Assembly (NCBI GenBank): GCA_958448165.1
Contig: CAUDCW010000004.1
Coordinates: 63,130-127,129 of the forward strand
Direction of reading: 5' to 3'
Length of the DNA: 64,000 nt
Source of the DNA: an uncultured Oscillospiraceae bacterium
GTDB lineage: Bacteria; Bacillota; Clostridia; Oscillospirales; Acutalibacteraceae
In this document: piece by piece, positions 1 through 64,000 of the stretch
Layout of the letters: each line of letters begins with the position of its first letter
Numbering within the stretch: position 1 is the first letter of the stretch
Notes under the pieces: generated by a model
Database searches by the model: none
What the model saw: only the letters and a program-made list of their open reading frames with translations
Told to the model about the DNA's origin: nothing
Position numbers and translations under genes: made by a program

Positions 1-832
1 CCGTTCTCGGCGTGACTGCCTGAAAAAGAGAGGTGAGTATCCTGCTGACCATAGGCTCGTCGCTGTATTGGAAGAAAAAGAAATACAGCGCAGGAACAGC
101 GATAAGAATAGCCGATATAGTCAGGATAACCTTGCTCTGCATACGGTACTGCCGCAAGTGGAAACGGTGAGTTTTGATGTCCTCCCAGGTAAGAAAACCG
201 ATGCCGCCGACGATAATAAGCAGAATAACCGTGATGTTGATAACAGGGTCGTTGACATAAGAGGTGAGGGACTGGTATTGGTTGTCCGGTGTTCCCATAA
301 TATCAAAGCCAGCGTTGCAGAAAGCCGAGATAGAGTGAAAAACAGCCATCCATATGCCCCTTAGTCCGTAATCCCTGCAAAAAACGGGAGCCATCGCAAC
401 TGCGCCGATAAGCTCAATTGCAACAGTCAGCTTGATGATAAAGCCGGTGAGTTTGACAATACCGCCAACCTTAGGTGCGGAAATTGCCTCCTGCATTGTG
501 CTTCTCTGCATAAGAGTTATTTTTCTGCCCGATATGAGGGCGATTGACGCCGCAACCGTAACAACGCCCATACCGCCTATCTGAATCAGTATAAGAATAA
601 CGGCTTGACCGAATGACGACCAGTAGCTTGCGGTGTCGTGAACAATAAGTCCCGTTACGCATACCGCCGAGGTCGAGGTGAATAAGGCTTCGTTAAACGG
701 CGTCACGCTTCCGTTCTGCGCCGAAATCGGAAGCATCAGCAAAAGTGTGCCGAGTAGAATAACGCCGGCAAACCCGAATATGATAATCTGAAAAGAGGTC
801 AGATGCCTCCTCCTGTGCAAAGCATTTAACAT
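1..832 (-). CDS. TrkH/KtrB-family K+ uptake transporter membrane subunit, partial (C-terminus lies beyond window start)
   Basis: Reverse-strand reading from ATG (complement of 830-832) with AAGGAG RBS gives MLNALHRRRHLTSFQIIIFGFAGVILLGTLLLMLPIS... Multiple hydrophobic helices and the overall pattern are typical of TrkH/KtrB. Missing from the ORF track only because there is no stop inside the window. Confidence 0.7.
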   Translation of the reverse strand, partial: MLNALHRRRHLTSFQIIIFGFAGVILLGTLLLMLPISAQNGSVTPFNEALFTSTSAVCVTGLIVHDTASYWSSFGQAVILILIQIGGMGVVTVAASIALISGRKITLMQRSTMQEAISAPKVGGIVKLTGFIIKLTVAIELIGAVAMAPVFCRDYGLRGIWMAVFHSISAFCNAGFDIMGTPDNQYQSLTSYVNDPVINITVILLIIVGGIGFLTWEDIKTHRFHLRQYRMQSKVILTISAILIAVPALYFFFFQYSDEPMVSRILTSLFQAVTPRT

Positions 833-951
833 AATGTTCTCCTTGATAGCTTTGATATAATTTTCATTATATGGTAATTGATTTTAAGAGTGCGTAAAAC
901 TATTATCGTCCGTATTAAGATGATATAAAGATTTTGTGAAAAGATGTATTC

Positions 952-1130
952 TTAAGGAAACACTGATTAAATCGTTTGTGCATATTGCGCTGTCAGGTTT
1001 TTCGTTAGATTGGACAAATAAACCGCAGTAATGCTGCCGCATTACGAGAATTTTTTGGTCAGGCTGACGGAAAATATGGGGGGAAGATGTGCAAACAGCT
1101 TTCATCGTGATTTATTCAGTGTTTCCTTAA
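952..1130. repeat. ~180-bp element with terminal inverted repeats (TTAAGGAAACACTGATTAAATC ... GATTTATTCAGTGTTTCCTTAA), copy 1 of 3
   Basis: Near-identical copies at 48722-48901 (same orientation) and 57383-57561 (inverted). Perfect ~22-nt terminal inverted repeat and a long imperfect internal palindrome. Lies in the divergent intergenic region, 124 bp upstream of the ABC ATPase start. Confidence 0.8.
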
Positions 1131-1253
1131 TAATAACACGGCAGAAAAAATTTTGCAATTCAGTTTATCTGTCACTTTAAAGTCACTTTGAGCCTTTATA
1201 ATGACTTTGTAGTTGAAAGATCTTTTACAAATAATAATTTCGGAGGTAATGAT

Positions 1254-1925
1254 ATGGAAATTTTAAGAGTAGAAAACCTGACAAAAACCTACGGCTCGGG
1301 TGCAAACACGGTGAACGCCGTTGATGATGTTTCATTCACTGTCGGGCAGGGCGAGTTCGTCGCCATTGTCGGCGCAAGCGGCAGCGGCAAATCAACGCTT
1401 TTACATATGATAGGCGGCGTTGACAGACCGACAAAGGGTCAGATTTTTATTGACGGCAACGAAATCAACACAATGAACAACGACAAGCTTGCAATCTTCC
1501 GCCGCAGGCAGATTGGCATTGTTTATCAGTTTTACAACCTGATACCTATTCTGACGGTCGAGGAGAATATCACTCTGCCGTGTGACCTCGACGGCTGTGC
1601 GGTTGACAAGCAGCGGCTTGACGAAATGCTTGTCACCTTCGGACTGAAATCAAGGCGGAACGCACTGCCGAACCAGCTTTCAGGCGGCCAGCAGCAGAGA
1701 ACCTCAATCGCCAGGGCGCTCATAAACCGTCCGGCGCTTCTGCTTGCAGACGAGCCGACAGGCAACCTTGACTCAAAGGCGTCTGAGGAGATAATGAGCG
1801 TACTCAAGCTGTCCAACAAAAGCTATAATCAGACGATAATAATGATAACGCACGACCCGGATCTGGCAAATCAGGCTGATCGTGTTATAACAATAAATGA
1901 CGGTAAAATTGTGGGGGAGGCGTAA
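1254..1925 (+). CDS. ABC transporter ATP-binding protein (MacB/FtsE/BceA-like)
   Basis: GGAGG RBS then [16 protein letters not shown]. Walker [13 protein letters not shown] signature LSGGQQQR, Walker [13 protein letters not shown]. Confidence 0.9.
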
Positions 1926-1928
1926 GGA

Positions 1929-4586
1929 ATGAAAATTCTGAATAAGCTCACCCTGAAAAACCTCAGGCTCAATAAAAGCCGTACAATAGTGACGGTCATC
2001 GGCATTATGCTCTCAACGGCACTTATTACGTTTGTTGCGGGAATAGCCTCAAGCGCACAGCAGACGCTTGTTAATATGCAGATTTACAGCGTCGGCGACT
2101 ATGAATTCCGCTTTTCGGGAAATGTAAACAACAAGAATATCGAAACAACGCAGAACAACCGCAATGTTGGAACGGTCTATTTTACCGACTCAATAGGCTG
2201 TGCAAAAATGCCAAGTCCTGAGCTGAAGAATAAGCCTTATGTGTTCATTAAGGCGTTGAGTACAAATTCCTTTGAAAACTGCTTCAAAACAAAGCTTTCC
2301 GAGGGCAGATATCCGCAAAACGAAAACGAGCTTTTAGTGTCGTACGATTATGTCAAATGGTCAAAGGACAAGCCGAAAATCGGCGACACGATAACGCTCG
2401 AAATCGGCGACCGTGTGTCTGAAAACGGCGATGCTATTGACTATAATTCGATTTATGGTTTTTCGTATAAGACGAATGAAAGCATTGAGGAAAATATAAA
2501 GGTCAGACTGCAAAGAACATACAAGATTGTCGGTGTTCTTGCAGAGGACTCTACAAACGCCGTTATGGTTGAACAGAACTCCGCCTGCATATCCGTATTC
2601 ACAGCCGCAGATATAAACAAGCTGTCGGAAAATGCTGAAATGTATGTTGACCTGACGCCGGACGGCGAGAAAAACTATATTTCTGCGGCGGCTGAAATCT
2701 CGGGCCTTGACGAGGAGCAGGTGAGCGCATATCTAAGTCAAAGCACTGATTTCAGCGAAGAGGAATGGAAGGAATTTTATCAAAAGCTGACTTATGAATT
2801 CTTTTCCGTTAACAGTACCCTGCTTTCCTACAAGGGCATAGGAATGAGCGACGTTAACATGCGAATGGTTACATTTATAGCAATTATTGTCATAGCAATA
2901 ATCATTATAGCAAGTGTGTTTACGATACGCAACAGCTTTGCAATATCAATAACAGAAAAAACAAGGCTTTACGGTATGATAGCGTCAGTCGGCGCAACCT
3001 CAAAGCAGATAAGGAAAAATGTGCTGTTCGAGGGCTTTGTACTCGGCTTAATCGGCATACCTCTCGGCTTGTTGCTCGGCGTTGGTGTTGCGGCACTTAT
3101 TTTGCTTTTCCTCAATATGATACTGAAAGACGGTTTAAACGGTATGGCGCTTATTTATTCAATGCCGATTTTAGCTGTATTGCTGTCTGTGCTTCTGTCG
3201 GCGGCGACAATATTCTTCTCGACAATTTCAAGCGCAATCCGTGCGTCAAGAATTGCCCCGATTGACGCTATAAGAAGCAGTAACGATGTTAAGCTCGGCA
3301 AGAAACAGAGAAGTCTGCGCTCGCCGAAGCTTATCAAAAAGCTTTTCGGCGTAGGCGGCGATGTAGCGTATAAAAACCTCAAGCGAAGCAGAAAGAAATA
3401 CCGCACAACGGTAATATCAATAATTGTCAGCGTTGCACTGTTCATCTCTATTTCCTGCTTTATGGACTACGGCACAAGGGAGATTGATGAGCATTATCAG
3501 ACAGTTGATTATAATATGAGTGTTAACTCCAATGGGGATTATCAATATGAGAATGTTAAGAAGTCGTTAGAAAGCATCAGCAGGCTTGAGGGGGTTAAAT
3601 CGTCACGGTTATATACCTCAGCAGGCTATGAGGTCAGAACAGACAGTTTAGCTTTTTCAGAAGAAGCAAAAAATCAGACAGCGCCGGATATTGACGGGTA
3701 TTATTTCGGCGAGTTTTTCGGAATTACAGACGATGAATTTAAAGAATATACCGATAAGCTCGGCTTGAATTACGATGATGTCAAGGACAAGGGAATACTT
3801 TATAATGTATTTGAGTATAAGGACGCAGACGGAAAATCCCACAAAGCAAAATACTTCGATATTGAAAAGGGCACTGTATTTGAGTGTGTTTCAACATTTG
3901 AAGAAAGCGACCCTGATTACTCGGAAATGAGTATTGAAATTGCCTGCGATACCGATATGCTCCCATATGACATTCCCTATACAATGCAAAGCGTAACAGT
4001 GTTTGTCAGACAGGAATGGATGGAGAAGAACTGTGAAAACGGCGGTATATCGCTTTCGCTTAATATCAACGCCGAAAACGCCGACAAGCTGGAGCAGAAT
4101 ATACTCGACCTCGGATATACGGGCATATCTGTGTTTAATATGGACAAAACAGCACGAATTATGAATTCTATGTATCTTGCAATCTCTATCTTTATTTACG
4201 GCTTTATCATCGTTATAACGCTGATAGGCGTGACAAATATATTCAACACAATAACAACCAATATGCGCCTGAGAAGCAAGGAGTTTGCTATGCTCAAATC
4301 AATCGGTATGACAAAGCGTGAGTTCAACCGTATGGTTCGCCTTGAAAGCATATTCTACGGACTTAAATCGCTGATTATCGGCATACCGCTCGGTACAATC
4401 GGCGGCTATTTGATTTTTCTTGCGTTCAATGCCAACAATCGGAAATATGAATTTATCTTCCCGTGGCTTGCGATACTCATCAGCATTGTGTTCGTGTTTG
4501 CGATAGTCTGGCTTATTATGCGCTTCTCGATTGCAAAGGTTCAGAAGCAGAATATCATCGAAACCATCAGAAAAGACAATATATGA
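1929..4586 (+). CDS. ABC transporter permease with duplicated FtsX-type domains and two large extracytoplasmic loops (885 aa)
   Basis: Two repeats of (N-terminal TM, ~270-aa hydrophilic loop, three clustered TMs with FtsX-like motifs, e.g. LKSIGMTKREF). Immediately follows the ATPase. Confidence 0.8.
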   Translation: MKILNKLTLKNLRLNKSRTIVTVIGIMLSTALITFVAGIASSAQQTLVNMQIYSVGDYEFRFSGNVNNKNIETTQNNRNVGTVYFTDSIGCAKMPSPELKNKPYVFIKALSTNSFENCFKTKLSEGRYPQNENELLVSYDYVKWSKDKPKIGDTITLEIGDRVSENGDAIDYNSIYGFSYKTNESIEENIKVRLQRTYKIVGVLAEDSTNAVMVEQNSACISVFTAADINKLSENAEMYVDLTPDGEKNYISAAAEISGLDEEQVSAYLSQSTDFSEEEWKEFYQKLTYEFFSVNSTLLSYKGIGMSDVNMRMVTFIAIIVIAIIIIASVFTIRNSFAISITEKTRLYGMIASVGATSKQIRKNVLFEGFVLGLIGIPLGLLLGVGVAALILLFLNMILKDGLNGMALIYSMPILAVLLSVLLSAATIFFSTISSAIRASRIAPIDAIRSSNDVKLGKKQRSLRSPKLIKKLFGVGGDVAYKNLKRSRKKYRTTVISIIVSVALFISISCFMDYGTREIDEHYQTVDYNMSVNSNGDYQYENVKKSLESISRLEGVKSSRLYTSAGYEVRTDSLAFSEEAKNQTAPDIDGYYFGEFFGITDDEFKEYTDKLGLNYDDVKDKGILYNVFEYKDADGKSHKAKYFDIEKGTVFECVSTFEESDPDYSEMSIEIACDTDMLPYDIPYTMQSVTVFVRQEWMEKNCENGGISLSLNINAENADKLEQNILDLGYTGISVFNMDKTARIMNSMYLAISIFIYGFIIVITLIGVTNIFNTITTNMRLRSKEFAMLKSIGMTKREFNRMVRLESIFYGLKSLIIGIPLGTIGGYLIFLAFNANNRKYEFIFPWLAILISIVFVFAIVWLIMRFSIAKVQKQNIIETIRKDNI

Positions 4587-4595
4587 CCGGGCTTG

Positions 4596-4623
4596 TTGAC
4601 AAGCACACTGCCGATGATATAAT
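4596..4623 (+). promoter_or_regulatory. sigma-A-type promoter (TTGACA-16 nt-TGaTATAAT) for the two-component system genes
   Basis: TTGACA at 4596-4601 and extended -10 TGATATAAT ending at 4623. Followed by a ~165-nt structured leader with hairpins and four tandem TTAGTGA heptads (4681-4708). Confidence 0.55.
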
Positions 4624-4791
4624 TTAAGAGAGTAAAGAGGTGCGGCTGCGCCGCAGTTTTGAGTTTTGAGTGGGCAGTGGTTAGTGATTAGTGATTAGTG
4701 ATTAGTGGATAGAGAGTGGTTGTAGGGAACGGTCTTGACCGTTCCGGCTCGCTGTGCTGAACACAAATTTATCACCCAAATGGAGAACCGT

Positions 4792-5439
4792 ATGAAAATC
4801 TTGCTTGTTGAGGACAACAAAACAATATCAAAGGGTCTTGTATATACTCTGTCACAAAACGGCTATGAGGTCACGCTTTGCGAAAGCTGTGAGGCGGTGC
4901 TTGCCGCCGCACCGTTTGAGTTTGATTTATCCGTTATTGATATTTCACTGCCGGACGGCAACGGCTTTGAGCTTTATACACAGATAAAACACATGTCGGT
5001 TTTTCCGACGGTGTTTTTGACAGCGTGTGACGACGAGGACAGCGTTGTAAAGGCTTTTGACCTCGGCGCAGACGACTACATAACAAAACCGTTTTCAATG
5101 CGTGAGCTGCTTGCAAGAATACGGCGGCTTGTCGCAAACGGCAAAGGCTCTGCGGTAAAAATCGGCGATATTGAGGTTGACCTTGACAAAAAAACGGTGC
5201 TGAAAAGCGGAGAGCCGGTGGAGCTCACTGCGCTTGAATACAGAATTTTTTCAATGCTTGTGCAGAATGCAGGCAAAACCGTAACCCGTGAGCTTATCCT
5301 CGAAAGGATATGGGATTTAGCCGGGAATTATGTCAACGATAACACGCTGACCGTATATATCAGGCGCATCAGAAAAAAGCTGGGAAGCGACTGTATTAAA
5401 ACGGTCAAGGGTCTTGGCTACAGACTGGAGGATGTATGA
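4792..5439 (+). CDS. OmpR-family response regulator (receiver + winged-helix DNA-binding domain)
   Basis: GGAGA RBS then MKILLVEDNKTISKGL. Conserved D in VIDISLPDGNG and a C-terminal trans_reg_C-like LTVYIRRIRKKL. Confidence 0.9.
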   Translation: MKILLVEDNKTISKGLVYTLSQNGYEVTLCESCEAVLAAAPFEFDLSVIDISLPDGNGFELYTQIKHMSVFPTVFLTACDDEDSVVKAFDLGADDYITKPFSMRELLARIRRLVANGKGSAVKIGDIEVDLDKKTVLKSGEPVELTALEYRIFSMLVQNAGKTVTRELILERIWDLAGNYVNDNTLTVYIRRIRKKLGSDCIKTVKGLGYRLEDV

Positions 5440-6656
5440 AACGCTCATATAAATTTCTCGTTGCCTTTCTTGTGCTTGCACTGCTGTTTTCATCGGCGGC
5501 TGCTGCCGTAACTGCTTTTGAGCTTAACAGTATCCGCAGAAGTGCTAACGAGAGCATTATGGCTGTAATTTCGGCTGTAAAGCAAAAATACCCCGAGGTA
5601 AGCGACAATGAAATTGCACGGATTTTAAACAGTAAGGACAGCGGCGAGAGTTACGGCGACAGCCTTAAAAAATACGGAATATCGATTGACAGCGATTGGG
5701 CGCTTTACAAAAACGAGGAACAGGAAAGGCTCATAACAGTCGCAAACACCGTCCTGTGCGCTGCTTGTTGCCTTGTTATATGCGCAGTGTTTGTGCTGTA
5801 TTGCAAAATGCGGAAGAAAGAAACAAAACGGCTCACGCAGTATGTTGAGAGAATCAACAAAAAGGACTACGATTTGATGATTGAGGAAAACAGCGAGGAC
5901 GAAATGTCGCTGCTGCGCAATGAGATATACAAAACCACCGTTATGCTCAAGGAACAGCGTGACAGCTCACAAAGGGACAAGGAAAGCCTCAAGGACTCGC
6001 TTTCTGATATTTCGCATCAGCTCAAAACTCCGCTAACGTCAATTCTTGTAATGCTCGACACGATTCTTGACGATGACAATATGCCGCCCGAAATTCGCCG
6101 TGAATTTCTCTGCGACATACGCAGGAGCGCCGCCTCAATGGGCTTTCACATTCAGTCAATTCTTACGCTTTCAAAGCTTGACGCTGATTCGATAATACTA
6201 AAGTCAAACGAAGAGGACATTAGACGGATTTTAGACGAATGTGTGCAAAACACCGAGGTGTTGTCGGAGCTTAAGGGTGTATCGGTGAGCGTTGAGGTCG
6301 ATGATGATTTTACGCTTTTGTGTGATTTCAAATGGCTTTGCGAGGCTCGGACGAATATTGTGAAAAACTGTATTGAACACACAGAAAGCGGAGGAGTTGT
6401 CAGCGTTAAAGCCGCTAAAACAAAGCTTTATTCAAAAATCACCGTAAGCGACAACGGAGAGGGAATGTCACCCGAGGATTTGCCGCACATTTTTGAACGC
6501 TTTTATAAATGCCGGAATTCGAGCGATGAAAGCGTTGGAATCGGTCTTGCGATTACAAAAGCAATCATTGATAAGACAGGAGGAATTATATCCGTTTATT
6601 CAACGGTCGGAAGCGGCACGACCTTTGATATACGCTTTTTTGATAACCGCCTGTGA
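5436..6656 (+). CDS. Sensor histidine kinase (2 TM, ~80-aa extracytoplasmic loop, HisKA + HATPase)
   Basis: H-box SDISHQLKTPLTSI, N-box region and G-box GIGLAITKAII, DxGxG-like motif VSDNGEGM. Start overlaps the response-regulator stop. Confidence 0.85.
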   Translation: MKRSYKFLVAFLVLALLFSSAAAAVTAFELNSIRRSANESIMAVISAVKQKYPEVSDNEIARILNSKDSGESYGDSLKKYGISIDSDWALYKNEEQERLITVANTVLCAACCLVICAVFVLYCKMRKKETKRLTQYVERINKKDYDLMIEENSEDEMSLLRNEIYKTTVMLKEQRDSSQRDKESLKDSLSDISHQLKTPLTSILVMLDTILDDDNMPPEIRREFLCDIRRSAASMGFHIQSILTLSKLDADSIILKSNEEDIRRILDECVQNTEVLSELKGVSVSVEVDDDFTLLCDFKWLCEARTNIVKNCIEHTESGGVVSVKAAKTKLYSKITVSDNGEGMSPEDLPHIFERFYKCRNSSDESVGIGLAITKAIIDKTGGIISVYSTVGSGTTFDIRFFDNRL

Positions 6657-6703
6657 GCAATTTAAACACCCCGTTTATCGGACCTGATAAACGGGGTGAA
6701 GCT

Positions 6704-7123
6704 TTATAATTTCTTTTCCATATGGATATGTTCGCAGTATTCGTCAAAGTATGTTTCGCCGCTTGCGGAAAAGCCGAGTTTTTCGTAGAATTCCTTTACT
6801 CTTAGCTGTGCCGACAGCGACAGTGTGTTTCCGCCGAGCGACCTGATATATCTTTCAGCCTCGTTCATCATCAGAGAACCAAGCTGTCTGCCGCGGTGCT
6901 CTTTCAGCACTGCAAGCCTGCCGATGATAAATTCGTCCGGCGACTCGCCCTTGAAAAAGCGGCAGCAGGCAATCGGCGTTTCTTCATCGTAAACCACCAG
7001 ATGCCATGCATGTGCATCAATATCGTCAAATTCATTTACAAACCCCTGCTCTTTTACAAAAACCTCCTGACGGATATCCTTTGCGCATTGCGGCAGGGCA
7101 GAGCATATTTCAACCTTTATCAA
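6704..7123 (-). CDS. GNAT family N-acetyltransferase
   Basis: 139 aa with acetyl-CoA-binding motif RGRQLGSLMMNEAERY typical of GNAT. Confidence 0.75.
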   Translation of the reverse strand: MIKVEICSALPQCAKDIRQEVFVKEQGFVNEFDDIDAHAWHLVVYDEETPIACCRFFKGESPDEFIIGRLAVLKEHRGRQLGSLMMNEAERYIRSLGGNTLSLSAQLRVKEFYEKLGFSASGETYFDEYCEHIHMEKKL

Positions 7124-7147
7124 GCGTATTCCCCCACAGAAATCTTG

Positions 7148-7942
7148 TTATTCATCAACGGTGAATCTGTAATTGTGCAGCAGCGGACCGCTGCCCTTTC
7201 CGATATTGAAATTGACCCTCAATGCTCCGTTGATATATTTTTTTGCGTTCTGAACGCTGTCGTATATATTGCAGCCGCCGGCAAGACCGCAGGCTATCGC
7301 CGATGACAAAGTGCAGCCTGTGCCGTGGGTGTTGCTGTTGTCAATTTTCGGCGAATAGAACCACTTTAATTTGTTTCCGTCAAAAAGCAGGTCGTTGGCG
7401 TCGCCGACACTGTGACCGCCCTTTATCAGAACGGCAGAGCCGCACAGTTCAAATATCTTTTTTGCCGCAAGCTCGGTGTCGTCTTTGGTTCGGATTTTTA
7501 TCCCGCTCAACACCTCAGCCTCAGGAATATTCGGTGTTACAACGGCTGCAAGCGGCAATAGGGAAGAGGTCAGCTCGTCAATGGCGTCCTGCTGTAAAAG
7601 CGGACTGCCGCTGGTTGAAATCATAACGGGGTCAACGACAATATTCTTGGCGTTGTGCTTTTTAAGGCACTGCGCAATTGTTTTGATTATATCGGCGTTT
7701 GACACCATGCCTATTTTCACGCTGTCAGGTACTATGTCGTCAAATACACAGTCAATCTGCTTTGCGACAAATTCGGGGTCTGTGTCGGCAACGCCGTAAA
7801 CTCCTGTGGTGTTCTGTGCCGTAAGCGAGGTTATGGCGCTCATAGCGTACATACCGAAGCAGGTTATAGTCTTGATGTCAGCCTGAATTCCTGCTCCGCC
7901 GCTTGAGTCTGAGCCTGCAATTGTAAGCACTGCTTTAATCAT
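7148..7942 (-). CDS. thiD: Hydroxymethylpyrimidine/phosphomethylpyrimidine kinase
   Basis: [25 protein letters not shown]... matches the ThiD/PdxK ribokinase-like fold. Sits in an operon with thiC. Confidence 0.85.
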   Translation of the reverse strand: MIKAVLTIAGSDSSGGAGIQADIKTITCFGMYAMSAITSLTAQNTTGVYGVADTDPEFVAKQIDCVFDDIVPDSVKIGMVSNADIIKTIAQCLKKHNAKNIVVDPVMISTSGSPLLQQDAIDELTSSLLPLAAVVTPNIPEAEVLSGIKIRTKDDTELAAKKIFELCGSAVLIKGGHSVGDANDLLFDGNKLKWFYSPKIDNSNTHGTGCTLSSAIACGLAGGCNIYDSVQNAKKYINGALRVNFNIGKGSGPLLHNYRFTVDE

Positions 7943-8609
7943 AAATTTTCTTCCATTCTTTCATCGAGTTAAGATACACGTCGGCTGTCTTTTCAAGCTC
8001 GCTTATGTGTTCGGCTGAATATTCATCATATACAGCCGCAACCCTGAAGCCGCCCGATTTTGCGGATTTTACCGCAAAGATTGAATCCTCAAAAACCCAT
8101 GTGTTTTCTTTCTTTGTTCCGAGATGCTCAAGCGCAAGCTCATAAATTCTTGGCGTGTCTTTGTTTATATCCAGCTCTGTTCCCGAAAAATAAGCGGAAA
8201 AATACCTGTCAAGTCCGCATCTTTGCGCCGCCGCCCTGACAAGAAATGTGACGTTGGTTGTTGCAACACACATTTTTATTCCTTGCCTGTGCATTTCCTC
8301 CAAGGCTTCAATGACGCCGCATTTCGGCTGAACCTTGTCCGTGTATTCAACCTGAGCCATCCGGTTGATATCATTTATTATTTCGGGAACGGTTCGGTCT
8401 ATTCCGTAGCTTGTTTTTAAATACTCTGCCGCCTGTCTGATGTTCATGGCGGCGACCTCTTGGTTCAATGTTTTGCTTGGTTCCTTGGACAAGCTGATAA
8501 GATAGTTGCTTGCGGCACAATACCAGACATACATTGAGTCGAAAAGCGTGCCGTCAAAGTCGAATATTATTCCGTCAACACTCATACCGTTCTCCGCATT
8601 ATTCATCAA
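7935..8609 (-). CDS. HAD-superfamily hydrolase (beta-phosphoglucomutase-like subfamily)
   Basis: Motif [13 protein letters not shown]. Embedded between thiD and thiC with overlapping start/stop codons. Confidence 0.7.
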
Positions 8610-9906
8610 AGATAGATACGATTTCGCCGTCGAGTATGCGGTTCATATTCTTAACGGCGCAGAAGTTACCGCACATACTGCAGGTGTCCTCTTTTTCGGG
8701 CTTAGCCTCGGCTCTGTATCGCCTTGCTTTCTCGGGGTCTATTGATATGTCAAACATCTTCTCCCAGTCAAGCTTCTTTCTCGCCTTGTCCATTTCAAGA
8801 TCCCAGTCGATAGCGCCCTTGATGCCTTTTGCAATGTCGGCTGAATGTGCGGCGATTCTTGTTGCGATGATGCCTTCCTTAACGTCGTTTACGTCAGGCA
8901 GTCTTAAATGCTCGGCAGGCGTTACATAGCACAGGAAAGAAGCTCCGTTTGATGCGGCTATAGCGCCGCCGATTGCAGATGTGATGTGGTCGTAGCCCGG
9001 CGCAATATCGGTGACTATCGGACCGAGAACATAAAACGGTGCGCCGTGGCACAGTGTTTTCTGAATTTCCATATTTGCCGCAATCTGGTTTATCGGCATA
9101 TGACCCGGACCCTCAATCATAACCTGAACGTCCTTTTCCCATGCTCTTTTTGTCAGCTCGCCGAGGGTGATAAGCTCCTCAATCTGTGAAGCGTCTGTTG
9201 CGTCCATAAGGCATCCCGGACGGCAGGCGTCGCCAAGACTTATTGTAACATCATATTCACGGCAGATGTCGAGGATTTCGTCATAGTACTGATAAAACGG
9301 GTTCTCTTCGCCTGTCATCTCCATCCATGCGAAGATGATAGAGCCGCCTCTTGACACGATATTCATAAGCCTTTTGTTCTTCTTGAACTTCTTTGCGGTT
9401 TCCTTGTTGATGCCGCAGTGTATTGTCATAAAGTCAACGCCGTCCTCAGCGTGCATACGAACAATGTCGATCCACTGTCTTGCGGTTATCGCCTTGAGAG
9501 CCTTGTGATAATATACAACAGCGTCATAAATCGGCACTGTTCCTATCATTGCAGGACACTCTGCGGTGAGCTTTCTTCTGAATTTCTGTGTGTCGCCGTA
9601 TGAGCTTAAGTCCATAATAGCCTCTGCACCCATATCAACCGCACTTTTAACCTTTTCAAGCTCCATGTCAAGGTCGGTCCAGTCACGGGATGTACCGAGG
9701 TTTACGTTGATTTTTGTTTTAAGCATCGAGCCAAGACCGTTCGGGTCGATACACTTGTGGTTTTTGTTGCAGGGGATAATAACCTTACCCTCGGACATAA
9801 GCTTCAAAAGCTCGTCACGTTCCATATGCTCCTTGTCTGCGACAGCTTGCATTTCTTTTGTGAAGATGCCTTTTCTTGCGGCATCCATCTGAGTTGTGTA
9901 TTGCAT
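8599..9906 (-). CDS. thiC: Phosphomethylpyrimidine synthase
   Basis: AGGAGG RBS then [20 protein letters not shown]...; C-terminal CSMCGNFCA radical-SAM-like cluster motif of ThiC. The track's longer ORF (to 9990) is an upstream read-through. Confidence 0.9.
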
Positions 9907-9924
9907 AAAAGACCTCCTGAAAAA

Positions 9925-10050
9925 ATAAGGTATGCATACCTGATATGCATACCTAAAGTTTACATTAATTCCTACGTTGGCATTATCCAAATCAGGTTTA
10001 TGGGTCGAAGCCGAACTTCCTCTCAGCCAAAAAAGCTCCCCGTATTCTAT
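9925..10050 (-). ncRNA. TPP (THI-box) riboswitch in the thiC leader
   Basis: Reverse strand reads ...GGGGAGC...GGCTGAGAGG...AACCTGATTTGGATAATGCCAACGTAGGAA..., matching the conserved CUGAGA and ACCUGAUnUGGAUAAUGCCAnCGUAGGAA cores. Followed by AGGTATGCATACCT hairpins (expression platform) before the thiC RBS. Confidence 0.85.
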
Positions 10051-10087
10051 TTATTCTTACTCTATCATTTTAGTATGAATTTGTCAA

Positions 10088-10131
10088 TAAAAAAAGACTG
10101 CGGCAAAGCGGATTGACCGCAATTGCCGCAG
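10088..10131 (-). terminator. Rho-independent terminator of the L,D-transpeptidase gene
   Basis: Minus-strand hairpin CTGCGGCAA...TTGCCGCAG followed by TCTTTTTTTATTG. Confidence 0.6.
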
Positions 10132-10141
10132 GAAAGAACTG

Positions 10142-11239
10142 CTAATATCCGTATTCTTCGGGTGTGTCGCTGCTGTAATAGTCGGTTGAGCTATCGTAGT
10201 CATAATTGCCGTCACTGTCAGAGGATGTGTAGTCGGGCGAATAATCCGATGTGTCGCCGTCGGGGTCGTCATAGTCGCTTGGCTGCGAATCAGTCGCTAT
10301 TATGGTGTCAGGCGTAGTTTCAAGCTCATACCCGTTGTCGCCTGCCGAATAGTAGCTCTGCACAGAGCCGCTGATAACTACCGGAGTGCCGATTGAGATG
10401 TTCTCGTATATTTTTTTCATTGCGTCAAGCGGTGTGTTGATGCAGCCGTTTGAACCGCTGTAGGTGTAAATATCGCCGCCGTAGCCGGTGTCGCGCCAAG
10501 GGGAATCGTGCATACCGATGTCGTTTGAAAGGTTGATTCCGACCCAGTATTCGGTTGTTACGTCCCATGTCGGGCCGACAAGATGTGCGGGAGCAGCCAT
10601 TGTCCTGACTTCAAAATAACCCGTCGGGGTGTCGCAGGCGCCGGCTGTGCCGGTAACAACCGGTGTTTCTACAATCAGCTTGTTGTTTTTATAGAACCAG
10701 AGCGTCTGCTTGTCAATGTCAATGTGAACATAAGTATCGCCGACGTCATAACCGTCAATCTGCTGGCTTTCAATGCAGGTTACGGATTTGTCGGTTGATT
10801 CGCCGTAAACGGTCTTACAGCCTGCCCTAGAATTATAGGGCTTTATCCTGAAATAGTATGTATCGCCCGGGGTAAGCTCCTGTGTTTCGTATTCAAGCTG
10901 GTTTGTTGATACAAGGTGGTCATAGCCTGAGCCGTCCTTTGACATATACACCTCGTAACCCGTTGCATTTTCCGCCTTGCTCCAGCTCAGCTTGATTTTT
11001 CTTTTGTCCGAGCTTAAATCAAGCTTAACGGCAGACGGTGCCGCAAGCTCCTCTCCGTCAGAATTTACCGAGTTTGAAGCCACCATGATAGCGCCCTCGT
11101 TCTGAGTGCTGCAGCAGGCGGTCAGCAAAACGGTAAAAGAAATAACGGCTATCAGCAAAAAAAGAGTCCGAAAAACAGCTGCGGATTTTTTGCCGCCGAA
11201 ATAAAAAACCTTCCTATCCTTCTTCATAAAATTCACCAA
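10142..11239 (-). CDS. L,D-transpeptidase (YkuD domain) with fibronectin-III-like domain and acidic Asp/Ser/Tyr-rich C-terminal tail; probable lipoprotein
   Basis: Catalytic region GMHDSPWRDTGYGGDIYTYSGSNGCINTP (His...Cys of YkuD). FN3-like SWSKAENATGYEVY. N-terminal TM with LLTAC lipobox-like site. C-terminal DYDDPDGDTSDYSPDYTSSDSDGNYDYDSS. Confidence 0.8.
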   Translation of the reverse strand: MVNFMKKDRKVFYFGGKKSAAVFRTLFLLIAVISFTVLLTACCSTQNEGAIMVASNSVNSDGEELAAPSAVKLDLSSDKRKIKLSWSKAENATGYEVYMSKDGSGYDHLVSTNQLEYETQELTPGDTYYFRIKPYNSRAGCKTVYGESTDKSVTCIESQQIDGYDVGDTYVHIDIDKQTLWFYKNNKLIVETPVVTGTAGACDTPTGYFEVRTMAAPAHLVGPTWDVTTEYWVGINLSNDIGMHDSPWRDTGYGGDIYTYSGSNGCINTPLDAMKKIYENISIGTPVVISGSVQSYYSAGDNGYELETTPDTIIATDSQPSDYDDPDGDTSDYSPDYTSSDSDGNYDYDSSTDYYSSDTPEEYGY

Positions 11240-11433
11240 GATGCTTTCGTTAAATAATAGTTAGATTATAGCATATGTTTTTTGCAAATAAAAGCATAAT
11301 TTTAAGATTTATGGAAAATATATGAATTAATTTGTCGCTTGACTGTCCGCAAGCGCAAAATACCGAAAAAGAGAATTCCGCAATGTCGGCGGGACATTAC
11401 GGAAGCTTGTCTTAGATTATTATTTTAAGTTTG

Positions 11434-11880
11434 TTATATCGAATAGTTGTCAAAGCCGGATTCGTTCTGCCTGTCAATCAGATCCTGCAGGGTAATGCCG
11501 TCCAGATAGTCTGTCATTACCTTATAAAGACCCTTCCACATATCAAGCGTAATACATTCTCCGCTTCTTTCGCAGCGGTTAGGCTCCTGCTCAAGACAGG
11601 CAACAGGGGCAATGCCGCCCTCGGTTGTGCGGAGAATATCGCCGACGGTATAGCAGTCAGGCGATTTTGAGAGCATATATCCGCCCTGATATCCTCTGTT
11701 GGTTTGCAGAAAGTCGGCGCTGTTCAGAAGCGGTACAATCTGCTCAAGATATTTTTTTGAAACTCCCTGTCTTTTTGCAACATCCTTTAAAGCCACATAT
11801 CCGCTGTTTCCGTGTATTGCAAGGTCAAGCATCATTCGCAGTGCATAACGACCTTTTGTTGAAATCTTCATTGGATTCAC
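11434..11880 (-). CDS. Rrf2-family transcriptional regulator (IscR/CymR-like, three-Cys cluster motif)
   Basis: MKISTKGRYALRMMLDLA wHTH; CLEQEPNRCERSGEC cysteine triad typical of Fe-S-binding Rrf2 regulators. Confidence 0.85.
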   Translation of the reverse strand: MNPMKISTKGRYALRMMLDLAIHGNSGYVALKDVAKRQGVSKKYLEQIVPLLNSADFLQTNRGYQGGYMLSKSPDCYTVGDILRTTEGGIAPVACLEQEPNRCERSGECITLDMWKGLYKVMTDYLDGITLQDLIDRQNESGFDNYSI

Positions 11881-12076
11881 CTCTTTTTACATTATATCAC
11901 ATATTTTGCAGTAAAAGCAACATATTTTGTTCTGCGCTTACGGTTAAATTGTGTATATTAAGTCGATATTGACGGAATTGCTGTTTAAAGCTCATTTTTA
12001 AATTTGACGGCGCACGGTACGGTGTTATATTATTTGTATAGAAAAATTCGTTTGTCTGAACACAAAATACTTTTGA

Positions 12077-12865
12077 ATTTTACAACTCTGTAACAACCGT
12101 GTTGAAATAAAAAGCAGTGACGAGCTTGGTCAGCTTGCAAAAAGCTTTAATCATATGGCTGAGTCGGTTGAGAAAAATATGATAAGCCTGAAAAAATCGG
12201 CGGAGGACAAGCAACAGTTTATAGATGATCTGGCGCACGAGATGAAAACGCCGATTACGTCGGTCATAGGCTATTCGGAGTACCTTAAAAATACCAACAG
12301 CAGCAAGGAAAATCAGATTATTGCACTGGAACATCTGAGCGATTCAATGCATAGATTGCAGAACCTTTCCTCGCAACTGCTTAAATTAACGCTTCTCAGA
12401 GAGAAAGAAGTTGAATTCAAGCGGATAGAAGCCGCTCACTTGCTTGATGAGCTGTCGGCAACAATGAAGCCAAGCCTTGATACACGCAATATAAAATTGC
12501 GGACAGAAGCAACGATTGAATATATCGTCGGTGACGAAGCCCTGCTGTTATCCTTGCTTACAAATCTTGTCGAAAATGCGGCGAGAGCGTCAAAAAGCGG
12601 AGATTGTGTTACAGTCAGAGTGTATAAAGGCGGGTCTGCTGTTATAGAAGTTGAGGACTGCGGAATCGGAATGGAGCAGGAGGAAATAGAAAAAATAACC
12701 GCCCCGTTTTACAGAATTGATAAGTCCCGTTCACGTCAGTTCGGCGGAGTAGGACTCGGAATGAGCATTGTCAGCAGAATTGCGGCACTGCACAATGCAC
12801 GTCTTGAAATCAAGTCTGAAAAAGGAAAAGGAACGGTTGTGAGAATAATTTTTACAACTTTATAA
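12077..12865 (+). pseudogene. N-terminally truncated histidine kinase (only the HAMP end, HisKA and HATPase remain; no sensor/TM domain, no start codon until 12155)
   Basis: Frame opens right after a stop at 12074-12076 as ILQLCNNRVEIKSSDELGQLAKSFNHMAESVE (HAMP tail). H-box LAHEMKTPITSV and G-box GGVGLGMSIV are intact. First ATG is at 12155; upstream is non-coding. Confidence 0.55.
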
Positions 12866-12932
12866 TAAGTCAGTAGCCACTGCAAAACATTTCGGCTTTA
12901 TTATGATTGCAAAATGAAAGGTGGTTTTATTA

Positions 12933-13565
12933 ATGAAAAAGACTGTTGCAGTGTCAGTGTTTGTTCTTGTGTTGGGTTTGGCGGCGGTTTTGAACTTTGT
13001 CGTGTTTCCCAATATATTAAGTGCGGCACCGGAATCGGGCAAAATCAAAAGCGTTCCGAATGAGTCTGTAAATATTGAAAAAACAAACGAGTTACTCAAC
13101 AATGTTATTTCTGAAAAGAAAGCAATTCAGCTTGCGCTTGATAAAGCGCACGATTTGCCCGGGGTAAGCGAGGATTTCGACTTTGAAAGCGCATCGGTTC
13201 ACGCCGAATATATGAACGGAGAAGCCCCGACTGATACGCCGAAATGGTATGTCGTTTTCCTGATAAGGCAAGAGGATTATATCGAGCAAATGCCCAACGA
13301 AATTACACCCGATATGATTGATGAGCTTGCGTGGGAAAAGGGCTTGGTATGGATGCAGGACGGCAAAATCTTTGCGCACTATGATTTTAAGGATGATTTT
13401 GTTGTCGTCGGTATTAATGCAATTTCGGGTGAAATTATATATAATAAATATTTATGTTCATATGACGAGCACGATGAAATGGATATATTTGAGAAGTGGA
13501 AAGAGGTTTACGGTGTGGATATTCAGTTGAGCGATTTTGAAAATGCGGAAGATACATCAGAGTAA
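12933..13565 (+). CDS. Secreted hypothetical protein (signal peptide; PepSY-like)
   Basis: AAAGGTGG RBS then MKKTVAVSVFVLVLGLAAVL signal sequence. No catalytic motif recognised. Confidence 0.5.
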   Translation: MKKTVAVSVFVLVLGLAAVLNFVVFPNILSAAPESGKIKSVPNESVNIEKTNELLNNVISEKKAIQLALDKAHDLPGVSEDFDFESASVHAEYMNGEAPTDTPKWYVVFLIRQEDYIEQMPNEITPDMIDELAWEKGLVWMQDGKIFAHYDFKDDFVVVGINAISGEIIYNKYLCSYDEHDEMDIFEKWKEVYGVDIQLSDFENAEDTSE

Positions 13566-14125
13566 TCAGGCTTTTTCTGCATCTTTTCAAGCTTCCTCTT
13601 AAGCTCTGCAATCGGTAAGCCGACTACATTGTAGTAATCGCCGGTTATCCCTTTGACAAGCACAGCGCCCTTCCCCTGAATACCGTATGCGCCTGCCTTG
13701 TCCATCGGCTCGCCTGTTTCAACATATGCCTTGATTTCGTCCTTTGTCAGAGTGTAAAACTCGACCTCTGTTTCCTGCGAAAAGGATAAAACCCTGTCCT
13801 TATAAAATATCGCACAGCCTGTGATAACCTTGTGCTTTCTGCCCGAGAGCATTTCAAGGATTTCGCAGGCTTCATCTTTTGTTTTTGGCTTGCCGAGCAT
13901 AAGACTGTCAATAAACACGCCTGTGTCACAGCCGATGACAATATCGTCATAGTGCTTGCAGTGTATGTGTCCTGCCTTTTTAAGCGCAAGATATCCGGGT
14001 GTTTTTTCAAGCGGAATATCCTCGGTTACTGCCTCGTCTATGTCGGCAGGCTCAACTGTAAAGCTGTCACAGATTAGCGACAAAAGCTCCTGCCTGCGAG
14101 GAGATGCCGATGCAAGAATTATCAT
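13523..14125 (-). CDS. maf: Maf-like nucleoside triphosphate pyrophosphatase / septum formation protein
   Basis: MIILASASPRRQELL... is the canonical Maf N-terminus. Confidence 0.85.
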   Translation of the reverse strand: MIILASASPRRQELLSLICDSFTVEPADIDEAVTEDIPLEKTPGYLALKKAGHIHCKHYDDIVIGCDTGVFIDSLMLGKPKTKDEACEILEMLSGRKHKVITGCAIFYKDRVLSFSQETEVEFYTLTKDEIKAYVETGEPMDKAGAYGIQGKGAVLVKGITGDYYNVVGLPIAELKRKLEKMQKKPDYSDVSSAFSKSLN

Positions 14126-14142
14126 ATTAACCCTCCGTAATA

Positions 14143-15099
14143 TTACTTCATCACAAAATGAACGTTCTCAGCCTCAAATTCCCTGCCGTTTAAATAGTCA
14201 AGCACACCGCCGCTTTCCTTAAAATCAAACTTAAGCTTATAAGCATACAGCGCCTGATACTTGTACGGACTGTTTTCGTTCTCTTTTTTGCCGTACTTTA
14301 AGTCGCCGCAAAGAGGGTGATTTATGCTTGCAAGGTGCGCTCTTATCTGGTGCGTTCTGCCTGTGATTAGCTCAACCTCTAAAAGCGAGGTGTTATCGGG
14401 GAGTTCCTCTAAAACACGGTACTTTGTTATCATACTTTTACTGCCATCGACAGGCTTTTTCAGCACCTTGACCTTGTTCTGCTTTTCGTTCTTAACCATA
14501 TAGCCGCTTAGGGTGTCCTCTTTAACGTCAAAAATCCCGTGAGCCACACAGAGATACAGCTTGATAATTTCACGGTTCTTGATTTTAAGGTTAAGCTCAC
14601 GCAGTGCCTCGGCGTTCTTTGCGCCGATAACAAGTCCGCCTGTGTTTCTGTCAATCCTGTTTGCAAAAGCAGGGGAGAAGCTCTGCTCGCTTTCGGGGTC
14701 GTATTCGCCCTTGCTGTAGAGATAGTGCTTCAGCCTTGTAACAAGGCTGTCAAAATGGTAGCTCTCGTCAGGGTGAACTATCACGCCCTGCTTTTTGTCA
14801 ACGATTATTATATTCTCGTCCTCATAAATTATGTCGAGCTGCTTTGGCGCTTTCATAAAGTCATACTGCTTTTTCTTCGGCTTCGCATCAAAGAATTCGT
14901 CCTTGATATACAGCGTGATAACGTCGCCCTCACAAAGCTTCAGCGCAATATCCGGCTTTTTGCCGTTTACCTTTATGCACTTTTTTCTTATATACATATA
15001 CATCATCGACTTGGGCATTGTCGTAAAATGCTTTGACAGGAATTTGTCAAGCCGCTGTCCCGAGTCGTTTTTATTTATTATAATTTCTCTCATAATCAC
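14143..15099 (-). CDS. RluA-family 23S rRNA pseudouridine synthase (RluD-like, N-terminal S4 domain)
   Basis: S4-like N-terminus QRLDKFLSKHF; catalytic RIDRNTGGLVIGAKN motif. Confidence 0.8.
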   Translation of the reverse strand: MIMREIIINKNDSGQRLDKFLSKHFTTMPKSMMYMYIRKKCIKVNGKKPDIALKLCEGDVITLYIKDEFFDAKPKKKQYDFMKAPKQLDIIYEDENIIIVDKKQGVIVHPDESYHFDSLVTRLKHYLYSKGEYDPESEQSFSPAFANRIDRNTGGLVIGAKNAEALRELNLKIKNREIIKLYLCVAHGIFDVKEDTLSGYMVKNEKQNKVKVLKKPVDGSKSMITKYRVLEELPDNTSLLEVELITGRTHQIRAHLASINHPLCGDLKYGKKENENSPYKYQALYAYKLKFDFKESGGVLDYLNGREFEAENVHFVMK

Positions 15100-15141
15100 C
15101 GTAAAAAGGCGAGTGCAGAAGCACTCGCCGCATTTTGTTTA

Positions 15142-15879
15142 TCAGTCTTCCATTTCCCAGTTGTGCCAAACATTCTGCACGTCGTCGTTGTCCTCAAGCA
15201 TATCAAGAAGCTTCTGCATCTTTGTCTGCTGCTCTTCATCGGCAAGCTTTGTGTATGTGTTCGGCACCATCTCGACCTCCGCTGACGCAAAGGTGTAGCC
15301 CTTGCCGCTTAAGTCTTCGTTTACACCCGAGAAATCGTCAGGCTCGGTGAAGATTTCAAATACATCGTCGTCAGCCTGAAAATCAGCCGCACCTGCCTCA
15401 AGTGCGTCCTCCATAACCTTGTCCTCGTCAAGGTCACATTCCTCACGGTCAATAACAAGAACACCCTTTTGCTCAAACATAAAGGTAACACAGCCCGGTG
15501 TGCCCATGTTGCCGCCGTTCTTGTCAAAGTAGTGGCGAACGTCAGCCGCTGTTCTGTTCTTGTTGTCTGTCAGAGTTTCAACTATAACGGCAATTCCGCC
15601 CGGACCGTAGCCTTCATATGTAATAGCCTCATAGTTGTTTGCGTTGCCCTCGCCGGACGCTTTCTTGATGATTCTTTCAATGTTGTCGTTAGGCACATTG
15701 TTAGCCTTTGCTTTTGCAATGCAGTCACGAAGCTTTGAATTTACCGTCGGGTCTGCACTGCCGCCGTCACGAACCGCAACGGCAAGCTCTCTGCCGATTT
15801 TTGTAAAAATCTTTGCTCTTGCGGCATCGTTCTTGCCTTTCTTCTGTTTGATTGTACTCCATTTATTATGTCCTGACAT
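15142..15879 (-). CDS. YebC/PmpR-family DNA-binding regulatory protein
   Basis: [31 protein letters not shown] is diagnostic of YebC. Confidence 0.9.
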
Positions 15880-15969
15880 ATATGTTAATCCTCCCGAAAA
15901 ATTGTCACTGATTATTTTATCACATATTTTTTATCTTTGCAACTGTTGAAAAGTGTTGATTAAAGCGTT

Positions 15970-16965
15970 TTACAGCGTTCCGATTTCGCCGCATATGTTC
16001 ATTGTGAACAATCGGCGTGTTCTTTCCTTATCCTTGCTGACGCTGAGAAGCCACAAAAGCTTGCAGTATGCGCTTTCAAGCGTCATATCGCAGGCAGGGA
16101 TAATTCCAAGCCGCTCAATTCCGCTTGCGACTGCATATCTCGACGGAATTATAACACCGTGTCGGCATTGCGAGGTCATAACAAGCAACACGCCTTTTTG
16201 CGCGGCATATTCAACTGCGTTTTCCCATTCCTTGTCCGGCAGTCCTCCTGTGCCGTATGCACACAGCACAATGCCGTCATAGCCGCAGTCGGCACATTGT
16301 TTTATGATAGTGCCGTCGTCGCCTGGAGTGATGTTGACTGATGCGACTTTTGCGTTCAGCTTTGCGTCTGTAATAAGCGGCAAGCCGTCAATAAATAAAG
16401 CGGTGCGGCTTTCGCAAAAGAAATTTACCTTGCCGTCCTTTATCTGTCCTGCATATTCACGGTTTGCGGATATAAAGCCGTCGCTTATGCCTGTTTCCTC
16501 CTTGTATCCTCTTGTTCCGTAAATTATCCGTGTGCCGAACAGAATATATACTCCTGCAATATCACAGCAGGCGGCTTTTATTGCGTTTGAAAGGTTTGTC
16601 TGTGCGTCGCTGTTTTCTTCAAACATAGTTTTCTGCGAGCCTGTGATGATAATCGGCTTATTGATACGGCACAGCAGAAAAGACAGCATCGCTGCGGTGT
16701 ATGCAAGAGTGTCTGTGCCGTGTGTTATGACAAAGCCGTCATAAATATCCGCCTTGTCCGTTATCTCCTTGGCGATAAGCTCCCAGTGCTGCGGCTTTAC
16801 GGAGGTGCTGTCGATGAATAAAAGGTCACTGCACTCAATGCTGACTTCGTTTTCAATTGATATAAAATTAAGAAGCTCCTTGCCGTAAAGAGCGGGAGAA
16901 AGAGAGAGCGTACCGCTGCCGCACGAAATTGTGCCGCCGGTTGTAATAAGCAGTATTTTTTTCAT
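15970..16965 (-). CDS. ansA: L-asparaginase, type I
   Basis: MKKILLITTGGTISC threonine active-site motif; HGTDTLAYTAAML. The track ORF extends upstream to 17241, but the real start is the MKKILL ATG (complement of 16963-16965). Confidence 0.85.
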   Translation of the reverse strand: MKKILLITTGGTISCGSGTLSLSPALYGKELLNFISIENEVSIECSDLLFIDSTSVKPQHWELIAKEITDKADIYDGFVITHGTDTLAYTAAMLSFLLCRINKPIIITGSQKTMFEENSDAQTNLSNAIKAACCDIAGVYILFGTRIIYGTRGYKEETGISDGFISANREYAGQIKDGKVNFFCESRTALFIDGLPLITDAKLNAKVASVNITPGDDGTIIKQCADCGYDGIVLCAYGTGGLPDKEWENAVEYAAQKGVLLVMTSQCRHGVIIPSRYAVASGIERLGIIPACDMTLESAYCKLLWLLSVSKDKERTRRLFTMNICGEIGTL

Positions 16966-17154
16966 ACAACACCTCGCTGAAAAAAGCATAATACCATAAT
17001 ACAGGATTAAAGAGGTTTTATCAATATTTATTTTGCCCCGACGGAAAAATGTTAACACTTTTCCCTGCGAACAGCCCTTGCATTTGTTGTTAAGAAGTGA
17101 TAAAATTATCGTATATAAATTGGTGTACTGCGCCATAACGATAGGGATGATAAA

Positions 17155-18033
17155 ATGGTAAGGAGTATGACGGGCTTCGGCAGAAGTGAGCAGAAAGTTG
17201 ACGGACGTGAAATTACGGTTGAAATCAAGTCGGTTAATCACCGGTATTTTGAATTCGGCTGCCGTGTGTCAAGGGGTTATGCTTTTCTGGAGGAAAAATT
17301 AAAGGCGCATATTCAAAAGGCGGTTGCAAGGGGAAAGATTGATGTTTATGTATCTATAAGCGACTGCGATGAAAAGCAAGCTGAGGTGACGGTCAATCAT
17401 TCGCTTGCGGCAGGTTATGTTGCCGCGCTCAAGGAGCTTAAAGATACCTATGCACTCTCCGGCGAAATATCCGTAAGCGATATTACACGCTTTAACGATA
17501 TTTTCACCGTCCACAGAACCCCCGAGGACGAGGACGCAGTGTGGGCAAGTGTTCGCACCGTTCTTGACAGCGCACTCGAAAGCTTTATTGCAATGCGTGA
17601 GCAAGAGGGCGTCAAAATGAAGGAGGATATTCTTCTTCGCAGCAAAAGTATTCTGTCGCTTGTGTCAAGCGTTGAAGAAAAGTCGCCCGAAACCGTTGCT
17701 AAATACCGCCAGAAGCTTGAAGAAAGGCTTAAGGAGGTTTTAAACGGATTCAATATAGACGAGCAGAGGCTCCTCACCGAGGCGGCTATTTTTGCCGATA
17801 AGGTTGCCGTGGCAGAAGAAACGGTAAGACTTCGCAGTCATTTTGACCAGATGTTTCAGATGCTTGAAAGCGGCGAGGCAATAGGACGAAAGCTTGACTT
17901 TATTCTGCAGGAGATGAACCGTGAAACAAACACGATCGGCTCAAAGGTTCAGGACGCCGAGCTTGCACATATTGTTGTTGAAATCAAGGGCGAGCTTGAA
18001 AAAATCAGGGAACAGCTTCAGAACATTGAATAA
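17155..18033 (+). CDS. yicC: YicC-family stress-induced protein (B. subtilis yloC equivalent)
   Basis: [13 protein letters not shown]-terminus typical of YicC. Confidence 0.85.
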
Positions 18034-18047
18034 TCCGGGGTGAATTT

Positions 18048-18299
18048 ATGAGGCTAATTAATATCGGCTTTGGCAATCTCGTTTCCGCAGATAAAATAGT
18101 GGCTATTGTTTCGCCAGATTCCGCACCGATCAAGCGAATGGTGCAGGACGCAAAGGAGCAGGGAACGCTGGTTGACGCAACCTACGGCAGAAAGACAAAA
18201 TCGGTTATTATAACCGACTGCGATATGATTGTTCTGTCGGCAAAAACTGCGGAAAGCTTTGAAAATAAAAGTGCAAAGGTGGTAGATGACAATGGATAA
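18048..18299 (+). CDS. remA: RemA/YlzA (DUF370) biofilm/matrix regulatory protein
   Basis: [35 protein letters not shown] closely resembles B. subtilis RemA. Conserved position between yicC and gmk. Confidence 0.85.
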
Positions 18300-18894
18300 A
18301 AAGGGTCGGGCAATTATCATTTCCGGTCCGTCGGGCTCGGGCAAGGGTACAACCGTAAAGGCACTGCTTGAAGCAAGAGAGAATCTGAGGCTTTCAATTT
18401 CTGCGACAACACGCCTGCCAAGACCCGGCGAAGAGGACGGAGTGAATTATTTTTATATCACCCGTGAGGAATTCAATAATAAGATAGAAAACGGCGATAT
18501 GCTCGAATATGCCGCGTACTGCGACAATCTTTACGGTACGCCGAGGGAATATATCGAGCAGTGCATAAATAACGGCGAGGACATTATTCTTGAAATCGAG
18601 GTTCAGGGCGGTTCGCAGGTTAAAGCAAAAATGCCCGATGCAATTTCGATTTTCCTGATTCCGCCTGACAGAAAGTCGCTTGAAAAACGTCTGAGAGGCA
18701 GAGGAACAGAGCCCGAGGAGGTTATTCTTGATCGCCTTGCCCGATCCTATGAAGAGCTGGAATACGCCGACAAATACGACTATGTTGTTATCTGCGGCGA
18801 AATGGGTAAATGTGTAAGCGATATTCTGAATATCATAGACAGCGAAAAACTTAAAAGCGAATATATGCAGGATTATATAAAGGAGAATTTTTAA
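18286..18894 (+). CDS. gmk: Guanylate kinase
   Basis: P-loop [12 protein letters not shown] and gmk context. Confidence 0.9.
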
Positions 18895-18895
18895 T

Positions 18896-19105
18896 ATGAA
18901 TATGATAAGACCTTCAATTGACGATATGCTGGCAAACAGAACAACAAGATACGCACTCGTTGTGGGTGTGGCAAAAAGAGCAAGAGAAATTGCCGCAGAG
19001 TTTGAAGCGGACGGCATTGTAACCGATAAAAAGCCTGTTCTGATGGCTGTTGAGGATTTCAAACAGCATCGCTACAGCATCCTTGAGCCGGACGTAGATG
19101 ACTGA
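18896..19105 (+). CDS. rpoZ: DNA-directed RNA polymerase subunit omega
   Basis: 69 aa; NRTTRYALVVGVAKRAREI is the RpoZ signature. Confidence 0.9.
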   Translation: MNMIRPSIDDMLANRTTRYALVVGVAKRAREIAAEFEADGIVTDKKPVLMAVEDFKQHRYSILEPDVDD

Positions 19106-21566
19106 TATCAATAAGATGATTTGCAAGGTGGCGGTTGAAAACGCCGCCTTTGGCTTTGATAAGCTGTTTGATTATGAATTTGAATGTAAAACAGAAGCAC
19201 AGGCCGACAAAGAAATGCTCGTCGGCTGCCGTGTGTTGATACCGTTTGGTAATTCAAAAAAACAGCGGCAGGGAATTGTCTTTGACGTTTACAACAGCGA
19301 TTACGGCGGTACAAAGCGGCTGAAGAAGATTTCTACTGTTCTTGACCGTGAACCCCTGCTGTCAAAAGAAATGCTGAATCTTGCCTGTTTTATGAAATCG
19401 CAGTATTTCTGCACATATTATGAGGCGGCAAGGACAATGCTTCCGGCAGGGTTTAATTATAAAATCAAAGAGGTTTACAATGCCTGTGCTGATTTTAAGG
19501 ATATCGGGCAGCTTGACGAAACGGAAAAGGCGGTTTTTTCATTCGTCAATTCCGCCGTCCATCCGCTTTCAAGGCAGGAAATATGCTCTGCCTTTGAGCT
19601 TGACTTCAACACCAAGCTGCTTGACGGACTGTGCGCTAAGGGCGCTCTTGAATCAAGCGAAAGCGCAGTAAGACGTGTGGGCGATTTGAGCGAAAAAATG
19701 GTTGAGCTGTGCGATGACGGTGACGGTGCATCTCTGACCCCAAAGCAGAAAGAGGTTCTGGAGCTTCTGAAAATGGCAGGTGAAATTTCTTTAAAGGAAA
19801 TAACATATTTCACCGGCTACACAAAAGCCGTTGTTGACGCTCTTGTAAAAAAAGGTATTGTGCGTTATTTTGACCGTGAGGTCATAAGGCACGCCGAGGT
19901 GGCGGCTGATTGTGAAAGCGCAAGGGAAATCCGCCTGACGGAGGAGCAGAATACGGCTTATCACGGTCTGTGCGAAAAATACGAAAGCGGAAAGCCCTGT
20001 GTATCTCTGCTTTACGGCGTCACCGGCTCGGGTAAAACGTCCGTCTTTATGAAGCTTATCGACCGTGTGTCGGGTGACGGCAAGGGTATAATTGTGATGG
20101 TGCCCGAAATTGCCCTTACTCCGCAGATTATCAATATTTTCAAGGCACGCTACGGCGGCGATGTCGCTGTTTTTCACAGTGCATTGTCGCTTGGCGAGCG
20201 CCTGAACGAATGGAAAAGGGTCCGCAGCGGCGAGGCTAAGATTGCCATAGGCACAAGGAGTGCGGTTTTTGCACCCGTTGCGAATTTAGGACTTATTATA
20301 ATTGACGAGGAGCAGGAATATACCTATAAATCCGAGGGAGCACCGAGGTATCACGCTCGTGAGGTTGCGAAGTTCAGATGCAATGAAAATTCGTGTATGC
20401 TGCTCTTGTCCTCTGCAACGCCGAGCATAGAAAGCTACTATAAGGCTCAGACAGGCGTGTATTCACTGTTTACTCTCAGCAAACGCTACGGCAGGGCACA
20501 GCTTCCGCCTGTGCTTGTGGCTGATATGAATATTGAGCAGGAGCAAGGCAACAAAACAGTTGTATCATCTGTTCTTCTTCAGAGTCTGCAGGAGAACTTA
20601 GCCGACGGAAAACAGTCGATACTGCTTCTGAACCGACGGGGTTATAACACATTTGTCGCCTGCCGCCATTGCAAAGAGGTCGTGAGCTGTCCCAACTGTT
20701 CAATTTCGCTTACTTATCATTCGGCTAACAACCGTCTTATGTGCCACTACTGCGGTTATTCGATAAGTATGACCGATGAATGCCCAAGCTGTCACGAGCA
20801 CGGACTCCGTTTTTCGGGTACAGGCACACAGAAAGCGGAGGAAACGCTGGCGGCGCTTCTTCCCGGAGCAAAAATACTTCGCCTTGACGCTGACGCAACG
20901 ATGAGAAAAAATTCCCACGAAATGCTTCTCGGTGCTTTTAAAAGGGGGGAGTATGATATCCTCGTTGGCACTCAGATGGTGGCAAAGGGACTTGATTTTC
21001 CGAATGTTACTCTCGTCGGCGTTTTGTCGGCGGACCAGATTTTATACAGCGACGATTACAGAAGCTTTGAGCGCAGCTTTTCTCTGCTGACGCAGGTTGT
21101 CGGCAGAGCCGGCAGGGGCGATTGCCCCGGCAGAGCCGTTATACAGACCTTCACTCCCGACAGCCACGTTATTAACCTTGCGGCTATGCAGGATTATATT
21201 GCGTTTTATAATACCGAGATTGCAATGCGCAAGGGGCTTTTATATCCGCCTTTTTCCGATATATGTATGCTGGGCTTTGTCGGTGATAACGAGCTTTTAA
21301 CGGCAAACGCCGCAAGGGAGTTCACTCGCCTTTTGTGCAGAAACGCCGGCGAAAATTATTCTCATCTGCCGCTTCGGGTTCTCGGACCGACTGCGGCAAC
21401 GGTTAAAAAGGTGAGCAATAAATTCAGATACAAAACGGTTTTAAAATATAAAAACAGCAGGGAATTCCGCAAAATGCTGTCGCAGCTGCTTATCGACTTC
21501 GGTAAAATAAGCAAATATTCCCGTGTGACGGTGTATGTTGACGTGAATCCCGATTCAATATTGTAA
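19098..21566 (+). CDS. priA: Primosomal protein N' (replication restart helicase PriA)
   Basis: Walker A GVTGSGKT, DEEQE box, and a Cys4 zinc-finger pair (CRHCKEVVSCPNC...CHYCGY...CPSC) unique to PriA. Confidence 0.9.
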   Translation: MTDINKMICKVAVENAAFGFDKLFDYEFECKTEAQADKEMLVGCRVLIPFGNSKKQRQGIVFDVYNSDYGGTKRLKKISTVLDREPLLSKEMLNLACFMKSQYFCTYYEAARTMLPAGFNYKIKEVYNACADFKDIGQLDETEKAVFSFVNSAVHPLSRQEICSAFELDFNTKLLDGLCAKGALESSESAVRRVGDLSEKMVELCDDGDGASLTPKQKEVLELLKMAGEISLKEITYFTGYTKAVVDALVKKGIVRYFDREVIRHAEVAADCESAREIRLTEEQNTAYHGLCEKYESGKPCVSLLYGVTGSGKTSVFMKLIDRVSGDGKGIIVMVPEIALTPQIINIFKARYGGDVAVFHSALSLGERLNEWKRVRSGEAKIAIGTRSAVFAPVANLGLIIIDEEQEYTYKSEGAPRYHAREVAKFRCNENSCMLLLSSATPSIESYYKAQTGVYSLFTLSKRYGRAQLPPVLVADMNIEQEQGNKTVVSSVLLQSLQENLADGKQSILLLNRRGYNTFVACRHCKEVVSCPNCSISLTYHSANNRLMCHYCGYSISMTDECPSCHEHGLRFSGTGTQKAEETLAALLPGAKILRLDADATMRKNSHEMLLGAFKRGEYDILVGTQMVAKGLDFPNVTLVGVLSADQILYSDDYRSFERSFSLLTQVVGRAGRGDCPGRAVIQTFTPDSHVINLAAMQDYIAFYNTEIAMRKGLLYPPFSDICMLGFVGDNELLTANAAREFTRLLCRNAGENYSHLPLRVLGPTAATVKKVSNKFRYKTVLKYKNSREFRKMLSQLLIDFGKISKYSRVTVYVDVNPDSIL

Positions 21567-21579
21567 GGATGTGATTTGA

Positions 21580-22050
21580 TTGGCTATAAGAAATATTGTA
21601 AAAGAGGGCGACAGTGTACTCACCAAAAAGTGCCGTACGGTTGAAAAGTATGACGCACGGCTTTTTGAATTGCTCGACGATATGAAAGAAACATTGATCA
21701 AGTCCGGCGGAGTCGGTCTTGCCGCACCGCAGGTCGGTGTTCTGAAAAGAGCTGTCGTTATAGATACGGGAGAGAAAATTGTTGAGTTCATCAACCCCGA
21801 AATTATAAAAACAAAGGGAACACAGCAGTCTATCGAGGGTTGTCTTTCCTGCCCCGATGTGTGGGGAATTACAAACAGACCGATGTATGCGACGATAAAA
21901 GCACAGGACAGGCACGGCAATGAATTCACAATGAACGGCGAGGGACTTCTTGCCAAGGCGTTTTGCCACGAATGTGACCATCTTGACGGAATACTGTTTA
22001 CAAAATATATCATCAAAAAGGTTAATCCTGCCGAGCTTTCGGGAAAGTGA
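21580..22050 (+). CDS. def: Peptide deformylase
   Basis: GVGLAAPQVG, EGCLS and HECDHLDG motifs. Confidence 0.9.
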   Translation: MAIRNIVKEGDSVLTKKCRTVEKYDARLFELLDDMKETLIKSGGVGLAAPQVGVLKRAVVIDTGEKIVEFINPEIIKTKGTQQSIEGCLSCPDVWGITNRPMYATIKAQDRHGNEFTMNGEGLLAKAFCHECDHLDGILFTKYIIKKVNPAELSGK

Positions 22051-22058
22051 GGATAAAG

Positions 22059-22976
22059 ATGAAGATTGTTTTTATGGGTACGCCCGATTTTGCAGTGCCG
22101 TGTCTTGAAGCGCTCATAAAATCAGGCTATGACGTATGCGGCGTTTTCACTCAGCCGGATAAGCCAAAGGGCAGGGGCTATGCGCTTGCACCGCCGCCTG
22201 TCAAGGTTACGGCTCTTGAGAATAATATCCCGGTGTATCAGCCGACAACGCTCAAGGACGGCGAGGCTTTGAAAATTCTTAATGAGCTTTCGCCCGACTG
22301 CATAGTTGTTGTGGCTTACGGAAAAATACTTCCAAAGGATATTCTTGATTTGCCAAGGTACGGCTGTATCAATGTTCACGCATCACTGCTGCCGAAGTAT
22401 CGCGGCGCCGCACCTATCCAGTGGAGTGTGATAAACGGCGAAACGGAAACAGGCGTAACAACAATGTATATGGACGTCGGTCTTGATACCGGCGATATGA
22501 TAATGAAACGCACCTGTGAAATCGGCGAAAACGAAACCGCAGGACAGCTTCACGACAAGCTGTCCTCCTTGGGAGCACAGCTTATTGTTGACACTCTCAA
22601 AGCGCTTGAAAACGGCAGTGCGACACGAGAAAAGCAGGATGACAGCCAATCGTGCTACTCACCGATGCTTGATAAGAGCCTGTGCAGAATTGACTGGAAT
22701 CAGACGGCACAGCAGGTGCATAATAAGGTGAGGGGATTAAGCCCGTGGCCTGTTGCGGTTGCATCAATAAACGGTAAGAAGGTGAAAATACATCAGACCG
22801 TCAAGTGTGCTGACAGCGGCACACCGGGCGAGATAATTTCTCTTTCGCCGCTTACTGTGGCGTGCGGCTGCGGCAGTGTTATTATAAATGAGCTTCAGCT
22901 TGAGGGCAAAAAAAGAATGGACAGCGGTTCGTTTCTGAACGGACACAAGCTAAGTATAGGAGATAAATTTGAATAA
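22059..22976 (+). CDS. fmt: Methionyl-tRNA formyltransferase
   Basis: MKIVFMGTPDFAVP... and INVHASLLPKYRGAAPIQ formyltransferase core. Follows def. Confidence 0.9.
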   Translation: MKIVFMGTPDFAVPCLEALIKSGYDVCGVFTQPDKPKGRGYALAPPPVKVTALENNIPVYQPTTLKDGEALKILNELSPDCIVVVAYGKILPKDILDLPRYGCINVHASLLPKYRGAAPIQWSVINGETETGVTTMYMDVGLDTGDMIMKRTCEIGENETAGQLHDKLSSLGAQLIVDTLKALENGSATREKQDDSQSCYSPMLDKSLCRIDWNQTAQQVHNKVRGLSPWPVAVASINGKKVKIHQTVKCADSGTPGEIISLSPLTVACGCGSVIINELQLEGKKRMDSGSFLNGHKLSIGDKFE

Positions 22977-22987
22977 GAGGTGTTTGT

Positions 22988-23695
22988 ATGAGCCTTTATT
23001 ATTTTGACATAACCTATCTGATTTTTATTGTTCCGGCTATTATCATTTCGTTTATAGCGTCAGCAAGAGTCAATTCTGCCTTCGACAAGTATTCCAAAAT
23101 CGGCAACCGCAGAGCAATAACGGGCGCACAGGCGGCTTATAATCTTCTTGCGGCACACGGCATTACAAATGTGCGTATTGAACACGTCAGCGGCAAGCTT
23201 ACCGACCACTATGACCCAAGGACTAATACGATAAGACTTTCCGACGCTGTTTATAACTGCACAACAATAGCGGCAGTCGGCGTTGCCTGCCATGAGGCAG
23301 GTCATGCCGTGCAGCACGCCGTCGGATATGTTCCCAACAAGATACGCAGTGCAATTGTGCCGGTTGTCAATATAGGGTCAAAGCTTTCGTGGATTGTTAT
23401 TTTGGTAGGCCTTTTTCTGCCGGTTCAGTACGATTTTGTTCTCTATATCGGCATTGCACTTTTCTCACTGACCGTTGTGTTTTCACTTGTAACTCTTCCT
23501 GTTGAGTTCAACGCCAGCAGACGAGCATTGCAGACGATAAAATCGACCAATATGCTCAGCGCAGACGACGAATATTCGGGTGCAAAATCCGTTCTTTCGG
23601 CAGCGGCTATGACTTATGTTGCGTCTGCGTTCTCGTCAATAATGAGCCTTCTGCGCCTGCTTGTCATAGCGGCAGGCAGATCAAGAAGAGATTGA
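22988..23695 (+). CDS. Membrane-anchored putative neutral zinc metallopeptidase (YugP/Zn_peptidase_2-like)
   Basis: HEAGHAVQH HExxH motif. N- and C-terminal TM helices. Confidence 0.7.
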   Translation: MSLYYFDITYLIFIVPAIIISFIASARVNSAFDKYSKIGNRRAITGAQAAYNLLAAHGITNVRIEHVSGKLTDHYDPRTNTIRLSDAVYNCTTIAAVGVACHEAGHAVQHAVGYVPNKIRSAIVPVVNIGSKLSWIVILVGLFLPVQYDFVLYIGIALFSLTVVFSLVTLPVEFNASRRALQTIKSTNMLSADDEYSGAKSVLSAAAMTYVASAFSSIMSLLRLLVIAAGRSRRD

Positions 23696-23728
23696 CTTGC
23701 AATAAACTAAAAAGGAGCTTGCACCTAA

Positions 23729-25063
23729 ATGGCAGACAGCAGAAAAACGTCTTTCAAGGCACTTTATAATGTGCTGTATAACAAAGCTTATTCAAATATA
23801 GAGATTAACAGAGCTATAAAAGCGTCACAGCTTGACCGCCGTGACGCTGCTCTTGCGTCTGCCATATTTTACGGCGTGCTTGAGCGTAAACTCACTCTTG
23901 ACAGGATAATAAGGCAGTATTCAAGCCTACCGATAAGAAAAATTGAGGACAAGGTGCTGATATTGCTTGAGCAGGCGCTTTATCAGATTTTGTATCTTGA
24001 TAAAATCCCGGACAGCGCCGCAGTGAACGAGGCTGTTAACCTCTGCAAAAAGCTGAGGCTTTCAAAATCCTCAGGCTTTGTCAACGGAGTCCTGCGCTCT
24101 TTTCTGCGTGCGGACAAAGCATATAAAGCTCCGGATATAAGTCAGAACCGTGAGGAAAGTCTGTCTTTTACATATTCCTGCCCGCTTGAGATAATCAGAA
24201 TTCTTGATAAATCCTACGGCAAGAAACACACCGAGGATATATTAAAATCTCTTTTCGGCAGACCTCCTGTGACTGCGGCGGTGAATACGCTGAAAACAAC
24301 GCCCGACAAGCTGATTGAAGCCTTGTCACAGCAGGGCGTTAAAGCGGTGAAATCTGCGATTGCAGGCAATTCCGTCGGGCTGTTCGACACAGGCTCTATT
24401 GAAGAGCTTGACTCATTCAGACAGGGTCTTTTTTATGTTCAGGATGAAGCCTCTCAGATAGCAATAGAGCTTTTAAATCCGCAAAGCGGCGAAACAGTGA
24501 TTGATGTTTGCTCTGCCCCCGGCGGCAAAAGCTTCAAAGCCGCCGTGATGATGGGCAATAAGGGGGAAATTTATTCCTATGACCTGCATCCTCACAAAAT
24601 TGAGCTTATTTTAAAAACAGCTAAAAGGCTCGGTATTGATATCATAAGTGCGTCGGTGAGGGACGCTTTATCGGACGAAAAAACACCCTTGGCAGACAAG
24701 GTAATCTGCGATGTTCCGTGTTCGGGACTCGGTGTTATCAGGCGCAAGCCTGAGATAAGATATAAAAATACGGACGATTTTGAAGAATTGACGGACGTTC
24801 AGTACAAAATCCTAATAAAAACTTCACAGCTTGTTAAAAAATATGGAGTATTATTATACTCTACCTGTACGCTCAACAAGGCGGAAAATAACGATATTGC
24901 AGAAAAATTTCTCCGTGAGAATAAAAGCTTCAAGCCGCTTCCGCTTAAATTGCCCGAAAATATCAAAAGGGTAATTGAGGAAAACGATAACTGTCTGACG
25001 CTTCTGCCGAGTGAACACAACACGGACGGCTTTTTTGTCAGCGCATTTGTAAGGTGTGAATGA
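23729..25063 (+). CDS. rsmB: 16S rRNA (cytosine967-C5)-methyltransferase
   Basis: NusB-like N-terminal domain, FYVQDEASQ, SAM motif DVCSAPGGKS, catalytic DVPCSGLGV. Confidence 0.9.
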   Translation: MADSRKTSFKALYNVLYNKAYSNIEINRAIKASQLDRRDAALASAIFYGVLERKLTLDRIIRQYSSLPIRKIEDKVLILLEQALYQILYLDKIPDSAAVNEAVNLCKKLRLSKSSGFVNGVLRSFLRADKAYKAPDISQNREESLSFTYSCPLEIIRILDKSYGKKHTEDILKSLFGRPPVTAAVNTLKTTPDKLIEALSQQGVKAVKSAIAGNSVGLFDTGSIEELDSFRQGLFYVQDEASQIAIELLNPQSGETVIDVCSAPGGKSFKAAVMMGNKGEIYSYDLHPHKIELILKTAKRLGIDIISASVRDALSDEKTPLADKVICDVPCSGLGVIRRKPEIRYKNTDDFEELTDVQYKILIKTSQLVKKYGVLLYSTCTLNKAENNDIAEKFLRENKSFKPLPLKLPENIKRVIEENDNCLTLLPSEHNTDGFFVSAFVRCE

Positions 25064-26099
25064 TTTGCAGGATATTAAATCGCTCAGCTTAAATGAGCTT
25101 GAACAGGCGCTCGCAGATATAGGCGAGCCGAAATACAGGGCGAAACAGATTTTTCAGTGGCTTCATAAAAAATATGTAAATTCTTTTGATGAAATGCTTA
25201 ATTTATCCAAGGATTTAAGGCAGAAACTCAAAGAAAATTACTATATATCGTGTTCAGCTATTGAAAAAAAGTTGATTTCTTGTTATGATAGTACAGTAAA
25301 GTATCTTTTTTCGCTGAATGACGGGGAATATGTCGAGGCTGTGCTTATGAGCTATCATCACGGCTATTCGGCGTGTATTTCGACTCAGGCGGGCTGCAAA
25401 ATGGGCTGTACCTTCTGTGCAACAGGGCAGGGCGGCTTCAGACGCAACCTGACGGCAGGCGAAATGCTCTCTCAGCTTCAGACGATGGAGAAAGACCGGG
25501 GCGTGCGCATTTCAAACGTTGTTTTAATGGGAATGGGCGAGCCGCTTGATAATTTTGACAATGTTGTCAGGTTTTTAAGGCTTGTGTCAAGCGCCGACGG
25601 TATGAATATCGGTATGCGCCACCTTGCTTTGTCAAGCTGCGGGCTTGCCGATAAAATAAGGCAGCTTGCTGAGCTGAAGCTTCAGATTACGCTTTCGATT
25701 TCTCTCCATGCGCCTAACGACGAAATAAGAAACAGAACAATGCCGGTGAACAAGCGCTTCCCGATAGACGAGCTTCTGAGCGCCTGCAGGGAATATATAG
25801 AAAAAACCGGCAGAAGAATAACCTTTGAATATGCAATGATAGACGGCGTCAACGACTCGATTGACTGTGCCCGACAGCTTGCTTCAAGGCTTCGGGGAAT
25901 GCTTTGTCACATTAACCTTATCCCGGTAAACGAGGTTGACAAAACCGGCTACAAAAAAAGCGGCAAAAAAAGCCTCAACGCTTTTTGCGCCTATCTTAAC
26001 AACCACGGCATAACGGCGACAATACGCCGCACCCTTGGTTCGGATATAAACGCCTCGTGCGGTCAGCTCAGGGGTAAAGCAAAGGAAACAACAGATTAA
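25056..26099 (+). CDS. rlmN: 23S rRNA (adenine2503-C2)-methyltransferase, radical SAM
   Basis: CKMGCTFCATGQ CxxxCxxC motif, MGMGEPLDN. Confidence 0.9.
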   Translation: MNDLQDIKSLSLNELEQALADIGEPKYRAKQIFQWLHKKYVNSFDEMLNLSKDLRQKLKENYYISCSAIEKKLISCYDSTVKYLFSLNDGEYVEAVLMSYHHGYSACISTQAGCKMGCTFCATGQGGFRRNLTAGEMLSQLQTMEKDRGVRISNVVLMGMGEPLDNFDNVVRFLRLVSSADGMNIGMRHLALSSCGLADKIRQLAELKLQITLSISLHAPNDEIRNRTMPVNKRFPIDELLSACREYIEKTGRRITFEYAMIDGVNDSIDCARQLASRLRGMLCHINLIPVNEVDKTGYKKSGKKSLNAFCAYLNNHGITATIRRTLGSDINASCGQLRGKAKETTD

Positions 26100-26135
26100 A
26101 ATAGAAATACTGTTTAACCAAAAGGAGGTAACAGC

Positions 26136-26885
26136 TTGGAAGTATTTTTAAAAAGCGATATAGGGCTTGTGAGGTCAACAAATCAGGACGCCTGCACAGG
26201 CGGAGTCTTTTCGGGTGATGCTGCTTGGGCTGTTGTATGTGACGGTATGGGCGGCGCAAACGGCGGCAACGTTGCAAGCTCTGTTGCGGTTAAAGAAATA
26301 TCACGCAGACTTAAAAGAGGATACAGGGACAGCTTAACCGACGATGAGATTGTTGACCTGCTCACCGAAATCGTTCAGAAAGCCAACAGCAAGCTCTATA
26401 AGATTCAGAAAAACGATCCCGAGCTTCGCGGTATGGGCACAACGGTTGAGCTTGTATTGGTAAAGGGGAATAAGCTTCATGTTGTTCATGCGGGCGACAG
26501 CCGTGTTTACAGTATTCGCGGCAGACGCATAAAGCAGCTTACAATTGACCATTCCGTTGTTCAGGAAATGGTCGAAAAGGGTGAGATCACCTCTGAACAG
26601 GCGATGGCTCATCCTAACAAAAACATCATCACCCGTGCTCTCGGCATTGTTCCCGAGATACATCTTGACTATATCGAGAGTGACTTTAAAGAGAACGATT
26701 ATGTTGTTATATGCACAGACGGGCTTTCAAACTACATAAAGCCTGCTGAATTTGTCAGAATGGCAAGAACAAACTACGGCGAGCAATACACCCAGGCGCT
26801 TGTGGACTCTGCCAAGGAGTTGGGCGGCAGTGATAACATCACGGTCGCAGTAATTGCAAATTCATCAGAAGTGGGAGAAGATTAA
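26136..26885 (+). CDS. stp: PP2C-family Ser/Thr protein phosphatase (Stp/PrpC)
   Basis: DIGLVRSTNQDA and VCDGMGG PP2C motifs. Precedes prkC. Confidence 0.9.
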   Translation: MEVFLKSDIGLVRSTNQDACTGGVFSGDAAWAVVCDGMGGANGGNVASSVAVKEISRRLKRGYRDSLTDDEIVDLLTEIVQKANSKLYKIQKNDPELRGMGTTVELVLVKGNKLHVVHAGDSRVYSIRGRRIKQLTIDHSVVQEMVEKGEITSEQAMAHPNKNIITRALGIVPEIHLDYIESDFKENDYVVICTDGLSNYIKPAEFVRMARTNYGEQYTQALVDSAKELGGSDNITVAVIANSSEVGED

Positions 26886-26888
26886 TCT

Positions 26889-28946
26889 ATGGATAAATAT
26901 TCGGGCAAAAAGCTTGACGGAAGATATGAAATACACGAGCTTATCGGCGCCGGCGGAATGGCGATGGTTTACCGTGCTTATGATACGCTTGACGACAGAA
27001 CGGTTGCGATAAAGATTTTGAAGGATGAGTTTTCTGCAAACGACGAATTCATCCGCAGATTTAAAAATGAATCCAAGGCAATTGCCGTGCTCAATCATCC
27101 TAACATTGTTAAGGTTTACGATGTCAGCTTCGGCGATGTTATACAGTATATCGTAATGGAATATATCGACGGCATCACGCTTAAGGAATATATTGAATTA
27201 CAGGACAATAAAATAAGCTGGAAAGAGGCAGTACTCTTTACAACACAGATTCTGCAGGCTCTTGAGCACGCACACAGCAAGGGCATTGTTCACCGTGACA
27301 TAAAGCCGCAGAACATTATGCTTTTGCAGGACGGCACAATAAAAGTAACGGATTTCGGCATTGCACGCTTCAGCAGCGTTGAAACAAGAACAATGACCGA
27401 CAAGGCGATAGGCTCTGTTCACTATATTGCGCCCGAGCAGGCTAAGGGTGAGCTGACCGACGGCAAAACCGACATATATTCGGTCGGCGTTATGCTGTAT
27501 GAAATGCTTGCAGGCAGACTTCCGTTTGAGGCAGACAACGCCGTGTCGGTTGCCATTATGCAGCTTCAGGAGGCACCCAAGCCGATAAAAGAGGTTAACC
27601 CCGACGTTCCCGACGGACTTGCCGAAATAACAATAAAGGCAATGCAGAAGGACCCGTCACTGCGCTATCAGAGTGCAAAGGAAATGCTTGATGATATCGA
27701 GCTTTTCAAGCAGAATCCGTCAATAGTATTTGAATATAAATATATGACGCCGAATTCCGGCGGCGACGACGACACCAAGGTGTTTGACGACAACGGCGGC
27801 TCTGTTGCCGACAATGCTTATAAGGACGAATACGGCAAATATGCCGCAGACGCAGAAAAAGCAAAGTCACCGGCCGGCTCGGTTATAGCAGGTATAATCT
27901 CTGCCTTTGTGCTTGTTGCCATAGTGTGCTGTATTCTCGGCGCATTCCGGGCGTGCCAGAGTCAGAACACAATTTCCGTTGATATACCGAACTTTGTCGG
28001 TATGAACTCCGACGAGGTTATCAACAACGACAAGTATGACTTTAAATTTGAAACAGTCAATTCGTTTGACCCGAACCAGGCTATCGGCACTATATTGAAG
28101 CAGTCGCCTGAGTCCGGCTCAAAGCAGATAAAAGAGGGCTCAACAATTACTCTTACGGTCAACAGCACAAGTACGGTTGTTTCTGTGCCGTATGTAAACG
28201 GCTATTCTGCGGATAACGCCCTCACAAAGATGAACGACAAGAACCTCAAAGCTCAGATTGTTTATGTTGAGGACGAGAACACCGCCGTTGATATGGTTCT
28301 TGACACATCGCCAAAGGCGGGTTCAGAGGTTGAGGTTGACTCTCCTATCAAGATTTTTGTCAGCCGTGAGCGCACAACAGACACTGTGACACTGCCGAAT
28401 GTTGTCGGTCAGTCGCTTGACGAAGCAAAATACACTCTCGAATCGCTCGGATTTGAGGTGGATTACGAATACAACGAAAAGGTTGATAAAGAGAAAGACA
28501 CTGTCATGGCACAGAGTCCGGGATATGACGTTGAATATAAGACGGGAGAAAAGGTAAAGCTTATTGTAGCAAAGGGTCTTGATAAGACAAGAACCTGCAC
28601 GCTCAATATTGACCTTCCGGCTGATGTCGAAAAAGAAGTATTTGTCCGCGTAACCGTTGACGGCGTTGTGGATGAAGAATACTCGCAGAACGTCATTCCG
28701 AAATATAACAGCACATATAAGGTTAAGCTTACCGCAGAAGGAACGGTTTATGTTCAGGTATCAATAAACGATAACCTTTACCGTGAATATCAGATTGACT
28801 TTACAAAGGGTGAGATTGTCAACTCGGCAAAATATGACTATGTACCCGATTCGACACTTCCGACCGAGGATGAGCCTGAAACCGAACCGGAGTCCGAAAC
28901 TCAGGAGGAAACCTGGTGGACGGACCCTGAGGATTATTCGTGGTAA
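26889..28946 (+). CDS. prkC: Ser/Thr protein kinase with extracellular PASTA repeats (PrkC/StkP-type)
   Basis: GAGGMAMVYRA, VAIKIL, HRDIKPQN, DFGIA, APEQ motifs; TM helix; three PASTA-like repeats; acidic C-terminus. Confidence 0.9.
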   Translation: MDKYSGKKLDGRYEIHELIGAGGMAMVYRAYDTLDDRTVAIKILKDEFSANDEFIRRFKNESKAIAVLNHPNIVKVYDVSFGDVIQYIVMEYIDGITLKEYIELQDNKISWKEAVLFTTQILQALEHAHSKGIVHRDIKPQNIMLLQDGTIKVTDFGIARFSSVETRTMTDKAIGSVHYIAPEQAKGELTDGKTDIYSVGVMLYEMLAGRLPFEADNAVSVAIMQLQEAPKPIKEVNPDVPDGLAEITIKAMQKDPSLRYQSAKEMLDDIELFKQNPSIVFEYKYMTPNSGGDDDTKVFDDNGGSVADNAYKDEYGKYAADAEKAKSPAGSVIAGIISAFVLVAIVCCILGAFRACQSQNTISVDIPNFVGMNSDEVINNDKYDFKFETVNSFDPNQAIGTILKQSPESGSKQIKEGSTITLTVNSTSTVVSVPYVNGYSADNALTKMNDKNLKAQIVYVEDENTAVDMVLDTSPKAGSEVEVDSPIKIFVSRERTTDTVTLPNVVGQSLDEAKYTLESLGFEVDYEYNEKVDKEKDTVMAQSPGYDVEYKTGEKVKLIVAKGLDKTRTCTLNIDLPADVEKEVFVRVTVDGVVDEEYSQNVIPKYNSTYKVKLTAEGTVYVQVSINDNLYREYQIDFTKGEIVNSAKYDYVPDSTLPTEDEPETEPESETQEETWWTDPEDYSW

Positions 28947-28966
28947 TTATATGACAATAATAAATC

Positions 28967-29863
28967 TTGGGTGATTTTGTGGTAACTGAAAAGGGCATTA
29001 TAACAAAATTAATCGGCGGCTTCTATTATGTGGAAGCCGCCGAAAAGGTATATGAGTGTAAGGCGAGAGGTGCGTTCAGAATCAAGGGCAGCTCTCCGTG
29101 TGTCGGAGATTATGTTGAAATCGGTGTTCCGGACGATGGCTACTGCGTTATAGAGAAGGTTTTGCCGAGGAAGAACAGTATTGTCCGTCCTGCCTTGGCG
29201 AATATCGACAGGCTTGTCATCGTTTCGTCAATAATCTCACCGTCGCCGAACACACTGATAATTGATAAAATGATTGCGACAGCCGTCAAGAAGAATATTG
29301 AACCTATGCTGGTGATAAGCAAAACGGATTTAGAATCCCCGGACGGGCTTTATAAAATCTATTCAAACTCAGGCATAAATACGTTTTGCTTTTCATCAAA
29401 GGACTTTAACGCTGATGAGCTGAAAAGTCGCATTTTAACAAACGGCATCACAGCCTTCACCGGCAATTCCGGCGTCGGCAAGTCAACTCTGCTCAACGCA
29501 ATGTTCCCGGGTATTGCCGCCGAAACGGGCGATATAAGCAAAAAGCTCGGCAGGGGACGCCACACAACAAGAACCGTTGAGCTTTATAAAACCGATTCGG
29601 GTTATGTTGCAGACACGCCGGGATTTTCTACCGTTGATCTGCAGAGATACGAAATAATAAAAAAAGACGAGCTGGCAGGCTGTTTTACTGAATTTGAGCC
29701 GTATCTTGACGACTGCCGTTTTACCTCCTGCTCACACACAAAGGAGATTGGCTGTGCTGTGCTTAGGGCGGTTGAAGAGGGCAAAATTGAAAAGTCAAGA
29801 CATCAGAGCTATGTGACAATGTATAACGAGGTCAAAGACCTTAAGGAATGGGAGTTGAAATGA
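28967..29863 (+). CDS. rsgA: Ribosome small-subunit-dependent GTPase A
   Basis: Non-ATG (TTG/GTG) start; G motifs VISKTD, GNSGVGKSTL; C-terminal zinc knuckle CRFTSCSHTKEIGC. Confidence 0.85.
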   Translation: MGDFVVTEKGIITKLIGGFYYVEAAEKVYECKARGAFRIKGSSPCVGDYVEIGVPDDGYCVIEKVLPRKNSIVRPALANIDRLVIVSSIISPSPNTLIIDKMIATAVKKNIEPMLVISKTDLESPDGLYKIYSNSGINTFCFSSKDFNADELKSRILTNGITAFTGNSGVGKSTLLNAMFPGIAAETGDISKKLGRGRHTTRTVELYKTDSGYVADTPGFSTVDLQRYEIIKKDELAGCFTEFEPYLDDCRFTSCSHTKEIGCAVLRAVEEGKIEKSRHQSYVTMYNEVKDLKEWELK

Positions 29864-30483
29864 ATCGCTGTGTAATAATTTCAGGAGCGCCGTCTGCTGA
29901 TATAGCTTTTTTTAAAAACCGCATATCCGATGATGATTTTGTCATCTGTGCCGACGCAGGCTATGTTTACGCCGTGAACGCAGGGATCACGCCTGATTTG
30001 ATTGTGGGTGATTTTGATTCCTCACCTGTACCGGATAACGATATTGAAACAATCATTCTGCCTGTGCATAAGGACGACACCGACACGATGTCTGCCGTGC
30101 GTGAGGGGATAAAAAGAGGCTGCGACCGTTTTGTTTTTCTTGCCGCAACAGGCGGCAGGGAGGACCACACCTTTGCTAACCTTTCTATTCTTCTTTATTT
30201 AAAGCACCGCAATTGTTCAGGTGAAATTCTTACGGATAAAACAAGGATTTTCATTGTCGAAAACGAGCAGGTAACCATTGAAAATCAGAAGGACAGGACC
30301 TTTTCAATTTTTCCTTTTGCCTGCAAAAGCTGCGGAGTTTCTCTTTCCGGCTTTTATTATCCTCTGTCTTGCTACACCTTAACGGCTGAATTTCCTCTTG
30401 GCGTAAGCAATGTTATAACATCGGACAAAGCGTCTGTAAATGTCAGCGGCGGAGCCGCAATAATCTGTATAACCGACCTGTGA
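29860..30483 (+). CDS. thiN: Thiamine diphosphokinase (thiamine pyrophosphokinase)
   Basis: MNRCVIISGAP...GDFDS...GGRED TPK motifs. Overlaps the rsgA stop. Confidence 0.8.
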   Translation: MNRCVIISGAPSADIAFFKNRISDDDFVICADAGYVYAVNAGITPDLIVGDFDSSPVPDNDIETIILPVHKDDTDTMSAVREGIKRGCDRFVFLAATGGREDHTFANLSILLYLKHRNCSGEILTDKTRIFIVENEQVTIENQKDRTFSIFPFACKSCGVSLSGFYYPLSCYTLTAEFPLGVSNVITSDKASVNVSGGAAIICITDL

Positions 30484-30518
30484 TATTATTTATTACTTGT
30501 GGTAACGGAGGTGAAAAA

Positions 30519-31223
30519 ATGTTTCTGCGTGTTTCAACAAAAAATATCAATAAATCTGATACGTTTTTCATTGAATGTGAGGGCAAGAAAAGACCGATAG
30601 ACAGATATTCTCCCACGGCTTCTTTTGACTGCGGCGAGCAGATAAACTGTCACGCAAATATTGAATTTGTTCCGCAAAATCTCACAATGCGACCGATAAA
30701 CCGTGTGATGTTTGTGCTTAAAGAGATAATAACCGCAATTTTGTTCTTCCTTGTTTTTGACAAGGGCGCATGGTACGAAAATATTGACCCGATAAGAATA
30801 AAGAAAAAAATTGCATTCAAGCCTTCGTCACCGCAGACAGGTGAGATGAGCTTTGAATTCAGCCGCAGCGTTTTTGATAAAGAAAAGGGCAGATACACAC
30901 TGCCGCAGCTTTTCGTGAGCACAAACGGCGTTATACTGACAGAGGAAATAGGGTATCTGCCGAACCTCGGCGGAGTTCAGCTTGGCTTTATCCACTATGT
31001 TTTTCAGATATCGGTGCCGTGTGCGGTGCTGTTTGCTCTTTGTGTAATCGGCATTATTTCTGCAATACAGCCAATGAATATGCCGCTGCTTGTTCTGCTT
31101 TCGGCTTGCAGCCTTGTTATCATCGGATTTGCCGTTGTTATGCTGTACCGCGGCTCAAAAATGAAGAAAAGTGTCGAAAACATAATTCTCCTGCAAATCA
31201 GAAAGCTAAGAAATAATTCCTGA
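30519..31223 (+). CDS. Hypothetical membrane protein (3 predicted TM)
   Basis: GGAGGTG RBS then MFLRVSTKN...; hydrophobic segments in the C-terminal half; no recognisable motif. Confidence 0.5.
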   Translation: MFLRVSTKNINKSDTFFIECEGKKRPIDRYSPTASFDCGEQINCHANIEFVPQNLTMRPINRVMFVLKEIITAILFFLVFDKGAWYENIDPIRIKKKIAFKPSSPQTGEMSFEFSRSVFDKEKGRYTLPQLFVSTNGVILTEEIGYLPNLGGVQLGFIHYVFQISVPCAVLFALCVIGIISAIQPMNMPLLVLLSACSLVIIGFAVVMLYRGSKMKKSVENIILLQIRKLRNNS

Positions 31224-31287
31224 ATTTGCAATACGGACAGTATGTTGATATAATATATACATTGCTCAGAGAACAAGGAGGTTTTAA

Positions 31288-31794
31288 ATGAAGTATTATT
31301 GCAATAAATGCCACAGGCTTTATGAGGACAAAAGAACTTGTCCGTCGTGCAAGAATGAAATTTTAACAAAGAAGATAAGCAATTCAAGCCCGGTTACAAC
31401 GGTAACTGCCTTTGGCATTGAAAAGGATAGAATAACTGCGGCGCTTGAGGACGCCGATATCCCATATGCAACAAGAGCCGACAAGAAGGAATCTTCTGCA
31501 AAGGCGGTAACCGGTGTTGACAACGCAAGATACCGCATTGAGGTGCCTTATTCATATTACGGCAAGGCTATGGAAATACTTATCGGCATAAACGCTGCCA
31601 ATCCCGACGAAACGGCGCCGGAGGATGAGCTTGAAATCGAGAACACGCCCGAAGCCGAGGAGTTTGAAGAAATGTCCTCGGGCAAGCGTATTGCCGTGAG
31701 AATAGTTTCGATAGTTCTCTTTATTCTTCTTGTTGCACTTGTTGTCGGCGGCGTTGATTTTATAACAGGTGCAATTAAAAATCTTTTCGTATGA
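31288..31794 (+). CDS. Hypothetical protein with N-terminal zinc ribbon (CxxC...CxxC), acidic linker and C-terminal TM anchor
   Basis: MKYYCNKCHRLYEDKRTCPSCKNE; C-terminal IVSIVLFILLVALVVGGV. Only a ~30-bp gap to metY suggests co-transcription. Confidence 0.55.
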   Translation: MKYYCNKCHRLYEDKRTCPSCKNEILTKKISNSSPVTTVTAFGIEKDRITAALEDADIPYATRADKKESSAKAVTGVDNARYRIEVPYSYYGKAMEILIGINAANPDETAPEDELEIENTPEAEEFEEMSSGKRIAVRIVSIVLFILLVALVVGGVDFITGAIKNLFV

Positions 31795-31825
31795 ATATAA
31801 ATAACTTGGAAATGAGGTTGAAATA

Positions 31826-33097
31826 ATGGACAAAAAATTAAGCACAATATGTGTGCAGGGCTGTTATGAGCCGGGTGACGGTGAACCGCGCGTAATACCG
31901 ATTGTGCAAAGCACAACATATAAATACAACAGCGCAGAAACAATGGGAAAGCTTTTTGACCTTGAAACAGACGGCTTTTTCTATACAAGGCTTGCCAACC
32001 CTACTCTTGATGCGGTGGAAAAGAAAATCGCCGCTCTTGAGGGCGGCGTGGGCGCAATGCTCACAGCATCGGGTCAGGCGGCTTCGATGATGTCGATAAC
32101 AAACATCTGTAAGGCAGGCGACCATGTTGTATGCGCCAGTGCAATCTACGGCGGCACATTCAATCTGTTCAACAAAACCCTTCGTGACTTGGGCATAGAA
32201 TTTACATTTATGAGCCCGACAGCCACAGAGGAAGAAATTATGGCGGCGTTCAAGGATAACACAAGAGCTGTTTTTACAGAGAGCCTTGCAAATCCGTCAC
32301 TTGTCGTAACCGACATTGAGATGTACGCACGCTGTGCGCACGCTCACAACGTACCTCTCATTGTTGACAACACCTTCCCGACGCCGATAAACTGCCGTCC
32401 GATTGAGTTCGGCGCAGACATTGTTGTTCACTCGACCACAAAGTATATGGACGGTCACGCAGTTGCGCTCGGCGGAGTAATTGTTGACAGCGGCAAGTTC
32501 GACTGGGTAAAGGGCGGCTACGAAATGCTGACAACGCCTGACGAAACCTACCACGGCGTTGTTTATACCGACACCTTCGGCAATGCGGCTTATATTGTTA
32601 AGGCGAGAGTGCATCTTATGAGGGATATGGGCGCACAGGCGGCTCCGATGAACGCATTTTTGCTGAATATCGGGCTTGAAACTCTGCACCTCAGAGTTCC
32701 CCGTCACTGTGACAATGCGCTTACACTTGCAAAGTTCCTTGATGAGAACGATAAAATAGAGTGGGTAAATTACCCCGGACTGGAGAATAATGAATATTAC
32801 AGCCTCGCTCAGAAATATATGCCGAACGGAAGCAGCGGTGTTGTTTCCTTCGGCGTCAGGGGCGGAAGAAAAGCCGCAGAAAAGCTGATGGAATCGCTCG
32901 AGCTTGCGGCGATGGTGGTTCACGTTGCCGACGCAAGAACAAGCGTTTTGCACCCGGCAAGCACAACACACAGGCAGATGACAGACGAGCAGCTTCACGA
33001 ATGTGGTATAAGCCCGAATATGATAAGACTGTCCGTCGGAATTGAAGATATTGACGATATACTTGCTGATTTCAAGCAGGCTCTGGAAAAGATTTGA
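31826..33097 (+). CDS. metY: O-acetylhomoserine aminocarboxypropyltransferase (PLP-dependent, Cys/Met-metabolism family)
   Basis: 423 aa; CVQGCYEPGDGEPRVIPIVQSTTYKY and HSTTKYMDGH (PLP-Lys) are typical of MetY/OAH sulfhydrylase. Confidence 0.85.
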   Translation: MDKKLSTICVQGCYEPGDGEPRVIPIVQSTTYKYNSAETMGKLFDLETDGFFYTRLANPTLDAVEKKIAALEGGVGAMLTASGQAASMMSITNICKAGDHVVCASAIYGGTFNLFNKTLRDLGIEFTFMSPTATEEEIMAAFKDNTRAVFTESLANPSLVVTDIEMYARCAHAHNVPLIVDNTFPTPINCRPIEFGADIVVHSTTKYMDGHAVALGGVIVDSGKFDWVKGGYEMLTTPDETYHGVVYTDTFGNAAYIVKARVHLMRDMGAQAAPMNAFLLNIGLETLHLRVPRHCDNALTLAKFLDENDKIEWVNYPGLENNEYYSLAQKYMPNGSSGVVSFGVRGGRKAAEKLMESLELAAMVVHVADARTSVLHPASTTHRQMTDEQLHECGISPNMIRLSVGIEDIDDILADFKQALEKI

Positions 33098-33101
33098 TTT
33101 A

Positions 33102-33764
33102 ATGATTGATTTTAAACGTTTAACAATAGTGCTTGGGCATTACGGCTGCGGCAAAACAAATTTGTCGCTCAATATTGCCCTCGATTTAGCCGCAAGAGGT
33201 AAAAGGGTGACGATAGCCGACCTTGACGTTGTCAACCCTTACTTCCGCACAGGCGACTATAAAGAGCTTTTGCAGGCGAAGGGGATAAAGGTTGTCGCTC
33301 CTGTGTTTGTTTCGACAAACCTTGACAATCCGTCACTGCCTGCCTCTATGGACTCGATATTTGAAAATCGTGATGATTATGTTGTTGTCGATGTCGGCGG
33401 CGACGATGCCGGTGCATACGCACTGGGCAGGTATGCCAAAAAAATCAATGCGCATCCCGACAAGGATATTTTCTATGTTGTCAACAAGTTCCGTTCACTT
33501 ACATCAACCCCGTCTGAATGTGCGGAAATCCTGTATGAGATAGAAAACGCCGCAAGGATAAAAGCAACGGCAGTTGTCAACAATTCTCATCTTCAGCATC
33601 TCACGACAAAAGAGGATATCTTGTCCTCAATGAATTTTGCAAGGCAGACAGCCGATATTCTGAAGCTGCCGCTTGCTTTTACAACTGCCAAGTCAGAAAT
33701 TTTCAGCGAACTTAACTCTGAACGCCTTTATAAGGTGGAGCAGATTGTTAAGCCTCCGTTTTGA
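33102..33764 (+). CDS. P-loop NTPase of unknown function (MinD/CobQ-like fold)
   Basis: MIDFKRLTIVLGHYGCGKTNLSLNIALDLAARGKRVTIADLD; true start is downstream of the track's 33042 because that overlaps metY. Confidence 0.5.
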   Translation: MIDFKRLTIVLGHYGCGKTNLSLNIALDLAARGKRVTIADLDVVNPYFRTGDYKELLQAKGIKVVAPVFVSTNLDNPSLPASMDSIFENRDDYVVVDVGGDDAGAYALGRYAKKINAHPDKDIFYVVNKFRSLTSTPSECAEILYEIENAARIKATAVVNNSHLQHLTTKEDILSSMNFARQTADILKLPLAFTTAKSEIFSELNSERLYKVEQIVKPPF

Positions 33765-33801
33765 AAAATATAATTATTAATGTGATTGGAGGTAAAGTGT
33801 T

Positions 33802-34008
33802 ATGGCAAAAATTACCGTTAATGAAAATCTTTGCAAGGGTTGTGAGCTTTGTGTAAACTCATGTCCGAAGCATATCATTGCGCTTAAGCTTGATGTAATC
33901 AACGCCAAGGGCTATCATCCCGCTTCTCTAATTAACGAGGAGGAATGTATAGGCTGCAAGGCGTGCGCTACAATGTGCCCCGATCTTGCAATAACGGTTG
34001 AAAGATAA
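33802..34008 (+). CDS. 4Fe-4S ferredoxin-type delta subunit of 2-oxoacid:ferredoxin oxidoreductase
   Basis: Two CxxCxxCxxxCP motifs in 68 aa. Confidence 0.85.
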   Translation: MAKITVNENLCKGCELCVNSCPKHIIALKLDVINAKGYHPASLINEEECIGCKACATMCPDLAITVER

Positions 34009-34080
34009 TCAGGAGGTATCTGAAAACTCAGAAAGCATTTTTCTATTTTCAGATGTTTCCAAACGAAAGGAAAGGTTACA

Positions 34081-35142
34081 ATGGCAGAAAGATTTTTAAT
34101 GAAGGGTAACGAAGCTCTTGCCGAAGCCGCCATTCAGGCAGGCTGCCGCCATTTCTTCGGTTATCCTATAACTCCTCAGACAGAGCTTGCCGCCTATATG
34201 TCAAAGAAAATGCCAAAAATCGGCGGTACATATCTTCAGGCTGAGTCTGAGCTTGCGGCTGCAAATATGGTTCTGGGCTGTGCAAGCGCAGGCTGCAGAG
34301 CGATGACATCGTCAAGCTCGCCGGGAATCAGCCTTAAAACAGAGGCTATTTCTTATATGGCAGGCTCGGACGTACCGGCGCTTATCATAAATGTTCAGAG
34401 AGGCGGTCCGGGTCTTGGCGGAATTCAGCCGTCACAGGCTGACTACTGGCAGGCTACAAAGGCAACAGGTCACGGCGATTTCCAGATTCTTGTTTTTGCT
34501 CCTGCAACTGTTCAGGAAATGGTAAACCTTGTCGGCAAGGCTTTTGATCTCGGCGACAAATACAGAATGCCGGCTATGATTTTAGCCGACGGTATGCTCG
34601 GTCAGATGATGGAGCCTGTTGAAATTCCCGACGGCAGCAATATCGAGCTTCCCGAAAAGCCTTGGGCAACCAACGGACATCAGAACAAGAGAAAGCACAA
34701 TATCATAAATTCGCTTTATCTCACACCGCAGGCGCTTGAACAGCTTGTTAAAGAGAGATTTGAGAGATACGAGATTATAAAGCAGAACGAGCAGATGGCA
34801 GAGGAATATCTCGCAGATGACGCCGATATCATTGTTGTGGCATACGGTGCGTCTGCAAGAGTTTCGCACAGTGCCGTTGACGCTGCAAGAGCACAGGGCA
34901 TCAAGGCAGGTCTTATCCGCCCGATAACACTCTGGCCGTTCCCGACCGACGTTATCAGCAAGGCGGCAACGCACGCAAAGGCATTTTTAAGCGTTGAAAT
35001 GTCAATGGGACAGATGGTTGACGACGTTAAGCTTGCAATCAACTGCTCAAAGCCGGTATCTTTCTACGGCAGAACAGGCGGTATGATCCCGACGCCTGAT
35101 GAGATTTTACAAGAGATTATTAAGCTTGGAGGCGAAAAATAA
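34081..35142 (+). CDS. 2-oxoacid:ferredoxin oxidoreductase alpha subunit (KorA/VorA/PorA-like)
   Basis: MAERFLMKGNEALAEAAIQAGCRHFFGYPITPQTE is the conserved N-terminus of this family. Confidence 0.85.
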   Translation: MAERFLMKGNEALAEAAIQAGCRHFFGYPITPQTELAAYMSKKMPKIGGTYLQAESELAAANMVLGCASAGCRAMTSSSSPGISLKTEAISYMAGSDVPALIINVQRGGPGLGGIQPSQADYWQATKATGHGDFQILVFAPATVQEMVNLVGKAFDLGDKYRMPAMILADGMLGQMMEPVEIPDGSNIELPEKPWATNGHQNKRKHNIINSLYLTPQALEQLVKERFERYEIIKQNEQMAEEYLADDADIIVVAYGASARVSHSAVDAARAQGIKAGLIRPITLWPFPTDVISKAATHAKAFLSVEMSMGQMVDDVKLAINCSKPVSFYGRTGGMIPTPDEILQEIIKLGGEK

Positions 35143-35897
35143 TGGCAGTTGTTTTTGAAAAGCCGCACGCACTTACAGATGCTCCGTTTCATTACTGCCC
35201 CGGCTGCACACACGGCATTATTCACCGTCTTGTTGCCGAGGTTATTGACGAGCTGGGCGTTGAGGGCAAAACAGTCGGTGTTTCACCGGTTGGCTGCGCC
35301 GTTATGAACTATGATTATTTTAACTGTGATATGGTCGAGGCTCCGCACGGCAGAGCGCCGGCTGTTGCAACGGGTCTTAAAAGAGCAAAGCCCGACAACG
35401 TAATCTTTACATATCAGGGCGATGGCGACCTTGCCGCTATCGGTACGGCTGAAACGGTTCACGCCGCCACAAGAGGCGAGAATATCACCGTTATATTTGT
35501 AAACAACACAATCTACGGTATGACAGGCGGTCAGATGGCTCCGACATCACTGCCGGGTCAGGTAACGCAGACAACTCCTTACGGACGTGACGTCAACACA
35601 GCCGGCTACCCGGTAAGAGTGTGTGAGATGCTCTCAACACTTGACGGTGTTGCACTTGCACAGCGTGTTGCCGTTGACTGCGTAAAGAATGTAAACGCCG
35701 CAAAAAAAGCTATCAAGAAGGCGTTCCAGAATCAGATAGACAAAAAGGGCTTCTCAATTGTCGAGGTGCTTTCAACCTGCCCGACAAACTGGGGCTTGTC
35801 GCCTGTTGAGGCTCTTGACTGGCTCAGAGAAAAGATGATTCCGTATTATCCTCTCGGAGTTTATAAAGACGGGGAGAAGGGAGACAGACTGAAATGA
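35142..35897 (+). CDS. 2-oxoacid:ferredoxin oxidoreductase beta subunit (TPP-binding)
   Basis: CPGCTHG and GDGD TPP-binding motifs. Confidence 0.85.
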   Translation: MAVVFEKPHALTDAPFHYCPGCTHGIIHRLVAEVIDELGVEGKTVGVSPVGCAVMNYDYFNCDMVEAPHGRAPAVATGLKRAKPDNVIFTYQGDGDLAAIGTAETVHAATRGENITVIFVNNTIYGMTGGQMAPTSLPGQVTQTTPYGRDVNTAGYPVRVCEMLSTLDGVALAQRVAVDCVKNVNAAKKAIKKAFQNQIDKKGFSIVEVLSTCPTNWGLSPVEALDWLREKMIPYYPLGVYKDGEKGDRLK

Positions 35898-36430
35898 GCA
35901 AAAATTATAATATGATTCTTGCCGGCTTCGGCGGACAGGGCATACTCTTTGCAGGAAAGGTTATAGCCTACGGCGGACTTTTTGACGAAAAGGAAATTTC
36001 GTGGCTTCCGTCATACGGTCCGGAGATGAGAGGCGGCACTGCAAACTGCAGCGTTTGTATATCCGACAAGGCAATCGGTTCTCCGCTTGTTACGGCTCCC
36101 GATACACTTATCGCAATGAATCTTCCGTCATTTGATAAATTTATCGACAGCGTTAAGCCGGGCGGCACGGTTGTTGTTGACAGCTTCCTTATCGACAAAA
36201 AGGTCGAGCGTGACGATGTGAATGTTTATTATGTTCCTGCAACAAAGCTTGCAGAGGAAAACGGACTCAAGGGCCTTGCAAACATCATTCTTGTCGGCAA
36301 GCTGTTCAAGGAAACAGGCTTCTGCACAGAGGAGTCGCTTTACAAGGCGATTGAGAAGTGTGTTCCGGCACGAAAAGCCAATATGCTTGATGCAAACAAA
36401 AATGCAATAAAGCTTGGTATGGAGCAATAA
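35894..36430 (+). CDS. 2-oxoacid:ferredoxin oxidoreductase gamma subunit
   Basis: MILAGFGGQGILFAGK motif; overlapping start/stop with the beta subunit. Confidence 0.85.
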   Translation: MSKNYNMILAGFGGQGILFAGKVIAYGGLFDEKEISWLPSYGPEMRGGTANCSVCISDKAIGSPLVTAPDTLIAMNLPSFDKFIDSVKPGGTVVVDSFLIDKKVERDDVNVYYVPATKLAEENGLKGLANIILVGKLFKETGFCTEESLYKAIEKCVPARKANMLDANKNAIKLGMEQ

Positions 36431-36431
36431 A

Positions 36432-37085
36432 ATGATAAAGCCATCCTGTGTGTTATGGGATTATAACGGCACTCTTATTGACGATGTAGGCACTGCGCTT
36501 GAATCTGTCAACGATATGCTCAGAAAAAGAGATATGCCGTGTATCAATATGGAACAGTATAAAAGCTATATCGACACACCGATATCAAAGTTCTACGAGC
36601 ATCTTTTTGATTTGAACGAGATTCCTTTTGATATCATAGCAAATGAATTTGCTGTCGGCTATGAAAAGCACATCGCCGCCGACCCGGTGATGGATGGTGC
36701 AAAGGAGCTTCTTGGATATTTCTCGGCACAAGGCGCTTTTCAGGCGATTGTTTCAGGCTCACAGCAAAGTGTTATTGAAAACGGCGCAAAGCGATACGGC
36801 TTGTATGATTATTTTGATTTGATTTCCGGCGCAGACGACCGCTACGTTCACAGCAAGGTTAAAAGAGCAGAAAATATAGCAAGACTCCGCTGTAAGAGCA
36901 GTGACGAGATTCTCGTTATCGGCGACTGTGTTCAGGATTTTGAGGTGTCAAAGGCTCTTGGAGCACAGTGTATATTGCTGACGGCAGGCCACCAGAGCCG
37001 CAGCGATTTGCAACAGACAGGAGCAACGGTTGTTGACAGCCTCTTGGAGATCAAGGATATCATTGGAAGAGGAAAAATAATATAA
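36432..37085 (+). CDS. HAD-like hydrolase (motif I reads DYNGT)
   Basis: MIKPSCVLWDYNGTLIDD...; HAD fold with Asn at the second Asp position of motif I. Confidence 0.65.
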   Translation: MIKPSCVLWDYNGTLIDDVGTALESVNDMLRKRDMPCINMEQYKSYIDTPISKFYEHLFDLNEIPFDIIANEFAVGYEKHIAADPVMDGAKELLGYFSAQGAFQAIVSGSQQSVIENGAKRYGLYDYFDLISGADDRYVHSKVKRAENIARLRCKSSDEILVIGDCVQDFEVSKALGAQCILLTAGHQSRSDLQQTGATVVDSLLEIKDIIGRGKII

Positions 37086-37091
37086 ACTTTT

Positions 37092-37128
37092 ATCACCGCA
37101 CAGACTGCTTGTGCGGTGATTTGCTGTG
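37092..37128 (+). terminator. Rho-independent terminator after the kor/HAD operon
   Basis: ATCACCGCACAGACTGCTTGTGCGGTGAT hairpin followed by TTGCTGTG. Confidence 0.5.
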
Positions 37129-37206
37129 CATATACAGTGCTTTTCGACAGATTTGCGGCAGTGCTTGAAAAAGCCATATTGTAATGCTAAAATAATATGG
37201 GTGATT

Positions 37207-38472
37207 ATGATGAATCTTAACCTGAAAAAGCATATATACACGATAAGGGATTTTTCCCTTGCTTTTTTAAAGTGGGTGCTTGTTGCGGCTCTGTGCGGAG
37301 CAATCGGCGGTCTTATCGGTGCGGCGTTTGACAAAAGCGTAGGCTTTGTTTCAGACCTTTTCGGCACATATTCATGGCTGCTTTACCTGCTGCCGCTCGG
37401 CGGTGTTGTTATAGTGTTTTTGTACCGCATTTGCAAAATGGACGAAAGCGTGGGTACAAATAATATCATCAATTCTGTAAGAACAGGCAACGGCGTGCCT
37501 ATAATTTTAGCACCGCTGATTTTTGTCAGCACAGTTATCACTCATCTTTTCGGCGGCTCGGCAGGACGTGAGGGTGCGGCTTTGCAGCTTGGCGGTACGC
37601 TCGGCGCAAAAATCGGCACTCAGCTTAAAATGAAGCAGAAGGATGAGAATATAGCCATAATGTGCGGTATGAGCGCAGTTTTTTCGGCTTTGTTCGGTAC
37701 TCCGGTTACGGCGTCGGTATTGGCGATGGAGGTTACAAGCGTAGGCGTTATGTATTACGCAGGCTTTCTGCCGTGTGTGTTTTCGTCGGTTATCTCCGTC
37801 AGCGTGTCCTCGTTTTTCGGTGTGAAGCCGTTTGCACTCAGAATTATGTCTGTGCCCGACTTTAATATTATTGCGGCGCTTCAGGTTCTTGCGATAGCCG
37901 CAGTGTGCGCCGGAGTGAGCATTGTGTTCTGCTTTGTTATGAAAACGGCTCACAAATATGCAGTGCGTTATTTGAAAAATCAGTATATTCGAGCCATAGT
38001 AGGCGGCTGTGTGATAATTTTGCTGACGCTCATTCTGAATACAAGAGATTATAACGGCATCGGCGTGAGTGTTATCGAGCAAGCTGTAAATCTGGGTCAG
38101 GTCAGGCCCGAGGCTTTTGCGCTGAAGCTGATATTTACCGTGATAACAATCAGCAGCGGCTACAAGGGCGGCGAAATTGTCCCGACATTTTTCATCGGCG
38201 CAACACTCGGCGGTCTTGTCGGCTCTCTTATCGGCGCTGATATCAGCTTTGCCGCCGCAATCGGCTTGATTTCGCTTTTCTGCGGCGTCACAAACTGTCC
38301 GATAGCGTCACTGATTTTAAGCGTTGAAATTTTCGGTGCGCAGGGCATACTTTATTTCGTCCTCGCCTGTGCAGTCAGCTATATGCTGTCGGGTTATTAC
38401 GGGCTTTACAGCAGTCAGAAAATTATGTATTCAAAGCTCAGAGCGGAGCTTATCAATATCAACACAAAGTAA
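37207..38472 (+). CDS. ClC-family voltage-gated chloride channel / H+-Cl- antiporter
   Basis: GGSAGREGAALQLGG selectivity-filter motif; about 10 TM helices. Confidence 0.85.
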   Translation: MMNLNLKKHIYTIRDFSLAFLKWVLVAALCGAIGGLIGAAFDKSVGFVSDLFGTYSWLLYLLPLGGVVIVFLYRICKMDESVGTNNIINSVRTGNGVPIILAPLIFVSTVITHLFGGSAGREGAALQLGGTLGAKIGTQLKMKQKDENIAIMCGMSAVFSALFGTPVTASVLAMEVTSVGVMYYAGFLPCVFSSVISVSVSSFFGVKPFALRIMSVPDFNIIAALQVLAIAAVCAGVSIVFCFVMKTAHKYAVRYLKNQYIRAIVGGCVIILLTLILNTRDYNGIGVSVIEQAVNLGQVRPEAFALKLIFTVITISSGYKGGEIVPTFFIGATLGGLVGSLIGADISFAAAIGLISLFCGVTNCPIASLILSVEIFGAQGILYFVLACAVSYMLSGYYGLYSSQKIMYSKLRAELININTK

Positions 38473-38490
38473 TTCAAGGGGGTTGCTGCA

Positions 38491-39402
38491 ATGAAGTATA
38501 TTAATTTCGGCGGTAAAAGCGTTTCATCGGTTGTTATGGGTTGTATGCGGATTAATCAGATGAACCGCAGTGAGGCTTTTTCTCTGATTGATGCGGCGGT
38601 GGAGCTTGGTATAAATCACTTTGACCATGCGGATATTTACGGCGGCGGAGAGTGTGAAAGCATCTTCGGCGAGTATATGCTAAGAAACCCGTCAAATAGG
38701 GATAAGCTTTTTATCCAGAGTAAATGCGGAATAAGAGAAGGGTACTATGATTTTTCGGGAGAGCATATTTTAAAAAGCGTGGAGCAAAGCCTGAACCGGC
38801 TTCATATCGACAGCCTTGACTGCCTTTTGCTGCACCGTCCCGACGCCCTTTTTGAGCCTGAGGAAATCGCACAGACCTTTGAACGTCTTTTCACGGACGG
38901 CAAGGTGAAAGCCTTTGGTGTCAGCAATATGAATTCAATGCAGCTTGAGCTGCTCCGAAAATACGTCAAGGCTCCAATAATTGCAAATCAGCTTCAATTC
39001 GGACCGATGTTCGCCGGTATGATTGACTTTGCCTTAAATGAAAATATGACAAAGCCGGAGTCTGTTGACCGGGACGGAATGATACTTGACTATTGCCGCT
39101 TGAACAATATCACAATACAGGCGTGGTCGCCGTTTCAGTACGGCTTCTTTGAGGGCGTATTTGTTGATAACGATAAGTTCCCACTTCTTAACGAATGCCT
39201 TGGGAATATCGCCGAGATTTACGGCGTGACGAAAAACGCCGTGGTTAGTGCATGGGTTCTTCGCCATCCGGCGAATATGCAGATAATCGCCGGTACAACA
39301 AAAATCAACAGGCTTGCGGAGATTGCACAGGGAGCAGACATCACCCTGACGAGGAAGCAATGGTACGAAATATACACCGCAACGGGAAAAACACTGCCGT
39401 AA
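38491..39402 (+). CDS. Aldo/keto reductase
   Basis: INHFDHADIYGGGECE AKR motif; about 300 aa. Confidence 0.85.
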   Translation: MKYINFGGKSVSSVVMGCMRINQMNRSEAFSLIDAAVELGINHFDHADIYGGGECESIFGEYMLRNPSNRDKLFIQSKCGIREGYYDFSGEHILKSVEQSLNRLHIDSLDCLLLHRPDALFEPEEIAQTFERLFTDGKVKAFGVSNMNSMQLELLRKYVKAPIIANQLQFGPMFAGMIDFALNENMTKPESVDRDGMILDYCRLNNITIQAWSPFQYGFFEGVFVDNDKFPLLNECLGNIAEIYGVTKNAVVSAWVLRHPANMQIIAGTTKINRLAEIAQGADITLTRKQWYEIYTATGKTLP

Positions 39403-39430
39403 TACGCCTTGACTGTGCCTTTTTGACAAT

Positions 39431-39458
39431 TTACTTTTTTACGGCTATGTGATATAAT
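39431..39458 (+). promoter_or_regulatory. Candidate promoter (TTACTT-16-TGaTATAAT) for the glycosyltransferase gene
   Basis: Extended -10 TGATATAAT ending at 39458. A perfect TTGACA at 39423 is spaced too far (24 nt), so the -35 assignment is uncertain. Confidence 0.4.
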
Positions 39459-39535
39459 ACGACAGGCTGAAAAACAATAAAGTCAAAGCAAAAGCAGATA
39501 TGCGATAATTTATGTATATATGAGGCGATTATAAT

Positions 39536-42274
39536 ATGAGAGAACTCAAAGAAAAAGAAGTGACCGCTGTTATTATTGCGGATGACGATAGTGTTATGAA
39601 GCTTCAAAAAACAATTTCATCTGTCGAAGCCTGCAGCACACCCGGCTGTGCGCTGACAAAAATATTTGTTATTGACGCTACATCAAAGGGCTTTACCTCG
39701 GCAGAATCAAAAGTGAATTATGAGATAATAAAAAAACATCAGGATGAGTTTACCGGTGCGGCTCTGAACAGGGCAGTGGATATGCTCTCGACTGAGTATG
39801 TAACCTTTTTTGACAGCGGTGATTTTGTTACTCCGGGATTTTTCGGTAAAGCCGCTCAGAATATAAAAAAGAACGGCGTCAGCTTTGCCTGCTGCAGCTC
39901 GGCTTGCTTTATTCCGTCGCTCGACCGTGAGGAGCAAAGCGCACTTAACAAAGCCGGCAGATTTTTAAAGGACGGCACCGTATCGGTTGAGGAAAACTGC
40001 AATTATATTCAGCCGAGCGCAAATGCCTGCCTTTTCCTTTCTGATGTGTTCAATACTCGTATGTTTAATTCCAACATCAAGTATGAGTACTATCAGGATT
40101 ATATGATGAAGCTTCTGCTTGATAACCCTGTTTACGGTGTTGTTGCAGACGAGCAGTATAACTTCTTTAAGCCGCAGGAGGACAACGCTCTTTATCACAT
40201 CAATGCGATTTACAAGGATTGGTATATTGACTCGATTGTTGATTTTCTCATTCCGTTAATGGAATACACACAGCAGCAAAAGGGTGAAATACCGCTTTTT
40301 ATCAGCTTTTATTTTATGTACTATTTTCAGGCGAGATTCCTGTCAAATATGAATAACCGCAACAAGCGTGCAATGACAGACAATGAGCTGAAAGCGTATT
40401 TTGTTATGGTTCGCCATGTGCTGAAAAACACAAATGACGGAATTATTCTGAACAAAAACAGGTTCCCTGCAATTATGTACAGCCTTGAGTGCGCTTTGAT
40501 GTTCAAGGAGCTTAAAAACGGAACATCTGAGCTTAACCGTGTTCTTGTCGAGGATAAAAACGACGCAATTCTCAGCATTAACGAAACAGACAGCAACGTG
40601 TTTGTATCCCGCCTGTCAAGTATGCATATAGGTATTCATGTGCTTGACTACAGCGACGGAAGGCTCTTGCTTGACGGCTCGTTCAGAAATGTGTTTATCG
40701 CCGAAAAGCTCAGTCTTTATGCGCAGTTCAACGGCAAGAAGTATTATCTTGAGAACAACGACCGTTATTCGCTGACTAAGTATTTCGGCATAAGTGCCTA
40801 CAAGAAGTTCACCTTCCATCTGGAGCTGCCGCTTAACAGCTCAAAACCGGAGCAGAAGCTTCGCTTCTTTGCGCAGGTCGGCTCAACGCTTGTGCCGCTC
40901 AATTTTTCATTCCTGCATCACTGGGCTAAGCTTGCTGTTAAACCAAAGGACAGCTATTGGTGCTTTAATCAGTACATCGCAAAACACAATGCATATGAAA
41001 AGGCGATTGTCATTGAAAGGGCAAGCCGTCTGAAAAAGCTTAAATCCGAGCTTAAGTATCTTCCGCAGCTTTTCTGCGAGAGCAAAAAGTATTTTCTGTT
41101 CCGCCTTTTATATGATGTTACCATTCCTTTCTTCAAAAACAAGAAGATATGGCTTATGTATGATAAGCTTTACAAGGGCGGCGACAGCTGTGAATATCTG
41201 TACCGTGCAACGGCAAAGAACAACGACGGAATAACAAAGTATTATATCATCGACAAAAACACTCCCGACTATAAGTCGCTTAAGGCAGACGGTTATAAGC
41301 CTGTTGCGACCCGTTCGCTCAAGCACCGCCTTGCGTTTTTACACTCTGATATTGTGCTTATCACAAATTCAAACCTTTTCCCGTTCAACGGTTACAATAT
41401 GGACCGCTCACGCTTCATCAGGGGACTTTGCAACTTCGGCTCAATGTGCCTGCAGCACGGCCTTACTGTGCAGAAATGCGCAATGGCACAGCAAAGAATT
41501 ATTGATAATACGAAGATGTATTTTATTGCGTCAAAGTATGAAAAGGGCAATCTGGAGCATCACGCATACAACTACAAGGGCTTTGACATTATCAGGCTCA
41601 CGGGTATAGGAAGATATGACGGATTGAAGAACAATGACCGCAAGCAGATCCTGCTTTCTCCGACATGGCGAATGTATAACGCAATGCCGGTTACATCAAG
41701 CGAGGGCGTTCAGCGTGAATATAATCCCGAATTCAAGCATACCGTTTATTACAAGATATATAATGACCTGATCAACAACGAAAAGCTTTTAAGCTGTGCA
41801 AAGAAAAACGGATATAAGATAAAATACCTGCTGCACCCGATTTTAAGCGCCCAGCTAAAGGACTTTACACCGGGCGACGGGGTAGAGGTAATAGCCTCTG
41901 TCGGGAACCTTAGCTATGAAAAAATCCTTACCGAGTCAAGCCTTATGGTGACTGACTACTCAGGCGTTCAGTTTGACTTTGCCTATATGAAAAAGCCGCT
42001 CGTGTATTTTCACCCGTCACAGCTTCCGGCGCACTATGACGACGGCTGCTTCTTCTATGACACGATGGGCTTCGGCGAAATCTGCACCGAAAGCGAGCAG
42101 CTTGTGAATACGCTTTGCGCTTACATGGAAAACGGCTGCAAAATGAGCCAAAAGTATATTGACAGGGTAGATGATTTTTATAACTATCACGACCACAACA
42201 ACTGCGAAAGAATCTACAAGGAAATTCTTTCTTTCCAGAAGCAGGTTGACCGTGATAAGATGAGAAAAAAATAA
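39536..42274 (+). CDS. Bifunctional teichoic-acid-type protein: N-terminal GT2-like glycosyltransferase domain + C-terminal CDP-glycerol glycerophosphotransferase (TagB/TagF) domain
   Basis: 912 aa. N-terminal VTAVIIADDD...FFDSGD (GT-A like). C-terminal TagF-like block (IWLMYDKLYKGGDSCEYLY ... HPSQLPAHYDDGCFFYD). Confidence 0.7.
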   Translation: MRELKEKEVTAVIIADDDSVMKLQKTISSVEACSTPGCALTKIFVIDATSKGFTSAESKVNYEIIKKHQDEFTGAALNRAVDMLSTEYVTFFDSGDFVTPGFFGKAAQNIKKNGVSFACCSSACFIPSLDREEQSALNKAGRFLKDGTVSVEENCNYIQPSANACLFLSDVFNTRMFNSNIKYEYYQDYMMKLLLDNPVYGVVADEQYNFFKPQEDNALYHINAIYKDWYIDSIVDFLIPLMEYTQQQKGEIPLFISFYFMYYFQARFLSNMNNRNKRAMTDNELKAYFVMVRHVLKNTNDGIILNKNRFPAIMYSLECALMFKELKNGTSELNRVLVEDKNDAILSINETDSNVFVSRLSSMHIGIHVLDYSDGRLLLDGSFRNVFIAEKLSLYAQFNGKKYYLENNDRYSLTKYFGISAYKKFTFHLELPLNSSKPEQKLRFFAQVGSTLVPLNFSFLHHWAKLAVKPKDSYWCFNQYIAKHNAYEKAIVIERASRLKKLKSELKYLPQLFCESKKYFLFRLLYDVTIPFFKNKKIWLMYDKLYKGGDSCEYLYRATAKNNDGITKYYIIDKNTPDYKSLKADGYKPVATRSLKHRLAFLHSDIVLITNSNLFPFNGYNMDRSRFIRGLCNFGSMCLQHGLTVQKCAMAQQRIIDNTKMYFIASKYEKGNLEHHAYNYKGFDIIRLTGIGRYDGLKNNDRKQILLSPTWRMYNAMPVTSSEGVQREYNPEFKHTVYYKIYNDLINNEKLLSCAKKNGYKIKYLLHPILSAQLKDFTPGDGVEVIASVGNLSYEKILTESSLMVTDYSGVQFDFAYMKKPLVYFHPSQLPAHYDDGCFFYDTMGFGEICTESEQLVNTLCAYMENGCKMSQKYIDRVDDFYNYHDHNNCERIYKEILSFQKQVDRDKMRKK

Positions 42275-42328
42275 TCCACTGATCATCAGGTGAGTTCACG
42301 AATTACTTGATATTGTTTTAATAATATA

Positions 42329-42357
42329 TTGACAAATTGTTAATTTTGTGGTATCAT
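42329..42357 (+). promoter_or_regulatory. sigma-A-type promoter (TTGACA-17-TGgTATCAT)
   Basis: TTGACA at 42329-42334, extended -10 TGGTATCAT ending at 42357, GGAGGT RBS before 42374/42389. Confidence 0.5.
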
Positions 42358-42373
42358 TTTAACATCTTAAAAA

Positions 42374-42733
42374 ATGGAGGTATATCTTATGGTTCAGCAG
42401 AGAAGTATTGCACTTTATATCGTATTGTCAATTGTTACATGCGGCATCTTCGGACTTGTTTGGTTTGTTATGATTACAAACGACCTGAGAGCTCTTTCAG
42501 GCGACCAGTCATCAACTTCCGGCGGCGTTGCATTGCTGTTGACAATTGTAACTTGCGGTATTTATGGCCTTTATTGGGCTTATAAATGCGGTGAGACTCT
42601 TGACAACATCAAGACATCTCGCGGTATTCCTGCAAGCAACGGCGGTGTGCTGTATCTCATTCTTTACTTGTTTGCAGGCATTATTACATATGCACTTGTT
42701 CAGAATGAAATTAACAAGCTCGTTCAGCAGTAA
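42374..42733 (+). CDS. Small membrane protein with duplicated IVTCGI(F/Y)GL(V/Y)W motif (DUF4234-like)
   Basis: Two copies of SIVTCGIFGLVW and TIVTCGIYGLYW. The start may be the internal MVQQR ATG at 42389. Confidence 0.6.
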   Translation: MEVYLMVQQRSIALYIVLSIVTCGIFGLVWFVMITNDLRALSGDQSSTSGGVALLLTIVTCGIYGLYWAYKCGETLDNIKTSRGIPASNGGVLYLILYLFAGIITYALVQNEINKLVQQ

Positions 42734-42739
42734 TTTTAT

Positions 42740-43132
42740 TTGATGAAGAAGAGAGCAAAAAATGTTCTGATTCTGTTTGGAATCATTATTGCGGTCGGCA
42801 TAATATACATTATCTTCAATTCTCTGACGGGAATAGGAATACCGTGTGTGTTCCACCTTATAACCGGACTTAACTGTCCGGGATGCGGAGTGTCAAGGAT
42901 GATTATTTCAATAATTAATCTTGATTTTGAAGCTGCCTTTCGCTATAATGCTGCATTATTTGTTCTTTCGCCCGTGTTCTTGATTCTGGCGATTACAATT
43001 ATCGTAAGATATATAAGAACGGGTTCACAAAAGCTAAGTCGAGGGCAGTCAGCGGTGGTTATCACGCTGATTGTCCTTTTGCTTTTGTTTGGAATAGTCA
43101 GAAATCTTCCTTTTGTTGATTTTATCAATTAA
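42740..43132 (+). CDS. Small membrane protein with CPGCG motif (DUF2752-like)
   Basis: GLNCPGCGVSRM between TM helices; 6-bp gap after the preceding gene. Confidence 0.6.
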   Translation: MMKKRAKNVLILFGIIIAVGIIYIIFNSLTGIGIPCVFHLITGLNCPGCGVSRMIISIINLDFEAAFRYNAALFVLSPVFLILAITIIVRYIRTGSQKLSRGQSAVVITLIVLLLLFGIVRNLPFVDFIN

Positions 43133-43257
43133 TTCTCATATGCAAATAAAGAATTTATTGACTTTTTGTATAAAAAATTCTTATTTTCAAACAATAACTT
43201 TTGCAAAAATCTTTCTGATTTTGCCAAGCGATTATTGAAAATAAGGAGCTAATATAT

Positions 43258-43800
43258 ATGAAAGCAACAGGAATTGTTAGGCGCATTGACGACCTCGGCA
43301 GAGTTGTAATACCCAAGGAAATCCGACGTACTCTCAGAATAAAAGAGGGTGCGCCGCTTGAAATTTACACCGACGGCAACGGAGAGGTCATCTTCAAAAA
43401 ATATCTGCCGATGGGTGAGCTTGTCAATCTTGCGGTTCTTTACACAGAGGTGTTATACAAGGTTTCGGGTATGCCGACGATAATAAGCGACAGCGAGCAT
43501 ATTGTTGCCGCATCCGGTGTGCCTAAGCGTGACTATCTTGAACGCAGGGTGTCGCCTGTGATTGATGAATTTATGGAGATGCGCCGCAGCTATGCGGCTC
43601 ACGATACCCAGATCAACGATATCCACCCGGTTGAGGGGCTTGACGGTGTAGCGGCGGTAATGTATCCGATAATTTCTTCGGGCGATGTTATGGGCAGCGT
43701 TATAATGCTGTTCGGCGACAGCAAAAATATGCCGACAGAAACAGAAATAAAGCTTGTGCAATCTGCCGCTGTTTTTCTCGGAAAGCAGATGGAGGAATAA
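43258..43800 (+). CDS. spoVT: Stage V sporulation protein T (AbrB-type N-domain + GAF-like C-domain)
   Basis: MKATGIVRRIDDLGRVVIPKEIRRTLRIKEGAPLEIYTD is a SpoVT/AbrB swapped-hairpin domain; length 180 aa as in SpoVT. Confidence 0.85.
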   Translation: MKATGIVRRIDDLGRVVIPKEIRRTLRIKEGAPLEIYTDGNGEVIFKKYLPMGELVNLAVLYTEVLYKVSGMPTIISDSEHIVAASGVPKRDYLERRVSPVIDEFMEMRRSYAAHDTQINDIHPVEGLDGVAAVMYPIISSGDVMGSVIMLFGDSKNMPTETEIKLVQSAAVFLGKQMEE

Positions 43801-43955
43801 TTGCAGTCATCGCGTTATGGCTTTGCCGGAACGGTAAGACCATAACGCGTTTATTATAATTTACAAAAATGTTATAACTTAGAGAGCCTTAAAACTTGAA
43901 TTCACAACTGCATTTATGTTATAATACTTACGATAATGTGAAAGAAGGTGTTTTA

Positions 43956-45716
43956 ATGCCTGAACTATGCTATGGATGTATGAAAGAAAGCAGCGGCGAA
44001 AAAATCTGCCCCAACTGCGGCTTTGATAAAAATACACAGCAGAAAGCGCCCTTTTTGCCATTGGGCAAAAGGCTTCAGGATAGGTACATTGTCGGAAAAA
44101 TACTCGTTAACAGCACTGATTCTGCTACATATATCGGATATGACGATAAGAACGGTACTGTTGTAAACATTCGCGAGTTCCTTCCGGCAGGTCTTTGCAC
44201 AAGGGATTCGAGCAATGATTCGCTTGTGCCGAACAACGGCAGTGATGCTATATATTCAGAATATCTTGAAGAATTCAAGAATATTTACACAAAGGTCAAA
44301 AAATACAGCGAGCTTACCGCTATCACAAATATCCTCGATATTTTTGAAGAGAATAACACGGTTTATGCCATTGAAGAGGTTGACGATGTTATTCCGTTTG
44401 AGGAGTATATTGAGCGCAGCGGCGATAATATGGAGTGGGACACGGCAAGACCGTTGTTTATGCCGCTTTTGTCTGCTCTTTCACAGCTCAACAGCGACGG
44501 CCTTTATCATCTCGGTGTTGCGCCGGACAACCTTGTGGTGACATCGGCAGGCAAGATAAGACTTGTTAATTTTGCAATTAACGAGGTCCGTCAGAAGGGC
44601 AACAAGGTTGCAGACGTGCTTTACTCCGGCTGCAGTGCGCCTGAGCAGTATGACGAGGACGGCGTTATTGATGAGCAGACCGAAATTTACGGCTTCACGG
44701 CAACTCTTTTTTACGCTCTTGCAGGTAAGCTCCCTGCTGACGCAGTAAAAAGAAAAGAGGACGGCAGACTTCTTATCAGCACCAATGTTGTAAAAAAGCT
44801 TCCTCCTCATGTTGTTTCCGCACTTGCAAATGGTTTGCAGGTTGACAAGGAGCAGAGAATTCCCGATTTTGAAACAATGCGGGCACAGCTCAGCGCAGCT
44901 CCGACAGTTAAGGCGATACAGGAAGAAATAGCAAGGCCTGCTGTTGTTCCTATGATAGAAGAGGATGTTGAAGAGAAAAAGGGAGTTTCAAACTTCACAT
45001 GGGGTGTTATAGCCGCAATAATTGCTCTTGTTGTGTTTTCTGCGGCAGGCTTCTGGTGGATTTCAACAAACCCGTTCGAGGGCTTGTTCCAACCGGGCGA
45101 AGCACCGACCGACCCCACTTCTGCCACCTCAATAACCGAGCCTGAGGGCGAGGACTTCACATATCCGCGCGACAGCGAGTTCTTCCGTGTGCCGAGCTTT
45201 ATCGGCTTAAAGCTTGAGGACGCTCAGAAAAAGGCGGAGGAAAGCGACGGCGAATACACTGTTATCAGAACAATCGACGATGCGTTCAGCGATACAGTTG
45301 CCGAGGGCTTTATATGTGAGCAGACGCCGGAGGGCAGAACAACAATCAATCGCGGCAAGGACGGCGTTACGATAGCCGTTACGATAAGTAAAGGCTCAAA
45401 GCAGAGAGTTCTCCCGAAAATTGACAATATGACATATGAGCAGGCTCTCAAAGCTCTTACAAATGAGCATCTCCTCACCGATGTCGTTATGGAGTTCAGC
45501 GACGATATTCCGGAAAACACGGTTATTTCCTATAAGGATAAAAAAGAGGGCGACAAGGTTGAATACGGCTCGTCTGTTACTGTTGTGGTAAGTCTGGGAC
45601 CTGAACCGACTTCTTCAGATTCTTCTGCATCGAGCAACACATCAAGCGAATTCACATACAGCGATGCAATTTCATTTGAGGATTCAAGCAGTTCAAGCAG
45701 TTCTGATTCCGAATAA
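43956..45716 (+). CDS. Membrane protein: N-terminal zinc ribbon + degenerate (pseudo)kinase domain + TM + two extracellular PASTA domains + Ser-rich tail
   Basis: GAAGGTG RBS then MPELCYGCMKESSGEKICPNCGFD. Kinase-like fold with HLGVAPDN in place of HRDxKxxN, NFA in place of DFG, NIRE in place of VAIK, no Gly loop, APE retained (CSAPEQ). TM VIAAIIALVVFSAAGFWWI; PASTA-like FRVPSFIGLKLEDAQKKA and LPKIDNMTYEQALKAL. Confidence 0.7.
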   Translation: MPELCYGCMKESSGEKICPNCGFDKNTQQKAPFLPLGKRLQDRYIVGKILVNSTDSATYIGYDDKNGTVVNIREFLPAGLCTRDSSNDSLVPNNGSDAIYSEYLEEFKNIYTKVKKYSELTAITNILDIFEENNTVYAIEEVDDVIPFEEYIERSGDNMEWDTARPLFMPLLSALSQLNSDGLYHLGVAPDNLVVTSAGKIRLVNFAINEVRQKGNKVADVLYSGCSAPEQYDEDGVIDEQTEIYGFTATLFYALAGKLPADAVKRKEDGRLLISTNVVKKLPPHVVSALANGLQVDKEQRIPDFETMRAQLSAAPTVKAIQEEIARPAVVPMIEEDVEEKKGVSNFTWGVIAAIIALVVFSAAGFWWISTNPFEGLFQPGEAPTDPTSATSITEPEGEDFTYPRDSEFFRVPSFIGLKLEDAQKKAEESDGEYTVIRTIDDAFSDTVAEGFICEQTPEGRTTINRGKDGVTIAVTISKGSKQRVLPKIDNMTYEQALKALTNEHLLTDVVMEFSDDIPENTVISYKDKKEGDKVEYGSSVTVVVSLGPEPTSSDSSASSNTSSEFTYSDAISFEDSSSSSSSDSE

Positions 45717-45738
45717 CAAAAATAATATCAATATATCA

Positions 45739-45780
45739 AGAGACGGAGTCTTTTCCGTCTCTTTGTATTATTGTATATTT
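45739..45780 (+). terminator. Rho-independent terminator after the PASTA pseudokinase gene
   Basis: AGAGACGGAGTCTTTTCCGTCTCT hairpin followed by TTGTATTATTGTATATTT. Confidence 0.7.
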
Positions 45781-45898
45781 AAATACAGGCTTGTGTAAAT
45801 ACAGACTTGTGCCTACTTCAATTTCGTGTGTTGCCTTTGTAGCCAATACTGTATATATGTTCACACTGCCATTGCCAAGCGGACTGTTTTAATAGAAA

Positions 45899-45921
45899 AG
45901 CGGCGCACCAAAAGTGCGCCG
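45899..45921 (-). terminator. Terminator hairpin for the convergent minus-strand XRE gene (possibly bidirectional)
   Basis: GCGGCGCACCAAAAGTGCGCCGC hairpin; on the minus strand it is followed by a TTTTCTATT run. Confidence 0.55.
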
Positions 45922-46014
45922 CAGATAAATATAAAAATTTTAGTAAGCTAAACCTTAATTTAGTTTGGGGCTGTAAGATTTAAGTTTTAATAACTCAAAA
46001 CTCAAAACTAAACT

Positions 46015-46710
46015 TTATTTCTTGTTTGCCTTGTCCTCGCACACCTTGATTAAATTGAACAGCGAGGAAAAGTAGAGCGGATATTTCTTGGCGATGATTT
46101 CGGGGGAAAGGCTAGGAACTCTGTCGATAGGCACGCCGTCAAAGCCGTCACAGCCGTTGCCGCCTGCAAGAGAGCCTGCGTATGCCTCGGCAAGGCTTTG
46201 CAAAGCGCTGAAAACACCGCCTGCTACGTTTTCATCGACCGAGAACACGCCTTTGGGGTTTTTGTTGCCGCTGCTGTATATTATCCTGAACATCTTATAA
46301 ACCGAAAGCATCAGATAATCCGAAACCTCGGTTGTCAGTCCCTTGCTGCCTGTTTCTTCAAGCAGGTCAAATATCAGCTCGATTGAATTGATGATAAGAC
46401 GTTTGTTAAGGACAGACAGCAAATTGCTTTTTACAACATTCGGCTTTATTTCGGGCGAGGAAATTTCCGGTAAATCATTTATCGCAATTTTTGCGCCGTT
46501 GCGCTGTACGGTTCTGCCGAGCAAATAGTCCGTTGACACGTCATAATATTCGGCAACCTTGATTACAAAGTCAAGTCCGCATTCTCTTATTCCTTTTTCA
46601 TAGTGGGATAAAAGAGCCTGTGAAACGCCGAGGTCAGCCGCAACCTGCTTCTGGCTCAAGCCCTTTTCTTTGCGCAGCAAAGAGATTATTCTTGAAAAGT
46701 CCTTGTTCAT
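46015..46710 (-). CDS. XRE-family HTH transcriptional regulator with ~165-aa C-terminal domain of unknown function
   Basis: MNKDFSRIISLLRKEKGLSQKQVAADLGVSQALLSHYEKG HTH_3 motif; start taken at MNKDF. Confidence 0.75.
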   Translation of the reverse strand: MNKDFSRIISLLRKEKGLSQKQVAADLGVSQALLSHYEKGIRECGLDFVIKVAEYYDVSTDYLLGRTVQRNGAKIAINDLPEISSPEIKPNVVKSNLLSVLNKRLIINSIELIFDLLEETGSKGLTTEVSDYLMLSVYKMFRIIYSSGNKNPKGVFSVDENVAGGVFSALQSLAEAYAGSLAGGNGCDGFDGVPIDRVPSLSPEIIAKKYPLYFSSLFNLIKVCEDKANKK

Positions 46711-46874
46711 ACCAACACCTGAATTTAAAAAATAACAAAATGTTATACAGATTAAAATTTTAAAACAAAACAATTACAACGCTGTAATCAATATACGAAT
46801 AGTATATAATAAAATCAACAATTTGTAAAGTAGGCGTTGTTCGTCATTATTACAGTATTTTAGAGGAGTTATTT

Positions 46875-47507
46875 ATGAAAACTTACCAAATTCACCTTAT
46901 TCGACACGGTTTGACCGACGAAAACGAAAAAGGAAAGTACATAGGCTCAACCGATGTTCCCTTGTCGCAAAAGGGAATAAAGCTTTTGAAAAAATACTCT
47001 GAGGAGTACGATTATCCCGGTGCGCCCATTGTGTATTCAAGTCCGCTTCAGCGCTGCGTTCAGACAGCAGGCATACTTTATCCGGCGATTACCCCAAAAA
47101 TAATCGGCGGTCTTGCTGAATGCAGCTTCGGCGACTGGGAGGGAAAAACAGTTGCAGATCTGGCAAAGGAGGACAATTTTGCAAAATGGCTGGCTAACTC
47201 AAAGAATGAATTCACTCCGCCGAACGGTGAAAGCGGCGAGGCGTTCCTGCGCAGAATCTGTCGTGCGTTTGAAAAAATTGTCAGCGACCTTGTTGCATCG
47301 GGAGAAACAAGCGCAGTCGTTATAACTCACGGCGGCGTGATAATGAATTTACTGTCTGTTTACGGCTTGCCGCACGCAGACCCGTATGATTGGCGAATGG
47401 ACAACGGCTTTGGCTATTCACTCAGAATAAACACTCTTTTGTGGCAGCGTGACAAGGTGTGCGAGGTTTATGCTCTTGCACCCTATGAAAAAACAGAGGA
47501 AAATTGA
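46875..47507 (+). CDS. Histidine phosphatase family protein (phosphoglycerate-mutase-like)
   Basis: IHLIRHGLTDEN RHG catalytic motif. Confidence 0.8.
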   Translation: MKTYQIHLIRHGLTDENEKGKYIGSTDVPLSQKGIKLLKKYSEEYDYPGAPIVYSSPLQRCVQTAGILYPAITPKIIGGLAECSFGDWEGKTVADLAKEDNFAKWLANSKNEFTPPNGESGEAFLRRICRAFEKIVSDLVASGETSAVVITHGGVIMNLLSVYGLPHADPYDWRMDNGFGYSLRINTLLWQRDKVCEVYALAPYEKTEEN

Positions 47508-47588
47508 CAAATTGTAGCATAGTTTACATTTTTATTTTTGCCGCTGTGGCATACTTTTAATATCAAATTCGGATTGGAGATAATAGCG

Positions 47589-48659
47589 ATGAAAAATTAT
47601 AAGCTTGTTTTACTCAAGGGCGACGGAATAGGCCCTGAAATCGTTGACGAGGCAGTTAAGGTCCTCAATAAAGCGGCTGAAAAGTTCAACTTCACGGTTG
47701 AGTATGAGGAGGCTCTGCTCGGTGGCTGTGCAATTGATGCAACAGGTGTTCCGCTTCCGGAGGAAACCGTTACAAAGTGTAAGGCGGCCGATTCTGTAAT
47801 TCTCGGTGCTGTAGGCGGTCCTAAGTGGGATACTCTTCCGGGTAACCTTCGTCCGGAAGCTGGACTTCTCGGCATCAGAGGTGCTCTCGGACTTTTTGCA
47901 AACCTGCGTCCGGCGGTTATCTTTGAGCCGCTCAAGAACGCATCACCGCTCAAGGACGAAATCATCGGCAAGGCTCTTGACATTATGGTGGTAAGGGAGC
48001 TTACAGGCGGCATCTACTTCGGCGAAAGAGGCAGAAAAGACGTTGACGGCAAACCTGCCGCATATGATACCGAGATGTACACTGTTCCCGAGATTGAGAG
48101 AATCGCAAGAGTAGCCTTTGATATGGCTATGAACAGAAACAAGAAGCTCACAAGCGTTGACAAGGCGAATGTTCTCGAGTCGTCAAGACTCTGGAGAGAA
48201 ACCGTTATCAGGGTTTCAAAGGATTATCCCGAGGTTGAGCTTAACCACCTTTATGTTGATAACTGCGCAATGCAGCTTGTCCGCAACCCGGGTCAGTTTG
48301 ACGTTATCGTTACATCTAACATCTTCGGCGACATTCTCTCTGATGAGGCTTCAATGATCAGCGGCTCTATCGGTATGCTCGCATCAGCAAGCCTTAACGA
48401 GAACAAGGCAGGTCTTTATGAGCCTATTCACGGTTCTGCTCCCGACATTGCAGGTCTTGGCATTGCAAATCCGCTTGCAACAATTCTTTCCGTTGCAATG
48501 ATGCTCAAGCATTCTCTTGACCAGCCGGAGGCAGCAGACGCAATTGAAAACGCAGTTGCAAAGGCTCTTGAAACCTACAGAACACCCGATATCTATACAG
48601 AGGGAACAAAGAAGGTAAATTGTAAGGAAATGGGCGACGTTGTTTGCTCGCTCCTTTAA
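47589..48659 (+). CDS. leuB: 3-isopropylmalate dehydrogenase
   Basis: [20 protein letters not shown]-terminus; [20 protein letters not shown] isocitrate/isopropylmalate dehydrogenase signature. Confidence 0.9.
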
Positions 48660-48721
48660 TCCGATAAACAAACATATTTTGCGGCACCGAAGCAACAGCT
48701 GTATTCGGCGCCGTTTCTTTT

Positions 48722-48901
48722 TTAAGGAAACACTGATTAAATCGTTTGTGCATATTGCGTCGTCAGATTTTTCGTTAGGTTGGACAAATAAAACGCAGTA
48801 ATGCTGACGCATTGCGAGGATTTTTTGGTCAGGCTGACGGAAAATATGCAAGCAAGATGTGTAAACAGCTTTTAAGCGTGATTAATTCAGTGTTTCCTTA
48901 A
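48722..48901. repeat. TIR-bounded ~180-bp element, copy 2 of 3
   Basis: ~90% identical to 952-1130 in the same orientation; lies between the leuB stop and the fhs promoter, 98 bp upstream of the fhs start. Confidence 0.8.
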
Positions 48902-48998
48902 ATATCGTAAATTCACACTTGTTAATATCTGCGCCGTATGATATAATTTTTTAATGTAGTAATCCCATATTTTTTATTATATATAGGAGGAACGGAAA

Positions 48999-50666
48999 AT
49001 GCTAACAGATATCGAAATAGCCCAGCAGACAAAGCTCAGACCTATTAAGGAGATTGCAGATTCAATAGGAATAAAAGAGGAGGAGCTTGAGCCTTACGGA
49101 AGATATAAGGCAAAGCTCAACGAAAGCCTTTTTGAGCGTGTAAAGGACAACAAGGATGGCAAGCTGATTCTTGTAACAGCTATCAATCCCACTCCGGCAG
49201 GCGAGGGCAAAACAACAACCTCGGCAGGACTCGGACAGGCTATGGCTAAGATAGGCAAGAATGCGATTATTGCTCTGCGTGAGCCGTCGCTCGGACCGGT
49301 TTTCGGTATCAAGGGCGGTGCAGCAGGCGGCGGATATGCACAGGTGCTCCCGATGGAGGACATCAACCTGCACTTCACGGGCGATATGCACGCCATCACC
49401 TCGGCAAATAACCTGCTTTGTGCAATGCTGGACAACCATCTTCAGCAGGGCAATTCACTCAGAATTGACCAGCGCAGAATTCTTATAAAAAGATGCCTCG
49501 ATATGAACGACCGTGCGCTTCGCAACATTGTTGTCGGTCTTGGCGGCAAAATCAACGGCGTTCCCAGGGAGGACGGATTTATTATAACGGTAGCCAGTGA
49601 GGTTATGGCGATTCTCTGTCTTGCAAGCGATATTAAGGACTTGAAAGAAAGACTCGGCAGAATTCTTGTCGCATATAATCTTGACGGTGAGCCGGTTTAC
49701 GCAAGGGATTTAAACGCACAGGGCTCAATGGCGGCACTGCTTAAAGACGCAATTATGCCGAACCTCGTTCAGACTATCGAGGGCACTCCTGCGATTATGC
49801 ACGGCGGACCGTTTGCAAATATTGCACACGGCTGTAACTCGGTAAGAGCGACTAAGCTTGCCCTGAAGCTTGCCGATTACTGCATCACAGAGGCAGGCTT
49901 CGGCTCGGACCTCGGCGCAGAAAAGTTCCTCGACATCAAGTGCCGCTACGCAGGACTTAACCCGAGCGCAATTGTAATTGTCGCAACCTGCCGTGCGCTT
50001 AAATACAACGGCGGCGTTCCAAAGGCGAATGTCGGCGAGGAAAATTTAGACGCTCTTAAAGCGGGTATCTGCAACTTGGGCGTTCATATTGAGAATATGA
50101 AGAGCTTCGGCGTGCCCGTTGTTGTAGCTATCAATAAGTTCCCGACCGATTCAGATGCAGAGCTTGCATATATTGAGAAGTACTGCAACGAAAACGGTGC
50201 CGACTTTGCCTTGTCAGAGGTATTCTCAAAGGGCGGCGAAGGCGGCAAAGAGCTTGCACAGAAGGTTGTTGAAGCCTGCGAAAAGCCGAATGACTTCCAC
50301 TTCTGCTATGATAGCAGCCTTACGATCAAAGAAAAGCTGGGTGCGATTGCAACTAAAATCTATCACGCAAACAATGTTGTGTTTACCGCACAGGCTGAAA
50401 AGGCTCTAAAGGAGATTGAGAAGCTCGGCGGCAACTCACTGCCTGTCTGCGTTGCAAAAACTCAGTACAGCCTGTCTGACGACCCGACTCTGCTCGGCGC
50501 ACCAAAGGACTTTACAATCACCGTTCGTGATCTCACGCTTTCAAACGGCGCAGGCTTTGTTGTAGCATTAACAGGCAGCATTATGACAATGCCGGGACTT
50601 CCGAAGCTTCCTGCCGCCGAGAGAATAGACGTTGACGACAACGGAGTTATTTCGGGATTATTCTAA
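48999..50666 (+). CDS. fhs: Formate--tetrahydrofolate ligase
   Basis: [20 protein letters not shown] and [11 protein letters not shown] motifs; 555 aa. Confidence 0.9.
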
Positions 50667-50681
50667 AACAGAGATGATAAT

Positions 50682-51125
50682 TTGATGATAAAATATTATT
50701 CCGATTCGCCCGAAGCGACCGAGCAGCTCGGACAGCGGATAGCCAAAACATTAAAGGGCAATGAAGTAATAGCTATGTTCGGCGGACTCGGTATGGGCAA
50801 AACAGCTATAACAAGAGGAATTGCCGCAGGGCTTGGAGCGCAGGACTGTGTTTCAAGCCCGACCTTTGCGCTCGTCAATGAGTATGAGGGCAGATGTAAA
50901 ATCTATCATTTTGATATGTACCGCATAAACGGCATTGACGATTTGTATGCAATCGGCTTTTTTGATTATCTTGACACAGGCGTGCTGATAATCGAGTGGA
51001 GCGAAAATATAGCTGATGCTCTGCCCGATGACAGTATAATAGTCAGGTTTGAACGCGGCGAAGACGAGAACAGCCGTGTGATTACGGTAGAGGGGGAGAG
51101 GTTTGATGAAAATTTTAGCGTTTGA
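50682..51125 (+). CDS. tsaE: tRNA threonylcarbamoyladenosine biosynthesis ATPase TsaE
   Basis: GGLGMGKT P-loop in a ~150-aa protein; precedes tsaB. Confidence 0.85.
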   Translation: MMIKYYSDSPEATEQLGQRIAKTLKGNEVIAMFGGLGMGKTAITRGIAAGLGAQDCVSSPTFALVNEYEGRCKIYHFDMYRINGIDDLYAIGFFDYLDTGVLIIEWSENIADALPDDSIIVRFERGEDENSRVITVEGERFDENFSV

Positions 51126-51816
51126 TTCATCTGCGGTTTCCGCCTCGGTAGCCTTGGTTGAGGACGGCAAGCTGCTTGCAGAATCATTTCTAAATGTCGG
51201 TCTTACCCACAGTGCAACGCTGATGCCGATGACACAGCAGCTATTGCAGGCGTCGAACTGCAAGCTTGAAGATGTTGATGCCCTCGCTGTGTCGGCAGGT
51301 CCCGGCTCTTTTACGGGGCTTCGCATTGCGGTAAGCTGTGTAAAGGGCATTGCGGCGGCGCTCAATAAAAAGTGCGTTGCAGTATCAACGCTTGAGGCTA
51401 TGGCTTGTAACCTGCCGCCGATTGGCGAATTTACAATCTGCGCCGTTATGGACGCCCGTTGCAAGCAGTTTTACAATGCGCTTTTCAAGGTGCAAAACGG
51501 CGAGATTACAAGACTGTGTGACGACAGGGCAATAATGGTTGACAAGCTTGGCGAGGAGCTTAAAAATATAAGCGGAGACATAGTTCTTGTCGGCGACGGA
51601 TCACCTCTTGCCTTCAGTATGCTTGCCGATAACAATAACGTCAAATTGCCGCCCGATAACCTGCGCTTTCAGAAAGCGTCGTCGGTTGCGGCGGCTGCAA
51701 TAAAGAAGTATAATAATAACGAAACAGTCAGCGCAGCGGCATTGATGCCGTCATATCTGCGCCTGTCTCAGGCGGAGCGAGAGCTGATTGCCAAAAACAA
51801 GGGGGAGAAAAAATGA
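51103..51816 (+). CDS. tsaB: tRNA threonylcarbamoyladenosine biosynthesis protein TsaB
   Basis: MKILAFDSSAVSASVALVEDGKLL YeaZ-type N-terminus. Confidence 0.85.
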   Translation: MMKILAFDSSAVSASVALVEDGKLLAESFLNVGLTHSATLMPMTQQLLQASNCKLEDVDALAVSAGPGSFTGLRIAVSCVKGIAAALNKKCVAVSTLEAMACNLPPIGEFTICAVMDARCKQFYNALFKVQNGEITRLCDDRAIMVDKLGEELKNISGDIVLVGDGSPLAFSMLADNNNVKLPPDNLRFQKASSVAAAAIKKYNNNETVSAAALMPSYLRLSQAERELIAKNKGEKK

Positions 51817-52253
51817 TAGCACTTGGATGCGATCACGGTGGATTTGCCATTAAGGAAGCAATAAAAAAGTATCTTGATGAAAGCGGAATTGAGTACAACG
51901 ATTTCGGTTGCTACAGCGAGGAATCTGTTGATTATCCGGTTTATGCAAAAAAGGTTGCCGACGCAGTAGCAAGCGGCGAATGTGAAAAGGGTGTTCTTTG
52001 CTGCGGTACGGGTATCGGAATTTCGATTGCCGCAAACAAGGTCAAGGGTATCAGAGCCGCCGTTGTCACAAACGAGTTCTGTGCAGAGATGACGCGCCGC
52101 CACAATGATGCTAACATAATTGCAATGGGAGGCAGAGTTATATCCGAGGAGCAGGCGGTTAAGTTCACAAGAATATTCCTCGAAACCCCGTTTGACGGCG
52201 ACCGCCATGTCAAGAGAGTTCAGATGATAACAGATATCGAAAACGAGAATTAA
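51813..52253 (+). CDS. rpiB: Ribose-5-phosphate isomerase B
   Basis: MIALGCDHGGFAIKE...GVLCCGTGIGISIAANK RpiB/LacAB signature. Confidence 0.9.
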   Translation: MIALGCDHGGFAIKEAIKKYLDESGIEYNDFGCYSEESVDYPVYAKKVADAVASGECEKGVLCCGTGIGISIAANKVKGIRAAVVTNEFCAEMTRRHNDANIIAMGGRVISEEQAVKFTRIFLETPFDGDRHVKRVQMITDIENEN

Positions 52254-52455
52254 AAATTTGAAATTGCGAAGGAAATTTGAAATTGCGCCGACTCATAGCC
52301 ATAGTGGGTCGGCGCTTGATTTCTCTTAATCAATTTATCTTTGTATTTTGAAATTTTGATTATCTTGATTTCTTGTTATGATTATCTTGATTTCTGGACT
52401 TGCTTTTTTCTCAAATTTGTTGTATAATAGCCGATGTTATATTCAATTGATATAT

Positions 52456-52540
52456 GCGGGCGTGGCGGAATTGGCAGACGCGCTAGATTTAGGTTCTAGT
52501 GTCAACCGATGTGCAGGTTCAAGTCCTGTCGCCCGCACCA
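52456..52540 (+). tRNA. tRNA-Leu(TAG), class II with long variable arm, CCA encoded
   Basis: GCGGGCG acceptor paired with CGCCCGC-ACCA; D-arm GGCGGAATTGGCAGACGC; anticodon loop TTTAGGT (anticodon TAG); long variable arm; T-arm GGTTCAAGTCC. Own promoter (TGTATAAT at ~52414-52422). Confidence 0.85.
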
Positions 52541-52544
52541 AATA

Positions 52545-52599
52545 AGAACGAAAGTTATGATACCATTGGTATTGCAACTTTCGTTCTTTTTCTTTTTTC
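52545..52599 (+). terminator. Rho-independent terminator after tRNA-Leu
   Basis: AAGAACGAAAGTT...AACTTTCGTTCTT hairpin followed by TTTTCTTTTTT. Confidence 0.75.
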
Positions 52600-53006
52600 A
52601 AAAATGCCTGTAACACAAGGCTTTTTGGCTGTGGGGCATAAAAGATAAGTTTCAGTGTGGGAAATTTTCTCCGCTCTATGATCCTTGCAAAACTGAAAAA
52701 AAGACGGAATTATGAACCCGAATACCAAAATGAAACTTTTCTCAAAATAGATTAGTTTCATTGTATAGAAAAGTTTCACTGTCAAAAAGAATACACAAAG
52801 ACAACAGAATAACCTTCCGATTCAAGAACGGAAGGGACATCGAGGTTGGGGTTGAATAAACCCCGCCTTTTTTGTTTGGGTGGAAAAATTCATATTTATG
52901 TGATATAATCTGTTCGATAAATAAGAATTTGTCTAACTGATAGCAACAGCGAGTTGCTTGTAAACTTGAACATCCTGCATTACAATTATAGTGAGGTGAT
53001 GATTCT

Positions 53007-53771
53007 ATGGAAACAAAGGATATTATAGTAGAGTTGAGAACTAAAAACGGGCTTTCACAAGAAGCTCTTGCAGAAAAAATATTCGTAACAAGACAGGCGG
53101 TTTCTCGTTGGGAAACCGGAGAAACGGTGCCAAATACTGAAACACTAAAATTGTTATCAAAACTGTTTGATGTATCTATCAATACGCTTCTCGGTTCTCC
53201 AAGACAGCTTATCTGCCAATGCTGCGGTATGCCTTTGGAAGATTCTAATATCAGCAAGGAAACCGATGGTTTCTTTAATGAAGAATATTGCAAATGGTGC
53301 TATGCAGACGGAGAATATATGTATCATAATATTGATGACCTGATTGATGTTTGTGTAAAGCATATGGCAAATGAGGAACATCCGGAGGAAGAAGTTCGTT
53401 CTTATTTACAGGAAACTCTACCGAAATTAGATTATTGGAAGAGATACAAAGAGCTTGGCGGTGATGGAGCTTTTGAAGAATTCAAAAAACTCTTGATTAC
53501 GGAAATCAATGAATTGAACATTGAAGGAATGCCAAAGCTTCAAAAGCTTAATGCCTTAGTTGGCGGATATGTCAATCTTGAATACAGACTTCCAAACGGA
53601 AAAAGTGTGAAGTTTTTAGATGACGGAGTAACCTATTTAGGGAATCAGTTGGAATGCGAATTCGGAGAAAACAGATGTTTTGGCATTGTCTGCAATATGG
53701 ATTTTATTCTTATTGCAACCTATGAAGAAAATGGCGAAAATCCAGAGTTGGTTATTTATAAAAAGAGATAG
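53007..53771 (+). CDS. XRE-family HTH regulator fused to a Cys-rich (zinc-ribbon-like) domain and C-terminal domain of unknown function
   Basis: LRTKNGLSQEALAEKIFVTRQAVSRWETGE HTH_3 motif; CQCCGMPLED...CKWCYADGEY. Confidence 0.7.
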   Translation: METKDIIVELRTKNGLSQEALAEKIFVTRQAVSRWETGETVPNTETLKLLSKLFDVSINTLLGSPRQLICQCCGMPLEDSNISKETDGFFNEEYCKWCYADGEYMYHNIDDLIDVCVKHMANEEHPEEEVRSYLQETLPKLDYWKRYKELGGDGAFEEFKKLLITEINELNIEGMPKLQKLNALVGGYVNLEYRLPNGKSVKFLDDGVTYLGNQLECEFGENRCFGIVCNMDFILIATYEENGENPELVIYKKR

Positions 53772-54053
53772 TCAAATTCCAATTTTTCGGTCGGTTGCAT
53801 ACACTTCTTGGGTTGCATTTCAATGCAACTTTGCAACCGCTTGCAACCCGTACCAAAATATGCGTTATAATTCAAATCGAGGGTAGTTTTTACTGCCCTC
53901 GTTTTTTTTGCGTTTGCCCGGAATGGGCAGTAACTTGGTGGTGGGAGTCCACTACAGGCTTGGCAGTAGGAACTGTTAGCTGAGGGCAAGTGCGTCCATC
54001 GTGAGGTGGAGTATGAAATAAGCCTAAAGCAAACTCTCGGTCTGACGAACAGA

Positions 54054-54375
54054 AATCACATATAAGGCATATGCAGAGCGGACGAGCTTGGCTCATTTGG
54101 GTGATATTGTATTGTTCCGTTATGTTGTTCGACAATACTTTTTACAATAGCTAATCCTAAGCCGGCACCGCCGACTTTTTTAGTCATTTGCTTGTTTTCA
54201 CGGTAGAAAGGTTAAAAAATATGCGCAGAGCGTCAGGGGAGATGCCAATTCCTGTATCGGATACGATAATCAAAAGTTGGTTGTTTGCCTTTTTAGTTTT
54301 GATATGTACTTTGCCATTTTCTGTATTATATTTAATTGCATTTTGAATAAGGTTTGATACAGCGTGTTTAAGCAT
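54054..54375 (-). pseudogene. Histidine kinase C-terminal remnant (HATPase domain only, frameshifted)
   Basis: 54375-54184 encodes N/G1 boxes (NLIQNAIKYN...IIVSDTGIGISPDALRIFF) and ends in TGA; an overlapping ATG in another frame continues as MTKKVGGAGLGLAIVKSIVEQHNGTI (G2 box). No HisKA or sensor domain upstream (stop immediately 5'). Confidence 0.6.
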
Positions 54376-54489
54376 TTCATCTTCTATTTATCTGTTTTCA
54401 AATTAAAACGCTTAAATATATTGCAATTTAATCATATGTATGTTATGCTTTTATTCAGAACGAACGATTTGAATGAATGGGGTGATTAG

Positions 54490-55095
54490 GTGGCGAATTA
54501 TACAGAAGAACAATGGAATGTCAAAAAAAATAAGCTTATGGAAACGTGCTTTAACGGTTTTGCCGATTTAGGACTTCACGGCACCGGTATTCGGGTGTTG
54601 GCAAAGCATTGCGGATATAACACATCTATGATCTATACATACTTTGAAAGCCTGGATGACCTTATCATACAATCTACGGAGTACTGTATGAGTAAGGTAG
54701 AAGATGATTTTATGGCGAAAGCTCCCACAGATGTTAAGGACTTATGGCGGTTTATAGACGAGATACCCTACTGGACTGCAAAAAAACACGGAAAGAAATA
54801 CCGCCTTATGTATCAGGTCTATACACACCCGAAATACAGAGAATACGGTCAGAAATTCTTTGCGGGTGTTGATAAGCGTTACACCGAATACGCAAAAAGC
54901 TTAGAGGGTAAGCTGGGAATTCCTTATCAAAAGCTGACGCCGCTGATATTCATTCTAATCAGAGCCTGCGTGCATTACGCATTATTTGAGGACGAATTTT
55001 ACCTGAAATCACAGATTACTGTGCTGAAAGAATCTATTGAACTCTTTGTTATGAAATATAACCCGAAAGCAAGGTCGGGTGCTAATACAGAATAA
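54490..55095 (+). CDS. TetR/AcrR-family transcriptional regulator
   Basis: GTGIRVLAKHCGYNTSMIYTYFES TetR_N HTH; ~200 aa all-helical. Confidence 0.75.
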   Translation: MANYTEEQWNVKKNKLMETCFNGFADLGLHGTGIRVLAKHCGYNTSMIYTYFESLDDLIIQSTEYCMSKVEDDFMAKAPTDVKDLWRFIDEIPYWTAKKHGKKYRLMYQVYTHPKYREYGQKFFAGVDKRYTEYAKSLEGKLGIPYQKLTPLIFILIRACVHYALFEDEFYLKSQITVLKESIELFVMKYNPKARSGANTE

Positions 55096-55270
55096 GTTAA
55101 ATTCAAAAATAAGAACATAACAAATCTGCCAACAGCCTGCTTTTGCGGATAAAAACGTAACTCATTAAGTGCCCCGTCTGTTATAATTCTCCGGTGCTGA
55201 ACGCCGGAAAGATCTTTTCCACCTTCGGTTATTTTATAACTAAAAAATATTTGACCTTGGAGGTATCATT

Positions 55271-55579
55271 ATGCAGATCACAACTAATATCAGTAATCAG
55301 AATCTTATAATTTCAATAAGCGGCAGACTTGATACTATTTCCTCACCGCAGTTAGAGGAGGAGATTAACCGCAATTCTTTTGATGAAATTGAAACGGTTA
55401 CTCTTAATATGAGAGCGCTTGAGTATATATCAAGTACAGGACTCAGGGTTATTTTAATGCTTTATAAGAAACTGACAAGTGTCGGAGTTAAGCTCAGGCT
55501 TGTTAATGTAAATGATATGGTTATGGAAATATTCACTATGACAGGAATGGATAGTTTTCTTGAGATAGATTATGCATAA
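55271..55579 (+). CDS. STAS-domain anti-sigma-factor antagonist (SpoIIAA/RsbV-like)
   Basis: 102 aa; LEYISSTGLRVILMLYKK, with the conserved phosphorylatable Ser/Thr in the ISSTGL context. Confidence 0.8.
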   Translation: MQITTNISNQNLIISISGRLDTISSPQLEEEINRNSFDEIETVTLNMRALEYISSTGLRVILMLYKKLTSVGVKLRLVNVNDMVMEIFTMTGMDSFLEIDYA

Positions 55580-57362
55580 TATTTTTAATGAGAGTGATGT
55601 TATGAGTGAAACAGCGTTAAAACGTAATTCTGTCACAATAAACAGGAAGTATTCGGAATATTTTTTGCCTACTGTTCTTACGGCTATGGCTACAAATATT
55701 GCAATGATTGTCGATTCAATAATAGCCGGCAATATTCTCGGCAAGAATGCTTTGGCTGCAATAAACCTATTATCTCCTGTTGCTCAGCTTTATTTTTCGC
55801 TGACAATTTTGTTCGGACTCGGAGCTTCAAGTGTTATAGCCGTTGCAAAAGGAAAGAATGACAGAACGCTTGTAAACCGCATTTTTACGACAACATTTAT
55901 TGCAGTTGTGTTATTATGTATCGTGCTGATGGCAATACAGCTTCCGCTTGCAGGCGGAATATGCTCTTTGTTTACTAAGGATAAGGTTTTGAATCCGCTT
56001 CTATATCAGTATTACATACCGTATATAATCGGAACACCTCTTAATCTGATGCTGCTGTGTTCAACTTATTTTATCAGAACTGATAACAGACCGAGATTTG
56101 CTTCAAATATAATAATTGTGGCAAACATAATAAATCTGATTATGGATTATGTGTATATGGGCGTTTTCGATATGGGTATTGCAGGCTCGTCAATAGCCAC
56201 TGTTACCGGCTACGCTGTAGGATTTATTATGATGATTACACATTTCACTTCAAAAAAGAGCACGCTGCATTTTGACTTTTCAATTCTGAAAGCCCCAAAG
56301 AAATTTTTTGAAATATTCTCTGATCTGATTACGGTCGGCTTATCCGGTGCGCTGGGAACGCTTCTTATAACGGTCAAAATGCTGTTCCTTAACTGGATTA
56401 TCATGAGTACAGGCGGAAGGGACGCAATGGCTTCGTATTCAATATGCTCATCAAGTCAGATTTTTATGTCTATGTTCATAACAGGTGCGTCGCAGACAAT
56501 GATACCGATTGTCGGTGTTTGTTTGGGCGAAAAGGATTTTGATGGAATACGGTATGCATTCAGACGGGCATTTACAATTCTTGCCGTAGTAAGCGTTGTA
56601 ACTATGCTGTTTATTTTGGCTGCGCCCGAACCTGTAATAAGACTGTTTGGAATAACTGCTGAAAACGATATTTCAAATGCAGTTCCCACACTCAGGATAA
56701 ACGCTCTGTCGTTTCCTGCGCTTGCTTTTTCTTTTCTGTTTCTGTATTACTATATGGCAACTCAGAGAAAGACAATATCAACAACCATTGCAGTTCTTAA
56801 CGGAATTGTAATACTCATTCCATCGGCACTTATTTTGTCAAAGCTTTTCGGAATAACAGGTGTGTGGATTTCACTTGTGGCGGCTCAGGTCGGCACGTTG
56901 ATTGTATTATCTTTTATAATTCTCGTTATTAAAAGAAAATCAAAAGGTAAGTATGATAGCTTTTATCTTATTGAATCCAATGATAATAATGAGATTGTTT
57001 CATTGTCTTTCAAAGGCTCAAAGGAAAACGCCTCCGGTGTTTCTTTATATTTAACATCGTTTCTTACATGTCACGGTATTGAAAAAAACATTGCTAACAG
57101 GATAGCTGTAGCTGTTGAAGGAATTTCGGCAGATATCGCAGAGCGTACCGGTGAGAAGAAAAAAGCGGATATTGATATTCGTATTATGATTGACGGCGGT
57201 GACACAATAATTTCTATTCGTGATAACGGAGAGGCGTATGATATTGTTTCAAATGACAGTGTAGATAAAACACTTTCGGAAATTGAGGTAGTAAAAGCTA
57301 TTTCAAAAAGAGTTGAATATTCAAATGTACTGGGCTTTAACAGATTGGTAATTAGAATTTAA
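55572..57362 (+). CDS. MATE-family efflux transporter (12 TM) fused to a C-terminal anti-sigma-factor-kinase-like HATPase (GHKL) domain
   Basis: N-terminal ~455 aa hydrophobic with a MATE-like duplication. C-terminal ~140 aa NIANRIAVAVEGISADIAERTG...DIDIRIMIDGGDTIISIRDNGEAYD...NVLGFNRLVIRI resembles SpoIIAB/RsbW-type HATPase_c_2. Start overlaps the STAS gene stop. Confidence 0.7.
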   Translation: MHNIFNESDVMSETALKRNSVTINRKYSEYFLPTVLTAMATNIAMIVDSIIAGNILGKNALAAINLLSPVAQLYFSLTILFGLGASSVIAVAKGKNDRTLVNRIFTTTFIAVVLLCIVLMAIQLPLAGGICSLFTKDKVLNPLLYQYYIPYIIGTPLNLMLLCSTYFIRTDNRPRFASNIIIVANIINLIMDYVYMGVFDMGIAGSSIATVTGYAVGFIMMITHFTSKKSTLHFDFSILKAPKKFFEIFSDLITVGLSGALGTLLITVKMLFLNWIIMSTGGRDAMASYSICSSSQIFMSMFITGASQTMIPIVGVCLGEKDFDGIRYAFRRAFTILAVVSVVTMLFILAAPEPVIRLFGITAENDISNAVPTLRINALSFPALAFSFLFLYYYMATQRKTISTTIAVLNGIVILIPSALILSKLFGITGVWISLVAAQVGTLIVLSFIILVIKRKSKGKYDSFYLIESNDNNEIVSLSFKGSKENASGVSLYLTSFLTCHGIEKNIANRIAVAVEGISADIAERTGEKKKADIDIRIMIDGGDTIISIRDNGEAYDIVSNDSVDKTLSEIEVVKAISKRVEYSNVLGFNRLVIRI

Positions 57363-57382
57363 AGCAGAAGAATACGTTTAAG

Positions 57383-57561
57383 CTAAGGAAACACTGAATA
57401 AATCACGCTGAAAGCTGTTTGCACATCTTGCTTGCATATTTTCCGTCAGCCTGACCAAAAAATCCTCGTAATGCGACAGCATTACTGCGGTTTATTTGTC
57501 CAACCTGACGAAAAAATTGACGGCGCAATATGCACAAACGATTTAATCAGTGTTTCCTTAA
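57383..57561. repeat. TIR-bounded ~180-bp element, copy 3 of 3 (inverted relative to copies 1 and 2)
   Basis: Reverse complement matches 952-1130 and 48722-48901 at ~90%; ends 25 bp upstream of the NRPS start codon. Confidence 0.8.
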
Positions 57562-57585
57562 AAATAATTCTTAGGGGTGAATGGA

Positions 57586-60500
57586 ATGAATATACCCAAA
57601 AAGGCTTCTCTTTCAAAGACAGAATACGGAATTTATTTTGATTATCTGAACAATCCGAGCAGTATTGCTTACAATATTCCGTTGTTTTTAAAGCTTGACA
57701 AGGATATCGACATTACAAGACTTAAGCAGGCGGTTGAAGCGGTTATTGAAAATCATCCGTACATTAAATCACGCTTAACTGCCGATATCGACGGAGCTGT
57801 TTACAAGCTTTCGTCCGATGAACCGGCAGTTGTGGAAGTTAAAGAGCTGCACGACGCCGATTTTGACAAAAAAAGCCTTGTTTATCCTTTCGAGTTACTA
57901 AGCGAAAGACTTTATCGGTGCTGTATTATTAGTCTTGATTCATATGTGATGCTTTTCTGCGATTTTCACCATATTATCTTTGACGGCTCGTCAGCCAAAA
58001 TCTTTTTGAATGATGTTTCAAGAGCCTACAATGGTTTGCCGCTTGAACCGGAGCATTTTACAGGAAACGACGTTTCGTATGAAGAAGAGGAAAGATTAAA
58101 GACAGACGAGTTTAATTCTGCTAAGGAATATTATCGTTCGCATTTCAGCGGCATTGAGCTTGATTCTGTTATGATGAATGACAAAAACGACGGAAAACCA
58201 CTTGCAAAAGCAATTGAATACGAGTTTACATCCTTTAATGCTGACGATATAAGAAAATTCTGCCGCAAAAACGGCATAAAAACAAGCACATTCTTCTGCG
58301 GCGTTTACGGCTTTTTGCTTGCAAAATTTTCGGGAGCTGAAGAAAGCCTTTTTGCGACTATTCATAACGGACGAAACGAAAAGCTCGCAAATTCCTGCGG
58401 AATGTTTGTTAAGACATTGCCTGTTTACTGTAATTTCAGTAAGAATGAAAGTATTGTGCAATTTCTGAAGAGTCTTGATTTACAGCTTCAAAACAACAGA
58501 AAAAATGACTTGTATTCATATGCAGATATATGTTCTGATTTACAGATAAATCCACCGACCATTTTTGCCTATCAGGGTGATATATTCAGAAACATTAACT
58601 TCTGCGGAAAGGAAATATTTGCTGACAGCATAGATGTTCCCGATGCAAAGGCAAATATTTCGGCAGAGCTTTCAAGAATTAACGGAAGATTTTCAATGAG
58701 ATTTGAATACAGAGCCGATTTGTATGAGGAAAAGTCGGCAGAAAGCTTCCTGAAATCATTTGAAAAAGCGGTAACTGAATTTATCGGGAAAGAAAAAATA
58801 AATGACATTGACATAACCGACAGCGAACAGCTTGCACTTCTTGACAGCTTTAACAATACTGAAAGAGATTACGAAAAGACCGATATTGTAACGCTGTTCA
58901 GACGTCAGGCAGAACAGAACCCTGACAACACAGCAGTTGTATATCTTGACAAAAGCTATACATACAAAGAGGTTGACGAGATTTCGGAAAAAATAGGTGC
59001 ATATATTTCCTCTCTCGGAATCGGAAGAGAAGACGTTGTTTCCGTACTTATTCCGAGGTGTGAATATATGGTGCTTGCGTCATTGGGTGTTTTGAAATCG
59101 GGTGCGGCATATCAGCCGCTTGACCCGTCATATCCGCAGGAGCGCCTTGAATTTATGATGCAGGATGCATCGGCAAAGCTTCTGATAGCCGACAAAGACT
59201 TGCTTGAGCGTGTGCCGAATTACAAGGGTAAGGTGCTTATTCTTGAGGATATTCCTGCACTTCCGAGCTGTGAAAAAATCAGCACAAATCCCAATTCCGA
59301 GGATTTGTTTATTATGCTCTACACCTCAGGCTCAACAGGCACACCAAAGGGCTGTATGCTTGAACATAGAAATATAGTTTCCTTTTGCAACTGGTACAGA
59401 AATTATTACAATCTTACTTCTCAGTCAAGGGTAGCGGCTTATGCAAGCTACGGCTTTGACGCAAATATGATGGATATGTACCCTGCGCTGACAACAGGGG
59501 CAACAATACATATCATTGACGAGTCAATCCGTCTTGACCTGCTGGCGATTGACAAATACTTTAATGAAAATAAAATAACCCACAGCTTTATGACAACGCA
59601 GGTCGGCAGACAGTTTGCTGTTGAAATTGACAACAGCACCATAACCGAATTGTCTGTTGGCGGCGAAAAGCTTGTGCCGCTTGCTCCTCCGAAAAATCAT
59701 AAGATGATAAATCTTTACGGTCCTACCGAAAGCACCGTTTGTATAACAGCATTTGAGCTTGACAGGCTTTATGACAGAGTGCCGATAGGAAAGGCACTTG
59801 ACAATACAAAGCTTTATGTTGTGGATAAGCAAGGCAGGAGATTGCCGCCTTGTGTTCCCGGTGAATTGTGGGTTGCAGGTCACGGAGTGTCAAGAGGTTA
59901 CTTAAACCGCCCCGAACAGAATGAAAAAGCCTTTATCAGAAATCCGTTTACCGATGAAAAAGGCTATGAAAGAGTTTACAGAACAGGCGATATAGTGAGA
60001 TATTTGCCAGACGGCAATATCGACTTTGTCGGCAGAAACGACGGTCAGGTTAAAATCAGAGGCTTCAGAATCGAGCTTCCCGAGGTTGAGCGCATTATCC
60101 GTGAATTTGAGGGAATAAAAGACGCAACTGTTGCGGCATTTGATGAAGCAGGCGGAGGAAAATTTATTGCGGCTTACGTTGTATCTGACAGCAAGGTAGA
60201 TATTCAGAAGCTCAATGAATTTATACTTGCTAACAAACCTCCGTATATGGTTCCTGCAGTAACAATGCAGATTGACAGAATTCCTCTTAATCAGAATCAG
60301 AAGGTCAACAAGCGTGCATTGCCCAAGCCTGAAAAGAAAGCGCACAACGGCGAACCGTCATCAAAGCCTATGACCCTGCTTGAAAAGAAAATTCACTCAA
60401 TCGTTGCTGAAATTCTCGGTAACGATAATTTCAGTGTTACTGAAAATCTTTTGTTTGCAGGACTCAATTCCTTGTCGGTAATTAAGCTTGCGGTTGAACT

Positions 60501-63500
60501 CCATAAGGAATTCGGCTTTGAGGCTAATGTGAAGCAGATGATGAAGGAATGCTCTGTTATTTCTATTGAAGACCGGCTTCAGGAATACCTTATTAGCGGA
60601 GCATTGGCAAAGAGTACAGCCGAGCAAAAGCAAAAAGGCTACAAGTCTTTATATCCGCTGTCAAAGACGCAGTTGGGCGTATATTTTGACTGTATGAAAA
60701 ATCCGTACACTACGCTATATAACATTCCGTCATTTCTTAAATTCACAAAGTCTATAAACGCAGAAAAGCTTGCTGACAGTGTTAAAAAGGTTATTCTTGC
60801 GCATCCGTACATATTCACTCATCTTACAACGCAAAACGATGATGTAGAGCAGGCTTTTCCTGATAACACACAGATTGATATTCCTGTAAAGAAAATGACT
60901 GAAAATGAGCTTGAACTCTTTAAAAAAGACTTTGTCAAGCCGTTTAACTTCTCTAAAGCTCCGCTTTTCAGAATCCTTGTTGTTGAAACAGAGAGAAATA
61001 TCTATCTGTTTGCTGATTTTCATCATATTATTTTTGACGGTGCGTCTTACAACATATTTTTGAATCAGCTCAAAGCAGCATATGAGGGTGCTGAAATCAG
61101 GCCGGAGAATTATACATATTTTGACTATATTGAAGACGAAATCAAAGCTGAAAGCAGCGAAGAATACCTCAAAGCAGAAAAATTCTTTGATGATATGATG
61201 AAGAATTTTGAGTCGGCGTCCGAAATAACTCCTGATTCAGGCTCACAGGGAGATAACGGCAGGCTTGCAGAAGTAAATGTTCCCTTTGATTTAGCGCAGA
61301 TAGAAGCTTTCTGTAATAAAAACGGTGTTACACCTGCACAGCTTTTCCTTGCAGCCGCTTTCTATTCAGTGTCACGCTTTACAAATTCAAGAAACGTATT
61401 TCTCAGCACAATCAGCAACGGCAGAAGCGATATGCGTCTGACGGATTGTTTTGGTATGTTTGTTAAAACATTACCTCTCGGAATTGAGATTGAAGATATT
61501 TCGGCACTTGAATTTGTTAAAAAGAGCAAGTCTGTTTTTACGGGCGCAATAGAAAATGAAATTTATCCTTATTCAAAGATTTGTTCAAAATTCGGATTTG
61601 CACCGAATATAATGTACGAATATCAGATTGGTGTAACGGACGATTTGAAAATTGACGGCGAAGCTGTTGAAAGAAATTTCTTTGATATGAAAATCACAAA
61701 GTTTAAAACTGCAATTTATATTGAAAATTATAAAAATCAGCCCTGCATTGTTGTCCGTTACAATGAAGCGCTTTACAGTAAAGAGCTTATGCAAACGCTT
61801 GTAAAATCAATTTTCAATGCGGCTATGCACGTTATTTCTGCGCCGGATTGTAAGATAAGAAAAATTTCTCTGCTTGATGACAGTCAGCTTGATGAGCTGA
61901 ACAGCTTTTCTTTTACACGTATTGCTCCTGTTGAAACAAAGCTTTTGCATAAAATGTTTGAGAACCAGGTTGAAAAAACTCCCGACAACAATGCAATTAC
62001 TGCCTGTGACGGAACTCTTACATACAGAGAGCTTAACCGCCGTGCAAATGTTACTGCAAACGAGCTTATTGCAAGAGGCTTGAAAAAGGGTGGAAGGGTT
62101 GTGGTGCTGCTTAGCAGAACAACAAAAATTTTCTCAACCATTTTCGGTATCCTCAAAGCAGGCGGAGCATTTATTCCTACCTGCCCCGACTATCCGCAGG
62201 AAAGAATCAACAGTATTATCGAGGACAGTGAGGCTGATTTCGTAGTAACCGAGGGCGAGCTTGTCAGGATTTATGATAAAACGATAGATGTAGATTTACT
62301 TCTCGGCGGTGAAAACAGCGAAACACCCGATGTTGATGTAAGTCCCGAGGATCTGGCTTATCTAATTTACACATCAGGCTCAACAGGAAAGCCTAAGGGC
62401 GTTATGCTAAAGCATATTGGAATTGCAAACTATTTAAGCTATAATGACGCAAACCCTCAGGTAAAGTATGTTGTTGATAATTGCAAGGCTTACGGCTCTG
62501 TAACGACAGTATCATTTGATATGTCACTTAAGGAAACAGTACTTTCATTATGCAGCGGTCTGACGCTTGTCTTTGCAAGCGATGAGCAGACGGTTAACCC
62601 GATTGCTCTTGCAAAATTTCTTAAAGAAAATAACGCTGATGCGTTCAACGCAACTCCTTCAAGGCTTTTGCAGTATATGGAGCTTGATGAATTTGCAGAA
62701 GCGATGGCTGACTGTAAGGTTATTCTTTCGGGCGGTGAGAAATATCCCTATAAGCTCCTGAAGCTTCTCCGTGAAAAAACCAATGCAAAAATTCTTAATA
62801 CTTACGGTCCTACCGAAATAACGGTTTCGTCAAACTGTAAAGACCTGACAAACGCTGATGAAATTTCAGTCGGAAAGCCGCTTTTGAACTATGTTGAACA
62901 TATAGTTGACGTTGACAACAACCTTCTTCCTGTAGGAGTTGTCGGCGAGCTTCTGATTTCAGGGTGCGCAGTTGCACTTGGCTACAATAAACTTCCCGAG
63001 CAGACGAAAAAGGCGTTTGTTGAGTTTAACGGCGAAAGAACCTACCGTTCGGGCGACTATGCCAAGTGGACGAAGAACGGTGATGTTGTAATACTCGGCA
63101 GAACCGACAATCAGGTTAAGCTCAGAGGTCTGAGAATTGAGCTGGGCGAAATCGAAAAGTGCCTGACAGACATCAACGGCATTAAGAGTGCAGTTGCTTT
63201 GATAAGAAAGGTAAATAACGCTGACGCTTTATGTGCCTACTACACATCGAATATTCAGCTTGATTCGGAATTTATCAAAAATGAGCTTAAAAAATCTTTA
63301 ACTGATTATATGGTGCCTGCGGCATATGTTCAGCTTTCTGAAATGCCGCTGACCCCTAACGGCAAAATCAACACGAAGCTTTTGCCTGAGCCTCAGTCGT
63401 CCGAAAAGAAAACAGGAGTTAAACCGACAACTGCTCTTGAAAAAACTATGTGCGATATATTTGCCAAGGTTCTGGAGCTTGATAAGGTTTATGCCGATGA

Positions 63501-64000
63501 TAATTTCTTTGATATAGGCGGAAGCTCGCTGACCGTTACAAGGGTGATTATTCTTGCCAATAAAAGCGGTATAGAGATTGCGTACGGCGACGTATTTGAA
63601 AACCCGACTCCTGCCGCACTTGCAAGGCTGTGCGGAAAAGATGTGCCGAAGAACGACTTTGAAGATCTGGGTAACTATGATTACAGTAATATAGAAAATG
63701 TGTTGCTTAAAAATAATCTTGAGAGCTTCAAAAACGGAGATATGCAGGAGATAGGCGATGTACTCCTTACGGGTGCCGCAGGCTTCCTTGGAATTCATAT
63801 TCTTTATGAGCTGCTCCACAGATACAGCGGCAAGGTTTACTGCCTGCTGCGTGACAAGAATAACAATCCCGCAGAGGACAGACTTAATATGATTTTCTTC
63901 TATTATTTTGAAGAAAGTCTGAAAGAAAGCTATTCCGATAGATTGACTGTCTTGAGCGGAGATGTCACAGACAGAGAATCATTTGACAAGTTCCTTGAGT
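57586..64000 (+). CDS. Non-ribosomal peptide synthetase, two modules: C-A-T-C-A-T-R (terminal thioester reductase); 3' end beyond window
   Basis: AGGGGTGA RBS then MNIPKKASLSKTEYGIYFDY. The open frame continues to the window end. Motifs: HHIIFDGSS (C1), LYTSGSTGTPKG/YRTGD/GRNDGQVKIRGFRIEL (A1), FAGLNSLSVI (T1), HHIIFDGAS (C2), LIYTSGSTGKPKG/YRSGD/GRTDNQVKLRGLRIEL (A2), FFDIGGSSLTV (T2), VLLTGAAGFLGIHIL (R). Confidence 0.85.
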   Translation, partial: MNIPKKASLSKTEYGIYFDYLNNPSSIAYNIPLFLKLDKDIDITRLKQAVEAVIENHPYIKSRLTADIDGAVYKLSSDEPAVVEVKELHDADFDKKSLVYPFELLSERLYRCCIISLDSYVMLFCDFHHIIFDGSSAKIFLNDVSRAYNGLPLEPEHFTGNDVSYEEEERLKTDEFNSAKEYYRSHFSGIELDSVMMNDKNDGKPLAKAIEYEFTSFNADDIRKFCRKNGIKTSTFFCGVYGFLLAKFSGAEESLFATIHNGRNEKLANSCGMFVKTLPVYCNFSKNESIVQFLKSLDLQLQNNRKNDLYSYADICSDLQINPPTIFAYQGDIFRNINFCGKEIFADSIDVPDAKANISAELSRINGRFSMRFEYRADLYEEKSAESFLKSFEKAVTEFIGKEKINDIDITDSEQLALLDSFNNTERDYEKTDIVTLFRRQAEQNPDNTAVVYLDKSYTYKEVDEISEKIGAYISSLGIGREDVVSVLIPRCEYMVLASLGVLKSGAAYQPLDPSYPQERLEFMMQDASAKLLIADKDLLERVPNYKGKVLILEDIPALPSCEKISTNPNSEDLFIMLYTSGSTGTPKGCMLEHRNIVSFCNWYRNYYNLTSQSRVAAYASYGFDANMMDMYPALTTGATIHIIDESIRLDLLAIDKYFNENKITHSFMTTQVGRQFAVEIDNSTITELSVGGEKLVPLAPPKNHKMINLYGPTESTVCITAFELDRLYDRVPIGKALDNTKLYVVDKQGRRLPPCVPGELWVAGHGVSRGYLNRPEQNEKAFIRNPFTDEKGYERVYRTGDIVRYLPDGNIDFVGRNDGQVKIRGFRIELPEVERIIREFEGIKDATVAAFDEAGGGKFIAAYVVSDSKVDIQKLNEFILANKPPYMVPAVTMQIDRIPLNQNQKVNKRALPKPEKKAHNGEPSSKPMTLLEKKIHSIVAEILGNDNFSVTENLLFAGLNSLSVIKLAVELHKEFGFEANVKQMMKECSVISIEDRLQEYLISGALAKSTAEQKQKGYKSLYPLSKTQLGVYFDCMKNPYTTLYNIPSFLKFTKSINAEKLADSVKKVILAHPYIFTHLTTQNDDVEQAFPDNTQIDIPVKKMTENELELFKKDFVKPFNFSKAPLFRILVVETERNIYLFADFHHIIFDGASYNIFLNQLKAAYEGAEIRPENYTYFDYIEDEIKAESSEEYLKAEKFFDDMMKNFESASEITPDSGSQGDNGRLAEVNVPFDLAQIEAFCNKNGVTPAQLFLAAAFYSVSRFTNSRNVFLSTISNGRSDMRLTDCFGMFVKTLPLGIEIEDISALEFVKKSKSVFTGAIENEIYPYSKICSKFGFAPNIMYEYQIGVTDDLKIDGEAVERNFFDMKITKFKTAIYIENYKNQPCIVVRYNEALYSKELMQTLVKSIFNAAMHVISAPDCKIRKISLLDDSQLDELNSFSFTRIAPVETKLLHKMFENQVEKTPDNNAITACDGTLTYRELNRRANVTANELIARGLKKGGRVVVLLSRTTKIFSTIFGILKAGGAFIPTCPDYPQERINSIIEDSEADFVVTEGELVRIYDKTIDVDLLLGGENSETPDVDVSPEDLAYLIYTSGSTGKPKGVMLKHIGIANYLSYNDANPQVKYVVDNCKAYGSVTTVSFDMSLKETVLSLCSGLTLVFASDEQTVNPIALAKFLKENNADAFNATPSRLLQYMELDEFAEAMADCKVILSGGEKYPYKLLKLLREKTNAKILNTYGPTEITVSSNCKDLTNADEISVGKPLLNYVEHIVDVDNNLLPVGVVGELLISGCAVALGYNKLPEQTKKAFVEFNGERTYRSGDYAKWTKNGDVVILGRTDNQVKLRGLRIELGEIEKCLTDINGIKSAVALIRKVNNADALCAYYTSNIQLDSEFIKNELKKSLTDYMVPAAYVQLSEMPLTPNGKINTKLLPEPQSSEKKTGVKPTTALEKTMCDIFAKVLELDKVYADDNFFDIGGSSLTVTRVIILANKSGIEIAYGDVFENPTPAALARLCGKDVPKNDFEDLGNYDYSNIENVLLKNNLESFKNGDMQEIGDVLLTGAAGFLGIHILYELLHRYSGKVYCLLRDKNNNPAEDRLNMIFFYYFEESLKESYSDRLTVLSGDVTDRESFDKFLE

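Follow-up and report, generated by a model that had tools for sequence, protein, structure and literature searches.

Organization of the locus

The window, by which we mean the whole stretch of DNA analysed, covers 64,000 nt of contig CAUDCW010000004.1 (assembly GCA_958448165.1, positions 63,130-127,129, forward strand) from an uncultured Oscillospiraceae bacterium (GTDB Bacteria; Bacillota; Clostridia; Oscillospirales; Acutalibacteraceae). It holds a gene for a small STAS protein, followed on the same strand by a gene that fuses a MATE exporter to a GHKL-type tail, and by an NRPS gene. The STAS and fusion reading frames were both found where a preliminary description of this DNA had placed them. 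The features of the locus are the following.

52456..52540, + strand: tRNA-Leu, left edge of the AT-rich island holding the cluster
53995..54375, no single strand: debris between tRNA-Leu and the cluster, made of the next two fragments
53995-54219, + strand: group II intron D1-D4 fragment (Rfam RF02001, 52 bits)
54184-54375, - strand: histidine-kinase HATPase_c pseudogene fragment (Pfam HATPase_c, 5.8e-13 on a 63-aa ORF)
54490..55095, + strand: TetR-family regulator (TetR_N, 1.4e-5)
55190..55208, + strand: terminator-like hairpin between the TetR and STAS genes (consensus scan only)
55271..55579, + strand: single-domain STAS protein, RsbV/SpoIIAA-like, 102 aa (Pfam STAS, TIGR00377)
55572..56930, + strand: MATE exporter domain of the fusion, DinF/PfMATE type, 12 TM (MatE, NF007130)
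56931..57362, + strand: RsbW/SpoIIAB-like GHKL tail of the fusion, residues 454-596, degenerate (Foldseek, family profile, HATPase_c_2)
57586..64000, + strand: NRPS, C-A-T-C-A-T-R, running past the window end (from translation)

At the tRNA-Leu gene the GC content drops from about 0.47-0.48 to 0.37-0.39. The same intron and histidine-kinase fragments are also present in two other loci, L049 and L050. The TetR gene occurs only in close relatives and, in the window's subclade, occupies the position of the canonical kinase of R. bromii-type loci. No homologue of a sigma factor, a free kinase or a PP2C phosphatase was found within the 64-kb window; in its lineage the locus has no kinase, phosphatase or sigma gene, a TetR regulator being present instead.

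The pair formed by the STAS and fusion genes lies directly 5′ of the NRPS gene, as had been noticed before, with 223 nt from the end of the fusion gene to the NRPS start. The scan found no terminator-like site on the + strand of this spacer, and no RNA element was found in the spacers. The translated NRPS consists of two modules and a terminal thioester reductase. Its R-domain region shares 68% identity with the one in R. bromii ATCC 27255, and module 1 only about 35% with the R. bromii counterpart. The enzyme belongs to the gut clostridial dipeptide-aldehyde type, in the rup/ruminopeptin family of R. bromii (PMC12327764). Products of this family inhibit host and microbe proteases, and their detection in cultures has been notoriously difficult (PMC12327764).

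The STAS protein and its spacing from the pump gene

The STAS gene has a good GGAGG ribosome-binding site, and its product matches Pfam STAS (1.2e-21, 76.9 bits, cut-off 22.6) and the TIGR00377 model 'anti-sigma factor antagonist' (83 bits, cut-off 53.45). The phosphorylatable Ser55 is the second serine of the motif YISSTGL, where S-x-G-L opens helix 3, and aligns with SpoIIAA S58 and RsbV S56. Ser55 is invariant in the 29 of 29 intact clade copies and in the STAS partners of distant fusions, and dN/dS values of 0.12-0.33 indicate purifying selection. The STAS gene of one locus, L001, is truncated.

The two genes had been described as overlapping. An overlap of 8 nt holds only with the first ATG of the fusion gene (55572; 596 aa); the ATG at 55602 (586 aa), 22 nt past the STAS stop, appears the likelier start, being favoured by most gene callers and by conservation in distant relatives. 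What stands under either start codon is the tight spacing (-8 to about +30 nt), which is conserved. The STAS gene adjoins the fusion gene, at 0-30 nt or overlapping, in every clade locus with enough flank, and it is also found beside distant fusions (L040, L041, L048, L077, L100, L116, L121, L156, L162 and the P0057 contig). Across the clade and these distant relatives the adjacency occurs in either gene order and includes loci devoid of a free kinase. No STAS gene was found within the visible flanks of P0014, P0015, P0017, P0024 and several metagenome fusions; adjacency is not universal, and the tail may for that reason have a STAS-independent role. In the close relatives L008 and L033 a second STAS gene lies 3′ of the NRPS gene, so further components of the system may lie past the window end.

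The exporter domain

The fusion ORF matches MatE at 9e-37 across two repeats, and full-length MATE models span its residues 22-452, NF007130 aligning at 6e-47 over model positions 3-430 of 435. The full-length AF2 model has a pLDDT of 93 and a pTM of 0.92. In Foldseek searches with this model the best PDB matches of the exporter domain were PfMATE (6hfb/3vvo), VcmN, DinF-BH and ClbM, with target TM-scores of 0.78-0.91 (0.84-0.91 for PfMATE, VcmN and DinF-BH). MATE exporters occupied structural ranks 1-40 (E 1e-15 to 1e-8), with MurJ and WzxE from rank 41; among the relatives the MurJ model was matched by four of 71 and Polysacc_synt by three of 71. Model and sequence matches thus place the domain nearer to drug and metabolite exporters than to the MurJ/Wzx lipid flippases. 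Its dN/dS is 0.07-0.11, and public annotation calls the fusion just 'MATE family efflux transporter', with one IMG auto-annotation reading 'multidrug efflux pump/anti-sigma regulatory factor'. From the position of its gene next to the NRPS, the pump most plausibly exports the dipeptide-aldehyde product of the cluster.

The GHKL tail

Past the last TM helix, whose end is near residue 456, come KRKSKGK and then a soluble tail of 143 aa. The tail is placed in the cytoplasm because it comes after TM12 in a MATE fold and because the positively charged KRKSKGK stands at the membrane exit. The confidently modelled linker, together with the pTM of the full-length model, suggests a fixed arrangement of tail and pump.

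Taken alone, the window tail gives a weak match to HATPase_c_2 (E=0.003, 17.9 bits, under the gathering score of 27.4), and its homology, which direct searches of Pfam, NCBIfam and PDB sequences with this tail did not settle, was resolved through the family. HATPase_c_2 is matched (E≤0.01) by 57 of the 71 full-length relatives, at best with 1.3e-14, and a profile of the tail family retrieves RsbW 6m36 as the best PDB sequence (E=5.6e-4), followed by Rv1364c and SpoIIAB. When the AlphaFold model of the tail (pLDDT 84.7) was compared with the PDB by Foldseek, the first 17 matches were all SpoIIAB, UsfX or RsbW structures (E 4e-7 to 2e-4, query TM-score 0.54-0.70). Because the family matches, the family profile and the structural matches agree, homology to RsbW/SpoIIAB is secure. 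The preliminary description had proposed a 102-aa SpoIIAA/RsbV-like STAS protein, a 12-TM MATE exporter in the N-terminal part of the fusion and a cytoplasmic SpoIIAB/RsbW-type GHKL fold in its tail, and on all three points the profile and structure searches agree with it. The dN/dS of the tail is 0.14-0.36 in most pairs, and tail and STAS are under purifying selection even in the subclade that has no kinase gene.

The motifs of the tail are degenerate. The G2 box, GG[ILVM]G, is found in 0 of 56 and 1 of 17 tails, against 36 of 38 free RsbW-like ORFs; the window tail reads LSEIEVV where this box would stand, and in direct alignment the ATP lid of the tails is about 10 residues shorter than that of the free kinases. 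The N-box of the window tail is VEGISAD, compared with the canonical EEMxxN (EExxxN): the first Glu is kept, the second is replaced by Gly and the Mg-binding Asn by Asp, which might still bind Mg2+. Across the family this second N-box Glu is present in 66 of 71 members and the Asn in 47 of 71, the latter site drifting between D, N, S and Q among close, even near-identical, relatives. The G1 box is kept as RDNG in the window tail and is well represented in the family (D in 63 of 71, G in 65 of 71), with the Asp changed to Glu in two loci. The missing G2 box argues against catalysis without disproving it. To judge from these motifs the tail most likely phosphorylates nothing, and any phosphorylation of the STAS protein would probably be carried out by another protein, one encoded outside the window. 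A correlation by which STAS genes would be adjacent only to fusions with the N-box Asn (4/4 vs 0/4) was rejected: the window's clade retains STAS genes where the site is D, S or Q, and many Asn-bearing fusions have no adjacent STAS gene.

Distribution and gene neighbourhood in relatives

An intact fusion is present in about 35 species-level genomes of the Ruminococcus bromii group, including the cultured R. bromii ATCC 27255. On this ground an assembly or frameshift artefact, which would have joined two separate genes, is rejected, and the fusion is genuine, as had been supposed. In one MAG, L019, the fusion copy is interrupted. The STAS protein, the MATE domain and the tail are all under purifying selection. 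A search for the same architecture in other genomes, which the preliminary description had called for, returned at least 160 protein clusters, defined at 50% identity, that combine MATE and GHKL tail. Metagenome fusions were gathered by a degenerate DNA pattern of the G1 box, many unrelated RsbW-like genes being filtered out; a word-indexed homologue search gave only 8 near-identical fragments.

NRPS and STAS genes are repeated neighbours of the fusion, and sensor phosphatases are occasional ones. Wherever the flank of a clade locus is long enough, the NRPS gene lies 3′ of the fusion, and the link recurs in relatives whose tails share only 27-40% identity. Synteny extends to the R. bromii ATCC 27255 locus (L032), where the genes run kinase-STAS-fusion-NRPS. 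There, and in L013, L019-L021, L025, L026 and L030, a canonical RsbW-like kinase gene lies directly 5′ of the STAS gene, the one in L032 spanning 7108-7515. In L028 and L029 the kinase is fused to a SpoIIE phosphatase, and no sigma gene is in view. In L048 a SpoIIE gene adjoins the fusion and STAS genes, with no free kinase in view. L100 combines two fusions and a single STAS gene with a neighbouring dCache-HAMP-SpoIIE gene and free kinase, and its sigma-like gene lies farther away. L018 carries a PP2C > RsbW-like > sigma operon, in which an ECF-type sigma gene begins 22 nt after the kinase gene, and only one STAS gene is visible at this locus.

The full partner-switching set is thus found in L018, the window having only the STAS protein and the degenerate GHKL tail. 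L018 is the only locus with a sigma gene in direct operon linkage; a sigma gene in the close relative L003 was rejected as a linked component, having its own Sigma_reg_C anti-sigma partner. The remark that no sigma factor is encoded nearby therefore holds for the 64 kb of the window and fails for L018, whose operon also speaks against the idea that the system does without a sigma factor. Nor is the earlier designation of the tail as a kinase supported as it was stated, given the missing G2 box, the changed N-box of the window tail and the separate canonical kinase of relatives.

Relation to known systems

No description of the MATE-GHKL/STAS arrangement was found in the searchable literature, in line with the earlier impression that the fusion is undescribed. 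The pair resembles the RsbW-RsbV and SpoIIAB-SpoIIAA modules of Bacillus, with their RsbU/SpoIIE PP2C phosphatases, in the phosphorylatable Ser of the STAS protein and in a partner with the GHKL fold; the likeness extends, in relatives, to a SpoIIE-type phosphatase and a canonical kinase and, in L018, to a sigma factor. It differs from them in that the GHKL domain is fused to a 12-TM MATE pump and has no G2 box, while the window also has neither the second Glu and the Asn of the N-box nor a sigma, kinase or phosphatase gene.

MlaB-MlaF is a case in which a membrane transporter depends on a partner STAS protein for stability or function. In the SLC26/SulP family, a C-terminal STAS domain is needed for transporter stability or function (PMC8256260). 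Compared with both, the arrangement described here is reversed: the transporter carries the GHKL partner, the STAS protein is free, and the transporter belongs to the MATE family.

Partner switching with a non-sigma output is known from SypE-SypA of Vibrio fischeri and BtrW-BtrV of Bordetella (PMC10120452, PMC8256260), and for HenR-All4160 of Anabaena a biosynthetic enzyme has been proposed as the STAS target (bioRxiv 10.64898/2026.04.08.717354). All three pair a soluble GHKL kinase with an output that is a separate protein, whereas here a GHKL-like domain, probably non-catalytic, is located inside the presumed output, the transporter.

ClbM, from the colibactin NRPS-PKS cluster, likewise has a DinF-type MATE fold and belongs to an NRPS cluster of gut bacteria, and its structure (4z3n) is among the structural matches. 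Its chain of 431 residues corresponds to the exporter domain only, with nothing matching the GHKL tail, and we know of no STAS partner of ClbM. Another counterpart of the locus is the rup cluster of R. bromii, with the same C-A-T-C-A-T-R type of NRPS at the syntenic locus L032 (PMC12327764); it differs in that the window has no free kinase and has a TetR gene in its place.

A model for the STAS-pump pair

Probably, the pair links the pump to a signalling switch. We propose, at about an even chance of being right, that its two members are the remnant or the core of a partner-switching circuit set on an NRPS cluster, with the tail acting as a non-catalytic domain for STAS docking. In the model, the tail would be a paralogue of RsbW type that has kept the fold and lost the kinase role, becoming a docking site for the co-encoded STAS protein. 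In relatives, the separate RsbW-like kinase and the membrane- or Cache-sensor SpoIIE phosphatase, whose genes are present, would set the phosphorylation state of the STAS protein. A single STAS protein could then be shared between a kinase/anti-sigma branch acting on transcription, as the sigma gene of L018 suggests, and the pump tail acting on export, and the export of a reactive protease inhibitor would thereby be tied to the same signal. In the window's lineage the STAS protein probably serves as a subunit, constitutive or regulated in trans, which the pump requires or by which it is modulated; the STAS domains of SLC26/SulP transporters, and MlaB for MlaF, have a comparable role. That export is gated by the STAS protein is a reasonable hypothesis.

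Several other explanations have to be weighed against the docking model. The tail could have Ser kinase activity towards the adjacent STAS protein, a phosphorylation-dependent association of the two gating the pump directly. The RsbW/SpoIIAB-type fold, the retained G1 box and first N-box Glu, the invariant STAS serine and the N-box Asn of 47 of the 71 family members are what such a kinase would show; moreover, since L048 combines phosphatase, STAS and fusion genes with no free kinase in view, tails that keep the Asn could still be kinases. Against this stand the near-complete loss of the G2 box family-wide with the shortened lid, the absence of the second N-box Glu and the Asn from the window tail, the drift of the Asn site between near-identical relatives and the canonical kinase gene beside the STAS gene in many of them, and we regard an active kinase as distinctly unlikely. 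Catalysis is not an issue if the tail is a structural module, serving for example pump dimerization or stabilization, and the STAS protein serves a nearby or lost RsbW/sigma pair without ever touching the pump. SpoIIAB and RsbW are dimers, the catalytic motifs have decayed and several fusions have no adjacent STAS gene, all of which would suit this explanation. It has to contend with the direct juxtaposition of STAS and fusion genes, seen both within the clade and in distant relatives, even at loci that have no free kinase, and with purifying selection on the STAS protein in a subclade with no other GHKL partner nearby; we consider it very unlikely.

The pump might instead be a sensor or anchor, and not what is regulated, its tail sequestering the STAS protein or a sigma factor at the membrane according to transport state, so that flux feeds back via the RsbW-like/sigma branch on transcription of the cluster. 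The closest folds, SpoIIAB, UsfX and RsbW, are sigma binders; L018 has its PP2C > RsbW-like > sigma genes near the fusion and the one visible STAS gene, and in L100 two fusions and a single STAS gene are accompanied by a Cache-sensor PP2C, a free kinase and a sigma-like gene. Yet direct operon linkage of a sigma gene is confined to L018, the sigma gene of L003 is probably unrelated, and the window's subclade, with no sigma, kinase or phosphatase gene, still has its STAS protein and tail under purifying selection; feedback of this kind thus seems rather unlikely. We give a quite improbable rating to the proposal that the tail is a transport-state sensor which binds or releases the single STAS protein as the pump engages the aldehyde, coupling flux to the RsbW-like/sigma branch and to cluster transcription. 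A complex of a STAS domain with ACP is known for E. coli YchM. As a further stretch from YchM, the STAS protein might bridge NRPS carrier domains to the pump.

Biological significance

Partner switching is a classic signalling device of bacteria, whose non-sigma outputs are only now accumulating. In the docking model, the tail would be a natural case of a kinase fold recycled for docking, mirroring SLC26, where it is the transporter that carries the STAS domain. If the transport-state sensor were real, it would amount to a 'transport-coupled partner switch', an undescribed route by which a cluster senses its own product. The switch of R. bromii has a dedicated kinase, and relatives add phosphatases with Cache or membrane sensors. 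Wiring of an exporter to a STAS protein would offer handles on production and export, namely a non-phosphorylatable STAS protein, deletion of the kinase or stimulation of the phosphatase. The conserved pair of STAS protein and MATE-GHKL fusion is apparently an undescribed accessory of a peptide-aldehyde cluster of gut bacteria.

The STAS gene and the fusion gene

The pair consists of two open reading frames, exactly at the coordinates and of the kind proposed in the preliminary description.

Genes of the pair
55271-55579, + strand: STAS gene, 102 aa, strong ribosome-binding site
55572-57362, + strand: fusion gene from ATG 55572, 596 aa

The STAS protein is a single domain (Pfam STAS, 1.2e-21) and scores 83 bits against the TIGR00377 'anti-sigma factor antagonist' model, whose cut-off is 53. 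The serine that in the window's protein we take to be equivalent to SpoIIAA Ser58 and RsbV Ser56 is invariant. Opened at ATG 55572, the fusion frame shares 8 nt with the end of the STAS gene. An alternative start, ATG 55602, gives 586 aa; it is used by most public gene calls and is where the similarity to distant relatives sets in, so that the overlap is uncertain. What stands of the translational coupling first described is the close spacing, kept in all relatives with a gap of −8 to about +30 nt.

The N-terminal part of the fusion, residues 1 to about 456, is a MATE exporter (MatE, 9e-37), with full-length MATE models aligning to residues 22-452. AlphaFold modelled the whole protein very confidently (pLDDT 93, pTM 0.92). 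The closest solved structures are PfMATE, VcmN, DinF-BH and the colibactin exporter ClbM, with the MurJ and Wzx flippases far behind. After TM12 come the residues KRKSKGK and then a soluble tail of 143 aa.

Conservation of the fusion

With each species represented by a single genome, a scan yielded 35 fusion loci, 65-96% identical, from Ruminococcus, Ruminococcoides and Acutalibacteraceae; the cultured R. bromii ATCC 27255 is among them, as is Ruminococcoides intestinale. The frame is unbroken in all but one metagenome-assembled genome (MAG), and the fusion is thus real and not an artefact joining two genes. In each clade locus with enough flank, STAS lies directly upstream and an NRPS directly downstream. 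In reliable pairs the transmembrane domain has a dN/dS of about 0.07-0.11, and STAS and the tail have one of 0.12-0.36; these low values indicate that all parts are held by selection.

The fusion ORF is interrupted in L019 (7140-7745) and STAS is truncated in L001 (3487-3738), each a single MAG, where the breaks could be decay or assembly errors. A locus of the R. bromii type, 65-67% identical, also occurs on contigs L021, L022, L023 and L027, labelled Coriobacteriaceae, Eggerthellaceae, Bacteroidaceae and Bacteroides faecis; these are most likely mis-binned contigs and not evidence of horizontal transfer.

The tail has a GHKL fold with decayed catalytic motifs

Alone, the window's tail matches HATPase_c_2 at E=0.003, under the gathering score, and a PDB sequence search with it gave no match. 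When 1.84 billion cluster representatives were searched exhaustively with HMMER, 162 relatives came up at E<=0.001; most are 570-606 aa long and match over residues of about 440-590, the fusion architecture seen in the window. MatE is matched by all 71 full-length family members and HATPase_c_2 by 57 of the 71 (best 1.3e-14). The best PDB match of the family profile is B. subtilis RsbW (6m36), followed by Rv1364c and SpoIIAB, in alignments spanning the N-box and the G1 box. For the model of the tail alone (pLDDT 84.7), the 17 best Foldseek matches are all structures of SpoIIAB, M. tuberculosis UsfX or RsbW, at E values as low as 4e-7. Family, profile and structure matches thus place a GHKL fold in the tail, as had been proposed.

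Asn590 (window 57339-57341), part of the C-terminal LGFN motif, is conserved in all 71 tails. At the aligned position the free kinases of these loci have an Asn too, but B. subtilis RsbW does not, a pattern that suggests a single HATPase_c_2 subfamily made up of the tails and the co-located free kinases.

The kinase activity implied earlier fares less well. Across the 71 members the N-box EExxxN keeps its first Glu in 69, its second in 66 and its Asn in 47; the window has E-G-x-x-x-D. Within the clade the Mg-binding Asn site is Asp in most loci, Asn in R. bromii ATCC 27255, Ser in the closely related R. intestinale of the same subclade and Gln in two MAGs, and the G1 Asp is replaced by Glu in two loci. 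Such drift is unlike the behaviour of an essential catalytic residue. The ATP lid is about 10 residues shorter in the tails, and its glycine-rich G2 box (GG[ILVM]G) is missing from 56 of 56 and 16 of 17 of them, whereas 36 of 38 free RsbW-like ORFs (120-175 aa) from the same loci have it. Since the window's tail falls short of the kinase family in gathering score, N-box Asn and G2 box, we call it RsbW-like in fold and descent, not a kinase; probably the tails are not kinases, least of all in the window.

Free kinases, phosphatases and sigma factors

In R. bromii ATCC 27255 (L032) STAS is directly preceded by a gene for a canonical HATPase_c_2 protein of 135 aa (2e-19) whose N-box and G2 box are complete, and L013, L019-L021, L025, L026 and L030 have an equivalent gene. 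In L028 (369-2843) and L029 (5183-7555) the gene just before STAS encodes a membrane protein on which a SpoIIE phosphatase domain precedes a canonical HATPase_c_2 kinase domain; its membrane portion is a weak QueT-like match. In L018 a SpoIIE phosphatase gene overlaps an RsbW-like kinase gene by 4 nt, with an ECF-type sigma factor gene 22 nt on and then a PPTase gene (opposite strand), STAS, the fusion and the NRPS. At the distant metagenome locus L100 a sigma-like gene is accompanied by genes for a free kinase and a dCache-HAMP-SpoIIE phosphatase, with one STAS between two fusions and an NRPS adjoining. Judged by these neighbours, STAS belongs in such relatives to an ordinary partner-switching circuit, in which the pump tail is predicted to be one GHKL paralogue more, and a degenerate one.

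Nowhere in its 64 kb does the window encode a homologue of the free kinase, phosphatase or sigma factor. The earlier remark that no sigma factor lies nearby hence holds for the window, but not for all relatives, since one is operon-linked in L018. An ECF sigma gene upstream of the TetR gene in the close relative L003 (4728-6408) was considered as a cluster partner; it has its own Sigma_reg_C anti-sigma and was judged an independent pair.

Where R. bromii has the kinase gene, the window and its close relatives have a TetR gene. The cluster is part of an AT-rich island, with GC falling from about 0.47-0.48 to 0.37-0.39 (window 52000-54400).

Features at the left end of the cluster
52456-52540: tRNA-Leu, start of the AT-rich island
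53995-54219, + strand: group II intron D1-D4 fragment, before the TetR gene
54184-54375, − strand: histidine-kinase HATPase_c pseudogene fragment, 63 aa, before the TetR gene

The island, with its tRNA and its intron and pseudogene fragments, fits a remodelled left end. A SpoVT-like regulator and a PASTA-domain Ser/Thr kinase (43258-45716), about 10 kb upstream in a core-genome part, are probably unrelated to the cluster.

Linkage to NRPS clusters

The NRPS starts 223 nt past the fusion, has the layout C-A-T-C-A-T-R and continues beyond the window end; a consensus scan of the spacer found no terminator-like site on the + strand. The adjacency first noted is borne out in the clade and recurs in relatives with tails only 27-40% identical.

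Gene order at fusion loci of relatives
L040: fusion, STAS, NRPS
L041: PPTase, fusion, STAS
L048: NRPS, fusion, STAS, with a SpoIIE gene adjoining
L037 and L039: fusion beside NRPS, without STAS

A degenerate G1-box pattern scan found 23 further fusion ORFs in metagenomes, with STAS within 4 kb at 6 loci and an NRPS at 7. In L077 (3471-8114) and L100 (6725-12025) tandem fusion genes flank one STAS, one tail having the N-box Asn and the other Val or Leu.

Just past the NRPS, two close relatives of the window encode a second STAS paralogue (L008 9613-9915, L033 12069-12356), 38-43% identical to the first and 60% to the STAS of the distant L041. It is absent in L035 and the R. bromii subclade, and the window stops short of that position. 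Between the R. bromii subclade (L016, L018-L032) and that of the window, identity is only about 35% over the first 500 NRPS residues (window 57586-59085) and 64-74% at the reductase end; the two subclades probably differ in module 1 and hence in their product. In R. bromii the rup cluster makes ruminopeptin, a dipeptide aldehyde, and related clusters make pyrazinones (PMC12327764).

Proposed mechanism

We propose that the tail would be a cytoplasmic docking domain for STAS. In the relatives, the free kinase and the sensor phosphatase would set the phosphorylation state of STAS, which would direct it either to the pump tail or to the kinase/anti-sigma protein, and occupancy of the tail would modulate export of the NRPS product. 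In the window's lineage, where local kinase, phosphatase and sigma factor are gone, STAS would be a constitutive or trans-regulated subunit. Taken as a whole, we give this docking model about an even chance.

The tail might instead be an active kinase, as first proposed; the GHKL fold is what such a reading needs, but the lost G2 box and decayed N-box make it improbable. Slightly less improbable, though still unlikely, is that the pump acts as a sensor or anchor titrating STAS or sigma and feeding back on transcription: L018 has the operon-linked sigma factor, the window none. A tail that is structural only, next to a STAS unconnected with it, would suit the L037 and L039 loci; given how constantly STAS adjoins the fusion in the clade, we regard it as the least probable reading.

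Relation to known systems

The components belong to known families, MATE and STAS, with a tail that is structurally HATPase_c_2. Functionally nearest are SypE/SypA, BtrW/BtrV and Anabaena HenR/All4160 (bioRxiv 10.64898/2026.04.08.717354), partner-switching systems with non-sigma outputs (PMC10120452, PMC8256260). SLC26/SulP transporters carry the STAS domain themselves (PMC8256260), and the fusion is their mirror image. Across 8 million papers we found no description combining MATE with HATPase_c_2, STAS, partner-switching or RsbW, although the primary papers on the NRPS cluster may list these accessory genes in a figure or table; a 2021 review of STAS-only proteins mentions neither MATE nor efflux. 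Public annotation reads 'MATE family efflux transporter', and one automatic IMG label records both halves. The NRPS family is already known; the system is a partner-switching module with a degenerate GHKL domain built into an exporter, and the MATE-GHKL fusion is widespread and repeatedly tied to NRPS clusters.

Follow-up and report, generated by a model that had tools for sequence, protein, structure and literature searches.

Gene cluster of an Acutalibacteraceae bacterium with a dimodular, reductase-terminated NRPS, a STAS protein and a MATE exporter fused to a SpoIIAB/RsbW-fold domain

Ruminopeptin, an N-acyl-Leu-Glu aldehyde, was found by mining an NRPS cluster of R. bromii, as summarized in PMC12327764. 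From the accounts of this rup system (Schneider & Balskus 2018, Tetrahedron 74:3215) given in PMC12327764 and PMC8518294, it combines a Ruminococcus/Acutalibacteraceae host with an NRPS that releases its product reductively. The gut family of Guo et al. 2017 (Cell 168:517), e.g. BGC0001686 (N-octanoyl-Met-Phe-H), is described as small R-terminated NRPSs of gut-associated anaerobes only, in which an N-terminal C domain accompanies N-acylated, non-cyclizing aldehydes that inhibit proteases (PMC8518294, PMC8210680, PMC12327764). The N-acyl tail is stated to stabilize gut dipeptide aldehydes against cyclization (PMC8210680, citing Guo 2017). The aureusimine synthetase AusA/PznA of Staphylococcus aureus (NF047350; R domain PDB 4F6C) likewise has two modules and a terminal R domain that forms an aldehyde, but its order is A-T-C-A-T-R, an N-terminal C domain is missing, and the dipeptide aldehyde, released free, cyclizes to a pyrazinone. 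The closest solved R domain is that of Mru_0351 from the rumen archaeon Methanobrevibacter ruminantium (6VTJ; PMC8024701), a much larger archaeal protein (PCP-R construct, residues 3701-4187) that shares the gut/rumen habitat of the present NRPS. In the RsbV-RsbW-RsbU and SpoIIAA-SpoIIAB-SpoIIE systems a STAS protein with a conserved phospho-serine is paired with an RsbW/SpoIIAB-fold protein.

The window, i.e. the whole stretch of 64,000 nucleotides analyzed here, belongs to an Acutalibacteraceae 'Ruminococcus'. Its NRPS shares with rup the host group and reductive release, and the hydrophobic-acidic pair Leu-Glu of ruminopeptin, as reported in the sources above, matches the codes of both adenylation domains. 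The likeness is one of predicted product and host, and the published rup enzyme may belong either to this orthologue group or to its 50-60% paralogues; among the relatives no protein was labelled R. bromii, and R. bromii was not represented in the 77 genome loci. A further difference from rup is the MITE-like insertion that this genome has between MATE and NRPS. Orthologues 90-95% identical occur in many Ruminococcus/Acutalibacteraceae gut and rumen MAGs, and the source genomes of all relatives are from gut, rumen or faeces. This agrees with an earlier note that had placed the gene, from the DNA alone, in the gut-Clostridia dipeptide-aldehyde family, the nearest published case being rup/ruminopeptin and not the Lachnospiraceae clusters. 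The Guo family is likened by its descriptions, according to which the characterized clusters are mostly from Lachnospiraceae/Clostridium with a hydrophobic or aromatic C-terminal residue, whereas here the terminal A domain carries a Lys239 acidic-substrate code.

The frame at 57586 encodes a dimodular NRPS with the order C1-A1-T1-C2-A2-T2-R. Its 2,138 codons contain no stop from the ATG to the window end, as the earlier note had read it (>2,100 codons); an in-frame stop lies upstream at 57565, AGGGGTG precedes the ATG, and this ATG aligns with the start codons of the orthologues. About 855 nt of the gene would lie beyond the window, since the orthologues are 2,422 aa long and end in a complete R domain. 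The features are listed in Table 1. Pfam detected two Condensation domains (whole-protein E = 4e-102), two AMP-binding domains (aa 438-773 and ~1458-1800; E = 1e-147), two PP-binding domains and NAD_binding_4 (aa 2061-2129, E = 1e-12), match strengths far beyond chance. The domain order proposed earlier was thus recovered by the HMMs, with only the start of R in the window and the 2,422-aa orthologues completing it. The motifs read by eye are all present, each within 15 nt of where they had been placed: HHIIFDGSS (57967), LYTSGSTGTPKG (59317), FAGLNSLSVI (60454), HHIIFDGAS (61021), LIYTSGSTGKPKG (62362), FFDIGGSSLTV (63505) and VLLTGAAGFLGIHIL (63760). Catalytic motifs are intact throughout (HHxxxDG in C1 and C2; A3, A7, A8 and Lys517 in A1 and A2; Ser in T1 and T2). 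No PPTase was detected in the window.

Table 1. Coordinates of the NRPS, its domains and the neighboring features in the window
Feature	Position	Strand	Basis
TetR-family regulator	54490..55095	+	Pfam TetR_N
STAS (SpoIIAA/RsbV-like) protein, 102 aa	55271..55579	+	Pfam STAS 1.2e-21
MATE exporter with C-terminal SpoIIAB/RsbW-fold (GHKL) domain (~nt 56937-57359)	55572..57362	+	Pfam MatE 9e-37
MITE-like palindromic repeat, 175 bp, between MATE stop and NRPS ribosome-binding site	57385..57559	.	repeat copies; hairpin
NRPS gene, 5' 88% (2,138 of ~2,422 codons)	57586..64000	+	open frame; orthologue lengths 2,422-2,428 aa
C1, N-terminal condensation domain, aa 7-414, HHIIFDG at aa 128	57604..58827	+	Pfam Condensation 4.5e-46
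A1 adenylation domain, aa 438-906	58897..60303	+	Pfam AMP-binding + AMP-binding_C
T1 carrier domain, aa 935-992, Ser in GLNSL	60388..60561	+	Pfam PP-binding 2.4e-09; motif
C2 condensation domain, aa 1022-1437, HHIIFDG at aa 1146	60649..61896	+	Pfam Condensation
A2 adenylation domain, aa ~1458-1930	61957..63375	+	Pfam AMP-binding 9.8e-72
T2 carrier domain, aa 1955-2015, Ser in GGSSL	63448..63630	+	Pfam PP-binding
R domain, N-terminal ~80 residues, Rossmann TGAAGFLG	63760..64000	+	Pfam NAD_binding_4 positions 1-72 of 258

The specificity residues of both A domains, left for extraction by the earlier note, were taken from a 295-sequence alignment anchored on GrsA. They read DAM(F)SGLVCK for A1, in which position 278 is ambiguous and assigned by motif only, and DMKNLGTVSK for A2, which is homologous to GrsA-PheA (1AMU, 5.5e-81). 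The A2 code is the same in every one of the 90-95% orthologues and reappears in terminal modules of the family. A1 is predicted to take a hydrophobic amino acid. The substrate of A2 is probably acidic, and likely Glu, because of Lys239, which we take by analogy with known Glu codes to indicate Glu. No published substrate assignment for either code was found in the literature searched.

Of the R domain the window holds just the N-terminal Rossmann part, 94% identical to P0001, and the catalytic part is visible in orthologues only. The 2,422-aa orthologues terminate in a full NAD_binding_4 thioester reductase with intact YxxxK, which bears out the terminal reductase with NAD(P)-binding fold proposed before; in orthologue L006 the catalytic residues appear as VSTMSV and YTLSK (SDR-type, Ser/Thr-Tyr-Lys motifs), and the protein ends after R. 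The best solved match of the orthologue R domain is 6VTJ (7e-69 over 384 residues). A TE or an epimerase was rejected as the terminal domain, the best solved relatives being NRPS R domains.

C1 had been called a starter C domain, and its N-terminal position and intact HHxxxDG speak for this, but it does not resemble classical starter domains. C1 and C2 are 29% identical; the best PDB matches of C1 are elongation-type C domains, those of C2 LgrA C and TycC6, and in this comparison C1 was no nearer to lipoinitiation domains than C2 (surfactin 461-aa C construct 8F7F, 5e-6 for C1 versus 4e-10 for C2), so that N-capping can only be inferred. Clustering of 260 C domains of the family did not separate acyl-accepting from peptide-forming ones. 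In the relatives P0015-P0017 (58-60% identical, same A2 code) the C1-equivalent domain is preceded by an additional N-terminal A-T pair. Their extra A domain would be of the carboxylic-acid type because it is without Asp235, and from such an acyl-type loading module before the equivalent C domain we infer that C1 N-acylates the product. The earlier note had joined an N-capped aldehyde and a pyrazinone in one prediction; these are mutually exclusive, alternative products, since N-acylation leaves the dipeptide aldehyde without the free amine needed to cyclize.

The reading considered reasonably probable is that the NRPS makes an N-acyl hydrophobic-acidic dipeptide aldehyde, which is exported by a MATE pump, probably STAS-gated. 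A1 would load a hydrophobic (Leu-like) amino acid onto T1 and A2 an acidic one, most likely Glu, onto T2. C1, having no carrier domain upstream, would acylate the T1-bound amino acid from an acyl-CoA or acyl-ACP donor in trans, C2 would form the peptide bond, and R would free the thioester in a two-electron reduction with NAD(P)H. The resulting N-acyl dipeptide aldehyde would be a protease inhibitor of the ruminopeptin type. The co-transcribed MATE pump would export this aldehyde. The STAS protein would bind the cytoplasmic SpoIIAB-like domain of the pump, and export would therefore probably be gated by a partner-switching (phosphorylation) signal.

Were C1 silent or structural, a free dipeptide aldehyde would form a dihydropyrazinone spontaneously and be oxidized to a pyrazinone, as for the aureusimines and many gut clusters. 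AusA is the best NCBIfam match, AusA-R is related to the R domain as its second-best solved match, C1 is without obvious lipoinitiation subtype, and gut dipeptide aldehydes have been isolated mostly as pyrazinones (PMC12327764). The AusA match, however, scores 992, far under the equivalog cutoff of 2500, and covers aa 374-2129, thus starting past the catalytic motif of C1; with C1 intact in HHIIFDG and 86-91% conserved in the nearest orthologues, the loading module of the relatives, and a published Ruminococcus product that is N-acylated (PMC8518294), this outcome is unlikely. Four-electron reduction by R to an N-acyl dipeptide alcohol is less likely again. The fold and triad are common to aldehyde- and alcohol-forming NRPS R domains, it is not understood what decides how far the reduction goes (PMC8024701), nor is the product of Mru_0351 known; yet the orthologue R domain is much nearer to AusA-R (5e-40) than to alcohol-forming MxaA-R (3e-17) or Mtb Nrp-R (5e-9), and the characterized gut-family members release aldehydes (PMC12327764, PMC8518294).

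It is slightly more doubtful still that C1 takes a peptidyl or aminoacyl donor from a separate carrier protein or NRPS subunit to give a product longer than an acyl-dipeptide. The elongation-like character of C1, the existence of three-module relatives and a second, paralogous NRPS in the same genomes (L019 and L025 beside L006 and L007) would fit, but that paralogue already has the whole C-A-T-C-A-T-R order, including an R domain of its own, and is accompanied by its own MATE and STAS, and no other NRPS or A-T gene occurs in the 57 kb upstream or, in orthologues, 9-10 kb downstream. Decay or lack of expression of the NRPS gene here is very improbable. It would be suggested by the MITE-like insertion, specific to this genome, between exporter and NRPS, by the very stable hairpin of the repeat (-63.8 kcal/mol, z = -8.8) and by the lack of phosphatase/kinase genes; against it stand the stop-free frame with all catalytic motifs intact, the untouched ribosome-binding site and start codon, and a hairpin not followed by a T-run on the + strand. 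The repeat, present in three copies in the window (91-94% identical), is absent from the orthologous site in L001, L006, L007 and L015 and evidently not part of the ancestral cluster. Standing between the MATE gene and the NRPS, it could affect expression.

The STAS gene is co-transcribed with the MATE gene, whose start may be ATG 55602, as in 586-aa orthologues. The best PDB matches of the STAS protein are SpoIIAA and RsbV, and its phospho-acceptor serine is conserved (ISSTGL), Ser55 being invariant in 56/56 family STAS proteins. In the C-terminal, anti-sigma-factor-like domain of the MATE protein HATPase_c_2 is weak in the window copy and above cutoff in homologues; an AF2 model (pLDDT 84.5) gave SpoIIAB, RsbW and UsfX as the top 16 PDB fold matches. 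The MATE protein is the dedicated exporter of the family: its gene adjoins the NRPS in all orthologous loci reaching that position, and all five independently chosen MATE-GHKL homologues adjoin an R-terminated NRPS. A MATE exporter is found in 57 of the 77 family loci and a STAS protein in 52; 41 of the loci encode a PP2C (SpoIIE) phosphatase that is fused to, or lies next to, a canonical RsbW-like kinase. The TetR regulator (7/77 loci) is cluster-linked in close orthologues only, at two alternative positions: upstream of STAS in L006, L014 and L015, and downstream beside a C45 hydrolase in L002, L007 and L017. In contrast to the RsbV-RsbW-RsbU and SpoIIAA-SpoIIAB-SpoIIE modules, the RsbW-fold domain here forms the C-terminal end of a MATE exporter, there is no associated sigma factor, and what the system seems to control is a transporter encoded in a biosynthetic cluster. 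The fused domain also has no G2 box, and its N-box Asn is missing in this lineage; as, in addition, no SpoIIE/kinase gene is present in the window or in the two orthologous loci of the same layout, the partner-switching signal input may have been lost here.

The NRPS gene itself is fairly ordinary, being a member of a gut-bacterial family already known for dipeptide aldehydes that inhibit proteases. Newly described is the conserved cluster core, consisting of the NRPS, a STAS protein and a MATE exporter with a SpoIIAB/RsbW-fold domain fused to it.

The frame of the NRPS opens at the same ATG as in its orthologues, as aligned, and its translation runs on for 2,138 codons without a stop until the window ends. 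The start codon has an in-frame stop before it at 57565 and is preceded by AGGGGTG. The earlier note had attributed the absence of the frame from the ORF list to the lack of a stop within the window, which was borne out. All 11 motifs quoted in that note were found, each no more than 15 nt from the position given for it. The domain order C-A-T-C-A-T was recovered with each domain above its HMM cutoff and with catalytic motifs intact: HHIIFDG in both condensation domains, the A3, A7 and A8 cores and the A10 lysine in both adenylation domains, and the serine in both carrier domains. The observation and the architecture read from it, C-A-T-C-A-T-R with the R domain only begun in the window, are correct. 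The best NCBIfam model is that of the S. aureus aureusimine synthetase AusA (NF047350), which scores 992 bits against a curated cutoff of 2500 and matches aa 374-2129 only. AusA has the order A-T-C-A-T-R without an N-terminal C domain, whereas the window NRPS opens with a 408-residue condensation domain; neither by score nor by architecture does it qualify as an AusA equivalog.

Positions of features in the window (nt), in the NRPS (aa) and in related loci (nt of the named locus)
Feature	Position	Strand	Remarks
TetR gene	54490-55095		
STAS gene	55271-55579	+	
MATE exporter gene	55572 or 55602 to 57362	+	
NRPS gene	57586 to window end	+	
C1 (Condensation)	aa 7-414		Pfam; HHIIFDG at aa 128
A1 (AMP-binding + AMP-binding_C)	aa 438-773 + 833-906		Pfam
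T1 (PP-binding)	aa 935-992		Pfam
C2 (Condensation)	aa 1022-1437		Pfam
A2 (AMP-binding)	aa ~1458-1800		Pfam
T2 (PP-binding)	aa 1955-2015		Pfam
R (NAD_binding_4)	aa 2061-2129		Pfam; profile positions 1-72 of 258 only
175-bp element in the MATE-NRPS spacer	57385-57559		MITE-like
Further copies of the 175-bp element	954-1128, 48724-48899		91-94% identical; third copy inverted
Tiny ORFs	~54056-54375	-	between HTH/Zn-ribbon gene and TetR gene
R domain, orthologue L006	16100-17266		
Phosphatase/kinase, locus L080	5525-7846		
Phosphatase/kinase, locus L002	12441-15303		
Phosphatase/kinase, locus L091	149-2389		
Ntn hydrolase, locus L015	17829-18986		
Ntn hydrolase, locus L001	16545-17696		
Ntn hydrolase, locus L002	16224-17381		
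Ntn hydrolase, locus L006	20273-21394		

The first ~80 residues of the R domain lie in the window, including the Rossmann motif TGAAGFLG, and are 94% identical to those of the close cluster representative P0001. Relatives in the protein database that are up to 93% identical have a length of 2,422 aa, and because these orthologues carry a complete R domain the window lacks about 855 nt of the gene. The remainder was read from L006, a close orthologue (95% identical) in which a full NAD_binding_4 domain at residues 2061-2300 is followed by the stop. There the terminal domain is a complete SDR-type thioester reductase, as had been predicted, and not a thioesterase or epimerase. The catalytic triad, whose inspection had been proposed, is represented by VSTMSV (Ser/Thr) and YTLSK (YxxxK), both seen in L006 only. 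With its catalytic part taken from the orthologue, the terminal domain is a predicted redox-competent reductase. The L006 domain matched the aldehyde-forming AusA R domain (4F6C) at E = 5e-40 and the alcohol-forming MxaA-R at E = 3e-17. Its nearest solved relative was 6VTJ, the PCP-R structure of Mru_0351 from Methanobrevibacter ruminantium (PMC8024701), at E = 7e-69, so that the archaeal domain is far nearer than the bacterial one of AusA, which hints that such NRPSs may have passed between gut bacteria and rumen methanogens.

The window NRPS is classed here as a new and well-conserved representative of the gut dipeptide-aldehyde NRPSs, a family known before. At least 12 loci at 90-95% identity were found in GTDB, with one genome per species; all are metagenome-assembled genomes recovered from the human gut, the rumen or the gut of other animals, and they are labeled Ruminococcus sp., Acutalibacteraceae, Oscillospiraceae or Clostridia. 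A gut origin, as in the gut family to which the earlier note had likened the NRPS, holds for the wider set as well: all 77 related genome loci belong to genomes or MAGs from the gut, rumen or faeces of humans, mice, rabbits, horses or ruminants. By published description the NRPS is most like the ruminopeptin pathway of R. bromii, and its likeness to the gut-commensal family of Guo 2017 (e.g. BGC0001686) is likewise by description. No R. bromii-named homologue of the NRPS, MATE or housekeeping proteins was present among the relatives searched. A 2,996-aa NRPS (P0085 cluster, 4,887 members; locus L084) was rejected as the orthologue: none of its three amino-acid modules, ordered A-T-C-A-T-C-A-T-R, has a Lys239 code.

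Specificity codes, whose extraction for both A domains had been suggested, were read from an alignment of 295 family A domains anchored on the GrsA-PheA segment. This segment reproduces DAWTIAAICK with the A10 lysine at 517 and is self-consistent. The A2 code, DMKNLGTVSK, is unambiguous in this alignment, is unchanged in every 66-93% identical relative and recurs in the terminal modules of many family members. The A1 code reads DAM-SGLVCK, where the gap falls on position 278; anchored by motif, this residue is Phe, giving DAM(F)SGLVCK, and the pocket lining is hydrophobic. Lys239 separates known Glu codes from Gln codes, and A2 carries it as the known Glu codes do; the rest of its pocket is like that of the Orn code, except that position 239 bears the opposite charge. 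The literature search found no published or experimental assignment for either code. The predicted substrates are hydrophobic (A1) and acidic (A2), to be set beside the Leu (1) and Glu (2) modules of ruminopeptin, and the product would be an N-acyl hydrophobic-Glu aldehyde. The acidic-residue code of A2 points to Glu-specific (GluC/V8-type) proteases as targets, not to cathepsins.

The designation of C1 as a starter domain fits its N-terminal position, with no carrier domain before it and HHxxxDG intact, but by its sequence (29% identical to C2) it looks like a standard elongation C domain, and the solved structures most closely related to it are the elongation domains of bacitracin (BacC), microcystin (McyB) and tyrocidine (TycC6). 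The surfactin C construct 8F7F (461 aa), taken here to be the lipoinitiation domain, matched C1 less well than C2 (E 5e-6 and 4e-10). When 260 C domains of the family were clustered, functional classes did not come apart. N-acylation is best supported by comparison. In P0015-P0017 (58-60% identical relatives of 2,960-3,000 aa with the same A2 code) an additional N-terminal A-T pair directly precedes the C1 equivalent, and the additional A domain of such relatives lacks the alpha-amino-binding Asp235 (codes e.g. IAL-ITC-GK). Relatives with acyl loading in cis point to the probable role of C1. An N-terminal acyl-type A-T loading module without Asp235 is also present in the relatives P0034, P0040 and P0047, and three-module versions of ~3,430-3,490 aa are represented by P0006, P0008, P0012 and similar proteins. 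The versions loaded by A-T would give acyl-dipeptide aldehydes and the three-module versions tripeptide aldehydes.

As the window NRPS has no A-T loading module, an acyl donor would have to be supplied in trans. No further NRPS or A-T gene was found within 57 kb upstream, nor within 9-10 kb downstream in orthologues. An N-acyl tail is stabilizing (PMC8210680). N-acylation removes the free amine which pyrazinone formation needs, and aldehyde and pyrazinone are therefore alternative products. The earlier product prediction, an N-capped dipeptide aldehyde or a pyrazinone, accordingly stands as two alternatives and not as a single prediction.

The synthetase has a mosaic composition. P0003 and P0004 are 85-96% identical to it from A1 onward and 55-60% in C1 (P0003: 60% in C1, 89-96% elsewhere); P0045 and P0046 are 76-82% identical in C1-A1 and 21-41% in the second module (P0046: 27-40% elsewhere); and P0058 is 92% identical in A1, 59% in C1 and 25-42% in the remainder. 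C1, A1 and the T1-C2-A2-T2-R block thus each have different nearest relatives, with break points near aa 430 and aa 925. Both paralogues, the potential donors, are found together in the same genomes. The pattern suggests that these three units recombine separately between co-resident paralogues, and the mosaicism is a natural guide to permissive junctions for NRPS engineering.

MATE was found in 57 of the 77 family loci, STAS in 52 and the two together in 46, many of the loci being truncated. On these counts MATE and STAS form the family core. The TetR gene (7/77) and a C45/Ntn-hydrolase gene (9/77) were rejected as cluster members for lack of support past the close orthologues. The latter encodes a choloylglycine-hydrolase / acyl-CoA:6-APA acyltransferase-like protein of 373-386 aa. 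Only close orthologues have it, downstream of the NRPS at a distance of 0-7 kb, and at some of these loci it forms a pair with the TetR gene, which in the window precedes STAS. The hydrolase could cleave amides in tailoring or immunity, or its position could be mere synteny. No Sfp-type PPTase was detected in the window with an Sfp sequence as query. The G+C content drops from 0.45-0.51 over the housekeeping genes FTHFS, TsaE, TsaB and RpiB (47-52 kb) to 0.36-0.39 from ~52 kb; the low-GC stretch (52000-59000) spans the regulator, STAS, MATE and the early NRPS, with 0.37-0.44 in the NRPS itself, and is consistent with an acquired island. Two tiny ORFs upstream of the TetR gene (43 and 63 aa), called in other assemblies of the same sequence, give weak HATPase_c hits. 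They have no similarity to the cluster kinase and were rejected as remnants of an RsbW-like kinase; they may be a histidine-kinase remnant. A promoter scan gave no enrichment over shuffles.

The 223-nt spacer between MATE and the NRPS holds a 175-bp MITE-like palindrome with 13-bp terminal inverted repeats, for which a hairpin of -63.8 kcal/mol was computed (z = -8.8). A structured RNA or riboswitch in the spacer was rejected, as the Rfam hits were all to plant miRNA precursors and below threshold, and the element is a multi-copy inverted repeat that is absent from the orthologous loci. Copies also occur at other sites in the related loci L001, L007, L013 and L027, and two independent assemblies (L078, L079) break inside the element. 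No clear target-site duplication was seen.

The least expected result is a putative partner-switching module tied to the exporter and kept across the family. The MATE protein extends ~140 residues beyond the usual length, and this extension by itself gives a weak Pfam match to HATPase_c_2 (E = 0.003). PF13581 is carried by homologues that are 55-60% identical. At L044 (Lachnospiraceae), L029 (Muribaculaceae), L032 (Bacteroidales) and L018 (a Ruminococcus paralogue) the MATE beside the family NRPS scores 40-59 bits against a PF13581 cutoff of 27.4, and each of these loci has a STAS gene close by. The window domain was modelled with AlphaFold2 at a pLDDT of 84.5 and a pTM of 0.78, and its top 16 fold matches in the PDB are SpoIIAB, RsbW and UsfX (probability 1.00, TM 0.53-0.69 by query). 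By this model the extension is a predicted RsbW/SpoIIAB-type GHKL domain. The adjoining STAS protein (Pfam E 1e-21) has as its best solved relatives SpoIIAA and RsbV, from SpoIIAB/RsbW-type complexes, and the phospho-acceptor Ser is invariant in 56/56 family STAS proteins. The STAS and MATE-fusion pairing extends to L080, L084, L089, L091 and L093 and spans Bacillota and Bacteroidota. In a reverse test five MATE-GHKL homologues were taken, P0399, P0334, P0392 and P0403 by MATE similarity alone and one as a neighbour of the relative P0029; all five adjoin an R-terminated NRPS. These contexts, too, are gut metagenomes, and at one of the five a PPTase lies directly behind the NRPS.

In the RsbV/RsbW/RsbU module the partner has a kinase-competent N-box, G1 and G2, whereas the window domain is without the N-box Asn and G2: the window lineage has AVEGISADIAERT where EExxxNxxxHG is expected, with Asn replaced, and none of the MATE-fused GHKL domains shown has a GxG G2 box. 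The fused domain is probably a non-catalytic docking module. Kinases with the expected motifs are encoded elsewhere in the family; the stand-alone kinase of L002 has N, G1 and G2 boxes all intact. P0029 is a more distant relative (57% identical) that shares the A2 code; at its locus STAS is preceded by a gene for a 773-aa QueT-SpoIIE-HATPase_c_2 protein, and 41/77 family loci have homologues of the phosphatase and kinase parts of that protein. A membrane-anchored SpoIIE (PP2C) phosphatase is fused to, or stands before, a canonical RsbW-like kinase, for example at L080, L002 and L091, and in the close orthologues L002, L017 and L027 phosphatase, kinase and a second STAS gene lie behind the NRPS, the kinase having its N, G1 and G2 boxes intact. 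Neither a PP2C (SpoIIE/RsbU) phosphatase nor an RsbW-like kinase was found at nt 1-57500 of the window, and in L006 and L015, which share its TetR-upstream layout, neither lies within 9 kb downstream.

Tentatively, and with the balance leaning somewhat towards doubt, the core of the NRPS family may be read as a synthetase together with a partner-switching circuit that has the pump as its output. The kinase-dead MATE domain would dock the phosphorylatable STAS protein, and SpoIIE and RsbW would set its phosphorylation in many loci. No description of a transporter-output partner-switching module, or of a link between one and dipeptide-aldehyde NRPS clusters, was found in the literature. The family is already known for cell-permeable protease inhibitors in the gut, and the window adds a member present in at least 12 species-level genomes. 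If the reading is true, export (or coupled production) of a reactive protease-inhibiting aldehyde would be switched by a membrane-sensed signal. An exporter physically coupled to a STAS/anti-sigma-type switch could account for the silence of these clusters in culture and for the difficulty of isolating their products.
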